Assembly (NCBI RefSeq): GCF_004010195.1
Contig: NC_057749.1
Span: 19,587,689 to 19,625,423 of the forward strand
DNA: 37,735 bases
Direction: 5' to 3'
Origin: Chiloscyllium plagiosum
Taxonomy: Eukaryota
Under the pieces are notes generated by a model, which made no database searches, was not told where the DNA came from, and saw only the letters and a program-made list of their open reading frames with translations. Shown piece by piece: positions 1-37,735 of the stretch. The position numbers and the translations under genes are program-made. How positions within the stretch are numbered: the first letter of the stretch is position 1; every line of letters starts with the position of its first letter.

Positions 1-244
1 ATTAAGGGGGGTTAGATATAGGACTGAAGTTAGGGGTAGGTTCTTCACTCAGCGAGTCGTAAGTTCATGGAATGCCCTGCCAGTAGCAGTGATGGACTCT
101 CCCTCTTTATGGGCATTTAAGCGGACATTGGATAGGTATATGGAGGATAGTGGGTTAGTATAGGTTAGGTGGGCTTGGATCGGCGCAACATCGAGGGCCA
201 AAGGGCCTGTACTGCGCTGTATTCTTCTATGTTCTATGTTCTAT
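1..244 (+). mobile_element. CR1-clade LINE 3' end (ORF2 C-terminus, 3'UTR, tail)
   Basis: Frame reads LRGVRYRTEVRGRFFTQRVVSSWNALP...FKRTLDRYM*, typical of CR1 ORF2 ends; finishes in a (TTCTATG)n tail. Confidence 0.9.
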
Positions 245-1060
245 TTCCTGCTCTTGCATCACACTAACAACTATGCCAACCATGGCCTGGGGTTTTTGAA
301 GATTAATACTGTAGTTCCTCTCTGGCTTGTCCAGCTCTCCTGGGTATCACTCTTACTGTGACTGGCAATCTTTATGGCTTGCTTGTACTGTGTCACCATG
401 TTGACACTCATAGTTCGTAAGGGAATTGGCTTCTCGCTTGTGTAGGAGAATGAGAGCTTTGTTTCTCTCGGCACCTCCCTCCTTCAACCACACAACAGAC
501 GATCTTTTCCATTCACCTCCCTCTCCACACTCTTCTCTCCCTCAGCCTCTTCCTCAAACTCTCTAATCGCAATTGTTCCCAATTGAACAAACTGTCAGCA
601 AGCTCCTGTGTTAAGGCCTCAGGCTGCCTGAAGCCATTCAACTTTGCACTATTTGCTACTCTCCGATAACATTGATTCTCTTCCACATTTACTGCTGATA
701 GCCTCAATAAGGCAAATTGAGGAGAGAAATGGTCTGTGATTGGACAGGCAGCTCCCTGCAGAATATTTCACTTGCACTGAACTGTATTTTGGATTCTGTG
801 GACTGGCTATGAAGTCTTGGCATGAAAGCTAATGTCCATGGGATGTATGTTACACAGTCTTTTATTGAGCAAAGTTACCTCCTGCCTTCAGATGGATGGA
901 AAATATGCTATGACACTGTTCGAAGGAGAACAGGTCAGTTCTGCTGGTGCTTCATCTTTCAACCTGCACCATTAAACATGTGGCATAGACATGGTATGTG
1001 TTATGACTCATTATTCAGGCCCCACATACATGAACATCAGTCATCTCAATTTGTTTTGGT

Positions 1061-1297
1061 TGTATCCAGGAGTGGGACTGATAATGATTGCAGGAGTCTC
1101 GGTTGTCAACAAACATTAACTTTTATTCAAACATAGTTAGTACTTACCATGTACAGGACAAATTTTTGTCTCCACCATGAGGCTGTATGGAGAGAACCAT
1201 CTTCTAGTTATCATGTGACCTATCATCACTTCCCAATGATGTTGTAGACTACCTTTGTTATCACCCCTGACTCTACATCTCCTCCCTTTCTGAGTCT
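1061..1297 (-). mobile_element. Probable LTR retrotransposon 3' LTR remnant with polypurine tract
   Basis: On the minus strand a purine tract (AGAAAGGGAGGAGA) directly precedes TGTAGAG at 1277; AATAAA on minus near 1121-1126. Left boundary uncertain. Confidence 0.4.
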
Positions 1298-1691
1298 ATC
1301 CATTGTATAACATTATAATATGTACTTCTCCATAACCTACAGATCCCACTGCTAAATTTGGGAGGGCCATCTGGAGTTGTAAAATATCAGTAGGGAAGAT
1401 TCTCACTTAAGTATGATCTCTGACCCCTGCCTCACAGAATCAGTGAGAGATGAAGGAAAAGTGAGTGAATGGAGGAATAAGAGGAGGTCGTCAACAGGAA
1501 AGTAATGTTTTGCTGGATGCTAAAGAAGCGCAGAAGCAGGCCATTCAGCCGCACAACCCTACTTCACCACAATGGCAGATGATCTGAATATCACCTCAGC
1601 TCCACAATTCTGCCTGTGCCCGTCAGCCCGATGCGGCCCAAGAATCTGTCCATCTTCAAAACAAAAAGTCAGAGTCGTCGGTCGCGGGAAG

Positions 1692-1878
1692 AAAGCAGTG
1701 GAGGCTGGTTCAATTGCAACATTTAAAAGGCATTTGGATGGGTATATGAATAGGAAGGGTTTGGAGGGATATGGACCTGGTGCTGGTAGGTGGGACTAGA
1801 TTGGGTTGGGATATCTGGTCGGCATGGACGGGTTGGACAGAAGGGTCTCTTCCCATGCTGTACACCACTATGACTCTA
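1692..1878 (+). mobile_element. CR1 LINE 3' fragment
   Basis: AVEAGSIATFKRHLDGYMNRKGLEGYG and a CTATGACTCTA tail; same family as the copies starting at 8661 and 32058. Confidence 0.9.
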
Positions 1879-2258
1879 GGTCATCAACCACGTGGTCCCA
1901 TCTCCAACACCTGGCCCGCGACCTTGGATACCCTGGTGTTTCAGCTGTCGATCTACTTATTTCTCACACGTCGGGATGGTCTCGGTCTCGGTCTCTGCCT
2001 CCCGATGACATTCAGTGCCTCCGCTTGCTGGGGAGTGATGGAGTGAGGGGGCCATTTCCTCAGGATGCGGTTCCCCTCCAACACGTGACCGGCCGGTGAT
2101 TCACGTCCGTCTGACGTCAGAGCGAGCGGCTTTCTCCCGGCCCCCGACCACCAAAGACAGCGAGTGGCCCCGCCCCTCCCTTCCCTTCTCCTCTCCTCCC
2201 CTCCCCCACAACTAGTTGGCCGTTGAGCGCCAGATCCTCGCGAGCCAGAGAGCGAGCT

Positions 2259-2288
2259 CGCTGTCCGTTCAGCACCATGTCGAGCGGC
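2259..2288. promoter_or_regulatory. Candidate non-canonical REST/NRSF (RE1) site
   Basis: Inverted right half-site CGCTGTCCG (2259-2267) abuts left half-site TTCAGCACC (2268-2276). Also 2268-2288 matches TTCAGCACCATGGACAGCGCC at 17/21. Confidence 0.55.
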
Positions 2289-2383
2289 CCCGCTTACAAC
2301 GACGAGAAAGGCTCGTCCCTGGGGGAGCCCGAATATGGACACGACCCTGCTAGCGGGGGAATCTTCTCCAGCGACTACAAAAG
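2277..2383 (+). CDS. AP3B2: AP-3 complex subunit beta-2, coding exon 1 (partial CDS)
   Basis: GCACC-ATG Kozak context; translates [35 protein letters not shown](R), matching the recalled vertebrate AP3B2 N-terminus ([21 protein letters not shown]); phase-2 donor AG|GTAACT at 2383/2384. Too short for the ORF track. Confidence 0.93.
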
Positions 2384-3589
2384 GTAACTGATCCGTAAAC
2401 CACGCGCCCCCCCCCCCGAAAAAAATGAGAGAGTGAAATGATTTATCAGTCGATAGGTTTAAGTGATGCGGCAAGGGAAGGTGGCTGACGAGCAACGCCG
2501 GCTGGTGCAGGTTTTATTATTCTTCGTGCATCCGTAAAAATGCAGACTTTCCTCGGCAATGCAAAGTGGAGTGGGTGTCATTCCGGCTCCCGAGACTGCA
2601 GAGGTGGTTTCGGAAGATGCGAAGCAAATTGCGGCGGGGGTTGCGGGGGTGTCTTTGTTGCTGTTGTAGAAGGAGGCGAGGTGAGGTTAAGGCATTGAGG
2701 AATAATGGCCGAGAGCTAACAGCCTTCCCTCCCCCAAAGCTGTGGGATTCTGCGTCCTCTGAGGAGTCGGAGCCTTTGCAAATCTGTCCCTGGGATGCAG
2801 CAGGGCACAGCTCCAACCTGAACAGCTTTGATACCCAGATATGAGATAAGGAGGATGCAGAAAATGCTGAATGGGGAGGGAGAAGGTAATTCATCAAACA
2901 GCCTCTGGGTGTGTTGGTGACAGGCGTATGTGTGCTGTCAACTCAGAATCGCTTTTCAGCCTGGTTCTGAAATTTGGAAATCATGGTTTTAATTGCAAGG
3001 ATTCAAGGAGGTGTTGCGGAAACTGCAGGTAGCATGTAACATGAAGGTTAGTGGATTTGAGAGGGCATCCAGTGCCTTGTTATTAACCGCCTTCTCCTGT
3101 TCTCTGCTTCCTGGCTTCGTGCCATTTCCTACACACAGCAGTTCCTGTAAGCTTTATATAGCAGCTGGTTCTTGTTTATTGAGTGTTTCGATGGCATGAG
3201 ATTAAATACAAGTTCCTACTGCTGTGGAACCTCTTTCAGTTTTCACATTCCCTTCTGTACAGACCCCCTGTGCACTCTAATCATGGTCCAGTGTTTGGTT
3301 AATAACACCCGCTCCCAAATCTTTTGCTGCTTCCACAGACTCAGGGCACTACAGAAACCTTGCTTCTGGTACAGCTTGGGTCTAACTCGATGGGGTGTAT
3401 TTTCAGCTGTGGACACACCAATTCCAGAGGCCAGTCCTGTCCTCATCCCAGCAGTTTTCTCCTATTAGAGTAAGAATTCAGTTAGATGCCTAACTCTTTG
3501 ATTGAAAAGTGCTGAGGGCAGTAGTGACCTATACATCATTACCCCAGAACAAAACATGTCTCGTCGATATTGTCCAATTTTTCTCGAGG

Positions 3590-3800
3590 AGAACCCATAA
3601 ACCCTACTTTTTCTGTCAGTTGCTGTCTATCAAAAATCCATCTAACTCAGCTTTGAATAAATTCAGTGATCCAGTCTCCATTGCCCTCTGGGCAAGAGAA
3701 CTCCACGGATTAACAATCCAAAGAGAAGATGACTTTTTTCTCATCACCATCTAAAAAGAGAAACCTTTTCTTCTTAAACTGTATTCCGTACTTCTAGTTG
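3590..3800 (-). mobile_element. Degenerate CR1 3' fragment
   Basis: Resembles the reverse complement of CR1 ORF2 ends seen elsewhere in the window (aaaaatccatctaactcagctttgaataaattcagtga...). Confidence 0.6.
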
Positions 3801-5600
3801 CATTGTTAAGAGGAAATACCTTCCACAAGTAATTTAATTTTATTTGTTCATAGCACCTGGATGTTGCTGGCAGTGATAGTGTTTGTTACAAAACATCCCT
3901 AATTAGTGGTAACTTCCTTTAACTACTGAGGTCTTTGTGGTGTAGGTACAGTGACAGAAACAGTTAGGGGATGGCATTGTAGTTCCAAGCTAGATACACC
4001 AACACCACAACTGCGTAGTGAGAATTTTACATTGGAGTTATTGGGCAACAAGGTTAGGAAAATGAGACTTTCTGAAGGATAAAATATCATAATTAAATAT
4101 CCCTTGATTCACAGATGACATCTGCATAGGATAGTGGGGTTTGGCAGTGGTCGTCATGCAATTAAACAGGTTGAATTTCGGAACGCAGATCTTTTGGACA
4201 CATGATGCGGACTGTCCCATGAGGTATTGGAATATAGCATGCAGGATATGTTTCCTTCTCTTTCTTTGCTGTTGCTCTACCTCATAATTAAATCAGTTTG
4301 GCCCAGGGTGTGATGCAGCTTAATGTACAGGTTGTTGCCATTTTGAATGACTGGCAGCATGCACCTACCTGTTATTAATGTCAATGCTGCTGCGCTTCAT
4401 GGAAAGCTTCAGAATTTCTTTGAAGTGTTTTCTTGGAATAGTTGAGAAAAAAAGTGTCAGCGGCATGGGTGACTGTTGCAGTGGCTGACAGGCTAAGTCA
4501 GGGTTGGCGGCATGTGGGTTGTGGAGGTGGGGTTAGGCTATGAGAACTCTGTCAAAGATGGAACAGCCTGAGTGCCAAGAAGAGAGAAGCGAACAGTGAC
4601 GAAATCTCAGTGTAAGTGAGAGCCAATGATATTAACATGAGCTTTCCAAATGTTTAACTGCCGAACATTGTGACTCACATGTGACAACACAAGGAAAATA
4701 ATGGGCAAGAGGTGGATCTCTGTGTTGTACATGTGAAAACTGCCCTTAAATCTGCAGATAGTGCCACAGATAATTTATGGATAAGAATGAGAGGTGTCTA
4801 AGTCCAGATATTTGGCAACTCCAAGCATGGGAAGAGAAGCCAGTGATGGAAATGCCTTGGCTCCAAGTCCAGTGAAAAGGTGTCACTGACTTTGTTTAAC
4901 TTTGTAGCAAGGATCAGGAGCTAAGATGTCATGATAGAGGATGCTATTTGTGATTTTGTTTAGGGCTAAGCTCTTGTTGTGGCAGGGACTGAAACATACT
5001 CAATTTTGATGTTTTCCATATAATAGCATCCCTAGTAGAGGACCTCGAAACCTGTACAGTCAGTCCCCGTTCTCCAGCAAATTGCAATTTTTGCACAGAG
5101 GTTTTATTTGGAGAGCCAGGGACAACATTTTCCTCTTCACCTATTGAATTCCTCTTCACCTATTGAACTGCAGATGATGAATAAGGGATCATAAACTGTA
5201 ACCAGTGTGAGGATACTGTGTTGTAACAAGGCGGTGGTTTTGATTGAAACACCATAGGTTAAAATTTGGTTAGACAGAATCCAGGCAGATACCTTTCTAG
5301 TCAGAGTTTTATTCCAATAACGCTCACTAGTTCCCTACTTCCATTTAGTTTCTGACATCCCTGCCAGACCCTACCTTTTCTTTATTGGAAGTACATCCTC
5401 ACATTTCTGAGGAAGCCCTGGGTGGGGAAAAAAAAGACTGAAGTGGCAATATATGAGTTTTCCACTCCTCATGGAATCTAGTTCGATAGGTTTCATGTTT
5501 CTGAAATCTCCCTGGTAATTTTAAAACACAACATTTCATTTTTATTTTTCAATGGTTTGTTTGCCTGAATAATGTTTTTCACCTTGAGATTTATATAGCT

Positions 5601-5694
5601 GTTGAAAAGTGTGACGCTGGAAAAGCACAGTAGGTCAGGCAGACTTCTGAACAGAAGGAGAGTTGCATTTTCGGGTATAAGCCCTTATCAGGAA
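5601..5694 (-). mobile_element. Penelope-like terminal (pLTR) fragment with decayed hammerhead
   Basis: Homologous to 10160-10252 and 10998-11093. Minus strand reads CCTGATAAGGGCTTATACCCGAAAATGC, with a G missing from CTGATGA. Confidence 0.75.
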
Positions 5695-6612
5695 TTTTAT
5701 AATTTTGAGGTCTTAAGAAAAAGTAGGAAAGTGCAGTTGAGGATTATCAAATCAGCCATGATCTCATTAAATGCCAGAAATAGGCTGAATGGTCTTCTTC
5801 TGCTTCTGCTTGTATGTCTTATGGTCTTATTCTGTAATTACCTTATAATTCTATATTCCCTCACTAGCAGAAACACCTACTATGTCAAGCTCCCTTTGAA
5901 TCCTGTATGTTTCAATAAGATCAGCCCTCATTTTTCTAAACTAAAGAAAATTGCAAGACAACATTGGGAGGAGTAGTCAATAGACCCCTAAAAGCAAATA
6001 CTGTATATGGTGGGACAGAGAATCTGTCAAGATATAATGAGGGTCTATAACAAAGGCAGTTTATTAATCATGGATGAGTTTAAACTTCATGAAGATTGGG
6101 GTAGACAGACTGGCAAAAAGAACTCATTGGATGTATTCACAATAGTTTTCTGGAACCATATTTGGTGAATCCACTGGTATCAGGATATTTTGGATCTGAG
6201 GCAGGTTTAATAAATTATATCAGAGTAAAAGATCCCCTCTGAAATGGCGACCATGACATGATAGAATTTAGCGAGCAATTTGAGAGGGAGAAACTAGAGT
6301 CAGAAACAACTGTGCTACACTTAAATAAGGACAATTACAAAGGAATGAGTGCAGAGCTGGCTGGAGTGGACTGGGCAGGAACTTAGCAGAAAGGCAGTTG
6401 AGGAACAATGGCAAATGTTTAAGAAAAAATTTAATTGATCACAGTACCAACATATTCAAGTGAGGAAGAAAGAGTCTAAGAAAGGGTAAACTAGCCATGG
6501 TTAACCAGAGAAGTTAAGGATAGCAACAGATGGAAAGAAAAAACATACAATGTAGCAAAAATTAATGGTTAGCTAGAAGATTGGAAAAAATTTGGAAACC
6601 AACAATAATAAT

Positions 6613-6815
6613 CATGATTTAGAGATGCCGGTGTTGGACTGGGGTGTACAAAGTTAAAAATCACACAAGACCAGGTTATAGTCCAGCAGGTTTAATTAGA
6701 AGCACATTAGCTTTTGGAGCGACGTTCCTTCATCAGGTGGATGAAGGAGCATCGCTCCGAAAGCTAGTGCCCTTCCAGTTGAACCTGTATAACCTGGTGT
6801 TGTGTGATTTTTAAC
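6613..6815. mobile_element. Penelope-like pLTR pair in inverted orientation with target-site duplication
   Basis: Minus arm 6613-6739 and plus arm 6740-6815, both homologous to 36512-36604; flanked by AACAATAATAAT at 6601-6612 and 6813-6824. Confidence 0.85.
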
Positions 6816-6904
6816 AATAATAATGGGTAACTGGGAAATGACTGAGGAGTTGAACGAATACTGTACATCAATCTTTAGGATAGAAAACTCGACTATCATT
6901 CTAA

Positions 6905-7098
6905 ATTTACAATGCAAATTCGCTTTAATGTGATTGAAGAATTTAGATTGTTGTTTGTAGAACAAACTTTCCTTACCTCTATTACTTATAATGTAATTCC
7001 GGCCCTATTAGTTTAAATGGTGCAGCTATTGCGCGATTTTCGTATAACATGAGATTGCATGAGAACGGAGCTATTACGTTATATGAGAACTGACTCTA
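6905..7098 (-). mobile_element. pogo/Tigger-like MITE, degenerate copy
   Basis: Reverse complement of about 6985-7098 aligns by eye to 8263-8375 (gttctcatgcaatc...gaaaatcgc...tttaaactaat). Confidence 0.7.
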
Positions 7099-8139
7099 TA
7101 CTTGGATTTTCAGAAAACAATAAGGTCCCACACTTGGTGTTGAAGATGGTATGTTAGCATGGGTAGATAACTGGCTAACTAATAGGAGACGAAGAGTTGG
7201 GATAGGGGAACATTTTCAGGATGGCAACTTTTGAGTAGTGGTGTGCAATAGGAATAATTGCTGGGACCACAATTATATGGACTGATGGATTATAATGTGG
7301 AAAAATGTGAGGTTTTACACTGTGGCAGGAAGATCAAAAGGAAAACAGTTAATTTACAAGGCATTTAGATAGACACATGAATAGGCAGGGAATAGAGGAA
7401 TTTGACCATATGCAGGATGATGGCATTAGTTTAGAATAGCATCATGTTGGCTCAGACACGGTGGGCTGAAGGGCCTGTTCCTGTGCTGTACTTCTCTATC
7501 TTTTATTAATAAATGAATTGAATATCATTTAAATATAAAAATAGGGAGGTTTTGCTAAAACTATACGAGGCATTAGTCAGACCACAGTTTGAAAAATTCC
7601 AACTGATTTGAACCCATTATCTAAGGAAAGCTATACTGGAGGTAGGCCAGAGAGGGTTTATTAGACTGATACCAGGTATGGAGGGACTGAGGAGAGGTTG
7701 CTTAGTTTGACATGAAATATGGAAGACCAAGAGTGAACCTTATTGAAATGTATGAGATTCCTTGTGGACTTGACAGGGTAGATGTGCAAAAGTTGTTTCC
7801 CTTTGTGGGAGAGTATAGGACTGGAAGGCAGAATCTCAGAATAAGAGGTTGCACATTTAAGACAGGGATGAGGAAGAATTTCTTCTCTTGGAGGATAATG
7901 AAGCTGAAGACCTCTTTACCAGAGACTGCTGATGAGGCCGAGTCATTAAGTATATTCAAGGCTAAGGCAGACATATTTTTAACCTGTAAGGAAATCAATA
8001 GTTATGGACAAAACAGCAGGAAAATGTTGAGGATTATTAGGTCAGCCATTATGTAATTGAATGGTGGAACAGACTTGATGGGCCGAATGGCCTACTTCTG
8101 TTCCTCAGTCTTATGCTCTAAACTCCAATGAATAAAGGC

Positions 8140-8660
8140 ATTATTTGTTAAGCCATTCTTGGTAAATCAAATTGTCCATCCCAAGCATCAGCCTGGTGAA
8201 TCTCCTTTGAACAGCCTTCACTTGTAGTAGATCCTTCCTTAAGAACGGGTATCAAAATAGTACAGCCAGTTCTGCTATAACACGGTAGTTCCGTTCTCAT
8301 GCAATCCCGTGTTATAAGAAAATCGCATAATAGCAGCACTATTTAAACTAATGGGGCCAGAATTGCATTATAACCAATGCATGCTTTAAACATTCGCACT
8401 TTAGAATCATGTTATAGTGAATTCGCTTTAACGACATGCATGTTATAGCAGAATGACCCCCTGTATGTAGAAGTCCAGATGCAGCTTCACTAATACAGTA
8501 TCCTGTACACCTGTAACAAGAGTTCAGTATTTTAAAATTCTAACTGTTGAGCAATAATGGCCAAAATTTCATTTGCCTTCATTATTTGTTGTTGTATCTG
8601 CGTGATATATTTTGTGTTTCATGCACAAGAACACCAGGATGCTCTTTGCTGCACTGTTTT
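8140..8660 (-). mobile_element. Degenerate CR1 ORF2 fragment hosting a MITE
   Basis: Minus strand carries PYL(R)KD...LEAVQRRFTRL-type CR1 sequence on both sides of the MITE. Confidence 0.6.
8263..8463 (+). mobile_element. pogo/Tigger-like (Tc1/mariner superfamily) MITE
   Basis: Imperfect TIRs CAGCCAGTTCTGCTATAACACG and CATGTTATAGCAGAATGACCCCCTG; TA on both sides (8261-8262, 8464-8465). Confidence 0.8.
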
Positions 8661-9734
8661 TAGAGTCAGAGAGTCATAGAGGTGTACAGCACGAAAACAG
8701 ACCCTTTGGTCCAACTTGTCTATGCTGACCAGATATCCTAAATTAATCTAGTCACATTTGCCAGCACTTGGCCCATTTCCCTTTAAACCCTTCCTATTCA
8801 TGTAATCATCCAGATGCCTTTTAAATGTTGTAATTGTACCAGCCTCCACCACTTCCTCTGGTAGCTCATTCCGTACACACACCAAACTTTGCGTGAAAAA
8901 GATGACCCAAAGGTCCCTTTTAAATCTTTCCCCTCTCACCCTGAATGTATGCCCTCTAGTTCTAGACTCCCCCAACCCAGGGAAAATACCTTGTCTATTT
9001 ACCCTATTCATGCCCCTCATTATTTTATAAATCTCTATAAGGTCATCCTTCAGCCTCCAAAGCTGCAGAGAAACAGCCCCAGCCTATTCAGCCTCTCCAT
9101 CTTGCTCAAACCCTCCAACCCTGACAACATCCTTGCGAATTTTCTCTGAAAACTTGCAAGTTTCACAACATCCTTCCTATCGAAGGGACAACAGAATTGC
9201 ACACAATATTCCAAAAGTGGCCTAACCAATATCCTGTACAGCCATAACATGACCTCCCAACTCCTATACTCAATGCTCTGACCAATAAAGGAAAGCATAC
9301 TAAACACCTTCTTCATTATCCTATCTACCTGCGACTCCACTTTCAAGGAGCTATGAACCTGCACTCTAAGGTCTCTTTGTTTAGCAACATTCTCCAGGAC
9401 CTTTCCATTAATGGTACTGCCATGATTTGCCTTTCCATAATGCAGCACCTCACATTTATCTAAGTTAAATTCCATCTGCCACTCCTCGGCCCATTGGCTC
9501 ATTGTAGTCTGAGGTAACCTTCTGTGGTCTCCACCACACCTCCAATTTTGGTATCATCGGCAAACTTACTAACTATACCTCCTATGTTCACATGCAAATC
9601 CTTTATATAAATGATGAAAATTAGTGGACCCAGCACCGATCCTTGTGGCACACCACTGGTCACAGGCCTCCAGTGTGAAAAGCAACCATCTATCACCATC
9701 CTCTGTCTTCTATCTTTGAGCCAGTTCTGTATCT

Positions 9735-10050
9735 AGATTAGATTTAGATTACATTACAATGTGGAAACAGGCCCTTTGGCCCAACAAGTCCACACCGACC
9801 CGCTGAAGCGCAACCCACCCATACCCCTACATTTACCCCTTACCTAACACTACGGGCAATTTAGCATGGCCAATTCACCTGACCTGCACATCTTTGGACT
9901 GAGGGAGGAAACCGGAGCACCCGGAGGAAACCCACGCAGACACGGGAGAACATGCAAACTCCACATAGTCAGTCGCCTGAGTCGGGAAATGAACCCGGGT
10001 CTCTGGCGCTGTGAGGCAGCAGGGCTAACCACTGCGCCACCGTGCCGCCC
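9735..10050 (-). mobile_element. tRNA-derived SINE, HE1/V-SINE type
   Basis: Minus strand starts GGGCGGCACGGTGGCGCAGTGGTTAGC (A box), has GGTTCATTTCC (B box-like), the V-domain TCTGCGTGGGTTTCCTCCGGGTGCTCCGGTTTCCTCCC, a CR1-like 3' end and an (AATCT)n tail. Confidence 0.92.
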
Positions 10051-10118
10051 ACTATACAGGGAGAACTATCCATCTAAATGGATAGTTCTCCCTGTACTTC
10101 ATATGATCCAACCTTGCT

Positions 10119-11093
10119 AACAAGGAGAAAGTGAGGACTGCAGTTGCTGGAGATCAGAGTCGAAGAGAGTGATGCTGGAAAAGCACAGCTGGTCAGGCAA
10201 TATCCAAGGAGCAGGAGAGTCGAAGTTTCGAGCATAAGCTATCCGTAAGGAATGAGAGGGTGGCCCAAGGGGGCTGAGAGATATATGGGAGGGTTATGGG
10301 GCTGTAACTGGGAACACGATAGGTAGATGAAGGTGATAGATCAGAGGGGAGGGTGGAGCGGATAGGTGGGGAGGAAGATGGACCAGTAGGATAAAGTGGG
10401 GTGAGGGGCAATGAGGAAACTGGTGAAATCCACATTGATCCTGTGTGGTTGGAGAGTCCCAAGGGGGACGATGAGGTGTTCTTCCTTCAGGCGTCAGGTG
10501 GCTAGAGTTTGACAGCGGAGGGGGCATGCCCAGGACTTGCATGTCCTTGGCAGAGTGGGAAAGGGAGTTAAAGTGTTCTGCCAAGGCAACCCCACCACTC
10601 TGTGGCTGAACACATTAACTCCTCCTCCCACTCTGCCAAGGACGTGCAAGTCCTGGGCCTCCTCCACTGCCAAACTCTAGCCACCTGACACCCAGAGGAA
10701 GAACTCCTCATCTTCCGCCTTGGGACGCTCCAACCACGCAGGATCAATGTGGATTTCACCAGTTTCCTCATTCCCCCTCACCCCACCTTATCCCAGATCC
10801 ACCCTTCCAACTCAGCACTGTCCTTTTCAAACGTCCTATCTGTCCATTTTGCCTTCCCACCTATCCGCTCCACCCTCCTCTCTAACCTATGACCATCACC
10901 TGCACCTTTGTCTACCTATTGCAATCCCAGCTATCTTCCCCTCCAACTCCACCCCCCCTCCCATTTAACTGTCAACCCCCTTGGGCCACCCCCTCATTCT
11001 TGATGAAGAGGTTATGCTCGAAACATCCACTTTCTTGCTCCTTGGATGCTGCCTGGCCGGCCACGCTTTTCCAGCACCACACTCTTCAACTCT
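10119..11093. mobile_element. Penelope-like element 3' ends as an inverted pair (GIY-YIG C-terminus + pLTR)
   Basis: Minus arm about 10119-10583, plus arm about 10600-11093. Peptide VAEH(F/I)NS.SHSAKD.QVLG...LIFRLGTLQP..INVDF. TSD AACCTTGCT at 10110-10118 and 11094-11102. Confidence 0.88.
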
Positions 11094-12589
11094 AACCTTG
11101 CTGACCAGTCTACCATAGGGAACCTTGTTGAATGCCTTACTGAAGACCATATAGATCTCGTCCACCGCTCTGGCCTCATTTAATCCTCTTTGTTACTTCT
11201 TCAAAGAACTCAATGAAGTTAATGAGACATGATTTCCCATGCACAAAGCCATGTTGACTATCCTTAATCAGTCCTTGCCTATCCAAATACATGTAAATCC
11301 TGTCCCTCAGGATTCCCTCCAACAACTTGCCACCACTGATGTCAGACTTACTGGTCTATCGTTCCTGTCTTTTCCTAACCATCTTTCTCAAATAGTGGCA
11401 CCACGTTGGCCAACCTCCAGTCTTCCGGCATCTCACCTGTGACTATTGACGATCCAAATGTCTAATCAAGGGGGCTAGCAATCACTTCCCTAGCTTCCCA
11501 CAGAGTTCTAGAATATACCTGATCAAGTCCTGGGGATTTATTCACCTTTATGCAGTTTAAGAATCCAGCTCTTCCTCCTCTGTAATGGAGACTTTTTCAA
11601 GACGTCACCATCTATTTCCCCACATTCTGTATCTTCTATGTCCTTCTCCACAGTAAATACTGATGCAAAATGCTTGTTTAGTATCTTCCCCCATCTCCTG
11701 TGGTTCCACAATAGGCTGCCTTGCTGATCTTTGAAGGGTCCTATTCTCTCCCTAGTTACCATTTTGCCCTTAATGTATTTATAAAATCACTTTGGTTTCT
11801 CCTTAACCCTATTTGCCAAAGCTATCTCATGTCCCCTTTTTGCCCTCCTAACTTCCTTCTTAAGTATACTCCTACTGCCTTTATACTCTTCTAAGGATTC
11901 ATTCGATCGCTGCTGCCTATACCTGACATATCCTTCCTTCTTTTTCTTGACCAAAACCTCAATGTCTCTCTTCATTCAGCATTCCCTACACCTACCAGCC
12001 TTGTCTTTCACCCTAACAGGAACACACTGACTCTAGACTCTTGTTATCTCAGTTATGAAGTCTTCCCATTTTTTAACCATCCCTTTACCTGCAAACATCC
12101 ACACCCAATTAACTTTTGAAAGTTCTTGCCGAATACCATCAAAATCGGCCTTCCTCCAATTCAGAAGTTTAACTTTTAGATCCTGTGTGTACTTTTCCAT
12201 CACTATTTTAAAACTAATACAGTTATGGTCAGTGGCCCCAAAGTGCTCACCCACTGACACCTCAGTCACTTGCCCTGCCTTATTTCCCAAGAGTAGGTCA
12301 AGTTTTGCACCTTCTCTAGTAGGTACATCCACATACCGAATCAGAAAATTTTCTTGTACACACTTAAATTGCTCTCCATCTAAACCCTTAATGCTGTGGC
12401 AGTCCCAGTCCAAGTTAAAATCCCCTACCATTACCACCCTATTATTCTTACAGATAACTGTTGAAGTCTTGCTCCATTTGCATTTCGATTCTTCCTGTCA
12501 AAATGGACACCAGAGTTTTTTTTTATATTAAACCCCATCTGCCAATCAGACCCAGCAGTCCTAAAATTGTCAAAAACATTTTTATAGTA

Positions 12590-13040
12590 CTATAGAAAAA
12601 TTGCAGCACAGAAAAAGGCCATTCAGCCTATTGTGTCTGCATCAGCTGAACAAACTAATTGCCCATTCCAATCCCACTTTTAAACACCTGATCCGTAGCC
12701 TTGCAGGATCCAATGCTTCAGATAGAAATCCAAATTCTTTTTAAGTGAGTCAAAGGTTTCTTCAAATATCAAATTGGGCAAATTCCAGGCATCCACCACT
12801 TTCTGGGTGAAAAATGTTTTCCTCACATTCCCTCTAATCCTTCTATTAATAACCAAAATTTGCAACTCCAATATCTGACCTCTTTGCTAAGGTAAAAAGA
12901 TTTCCTTATTGGTTAACTATCGAAGCCCCTCATAATTTTGTACACAGAGATTAAATAACCCTTCATCGTCCTGTTCAATCTTTACCTATCCAATCTTTCC
13001 CCATAGCTTAAATTTTCAACCCCTGATATCATTTTTGTTA
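12590..13040 (-). mobile_element. Degenerate CR1 3' fragment
   Basis: ORF 12680-12871 contains RIRGNVRKTFFTQKVVDAWNLP. Confidence 0.75.
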
Positions 13041-13169
13041 ATAGCCATAACCTGCTTTCTATCTTGCCAAACAAGCTATACTTTGAGAAATGTTGAAGTG
13101 CATGTCAGAGTGGGTAGCTGGTGATTTCAGCTTGTGCTGCTGGCAACAAGGAGCTTCCATGTTGCTCAA

Positions 13170-13857
13170 TGTTACAAAACGGGGTTAACTCCTCTGCTAA
13201 TTTAAGCCAGCAACACAGAAAAGACTCAGATTTTTAATCTGTTAAAATTCAAGAGGCAAAGAGCTATCCCAGACGTAAATATTTAAAGTAAAAATTGACA
13301 ACTTTATTCTTTAAATCCAACAGAGAGTTTTCAAACTAACAACTATTTACAACTCCTTTGTCTTAAACCTATCTTTTACCTCCCACTCTACAGTACTAGT
13401 CTGATAAAAACAAAACGTCATGTTTCAAAACCAGTCAGCTTTGCCGAGATTTCTCTGTAGATTTTCCTCTGTAGATTCTCTCCAGGTTGGTTTCAATGTA
13501 TTGCTGTGCAAACTCCTTCTCCAGACATGTATCTTTCAGAGTGCTCTTAAACTAACAGCATACATCTATTGGTCATTTGGCAGTTCTCTCTCAATTGTTC
13601 AAAAATGTCCAGTTTTATACCCCAAAACATCGTATTGTTTCATTGGTTTTAATATTATCAAAATATTAAATTCAAACTTTATTAAAACTGTTTGGCCGAA
13701 TTTGAATTTGTTTTTGTCTCACGGCAACCCATCTATTCTATTTGTGACAACCATGTGTGACATTATTACCTTGTTCAGAGCACTTTATACTGTGTCAGGC
13801 AGTTTTGCTAGCTTTACAACTCTCTTAAAGGTACAGTCTCTCCACACCTTCATAACA
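13170..13857 (-). repeat. 3' LTR of the Gypsy element
   Basis: TGTTAC...ATAACA; direct repeat of 18728-19447; preceded on the minus strand by purine tract AAGGGGAAG (13858-13866). Confidence 0.92.
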
Positions 13858-14007
13858 CTTCCCCTTGTAAGAAAAAAATGAACTATCATAATGAAAAGAT
13901 GGTTTATTTATTTTTTCCTTAACCACATGTTTATGACATACATATGACTTTACTCTAAGTTCATGTTTACCTCCTTCCATCTATATATAACACTGAATAA
14001 AAGTATC

Positions 14008-15400
14008 TTATCTATACTTTATCAGTTTAATCTGCGATAACACATCTGTGATTACATTCTTATGTCCCACAACATGTACGATATGTAAATTGAAAGTCTG
14101 TAACGTAAGACTCCAATAAAATAGTTTCATATTCTTGTCTTTAAAGTGTTCCAAGAATGTTAGAGGATTGTGATCTGTGTACACAACTGTCTTCAACAGT
14201 TCGTGACATACACATTAAAAGGTTGTAAGGCCAGTACCAAACTTAATAGTTCTTTTTCGATCGTGGAGTATTTCCTCTGGTGGATGTTGAGTTTCTTCGA
14301 AAAGTAACCAACTGACAGTTCAATGCCATCATCATCTTCCTGTAGCAGTACAGCTCCAACTCTTATGTCACTAGAATTGATGGCAACTTTGAATGGTTTT
14401 GAAAAGCTTGGTGCAGTTAAAACTGGTGTGGTGGTTAATATTGCTTTCAAATGGTTGAATGACTCCTGGCATTGTTCTGTCCACCGAAACTTTGTGTTCT
14501 TTTTCGATCGTGGAGTATTTCCTCTGGTGGATGTTGAGTTTCTTCGAAAAGTAACCAACTCCACCGAAACTTTGTGTTCTTCTTCAGCAAATCGGTTAAT
14601 GGTGCCACGACACTGCTGAAGTTTGAACAAATGTCCGATAGAATCCGCTGAGTCCTAAGAGTCAAAGCATCTCTTTCTCCGAGATTGGTCATGGAAATTC
14701 CTCGATGACCTTCGTCTTTGCGTTCCACGGAGTCAACCATGTTATGTCCCAAGAATGCCAGCTCTGCTTTCGTTAATTCCGCTTTATTTAAGTTTACACC
14801 AGTTTTGCTTCTCATAGTCTTTCAAAGAGCTTTGCCAAATGTACCATGTGATCTTTCCAGGACTTACTAAAGATCACTACATCATCCAAATAGACTGTAC
14901 AGTTTGTTATCCCAGCCACAATTCTGTTCATGAGTCTTTGGAATGTGGCAGGTGTGTTCTTTATTCCAAAGGGCATCACTTTAAATTGATATAGCCCATT
15001 TGGGGTTATAAATACAGAAGTGTCTTTTGCCGTCTCTGGTAAAGGTACCTGCCAGTAACCCCGCATTAAGTCCAACTTGATGGTGTAACTGGCTTGTCCA
15101 ACTTTCTCAATACAGTGCTCCAATCTCAGAATTGGATACGAGTCTGATTTTGTAATGGCATTGACTTTCCGTTAATCCATGCAAAATTGTTGTATCCCAT
15201 CCAGTTTGGGAAATAAGACAATCAACGAACTCCACTTGCTCTGGTTCGGTTCAATGATATCCTCATCGAGCATGGCCTCCACCTCCTTCTGGACCTGTTT
15301 GGCTTTGAAAGGGATATTGTTTTATCGGAGCAGTATTCCCTACGTCTATTTTATGTACAATAGCATTAGTCCTCCACATCTGATTCTTAGATATGTCCTC
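14008..15400 (-). pseudogene. pol: Gypsy reverse transcriptase + RNase H (disrupted)
   Basis: KLDLMRGYWQVP...YQFKVMPFGIKNTPATFQRLM...YLDD; SVGYFSKKL...YSTIEKELL; VYTDHNPL. Confidence 0.92.
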
Positions 15401-15559
15401 ATACTGTAGTAACACACTTCATTCTATGCTCTTGACTTACTAACTTATCCCACTCCTCAAGGACTTCTTCATTTCTCAACCTGATTTGAGGCACATCAAA
15501 ATCCACACCATCTGTATTTGATTCCTCACTTTGCGGGGCAGTAACTAACACCAGTTTCC

Positions 15560-16666
15560 CTAATACTGACCTGTCACTCCCTCAGGAAAACGTCAGCGTC
15601 TCAGAGCTTTTACCTGCCACCTGCTTCATTCTATTCTGTGTCCTCTTTAGATGCTGTTTAGCTAACTTGCCTACTCGACTTAATCTCTCCCTCACCTCCG
15701 ATACATAATCAAAGTGTGACATCTCTGACTTTGGCCCTGTCAATTTCCCTTTAATTAATTTCCAAGGGCCTCTCACTTCAAGCCCGAATATTAACTCGAA
15801 GGGAGTGAACTGAGTAGATTTGTTTGGGGCATCTCTAATGGCAAATAATACAAATGGGATACCTTTATCCCAATCATTTGGGTAATCCTGACTATGCTCT
15901 GAACATGGTCTTCAATGTCTGATGCCACCTTTCTAAAGCTCTCTGGGATTCAGGATGATACGCACCGGATTTAAAGTGCTATATACCTAAGCTATCCATA
16001 CGATCCTTAAACAGCCTTTCAGTAAAGTTTGACCCTTGGTCCAACTGAATCTCTCTGGGTAGCCCATACCGCGTGAAGAAAGCTACTAACTCCTCTACCA
16101 CCCTTTTGTCTTGATACTCCGTAATGGAATTGCCTCCGGAAATCCGGTAGACATATCCATTATGCTTAACAAGTACTGGTTCCCACTTTTAATTCTCCGG
16201 AAAGGACCTACACAATCAATTATAACCCGAATGAAAGGTTCTTCAACTGTGGGAGTGGCAACAAAGGTGCTGGTTTTATTACCGCCTGTGGTTTACCTAC
16301 CATTTGGCATGTATGACATGAACGGCAAAAGTTAACCAAATCCTTGTGCATTCCAGGCCCATAAAAATATTTTTGTACCTTAACCTGAGTCTTTCGTACC
16401 CCTAGGTGACCTCCTACTGGTAGTTCATGTGCTACCAGTAACACTTCCTGACTGTAGGCTACCGGCAACACAGTCTGTTGCACTTCGGCCCATTTCTCCT
16501 CTGGACTAACCTGCTGTAGTCTCCGTTTCCATCTTAGAAATCTATCTTTCAGACAATAACCCTCAGGAATATCATCTGCCTCCTTTTCAGAGTACGCATC
16601 CACATATATATCTTTTATCATCTTGTCCTTTTGTTGCAAGTCTCTTAGCCTTTCAGGACTAAACAC
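15560..16666 (-). pseudogene. Gypsy integrase (disrupted), upstream of RT
   Basis: HHCC motif AHELPVGGHLG...CRSCHTC; DQGSNF near 16026-16043; FTPFELIFGLEVRGP near 15770-15810. Confidence 0.9.
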
Positions 16667-16855
16667 TTCTGCCTTGCCTGTTCAGGTTTTTTCTGCACCA
16701 TTATATCAAACAGGGTATCCACTAACTGAAGCGCAACTCCTTCATCTTTCTCTTTAGCTTTTGCTTCGTGCTATGACTTATGATAGTGGGATCTGGTTCC
16801 TACACACTCTGGGAAAATACCAGGATATTTCTGTTTTAACTCTTCAGTTTCTTGG

Positions 16856-18536
16856 TCATCTTTTGGCTTCTCCACAGCATTGGTGTGTCACTTCCACCTT
16901 GGATCCAGCCAAATCATTCCCAAGAACAAACTGGATTCCTGGAACTGACCCTCTGTCAATCATTCCCATTGTAACTTCCCCAGTCTTGAGTTGGCACTCC
17001 AACCTCATCTTACATAAGGGAAAGCTACATTTCTGTCCATATCTCCCACAAATTACCCCACTCTTAGGTAACAGATCAGAAAGAGTGTAAATAGGTTCAT
17101 CTCTTACTATCAGCGACTGGTTAGATCCTGTATCTCTCAAAATTATAACTTCTTGCTCTTCTCCTCCTGTTCTAAGTAAACTTTACCCACCGAGGCAAAT
17201 TCTTTATAGAGATCAGGTACTAACTCCATACCCAGCCCTGCCTAGGCTGTGCACTCACCTGCAGCTCCTTGGCTCTTCTTGGGGTTTCCTTTACTACTTT
17301 CATTAATGCCACTGGCTTAGCTTCTTTTACCAAGTCTTTTTCCACAGCATCTTTAACGATCAGCACTGTGACTTTACGTATCCCACTTTACCACAGTGGA
17401 AACACCTGAGGCCTTTCATCTCCTTTCCACCCTCTTGGGCTTCTTCTTTAACCTGTGGTAAACTCTTAGCAGTGTTCTCTACTCATTGTTTCGTAGCATA
17501 GGATCTTCCCTTCTCCCAACTTCTATCCCTCACAGGATGAGATTCTGGCCGGAAACTTGTCTTATGCACCGACATGTATTCATCTGCTAATTCTGCTGCC
17601 CTTCTCACTTCCTGAACTTTCTATTCCTCCACGTGAATTCTTACCATTGCTGGAAGTGAGTTTTTAAACTTCTCCAGCAGAATATTCTCTCTTAGAGCTT
17701 CATAGGTCCTATCTATCTTTAAAGCATGTAGCCATCTAGCAAAATGACTACGTTTGATTCTTTCGACCTCAACGTTAGTCTGACCTTGTTCCTTCCTTAT
17801 GTTTCTGAATCATTGTCTATGTGCTTCTAGTACAAATTCAAAAGCACTTAAAATAGTCTGTTTGACCTCTTCATAATCTCTTGACCCCTTATCTGACAGC
17901 GCCGCAAATACCTCACTAGCTCTGCCTACCAGTTTAGTCTGAACTAGCATTACCCATAAATCCTCAGACCATGCTGTCTGCCTAGCTGATTTTTCAAATG
18001 AAATAAAAAAGGCTTCAACATCTTTTTCATCAAAATATGGCAGAGTTTTGACATATTTGTACATATCACTAACTTCTCTTTTAAATCTCCATCCTGTTAA
18101 CTTGATTTTGCTGACTAAGTCGCAACTTCAAGTTCAAATTATCTCTTTTTGTCTCTCCCTTTCTTCTTTCTCTCTCCTTTTTCTTCTCTCTCTTTGCTCA
18201 GCTAAGAACCTTTTTCCTCTCTTTTCCTTCTCTCTCTATTCTCTCTCTTTCCCTTTCTCTCTCCCTCTCTCTTTCTTCTCTGTCTCTCTCTCTCTTTATC
18301 TTCTAACTCCTTTTTCCTCAATTGTAATTTAACTTTTTCTCCCTCTACTGCACTTGTCTGTTTCTCTGACACACCTGTTTGAGTCATTCCCTTACAATTT
18401 CAGCTTTACTTTTGTCCTTGGTTAAACCCAAAACTAATTCTAAAAATATGGCCTTTCTCTTTTCTTCTAAACTTTCTTGTCAAATTTGAGAATCATCTTC
18501 AAATCCCAGAACCTGTTTGGCAATTTTAAGAGCCAT
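16856..18536 (-). pseudogene. gag: Gypsy gag (E/R/K coiled coil, capsid/SCAN-related region, zinc knuckle) and aspartic protease (disrupted)
   Basis: PYFDEKDVEAFFISFEKSA...W...L.G.A; CFHCGKVGYVKSQC near 17364-17405; protease LRDTGS near 17140; candidate ATG at 18536. Confidence 0.85.
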
Positions 18537-18698
18537 TTCTCTCACTTTTAATTTAATCAACCACAAGTCACCGAAATTAAACAAATTGTCTCACCTACGT
18601 ATTATTTAATGATCTAGGACACTAACCTAAAGTGGGCTTTTTTGTACCCCAAATCAATTCAAATCTGTTCAAATCTCAGACTGGATCTGTCTAAACCT

Positions 18699-18724
18699 GT
18701 TCAAATCACGGATGAAAGCCACTA
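18699..18724 (-). promoter_or_regulatory. Degenerate primer-binding site (tRNA-Pro-like)
   Basis: Plus strand GTTCAAATCACGGATGAAAGCCACTA resembles the tRNA-Pro 3' end GTTCAAATCCCGGACGAGCCCCCA and lies 3 nt from the 5' LTR. Confidence 0.65.
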
Positions 18725-18727
18725 AAC

Positions 18728-19447
18728 TGTTACGACACAGGGTAAACCACTCTGCTAATTTAAACCAGCTACACAGAAAAGGTTCACCCCGTGCTGTAAT
18801 CTGTTAAAATTCGAGAGGCAAAGATTTATCCCAGAGTTAAATATTTAAAGTTAAAATTAACAATATTATTCTTTAAGTCCAACAGACAATATTAAAAATA
18901 ACAACTATTTACAACTCCTTTCTCTTAAACCTATCTTTTACCTCTCACTCTACAATACTAGTCTGATAAAAAAAATTCTGATTAAGATTTACAAAAAAAA
19001 TTTCAAAAACAGTCAGCTTTGCCGAGTTTCCTCTGTAGATTCTCTCTAGGTTGGTTTCGATGTTTTGCTGTGCAAACTCCTTCGCCAGACAGGTACCTGT
19101 CAGAGATCTCTTAAACTAGCGGCCTACATTTGTTGGTCTTTTGGCAGTTCTCTCTCAATTGTTCAAAAAATGTCCAGTTTTATACCCCAAAACATCAGAT
19201 CACTTCATTGGTTTTAATATTATCAAAATACTAAATTCAAACTTGATTGGAGTTTGGTATGTAGGGTTATAATTTAAACTGATTGGCTGAATTTGAATTT
19301 GTTTTTTTCTAATGGTAACCCAGTTACTCCATTTGTGTCGACCATGTGTGACATTGTTACCTTGTTCAGAACACTTTGTACTGTGTCAGGCAGTTTTGCT
19401 AGCTTTACAACTCTCTTAAAGGTTTAATCCCACTACACCTTCTACCA
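18728..19447 (-). repeat. 5' LTR of the Gypsy element
   Basis: TGTTAC...CTACCA; diverged direct repeat of 13170-13857. Confidence 0.92.
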
Positions 19448-20849
19448 TCAACACAGACAGCATGATCCATGGCCACCAGCTGCGCACAGCCTTGTCTATG
19501 GACACTGACATCTGAAATTTGCCAACCTCTCATGACGATTATGGCACCTTTCTGATCCACTTGTAGGACAGTTGGGAAGCATAGATTTGGTTTTCAGGAT
19601 GCATCAGCAACTAGCACTGAAAGGCTGCTGCAAGGACATATTTAGGGACAAGAACTAAGCTTACAGAATGGACTAGCCTCATCCCTGGGCTGATTGGTTG
19701 CTCTGTTAGCATTTGCTCATTTAGCATGCTGCCTGCAGCATCCATGCCTTGTCTTACCATGTGTTAGCACCTCAACCAGTACCAAATGCTATCAGTACTG
19801 CTGAATTAACATGCTCTTTTGTACATAGAATGTGACAGGTCATGTTTGTCAGTAGGGGTCTGTCTGGGGGTTGGGGTCATCTTGCTATATGGAACGCAGA
19901 ATATTACCAATAGCGTATGCCAGCTGCTTATGTAGCAATCATGCAATATATTTATTTAACGAAATGAGTAAATCTGAAAGTGGGTGGATGCTAAGTCATC
20001 AGTCCACTCAAGGATTGGGCTGCTGTCTGTAAGAGGGTCCTAGTGCCATCAGTCATGGTCACAGTTTGCACATAGTCCAGGACAGGGGATAGTCTGAGTG
20101 CAGTCTGGAATGTGGTCAATGGTAAGTCCTGTAGAACCAGCAGCAAAGACAGTGACCAGGTGTTGGTCAAGTAGGGGCTGCTTGTCAAAGTTGATCAGAG
20201 GTCTGGAATGAATATAGTCCTGGTGATCCTTATCAGTCATTGAGGGGGGCGCAAGAAGGGCTTGTAGGAGCTGGGGAGTTCGGGCTGGTGGTATTTGGGA
20301 GGTGGAGACCATCATTTCAGGATCTGTCATGTAAGCCTAATAGTGATGTGCACTGAATGGAATGAAAAATTAAATGATTGATGTGGATCTGGGATGGAAA
20401 TGGATCAGGAGCTCAGCACACACTCCCTTTAGATGTCATGTGTTGGTCACTCAGCCAGCATATAAAAATGGTGAACATGCTGAGGCTGAAGCTGAATGGA
20501 GACATGGACTCCGTTATTGGGTCCAGCATGTTTCAGTGTATGGAGTATGCGCAGCTATCATCTGCAAGGAATGCCACTACCCACCGTTCTGAGACCTAAG
20601 AACCTCTCTTGCTCTAGATGTTCCTGAAATATGTTGTTTAAAGCAAGATTTTTGTGCTCAGCCTCTGTGACTTCCATCCCAAAAACAAGGAGGTGAATGC
20701 ACAAGAACACAGTGGCAAGCCCAGAGCCAACAGCAGATTGCTGTGGCATACAAGGAGCACCCATCTCCCGGAGAGGTTTCAGCTCTGGAGTTTTATGGCC
20801 CTGACTCCACTTCCAGGGGATGAACAAGGCACAGTGTAAGTGTAGGGTG

Positions 20850-21760
20850 AATAATTATTGGGACACTGTGGGATGGAACTATGTCAGATGCTGGAGCAGG
20901 ACTTCAGTACTGCAGGAATGGGAGGCCATCCTTGCTTGGAGGCTGTGAAAGTGATAACTGATTTAAACTTCTGTCCAACTGGCTCCTTCTAGGGAGTGAT
21001 GGATGACCTGTGTGGGATCTCTTGGTTGGGTACCTGCAAATGTGTCAAGTCAATGATTGATTTGTGCAAGATCACTCCAGTTCATTTTGTTTCTCCATGA
21101 CAAGGCCAATGCTTCACCCTGGGCAGTAGGATTCTGAAACATAGCTGTCTTGCCCCAAATGCAGATAGGTGGCACTGAGAAGGCCATATCACAACACTGC
21201 AGAATTCATCATTGGGAGGGGTTCCATTCCTTAAATGTTGAAATAATCTGTGATCACTGTTATCAGTTCCTGAGGATATGTGTCCGATGCCCTGGCAGCT
21301 GCCACGACTCATATATTCTGGAAGACTCTCACATATCTAGTGCATTTAAGGATCCAGATGCCTGACAAGCCTGATTACTGGAGGACAAGGGCTACCCATT
21401 GCACCAGGCCCAATGACACCATTGCACAACTCCTTAGATGGTGCAGAACACAGATAAATGCTGCCCATACTTGGATCACACAGTAGTGGAGCAGATGATT
21501 GGGCTGTTGAATATGCAGTTCCATTGCTTGGACTGTTCTGGGCCACTGTAGGATTATCTACGCAGAGTGTGTTGCATCATCCTGGTCTGCTGTGTTCTTC
21601 ATAATTGCAGCAGGCAATGAAGCGACGCGTTAGATATTGAGGAACTGGGGAAGTGGGAGCAATGTTCTGAGGATGACAATGAGGACACGTGGGAGGAGGA
21701 AGCTTTCCTTGTGCATTATAGAAATCATTGTGTTGGGCACTAAAATTGATACCTAGTTCC
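20850..21760 (+). pseudogene. PIF/Harbinger DDE transposase relic (HARBI1-like family)
   Basis: Broken frames read AVKV...LNF...GSF, GFHSLNVEIICDH...PGSCHDSYIL, LLEDKGYPL, VVEQMIGLL.MQFHCLD, IILVCCVLHN, then an acidic tail. Confidence 0.85.
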
Positions 21761-22399
21761 AGTCAATGAGACCAGGGTGAAGTAGACCATCACAGAATGT
21801 ATGATTGACACTGTTCCAAGATACCAGCATTTGACTTGCATTGGTTGGGTGACTTGCAGATTCTATTCATTTTGTTTGTGTTCATTTTTTATGGTTGCAA
21901 ATAAAAGCTCATTAGAATTGTCCAACTACTTGTCTGTATTTGATGATGACAATCTGCCGATGCCCAATGGGCATTGGGGAAAGAATAACAGTAACCTAGA
22001 GAGTCTGTTAGATGGGATATAGGTGAGGACAGGTAAACTGTGGTCGGGTAGTTAAATAACAACTAGTGTGAGAAGATGGGGTCACATGTGAAGGTGTATC
22101 AGCTATGTGCTGCAGCAGCATGGCTTTGTGGCTGCTGTGCCATTATGGTGCCAGTGAGGGATTTGTCAGATTGCCAATGGTTGTTCAGGTGCACAGTGGC
22201 CTTGTGAAGGTGGCATAGATGCAAGGGATGCTGGCCTTTCGATGGACATGTGGTGAGGGTATGATGCTTTATAAGATAGCAAGTTTTATAAGGTTTGCCA
22301 AGAAATCTCGCGAGGCCTCGCGGCAAGAAACCCTCTGGGATACTCAGTGAAAACTTGCACTTAGCCAGGAAACATAAGATTCAACTCTGTTTTTCCTTG

Positions 22400-22670
22400 T
22401 GAATACGGTTTAAAAATTAGGGATCTCCATCAATGATGGAGAGGAAGAGTGATTTTTTTTTTCTCAGATTAGCTCGTAGCATTCTATTCCGCAGAGAACA
22501 GGGAGGCTGGATCATTGAATTATTCAGTCTTGAAGATATTCATATTTTTGATCCATAAGAGTGATGAGGTCAGTTAGAAAAGTGACAGTAAGAAGATGAT
22601 CTTTTTGACTAGTGGAGCAGGGTGGTGGGGCTGAATTGCCTAATCCTGTTCCTAATCCTTGTGTTGTATT
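22400..22670 (+). mobile_element. Highly degenerate CR1 3' end
   Basis: ttaaaaattaggg...tttttttctcag...gaggctggatcattgaat...gggctgaattgcctaatcctgttcctaat resembles other CR1 ends in the window. Confidence 0.6.
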
Positions 22671-23769
22671 CTGCCTGTGATTAGGGAGTGGGGGATCTTC
22701 AGTCGGTATGTGTGGCTGGGGTTCTTTGGAGACAACTTTGGGGATGGAACACTCTAGAGCATTCCATCACTTCATGGCCCATCACAAAACCTATGAACTG
22801 CTGAGCCTTATCAGTTCTATCCTGTTTCTCTGGGCCTCTCTGTTCTGGAGTGGAGGTTGGGAGTCAGAGATTTTGCAGGTGAGGCTTTTGTTACTACACC
22901 TGCTGTGGTCTCTCACTACGATGATAGTCGGGACCAGTGATGTGAGCAGGGCCCAAATTGTTTACTTAAGGAAGGATTTCTTGCTATTGACCCAGTTGAT
23001 ACCTCAAAAGTACAGATTACAGTCAGGGCACAGAGGAGTAAATTGACTGTCTTTAATTTTAACAGCTTCTTGGTCACGTTTCCACCAGGTAGTTGGGGAG
23101 TTAAAATTGGGCCTTTTTATTTATTTATGTAGGTGATGTTGTAGAGTTTGTGCTGGCACATTGATTGTTTGACTGAGCATCATCTTGTCTCATGGATTTA
23201 TACTTTTTTTTTGTCCTTTAGAATCAACAGGGCAACAACTCTCTTAAAAAGGAACGTGTCTACATTTTGCCACTGCAACAGGAAATGTTGTCTTCAAGTA
23301 CAATATTTCAGGAAAGATGAGGTAATTCTGGCAGCAGGCATTGTGTGGTTGTCTTACAAAACTTTCCAGAGGTTCAGCCCCTGAAACGGAAGTTATTTTG
23401 ATATCTTTATGAACCAGTTCTGAACTAATAAAAACTGTCTATGGAGATTCTGTACTACAAGGTCAGTAAAGTATAGGAGAATTGGTGGTGTAATGGACTA
23501 GCAATTCAAAACCCCAAGCTAATGCTATCAGGACATGGATTTAAATTACAAGTCAACTAGTAGATCTGGAATTGAGGTTTTTTTTGCAATTTGACTGATG
23601 TTATTATCACACTGCCTCAAAGCCTCACAGTATAGCAGTGCAAGCTTAGGCACTTGGTTGTCAAAGAGCTGATAGAGCTGCTCTTCATAGAATTTTATCA
23701 CTTTTTTTATCCAGGTGGGTTTGCGCAATTCTGGCAACTGTTTTTACAGTGCCAGTGAGGTATTGGGGT

Positions 23770-23903
23770 AAATTAGTTTAAATTAGAATTGTATTCTTTA
23801 ATACATTGAAAATTGTCCTCTCTGAATTTGAATCTGGATTTGGATGTGGTGCTGGAGGGTTGGAAAGTTGCAAACATTACATCCTTGTTCAAATCAGCTT
23901 GTA
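23770..23903 (+). mobile_element. CR1 ORF2 fragment, left half of the host split by the L1 nest
   Basis: VLEGWKVANITSLFK continues after 34995 as (K)GCK...SNYRLV...VGKLLET. Confidence 0.8.
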
Positions 23904-25163
23904 GAGTTTCAAGATGGCGGCAACCCACCAGGTCTGAGTCTGCACAGCTCTGCCCAAGACTCAGGCAAAGTGAGGTGGCCACTCACAGCTCACCTCTTAA
24001 ATTACTTAAAATAGCTTTTGCCCAGCACTCTTGGCCATTTTGTACCAAACTTTAACAGTTTGGTACTTTTTAAAATGACTAAGGACAAAAGCTCCTGTAG
24101 TTCGCAACAGGCAGGGACCCCTCCTCCCCCCTCCCACAGCAGCAGAGACATCCGCGGCCACCTGGGGGGACATACCTGCAGAGGCGAGCCTGATCTTGGA
24201 GTTTGTGAAACTCCAAGAGAAGACCGATGCGTCCATCGAGGAGACCCGGTCCAGGCAAAAGCATGACCCAGAGATCGAGAAACTCGGGCAGCGTGTTGGA
24301 GGGACGGAGTAATGGGCCGTGGCGTCGGAGACTGCTGCTGAATCATCCGTGGGTCAGGTCCCGGCTCTGGACCGGCAAGTCCAGACCCTAGAGAAGCATA
24401 TCAACGACCTCAAAAATCGAGGTCATCAGAAAAATATTCAGTTGCTGGGCCTCTCCGAATGAGAGGAGGAAGGCCACCTTGTGGATTTCCTGGAGCAATG
24501 GCTCCCACAACTACTGAAATTGGAGTCGGAGCTGGGCCGAGTGCGGATTGAGCGGGCCCACTGGTTTGCTGTGCGCAGGCCTGGATCGGATCAAAGCCCC
24601 CGTCCGGTTCTAGTTCGACTTCAATGTTACAGGGAAAAACAAATGCTGCTGGAGGCCTCCAGAGTCTTGGGGAAGGATCCCCATGCCATGATGTACAAGG
24701 GCTCCGAGATAATGTTGTTTCAGGACTTCTCCCTGGTTGTGGTCTGCAAGAAGAGGGCATTTGACAAGGCGAAGAAGCGTCGGAAAGATTTTTTTTATAT
24801 AGATATTTTTATTGAAAATTTAACATGTTTTTAGAAGTTTTCAAATAAAAAAAATGCAAGTACAAACACTAATATACAATTAAATCTTAAATAAATAATA
24901 GCCAAAACCTGTCAAACAAAAAGAAGAGATACAGAGAAGAAAAGAAAAAGACAAAACTCAACTAACTACTAATCTAACCTATAACTAACCAGAGTGTATG
25001 ATCATATATCTTACATTACTCAAGAGAAAAAAGAAGGATAACATAGTAATTAAGTAGTGAAGTACATGCTTGGAATGAGTTAACATCGAGTCATAATAAA
25101 ATCCGTATTCATGCGGGATTCCTCTCCCAAGGGGCCCCGGATCAGCCAGAACCATTACCTCAA

Positions 25164-28100
25164 CTAGATGAAAGCCCTTGATAGAATAGCCGAAATATAT
25201 GTATCTATGTAATTCAAAAAGGGCTGCCATATTTTATAGAATAATTCCGTTTTTTGGTGCACCATATTTGTAAGGAAGTCAAGGGGAATACATTCCATGA
25301 TTAATTTGTGCCAATTCGGAAGTCCTGACGGGCCCTCAGCCACCCAGTTTACTAAGATGTTTTTCCTTGCACAGAAGGAGAGAATGGAAAATAACTTCCT
25401 CCCATGCACATCCAGAGAAAGTAAGCTCGAGAAGCCCAGGAGAAGAGATACTGGATCTACTGTAATTTCCGTTCCCAAGATTTCTGTCAGGACGTTTACT
25501 CTTTGGCCCAGTATTTGCAGATCTTATGGCATGTCCATAAACAGTGTGTAAGAATGCCCACCTCTGTTTTACATTTGGGACACATTGGAGATGCTCCTGC
25601 CCTAAATTTTGCCAATCATTCCGGTGCCATATGGGCCCTATGAAGTATCTTTAACTGAATGGCCTGGGTTCTGTTACAAATGGAGCATTTTCCCAGATGT
25701 CATTCCACATTTCTATAGAAATTTCCAGCCCCAAATCCTGATCCCATGTTCTAAGCAGATGGTCCATATCTTCCGACACTTCATCATGTAATAAATGATA
25801 AAGAGTGCTGACCGAGTACACCCATTGGACACAACACTCTACATTCTTTATCTGCTTTATAGAGACTATCTAATAGCGTAGTCTTCTGTATGTAATCTCG
25901 AATTTGGAAGTATCGACAGAGGTCTCCATTAGGTAATCCAAATTTCTGATGCAGATGTTCAAAAGAGGACCCCCTCTTCAAACAGATCCCCTAAACAGGA
26001 GATACCCTTGGATCTCCAGGATTTGAATGTGGCATCTGTGAGCCTTGGTTGAAAACCCCATGCCTCCACTATAGGAGTATAGGGGGATGTTTTATATGAA
26101 TTAGCCTCGTTTTGCCGCATTATATTCCAAGCTTTAATTGTGTTTAGTACTATAGGGTTTTTACAGTGGTCCGTAATGATTTTCATCTTATCTAAAAATA
26201 AGCGGGCACTTTATTTGAGAAGCCTCAATGTCCATCCAGATTGATTGCGGGTCAGACGAGACCCAATCTGCTACATAGCTTAACAAGGAACTTAACTGAT
26301 ACTTCCTAAAGTCTGGAAAATCCAGCCATCCCCTTGCCTGTGGAAGCTGTAGCTTCCTTAACTTAATGAGGGGCTGTCTATGATTCCAGATGAAAGAATC
26401 CAGCCAACCGTACAATTTGCGCAGTGCCGGCCTCAGCAGCATCACTGGGAGCATTCTCAGAGGGTATAAGAGACAGGGCAAGACATTCATTTTAATCAGG
26501 GCTATTCCACCTAGCCAGGAAATTGGAAGGTCTCCCCAGCGTTGAAGGTCCTGCCTTAACCTTTCCAATGGATGCATAAAATTGGCCTGGTATAGCTGGC
26601 CAAATATTGGGGTGATAAAAATACCTAAGTATAAGAAACCCTCCAGAGACCAGCGAAAGGGGAAGTGGGATCAGTCCAATAAGTGGGACATACTAGTGAG
26701 GCCACCCATCGGCATGGCCTCCGATTTTGAAAAATTAACTTTGTAGCCTGAAAATGCACTAAATGTATTAATAACTTGGATTAAACAAGGCACGGACATC
26801 AGAGGACTACTAAGAAAAAGGAGAACATCATCTGCATATAGGGCAATTTTATGTTTACCTGTACCAACCCTCGGGGCCGTTATATTAGAGTCAGCCCATA
26901 TAGCTTCCGCTAGTGGCTCAATTGGAACAGTGAGAGACGACATCCCTGACAGGAGCCCCTACTCACGCTGAAGCTATCCGGGCCTAATCCATTGATGATC
27001 ACAACTGCTTTGGGATCATTATACAGTGTTGAGACCCATTTGGCAAATATCTTTCTAACGCCAAACCTTTCCAATGTATAGAATAGGTATGACCATTCAA
27101 CCCTGTCGAATGCCTTTTCCGCGTCCAATGAGACTACTATTCCTGGTATTTTTTCCTGATGACAGACTTGAATCACATTCAAGGCCCTTCTAATATTATT
27201 TGATGATCTACGGCCCTTGATAAACCCCTTCTGATCCTCTTTTATGATATATGGCAGTACCCTCTCTAGCCTCAATGCTAATGTTTTAGAAAGAATTTTA
27301 AAATCTACATTTAGCAAGGATATTGGTCTGTATGATGCGCAATCTTCTGGGTCCTTTTCTTTTTTGAGAATAAGGGAGATATTCACCTCTTTCAGTGAAG
27401 GCGGGAGGTAGCCCTGACTATATGAGTAGTTATACATGTCCATAAGTGGGCCGGCTAATACTCCTGTAAACTCTTTGTAAAATTCAATCTGAAAGCCATC
27501 TGGGCCAGGTGTCTTACCACTCTGAAGTTGCCTGATTGCATCAAGTATTTCCTGGGTTGTTAGGGGAGCATTCAGGACCGATACCTTTTCCGGGGTTAAG
27601 TCCGGAAAGGCCAGGCTTTTAAAAAAGGACTGCATTCTCCTGGATCTATCTTCACAATCATGCGATTTATATAAATCAGAATAAAACTTTCTGAAGATTG
27701 TGTTGATCCTTTTGTGATCATGAGTCAGAGTACCAGCACTTTCCCTGTTAGCCATGATAGCTTGAGGGGCCTTTTTTTTCCTTGCGAGAAATGCTAAGTA
27801 TCTACCAGATTTATCGCCAAATTCATATAACTTTTGTTTTGCAAATAATATTTCCCTCTTTGCCATTTGGGTGAACGCAGTATTCAGAGCTGTCCTAAGG
27901 GCCGTAATCCTATGTAATTTGGCAATAGAAGGTCTGTCAACGTATGCTGTTTCAGCTGCTTTTAAGCGAGCCTCAAGTAGACGCTGTTGTTCGCCCTTTA
28001 ATTTTTTCTGGGTCGCGGAGTATGAAATGATCAGACCTCGCGCATAAGCTTTAATTGTCTCCCACATCATTGACGGATTACTAGCTGTACCTGAATTAAT

Positions 28101-28908
28101 TTCCAAGAAAGTTTTAAATTCTTGAGAAAAATATTTTACAAATTTGCTATCCTTCATTAAGAAGGAATCCATACGCCAATGTCAGGGGGATGCCTCTTTG
28201 TTCCCAGCCTTGATTTCCATATACACAGCAGCGTTATCAGAAGTTATTATATTACCTATTTTACAGGATGATATGGAATTTTAAAAAGTTGAGGAGGCAA
28301 AAAGCATGTCAACTCTAGTGTGACATTTGTGTGGATTAGAGTAAAAAGAGAAATCTCTGCATTGTGGGTGGAGGCACCTCCACGCATCTACTAATCCTAA
28401 TTCTTTATTCAAATCCGCCAACTGTCTGGATCTGGGGGATACACCCGCAGTAGCCTTGGGTATCCTGTCTATTTTTGGGTCCATAATGCAATTAAAGTGT
28501 CCCCCTATAATTGTATGACGAGCACCAAGAGCCATCAGTTTGGAGAAGACTTCCATTATAAATTTGAAAGGATGCGCCGGGGGACAATACAGATTTAAAA
28601 TCCCATATTCCTCTCCATTTATAAGGGCTTTAATTAGTTTATATCGTCCAGATTCATCTTTTATCTGACTTAGGATTTTGAAAGGGAGATTCTTCCGAAT
28701 AAGATTTTCAGCTGAAGGAAGAAAAGAAGACCTGATCAAATCCACCCTGTTGTAATTTCAAATATTCTTTATCCTATAAGTGTGTCTCCTGTAGGAGAGC
28801 TATATCAACCCTTTCTTTTTTGAGGTTTGATAATATTTTCTTCCTTTTGATTGGTGAATTACTCCCCTTGACATTCCAGGTGCACCATTTAATCAAATGA
28901 CTAACCAT
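25164..28908 (-). pseudogene. L1 ORF2 (APE endonuclease, RT, CCHC), frameshifted
   Basis: TWNVKG...LLQETHL, PGPDGF, YRPISLLNVDFKIL, SLDAEKAFDRVEW, LYADD, CPKC...HCLWTC; split over several ORF-track frames. Confidence 0.93.
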
Positions 28909-29611
28909 AACCGTCCAGGCAAGTCCGAGACCCCCCAGGAGGAAAAACCCCATCCAAAACACCCTGAGCATCGACCATAGAAAATTCACAAAAATAGAGA
29001 TTCTTTAATACACTCACACCAATATAATAAAAAACTATTTCTAAATAGATAAAACATATTTAAACGGAGATTTTCCCCCTTGTTTCCAGGGGGCATCACT
29101 TCCTTTCCAAAAACCCATCATATCCTCTCCCAACCAGTGCCCCACCCTCGACCAAGGCACCCCATAATAAAATAAAGAAAATTCAAGTGTACTACAAAGC
29201 TAAAGTTAACAGTGAGTATCCTACCACCCCCCCACCCCATCCACACCAACACCTAGATATATTGGGTGATGTTAATACCACATATAAACAAATAAAACTA
29301 TAAAATTACAGTCTCAGCAGATAATAATTAATTATAGTAATACAAAGTAACGGGGGAAACAACCCTGCTTTAAAAGAAAGAGAAAAAATAAGACAAGGCA
29401 GAGACCCCTCCTCACCTAAATCGACTAGACCACCCGGCCTATATATATTTTTTAAAAAAGGGGAAAATCACAGAGTGGAAAGCAAATAAGCTCCCCTCCC
29501 TACCCCCCGAAGATAATATTAGCAATAAAGTAATAAAAGAGAAAAAAGAGTGAACCGGGGAAGGGGGAGGGCAGAACAACATCATTCACCACACGACTTA
29601 ACTCTTACAAT

Positions 29612-30448
29612 TTATCTAAGAGAGTCCAAAAATTCCTTGGCCATCTCCGGCAATCTGAAGTTATACACAGACCCTTCATGGCTAAAACGTAGCGTCGCTG
29701 GGCGGCGCAGGAAGTACTGAATGTTTAAATCCCTTAAACGCTTCTACCTTTCCTCAAACGCCCTCCTCTTTCAGACCAGAGCTGGGGAAAAGTCCTGAAA
29801 TAGCATAATCTTAGATCCTTTGTAAGTCATGCTTGGGGATCTTTCCTGAGATTTCTGGAAGCTTCTAGGAGCATCTGCTTCTCCTTGTAGCACTGCAGCC
29901 GGAATAGGACCGGGCGGGGGCGCTGGTCCAAGCCGGGCCTGCGTATTGCAACCCGGTGGGCCCATTCTACCCTTACCTGGCCTGATCCAGCCTCCAGATT
30001 CAATAACTGCGGAAGCCACTGTTCCAGAAACGTAAGCTGGCCTTCCTCTTCCCGTTCGGGAAGGCCCAGCAAACGAATATTTTTTCAATGACCTCGTGAA
30101 TTGAGGTTGTCGAAGTGATCTTCGAAGGCCTGGACTCACTGTTTGAGAGTCCGGACCCAACCCACGGCCGATTCTGCAGCAGCCTCGGAGGTCGCGGCCT
30201 TTAGCTCCGCCCCTCCGACTTGATGTTCGATGTTTTTCTATGTCTCAGTCGTGCTGCAGAAGCACGACCGACAACGATTGCCATCTGTTCCTGGACTCTT
30301 CTATGAAGGTGTTGATCTTCGCTTCAAGCTTGGAAATCACCATAGCTAAGTCCCCCGGGGCGGCTGTGGATCCCTCTGCTGCAACTGCGGAGCGTGAGGG
30401 AGGGGTTCCTATGTGCTACGAGCTGCGGGCATTCTTTCCTTTAGTCAT
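29612..30448 (-). pseudogene. L1 ORF1 (coiled coil/RRM/CTD), disrupted
   Basis: LGLPEREE...VRVEWAHRV...PRPVLFRLQCYKEKQ; KIMLFQDFS. Confidence 0.85.
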
Positions 30449-32057
30449 TCTTTCCTTTAGTCATTGCTCAAGTTTGGTGCAAAATAACTAGCTGTATTAA
30501 ATAAAAGCTATTTTAAATGATTTGGCAGGTATGGTGGAGGCAGTCAGCCCACTTTGTCTGAGTCTTGGGCAGAGCACTACAGACTCAGACCTGCTGGGTC
30601 GCCGCCATCTTGGATCTTGTCTGAAAGACTTAAATATTCGATATTCTATGCGATATTCAGTCGTGGAGGATCTGTATATAACTTTGGATCACGAGAGAAA
30701 GTAAAAGAATTCCTGGATGCTCTCAAATAGACTACGGGACTCGAACTGTATGGATAACGACTTTATTTTGCCCCCCCCTTTGTCTATCCTTCTTTCTTTC
30801 TCCATCTTTCTTTTGTCCATCTTTCCCTGGGGGGTGGACGGGCTTGTTCCTTATTCTTTCTTTGGTCTCTTATCTATAGCTCTTTGATTATTGGGGGATG
30901 TTTCTGAGTGGGGTTTTCTTTCTTTTTTCTTTATTTAGTTGCTTAATACTTGCTGGGATTGTAATTTTGTAATCTTACATATTTCTATCTTGTGTTGTTT
31001 TGTTAAACGTATCTAGGTGATAGTGTAGGGTCACCTACTTTTAACTCCTGTTTTATAAGATAATATAACTATTTCTGATCGTGCTGCAGTATACATGGAA
31101 GTTAAGATTAGGGATGATGGGATAGGTCCCCGACATTAGCGTATGGACCCTTTCTTATTGAAGGATAGCAAGTTCAAAAATATTTCTCACAGGAATTTAA
31201 AACCTTCTGGTATATCAATTCAGGCACAGTCGGTAACCCTTCGACGAAGTGGGAGACTGCTAAGGCATACGCATGAGGCTTGGTTATCTCATATTCTGCG
31301 ACCCGGAAAAAACAAAAGGGTGAGCAACAGCATCTGCTCGAGGCTCGACTGAAGGCAGCTGAAACTGCATATGTCGATAGGCCCTCCATTACTAAGCTAC
31401 AGAGGATCACAGCCCTTAGCGCAGCCTTGAATACCGCACTGACTCAAACAGCAAAGAGGGAGATATTATTCGCGAAGCAGAGATTATTTGAATACGATGA
31501 CAAGCCTAGCAGGTATCTAGCGTACCTTGCCAGAAAGAAAAAGGCTTCCCAAGCCATTACGGCTATTAGAGAGAGTGCTGGTACCCTGACTTGTAATTGT
31601 AAAAAGATCAATGCAGCATTTAGAAAGTTCTATTTTGAATTGTATAAGTCGCAGGACTGTGAGGATTGAGGATAGAACTAGGAAGATGGAGTCTTTCTTT
31701 AAAAATCTGACCCTCCCAGGCCTAACCTCGGAGCAGGTGTCATTCTTGAATGCCCCCTGACAACCCAGGAAGTACAGGAGGCAGTGAAGCACCTTCAGAG
31801 TAGCAAAGCACCTGGACCAGACGGATTCCAGGCTGAGTTCTATAAAGCATTTATTAGGGAACTGGCTGGGCCACTCATAAATATGCATAACTATTCGCAG
31901 TCAGGGCTGCCTCCTGCCTTCGTTGAGAGAAGCAAATATTTCTCTCATTCTTAAGAAGGGGAAGGCCCCAGAAGACTGCTCTTCATATAGAGCCATATCC
32001 TTGTTAAGTGTAGATTTTAAAATTCTTTCAAAAATGTTAGCATTAAGACTGGGGAGG

Positions 32058-32570
32058 GTCATAGAGTCATAGAGATGTACAGCATGGAAACAGACCCCTT
32101 CGATCCAACCCGTCCATACCGACCAGATATCCCAACCCAATCTGGTCCACCTGCCAGCACCCGGCCCATATCCCTCCAAACCCTTCCTATTCATATACCC
32201 ATCCAAATGCCTCCTAAACGTTGCAATTGTACCAGCCTCCACCACTTCCTCTGGCAGCTCATTCTCTGCGTGAAAAAGTTGCCCCTTAGGTCTCTTTTAT
32301 ATCTTTCACCTCTCACCCTAAACCTATGCCCTCTAGTTCTGGATTCCCCGACCCCAGGGAAAAAGCTTTGCCTATTTATCCATCCATGCCCCTCATAATT
32401 TTGTAAACCTCTATAAGGTCACCCCTCAGTCTCCGACACTCCAGGGAAAACAGCCCCAGCCCGTTCAGCCTCTCCCTCCAACCCTGGCAACGTCCTTGTA
32501 AATCTTTTCTGACCCTTTCAAGTTTCACAACATCTTTCCGCTAGGAAGGAGACCAGAATTGCATGCAATA
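32058..32570 (-). mobile_element. 5'-truncated CR1 inserted into the RT of the + strand L1
   Basis: GTCATAGA repeat tail at 32058; VEAGTIATFRRHLDGYMNRKG; L1 frame reads ALRLGRV before it and IKEDQTGFIKG after it. Confidence 0.9.
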
Positions 32571-34994
32571 AAAGAGGACCAGACAGGGTTTATAAAGGGT
32601 GGCAAGTCAACTAGTAACATTAGAAGAGTCTTAAATATGGCATAAGCCTGCCAGCAGGGAGCGATACCGGGTTTCGTTGTCTCCCGAGATGCAGAGAAGG
32701 CATTTGATCAGGTAGAACGGCCATATCTTTACGATATACTGGAACGGTTTGGTGTTAGAGAGGTCTTTACTAAATGGGTTTCAGTATTATATAATGATCC
32801 CAAAGCAGCAGTAATTACCAACGGTTTAAGTTCGGATAGCTTTAGCGTTGGCAGAGGCTGTCGCCAGGGATGTCCTCTCTCACCATTATTATTTACACTA
32901 GTGATTGAACCACTAGCGGAAGCTATACGAACTAACCCTAATATAACGGCTCCGAGGGTTGGATCGGGCAAGCACAAAATTACTGTCTATGCAGATGATG
33001 TCCTCCTTTTCTTAAGTGATCCTTTGACATCTGTGCCCCGCTTAATTCAAGTGGTCAGTTTACTTGGTATGTTTTCAAGTTACAAAATCAATTTAGTGAA
33101 ATCGGAGGCCATGCCATTGGGAGGCCTTGCCAGTATATCCAATTTTCCAGACAGATCTTGTTTTTCCTTTCAGTGGTCACTAGAAGGTTTTCTATACTTG
33201 GGTATTTTTATCATTTCGGTATTTGGTCAGCTATATAAAGTCAATTATACACAATTATTACAGAATATAAGGCAGGACCATCAACACCAGGGAGATCTCC
33301 CAATATCTTGGCTAGGCAGAGTAGCCTTAGTTAAGATGAATATTCTACCTCACCTTTCATATCCTATGAGAATGCTCCCCTTGATGCTGCCGAGACAGGC
33401 GGTGCATAAGCTTTACAGATGGCTCGGCTCCTTTATTTGGAATCATAGACGGCCCCTTATCAAATTAGAAAAGCTGCAGCTTCCACAAGTAAGGGGTGGG
33501 CTGGACTTTGTACCAATTGAGTTCCCTATTATCTTATGTAGCTGATTGGGTCACTTGTGACCCACAATCAATCTGGTTAGATATTGAGACTTCCCAAGCA
33601 AGATGTCCCCTCATCAATCTACTATTTATGGACAAGATGAGAGTTATTACGGACTATTGTAAAAAACCCATTATATTAAGTACAATCAAAGCCTGGAGGA
33701 TAATGCGACAAGATGAGGGTAACCTGCAAAAAACCTCCCCTTATATCCGCATAGTGGGAACATTGGGATTCCAGCCAGAGCTGACCGATGCTGCGTTCAA
33801 AACTTGGTAGTCCAGAGGTATCTCCTGTTTGGGAGATCTGTTCGATGGGGAGGTCGTGATGTCCTTTGAGCAGCTGCACCAGAAGTTTGGACTGCCCAGC
33901 AAGGACCTCTTTCAGTCTTTTCAAATACGAGACTTTATACAAAAGAAGACCACACTGATAGTCCATCCTTATAAATCAGATAGGGAAAGGAGTGCGCTTT
34001 AACTGAAGAGGCCGCCCTTGGTCAGTACTCTCTACCACTCACTATGCAATAAGGAATCGAAGAACGTGGAACGGTTATATAAAACCTGAAATGAAGAATT
34101 AAGGTTGGAAATCTCTTCAGAAATGTGGGACGACACCTGAGAAAATGCCAGGAAGATCTCTATCTGTAACAGAACTCGGGCTACCCAATTGAAGATACTT
34201 CATAGGGCTCACAATGGCACCTGAATGACTCGCAAAGTTCAAGGCAGGAGCATCCCCAATATGTCCTAAATGCAAAATTGAAGTTGGTACTCTCACGCAT
34301 TGTCTGTGGACATGCCATAAGATCCGCAGGTATTGGTACAGAGTAGCGAATGCCTTGACAAACGTTTTGGGTACGGAGGTTGGGTATGGAGTCCCTACTT
34401 TCGGGCTCCCCAAATTTTCCCTCTCTGGACATATATGGGCGGAAATTATTTACTATCCTTTTGTGAGGAAAAATATTTTAGTGAATTGGGTATCCAAAGG
34501 TCCCCCAGGACTTTCAAATTGGCACAGGATAGTCATGGAATATATCCCCCTTGACTTCCTCACGAATATGGTGCGCCAAAAAACGGAATTATTTTATAGA
34601 ACATGGCAGCCCTTTTTTGAACTGCACCGACACAGATATTTCGGCCATGTTGTCCAGGGCTTTTGCTTAGCCATGGTCATGGTTCCAGCTGATTTGGGGG
34701 CCCCCCGGGAGGAGGTATCCCGTATAAATACGGGTTTTGTTATGACTTGATATAAGTCTATTTTGAGTGTGTATCTAGTTATTTATTTACCTTTTTGTTC
34801 ATTGTTAATAATGTATGATATCATATTTTATGTTGTGGTCATTTGTAGAATAGATTAGTAGTTAGTTTTTTTTATTTTACTTTGGTATTGTTATTATATC
34901 GTAAAGTGGAATGCACTAGTTTGTATTATTTTTGTAAGTTTGTAAAAAATCTTAAAAGTCTTCTTTTTCAATAAAAATATCCAAATAAAAAAAA

Positions 34995-35908
34995 CAGGTT
35001 GTAAATAAAGCCACAGCAATTATAGACTGGTCACTTATAAATGGTGGGGAAACTTCTGGAGACAATGTTTTGGTTGGAATTAATAGTCTGAAATATGTAG
35101 ATTAATTGGAAGAGTCCACATAGATTTGTTCAGGGAAAATTGCATCCAACTAACTTACTGAAGCGTTTAGAAGAGGGTTGCTGTGGTGTACACAGACTCA
35201 CAAAAGGTGTTTGATATAATGCCATACAATAGACTTGAGGAAAGCATAGGTCATAGAATAAAAGGGACAGTAGTAATGATACAAAACTGGCTGAGAGCTA
35301 GGGAAGGTACTTAATGGAATTTGTTTTGGGCTGGAGGAAGTTAGGATTTTCCCAGGTGTTAGCATTGGGACTCTTGTTTTACCTGGTACATATTAATTAT
35401 CTAGATCTTGCCATACAGGGGACAATTTTATAGTTTGTGGATGATATAAATCTTTGAGAATTTGAAAATTGTGAGGAGGAATAGTGTAAAACTGCAAAAG
35501 GACGTTGACAAGTTGGTGGAATGAATGGAAAAGTGGCAGATGAAGTTCAATTTATAGAAATGTGAAGTGATATACTTGGTTACAAAGAACACGAAGAGAC
35601 AATGTAAAATAAAGGGTAGTATTCTAAAGGGTGTGCAGGAGCAGAGGAACAAGGGTACATGAGTCACTAAAGGTGGCAGAACAGGGAGAGTGAGCTATTA
35701 ATAAAGTACTATAATAACAATAATAATAATACAGTAATCTAGGCTTCATTAACCAGGATATTGATTATAAGAGCAAGGAAATGGTGCTGAACTCATTAGA
35801 CCCCAGATACAGCATTGATTATACTTCTGTATTGTATTCACAATAGTCCTGAATATAGGAATATGAACTCATCACAGAGAGTGCAGAAGAAGTTTAAGAG
35901 AACGGTTC
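34995..35908 (+). mobile_element. Degenerate CR1 RT fragment, right half of the split host
   Basis: SNYRLV, FVDDI, KWQMKFNL.KCEVI, RVQKKFKRTV motifs. Confidence 0.8.
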
Positions 35909-36490
35909 TGAAGATCTGGACTCCCCAGGGGAGGGGGGTCTCTCTGATCCTCAATCAAATCATTCAGTAAACACTACCAATTCGGTCTGGTTCTGCAAGA
36001 TTTCACACTTTATTTAATCTCGGCTGGGCATAGCTTGTCCAGTAATACTTCCATGTTCCTTGGAGAAACTGTGCACATGGTTTAAGACAAAGATATTTTT
36101 ATACCTTTTTTGAGAGAAGTACAGGCCATCATTACAGAGCACATTCAATTTTAATGAAATGACTTTATTGACAGCAACTTAGTCCAATGATATTTCCTGG
36201 GAACCAACCTTGTTTTCCAAAACACTAGTTTTCCTATCTCACAAACCTAGTCTTTGCACGTGCACTTGCAAGGTCAGTTAGGATAGCTCATAATGTCTTA
36301 TCTCGTCTAGTTATTTCTATGCTGTAAAGGAAGCATTGTCTGCTAATCTTTGTTGAAACAGACTATGGTCAGTTCAGCTTTTAGCAGGGTTAAAAGCCTC
36401 TCTAATCAGAACTGTCAATTTGCAGCCTAGAAGCCATTTTGTCAGGTTATTTGCATTAAGAAGCCATTTTAATGCTGCCTATGTTAGTAA
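35909..36490 (-). repeat. Possible solo-LTR-like insertion
   Basis: Abrupt break from CR1 at TG (35909); on minus, TATAAAA (about 36096-36102) precedes AATAAA (about 36010-36015). No TSD verifiable. Confidence 0.3.
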
Positions 36491-36511
36491 GATAAAATAG
36501 CTCTCCACAAT

Positions 36512-36546
36512 CACCTGATGAAGGAGCGTCGCTCCGAAAGCTAGTG
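36512..36546 (+). ncRNA. Minimal type I hammerhead ribozyme motif (Penelope-associated, dimer type)
   Basis: CAC-CTGATGA-A-GGAGC(GTC)GCTCC-GAAA-GC-TA-GTG: stem I CAC/GTG, core boxes intact, 5-bp stem II, palindromic AGCT stem III; predicted cut after A36543. Confidence 0.8.
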
Positions 36547-36601
36547 TGCTTCCAATTAAACCACTTTGTACACCCCAGTCCAACACCGGCATCTCCAAAT
36601 C

Positions 36602-37735
36602 ATGACTACTATCGACACCACTAACTTCCAGCTTAAAGTGGAGAGGATCTCCAAGAAGATTGCACATATCGACAGAGACATCAAGTTTCTATAGGAATGC
36701 AGGCAAGCAGGAAAGATCCCGAAAGGATTACGGATCACGAACCCACTTAGGTCAACCTACAACACGGACTACGCAGAGAGACTTTGCCACCGCACCTCTC
36801 GTAAACTTCTCAATCATCTCGTGCACCAACTCTACAGCAGACGCCACAACCTTGAAATTCAGATGGAGTCCACACTCACAGCCTGCACACAGGATACATC
36901 AGTACAATTACGTGACATTGCCAAACGGACAAGGTGACAAAACTACACCACGTACATGCACGCCAAGAACAAAAAACTGGAGAAGCTTGGTATTCTTACC
37001 AGTAATAGCAAAGCCCGCCCTGGAACCACAGTAGACAACATTATCACTGCGGGGAAGTCTATTGTCAACTTATCAGACCACACCCTTCGACTGGAAGAGA
37101 TTAAAGTCCTGAGTAGGGGTCTCAATTTCTGCCCCACCACCAAAATGGACCCGTTGGTTCTGGCAGCAGACACAGAGGAGTTCATCAGACGAACGAGACT
37201 CCGGGAATTCTTTCAAGGTGCCGGCAGTGATCCCACTGAGCCCACTGATGAACTAGAACAGTCATCACAGGGATCTGTAGAGGGGCGACCAAAGAAGGTG
37301 TCAACATGGACCCCACCGGAGGGCCGCTGTCCTGGGCTTGACATGTATTCTCAAACTGTCAGGAAATATATAAATGCCAGATTCATCAGCTGTACCCACA
37401 AGGTAGAGCAAAACATCACCTGTTCACAACGCAATGCCATCCAGGCTCTCAAAACCAATGACAATATTGTCATCAAACCAGCAGATAAAGGAGGAGCCAT
37501 TGTCATTCAGAATAGAACAAATTACTGCAAGGAAGTGTACCGACAACTGAACAACCAGAAACACTACAGGCAACTACCAGCTGATCCAACCAAAGAACAC
37601 ACCCGAGAATTAAACACACTGATCAGAACTTTGGATCCAGTCCTTCAGAGCTCCCTACGCGCCCTCATCCCACGTACTTCTCGTGTAGGCGACTTCTACT
37701 GCCTTCCAAAGGTACACAAAGCCAACACACCGGGA
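36602..37735 (+). pseudogene. Penelope-like RT ORF N-terminal 378 codons with two in-frame stops
   Basis: One frame throughout: MTTIDTTNF...IVNLSDHTL...LSRGLNFCP...NIVIKPADKGGAIVI...FYCLPKVHKANTPG; TAG at 36692 and TGA at 36935; no frameshift. Absent from the ORF track. Confidence 0.9.

Follow-up and report, generated by a model that had tools for sequence, protein, structure and literature searches.

A minimal hammerhead ribozyme motif in the pseudo-LTR of a Penelope-like element within intron 1 of AP3B2 in the shark Chiloscyllium plagiosum

Results

Features of the locus

The window, which is the whole stretch of 37,735 nucleotides that was analysed, contains the coding part of AP3B2 exon 1, a minimal type I hammerhead motif and the beginning of a Penelope-like element (PLE), all on the same strand (Table 1). 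AP3B2 was located by searching the genome for protein families and by scanning for a peptide motif. Exon 1 is followed by a GT splice donor at position 2385, and the remainder of the window downstream of the donor is intron 1. No other exon encoding part of the first 200 residues of the protein is present in the window, and a Pfam scan of 150 plus-strand open reading frames (ORFs) from positions 1–15254 returned nothing relevant. The exons that encode Adaptin_N and AP3B1_C lie on the same strand, 76–177 kb past the window end (C40:19701747–19802961). The best named matches of the AP3B1_C exon are shark AP3B2 proteins. Because exon 1 is upstream of the motif and the later exons are downstream on the same strand, the hammerhead lies in intron 1 and is sense to the AP3B2 pre-mRNA, which is the orientation that the original prediction had assigned to it.

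Other repeats are present in the window. Diverged inverted repeats at 24960–28257 and 31058–34867 have arms of up to 606 nt that are 71–83% complementary, and they contain long open frames at 26913–28181 (minus strand, 423 aa) and 32646–33542 (plus strand, 299 aa). They probably represent another transposable element, of which two old copies face opposite ways. A direct repeat of about 700 nt occurs at 13170–13878 and 18728–19442; its copies are 83–92% identical and 5.56 kb apart.

Table 1. Positions of the annotated features in the window
Feature	Position	Strand	Evidence
AP3B2 exon 1, coding part (36 codons)	2277–2384	+	100% identity to residues 1–36 of AP-3 complex subunit beta-2
Damaged second-family hammerhead copy	5665–5691	−	fuzzy match; blastn
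Head-to-head inverted pair of short main-family copies, both hammerheads damaged	6605–6815		9-bp flanking duplication AATAATAAT
Damaged second-family hammerhead copy	10222–10251	−	fuzzy match; blastn
Damaged second-family hammerhead (core TTGATGA, stem II mismatch)	10995–11027	+	fuzzy match to the family-B core of L010; blastn
Target-site duplication, left copy (14 bp, CTATGTTAGTAAGA)	36479–36492	+	longest common substring of the flanks
Upstream pseudo-LTR remnant (64 nt common to the family)	36499–36562	+	blastn against family loci, 95–98% identity; flank comparison
Minimal type I hammerhead motif	36512–36546	+	read directly; descriptor; exact genomic copies
Leader, pseudo-LTR to ATG	36563–36601	+	same 38–39 nt form the 3'-end 'tail' in many family copies
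PLE ORF, N-terminal part, running to the window end	36602–37735	+	translation; homology

Anatomy of the motif

In RNA letters, the motif reads CAC, CUGAUGA, A, GGAGC-GUC-GCUCC, GAAA, GC, UA and GUG. Helix I is 3 bp long and pairs CAC (36512–36514) with GTG (36544–36546). The core consists of CTGATGA at 36515–36521 (C3–A9) and GAAA at 36536–36539 (G12–A14 and A15.1). U16.1 corresponds to T36542 and H17 to A36543, and the type I catalytic core is complete. A36522 is unpaired between A9 and G10.1 and is followed by the G10.1–C11.1 pair (G36523/C36535), as in minimal hammerheads. Stem II has 5 bp, formed by GGAGC (36523–36527) and GCTCC (36531–36535), and closes a GTC loop. The palindrome AGCT (36539–36542) replaces a closed helix III, which is unable to close inside one copy of the motif. 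The predicted cut is after A36543 (A17).

The sequence thus contains a real minimal hammerhead motif, with every core base and stem where the original prediction had placed them. The extra A after the core and the AGCU palindrome, which were also predicted, are both published hallmarks of the minimal hammerhead class (PMC4209133). Stem II and its loop (36523–36535) form an almost perfect palindrome (GGAGCGTCGCTCC). Because of this near-palindrome, two copies are predicted to dimerise best through an intermolecular stem II duplex and not through the ribozyme fold.

The bare core pattern occurs once in the 37.7-kb window against 1.32 expected occurrences, which is not significant. The full descriptor requires the core, a bulge of 0–1 nt, a stem II of at least 4 bp, a palindromic A-NN-T, H17 and a 3-bp helix I. 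It matches a single site in the window (36512–36546) and none in 300 dinucleotide shuffles on both strands. A search of the whole window with Rfam at the gathering score gave no hammerhead match, and neither did a search of 36300–36800 (501 nt) at E ≤ 10. The Rfam miss possibly results from the absent helix III and loops and is not counted against the motif. The hammerhead model search proposed with the original prediction is positive with our own descriptor and negative with the Rfam covariance models.

The Penelope-like element insertion

Family homology is found from 36499 on, which leaves only 13 nt upstream of helix I, and about 34 nt that are present in other copies are missing at the 36562/36563 junction. 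The upstream pseudo-LTR (pLTR) is thus a partial copy. Six bases (TAAAAT, 36493–36498) separate the left target-site duplication (TSD) from the first family-homologous base. The leader matches a 'tail', a concept taken from PMC8557442.

The ATG at 36602 is 55 nt after 36546. The ORF contains in-frame stops at 36692–36694 (TAG) and 36935–36937 (TGA) and no frameshift up to the window end. Of 1,231 candidate proteins, 185 match the open part (36938–37735) at E ≤ 0.001. The best of them (E = 9.8e-81) has 56% identity to residues 115–369 of an 881-aa protein, in which RVT_1 occupies residues 370–559. In relatives, RVT_1 is combined with GIY-YIG at the C-terminus, as in the Penelope-like architecture. 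The position of the ATG agrees with the claim of a Penelope ORF 55 nt downstream of the motif, and the ORF start is homologous to RT/GIY-YIG PLE proteins. The piece of the ORF inside the window has no Pfam family above the cut-off because it is N-terminal of the RT. Two families precomputed for the homologues, PF28514 and PF26215, are absent from a Pfam scan of proteins P0001 and P0012.

A second hammerhead is found beyond the window, with its core at L009:2170, on the same strand and 3,390 nt downstream of the first. The upstream and downstream copies are completely identical over 36503–36554. The first 2,014 bases past the window end, which would include the RT and endonuclease of the insertion, read N, and the 3' untranslated part and the second hammerhead are visible from L009:2015 on. 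Stretches of N also adjoin hammerhead copies in L001, L005, L007 and L079; those in L007 and L009 end 135–155 nt upstream of the hammerhead, where element coding sequence would be expected. A second pLTR, which had been suggested as something to look for in the downstream contig, therefore exists and carries an identical motif. The right copy of the TSD (CTATGTTAGTAAGA) is at L009:2245–2258, directly after the downstream pLTR end ...GATTTTTAAC. Because the 14-bp TSD is present on both flanks, the insertion is a single event of about 3,487 bp (3.49 kb).

The two hammerheads are in the pLTRs that flank the PLE ORF, which is the location described for minimal hammerheads. The assignment of the motif to the PLE minimal type I hammerheads is borne out by the core, the hallmarks and this setting. 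The insertion reads as a nearly full-length but coding-dead PLE, judged from the N-terminal part of the ORF. A short, non-autonomous element was also considered as the identity of the copy at 36512–36546 and was rejected, since the TSD encloses the ORF.

The two pLTR copies differ downstream of the cut site, where, relative to other family members, about 34 nt are missing from the upstream copy and about 9 nt from the downstream copy. These deletions (36562/36563 and L009:2199–2244) may be post-insertion decay or an irregular insertion junction.

Three intact sense copies of the motif are found within about 10 kb of intron 1 (window position 36515, L009:2170 and L009:8739). As they share one intron, dimer partners are available in the pre-mRNA.

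Copies in the window and in the genome

Six motif copies were predicted in the window, with one undamaged. All six are present, and copy-by-copy comparison shows that five are damaged and that only the plus-strand copy at 36515 is not. Two families are represented by three copies each. In the main family, the copy at 36515 (+) is intact, the copy at 6738 (+) has TGGATGA, and the copy at 6736 (−) has AAAA for GAAA and a stem II mismatch. In the second family (CUGAUGA-A-GAGC-UUAU-GCUC-GAAA-CGUC), the copies at 11000 (+), 10251 (−) and 5691 (−) are all damaged. To be the sole undamaged copy in the window is not a special status, as the genome contains 5,931 identical 35-mers.

In the 3.56-Gb assembly, the 29-nt core occurs with at most two mismatches at 28,020 places (14,139 + 13,881), and the reversed-pattern control occurs at none. 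The 5,931 exact 35-mers (3,016 + 2,915) likewise have a control of 0. A descriptor that excludes the main family finds 13,545 sites (6,721 + 6,824) against 133 (61 + 72) in the control. At least five further minimal-hammerhead families are present in the genome (L010–L029). They have other stem II and helix I sequences, and ACGU replaces AGCU as the palindrome. Among the listed copies of these families, CpG decay of ACGU to ACAU or AUGU is frequent.

Covariation among families

The covariation set consists of 31 distinct instances, taken from L001–L009 and 20 further loci, and two of the 31 are chance core matches. The 20 loci are a small sample, hand-picked from the first 100 matches of the excluding descriptor to represent the visible classes. 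In a MAFFT alignment of 26 instances, the 3' halves of families with different stem II lengths are out of register. Pairs were therefore counted by anchoring on the core.

Among the 31 instances, helix I is CAC/GUG, UAC/GUA, UCA/UGA, GCA/UGC or AGCU/AGCU. Stem II is GGAGC/GCUCC, GAAGC/GCUUC, GAGC/GCUC, GAGUC/GACUC or GUCACC/GGUGAC, and the helix III tetranucleotide is AGCU or ACGU. In this hand-picked sample, helix I forms all three of its pairs in 17 of the 31 instances, compared with 0, 7 and 0 when the partner is slid by 1, 2 and 3 nt. When helix I strands are paired across families, all three pairs form in 85 of 730 combinations. The one-nucleotide bulge and the G10.1–C11.1 pair are found together in 27 of the 29 true family instances, and the tetranucleotide is palindromic in 27 of the 31. 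Helices I and II thus change as pairs across families in the 31 hand-picked instances, and the stem covariation on which the original prediction depended is seen in this small sample. Variation inside the main family is almost nil.

Copy boundaries

Copy boundaries were compared in 43 copies obtained from 40 consecutive places in the exact-35-mer list, and their upstream flanks were classed by eye. The pLTR continues upstream for at least 17 nt in 15 copies. Unrelated DNA begins within about 10 nt in four copies, and the flank of one copy is masked. In the other 23, the neighbour is an inverted copy of the same element, no more than about 11 nt from helix I. On the sense strand, 27 of the 43 copies (L042–L081) therefore have their first homologous base within about 11 nt of helix I; 23 of these adjoin an inverted copy and four adjoin unrelated DNA. 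Such clustering suggests that the template RNA has a discrete 5' end just upstream of the hammerhead, which may be a transcription start or a processing site.

The complete 38-nt tail is present in 13 of the 43 copies, and the remaining 30 end at or near ...GATTTTTAAC or elsewhere. The commoner 3' end ...GATTTTTAAC (for example, L009:2235–2244) coincides with a run of five T, which is readable as a polymerase III terminator. Combined with a discrete 5' end, such an end would be in keeping with a short RNA that is transcribed independently. Promoter boxes were not identified. None of the 43 sampled copies runs on into the ORF, and no tandem arrays are found among them.

Among the inverted pairs with placeable ends, three of five are flanked by duplications of 9–10 bp (window 6605–6815, L002 and L059). 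In four of five resolved pairs, the tail is on one arm and absent from the other. The head-to-head twin copies are, on this reading of their flanks, single insertion events. In this sample, an upstream-pLTR hammerhead followed by an ORF is thus the rare context, and the common one is a short unit led by the hammerhead, in many cases paired head-to-head with a twin. The family shows the insertion architecture of PLEs, namely partial tandems, inverted 5'-truncated partners and a tail. In Craig et al. (PMC8557442), PLE insertions are described with partial tandems, an inverted 5'-truncated partner and a 30–40 bp tail at one end.

Evidence on cleavage

Two 64-nt copies were folded with ViennaRNA. 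The model ignores tertiary contacts and proteins, and the energy argument is correspondingly soft. In the double hammerhead, each copy keeps its stem II, helix III is a 4-bp AGCU/AGCU duplex, and two helices I of 3 bp are swapped between the copies; the predicted energy of this structure is −17.7 kcal/mol. The monomers have minimum free energies of −11.6 and −18.1 kcal/mol (sum −29.7). In the best cofold (−40.8 kcal/mol), the two molecules are instead joined through their near-palindromic stem II strands. Contacts between molecules contribute only a few kcal/mol to the ribozyme fold in this model, and the predicted dimer interface is marginal.

If cleaved RNAs were copied to their ends, then the copies would be expected to begin at G1.1 or to end at A17. 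This premise was applied genome-wide. In 61 copies, all four bases before G1.1 are unlike the family. Twelve of these copies were inspected, and four have true breaks at the site (L034, L035, L038 and L039). The other eight have small indels, mutations in the motif or breaks at other places. When the same test is moved 4 nt downstream of G1.1 as a control, 173 copies break, many of them from one indel subfamily. Just after A17, six copies break, of which three are single-base insertions. The genome-wide terminus test thus finds no pile-up of copy ends at the cleavage site. Cleaved RNAs would appear to be templates that are read to their ends rarely, if ever; the test does not address whether cleavage itself occurs.

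Contigs from four sequencing runs, guessed to be RNA and possibly DNA, bridge the cut site and are uninformative on ends, strand and expression. In these contigs, depth over 36499–36614 is far above that over the ORF part.

Discussion

Comparison with known systems

The motif closely resembles the minimal hammerheads of PLEs (Cervera & de la Pena 2014, PMC4209133). Both have the type I topology and a full catalytic core, a long stem II, a very short helix I and a palindromic tetranucleotide in the place of helix III. Both are found in flanking repeats about 3 kb apart and in thousands of mostly solo copies, some of which are close together on opposite strands. The hosts named in PMC4209133 include bony fishes, the coelacanth, Xenopus and reptiles, whereas the host here is a cartilaginous fish. 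The copy number is above the approximately 9,000 in Xenopus and 4,000 in the coelacanth given there. The shark family is also very uniform, with its 5,931 identical 35-mers, whereas PMC4209133 emphasises high variability and gives D. virilis as the exception. The kind of ribozyme is already described in that 2014 paper, and what is new is a very large, uniform family in a shark genome. A literature search on PLE hammerheads in sharks found no paper on the subject.

PAc, a Poseidon-type PLE of Anolis carolinensis (PMC11167929), shares with the shark element the order pLTR–ORF–pLTR and a hammerhead near the ORF start. It also shares two alternative 3' ends (the 'tail' signature) and a hammerhead that is kept across copies. 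In comparison with PAc, the shark ATG is 58 nt after the cut site, a distance of about 92 nt in family members that lack the deletion. PMC11167929 measures activity, protein dependence and RT start sites for PAc, whereas the shark motif is described here from its sequence.

Satellite and non-LTR retrozyme repeats (newt satellite 2, Schistosoma Sm-alpha and Xenopus retrozymes; PMC7229834; bioRxiv 10.64898/2026.07.22.740005) carry type I hammerheads that depend on dimers. These are similar to the shark motif in their weak or absent helix III and palindromic loop, which makes two copies necessary. As in the shark family, non-autonomous short copies vastly outnumber coding elements, and the preprint proposes a derivation from PLE pLTRs. 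Retrozymes and satellites form head-to-tail arrays and circular RNAs and have canonical helix I/II loops, whereas the shark copies are dispersed singles or head-to-head pairs. The shark helix I also differs from theirs in having only 3 bp.

The intronic hammerheads of RECK and CTCL in amniotes are conserved across species. Like the shark motif, they are sense and inside an intron of a protein-coding gene (PMC6155905). They are single-copy and canonical, whereas the shark motif is a repeat copy without sign of host selection.

Interpretation of the AP3B2 motif

The site is very probably the hammerhead of the short upstream pLTR of a coding-dead, nearly full-length PLE, sense in AP3B2 intron 1 and likely a neutral relic. 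If the motif were to act as described for its class, the AGCU tetranucleotides of two copies in one transcript, or in two transcripts, would pair to form a 4-bp helix III. Each CAC would pair with the GUG of the other copy, which would create two active sites, and both would cut after A17 (A36543 here). Because the interface is weak, any cutting is expected to be slow and dependent on a protein or chaperone. The copy at 36512–36546 is most likely a neutral relic without a host role, as judged from its sequence and context. It is probably intact in sequence because it is young and short.

A different function for the motif is unlikely, although several observations fit it. The motif may mainly provide the PLE ribonucleoprotein with a structured module for recognition or dimerisation, with self-cleavage incidental. 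At least five families retain the core, the stems and the palindrome, but every fossil copy is uncleaved across the site, and copy termini fail to mark it. An inverted partner lies within about 11 nt of helix I in 23 of the 43 sampled copies, with flanks classed by eye. Catalytic mutants of PAc left insertion in vitro unaffected (PMC11167929), and Craig et al. call the function of hammerheads in PLEs unclear (PMC8557442). However, all catalytic core bases are strictly retained, for which selection for catalysis is the simplest cause. Fungal PLE hammerheads cleave well as monomers (PMC4209133), and inverted 5'-truncated partners are also described in PLE clades without hammerheads (PMC8557442).

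It is similarly improbable that most of the approximately 28,000 copies are, instead of decayed coding elements, short hammerhead-led units in which the palindrome and the swapped helix I provide a dimer linkage for twin insertions. The unit would have its 5' end 3–11 nt upstream of helix I and its 3' end at ...GAUUUUUAAC or 38 nt further, for a length of about 95–135 nt. Such units would typically land as head-to-head twins inside one TSD. Two short RNAs would be held together, and reverse transcription primed from both sides of the target would meet at the hammerhead. If this were true, then the role of the motif would be to template twin insertions rather than to cut, and the family would be a SINE-like parasite of the PLE machinery in sharks.

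An active intronic ribozyme is, by our estimate, quite unlikely. In this explanation, the upstream and downstream hammerheads pair inside the AP3B2 pre-mRNA or inside an element transcript, cut after A36543, sever intron 1 and release an RNA that begins at G36544. The two pLTR hammerheads, 3,390 nt from each other, are intact, identical and sense, a further intact sense copy is found about 10 kb downstream, and a dimer model is published for the class (PMC4209133; PMC6765202). In its summary of Lunse, Weinberg & Breaker 2017, PMC6765202 states that such variants cleave as dimers. Against this, the interface is marginal in ViennaRNA. According to PMC4209133, minimal hammerheads have no activity as monomers and low in vitro activity even as dimers. 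Cleavage by the Anolis hammerhead required the addition of the element's own protein (PMC11167929), and the ORF here is broken. PMC11167929 also reports no RNA-seq reads with a start or an end at the PAc cut site. In the shark genome, copies that start at G1.1 are not enriched (61 against 173 at the control point, with four of 12 inspected being true breaks). Efficient cutting of the AP3B2 intron and release of an element RNA from 36544 therefore look unlikely on this indirect evidence.

A chance resemblance, in which an ordinary repeat happens to hold CTGATGA...GAAA, has a negligible probability and is rejected, because the family comparison shows several families of unrelated sequence in the same genome that keep the architecture with compensatory changes, the full descriptor has no match in 300 shuffles and the motif is associated with a PLE ORF and pLTR, although the bare core is expected 1.32 times per window and Rfam is empty.

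Significance

For the host gene, the PLE hammerhead is probably without importance, and the insertion is one more retroelement relic in a long intron. It is a well-delimited natural example, with two identical hammerheads, a clear TSD and a copy-specific junction. The fossil record of copy termini in this genome is directly readable, and it gives no sign of the cleavage site as a terminus. Thousands of identical copies would give a strong signal in end-specific RNA sequencing. A genome with such an unusually large and uniform ribozyme family is a convenient test ground for whether PLE hammerheads cut in vivo and what purpose they serve.
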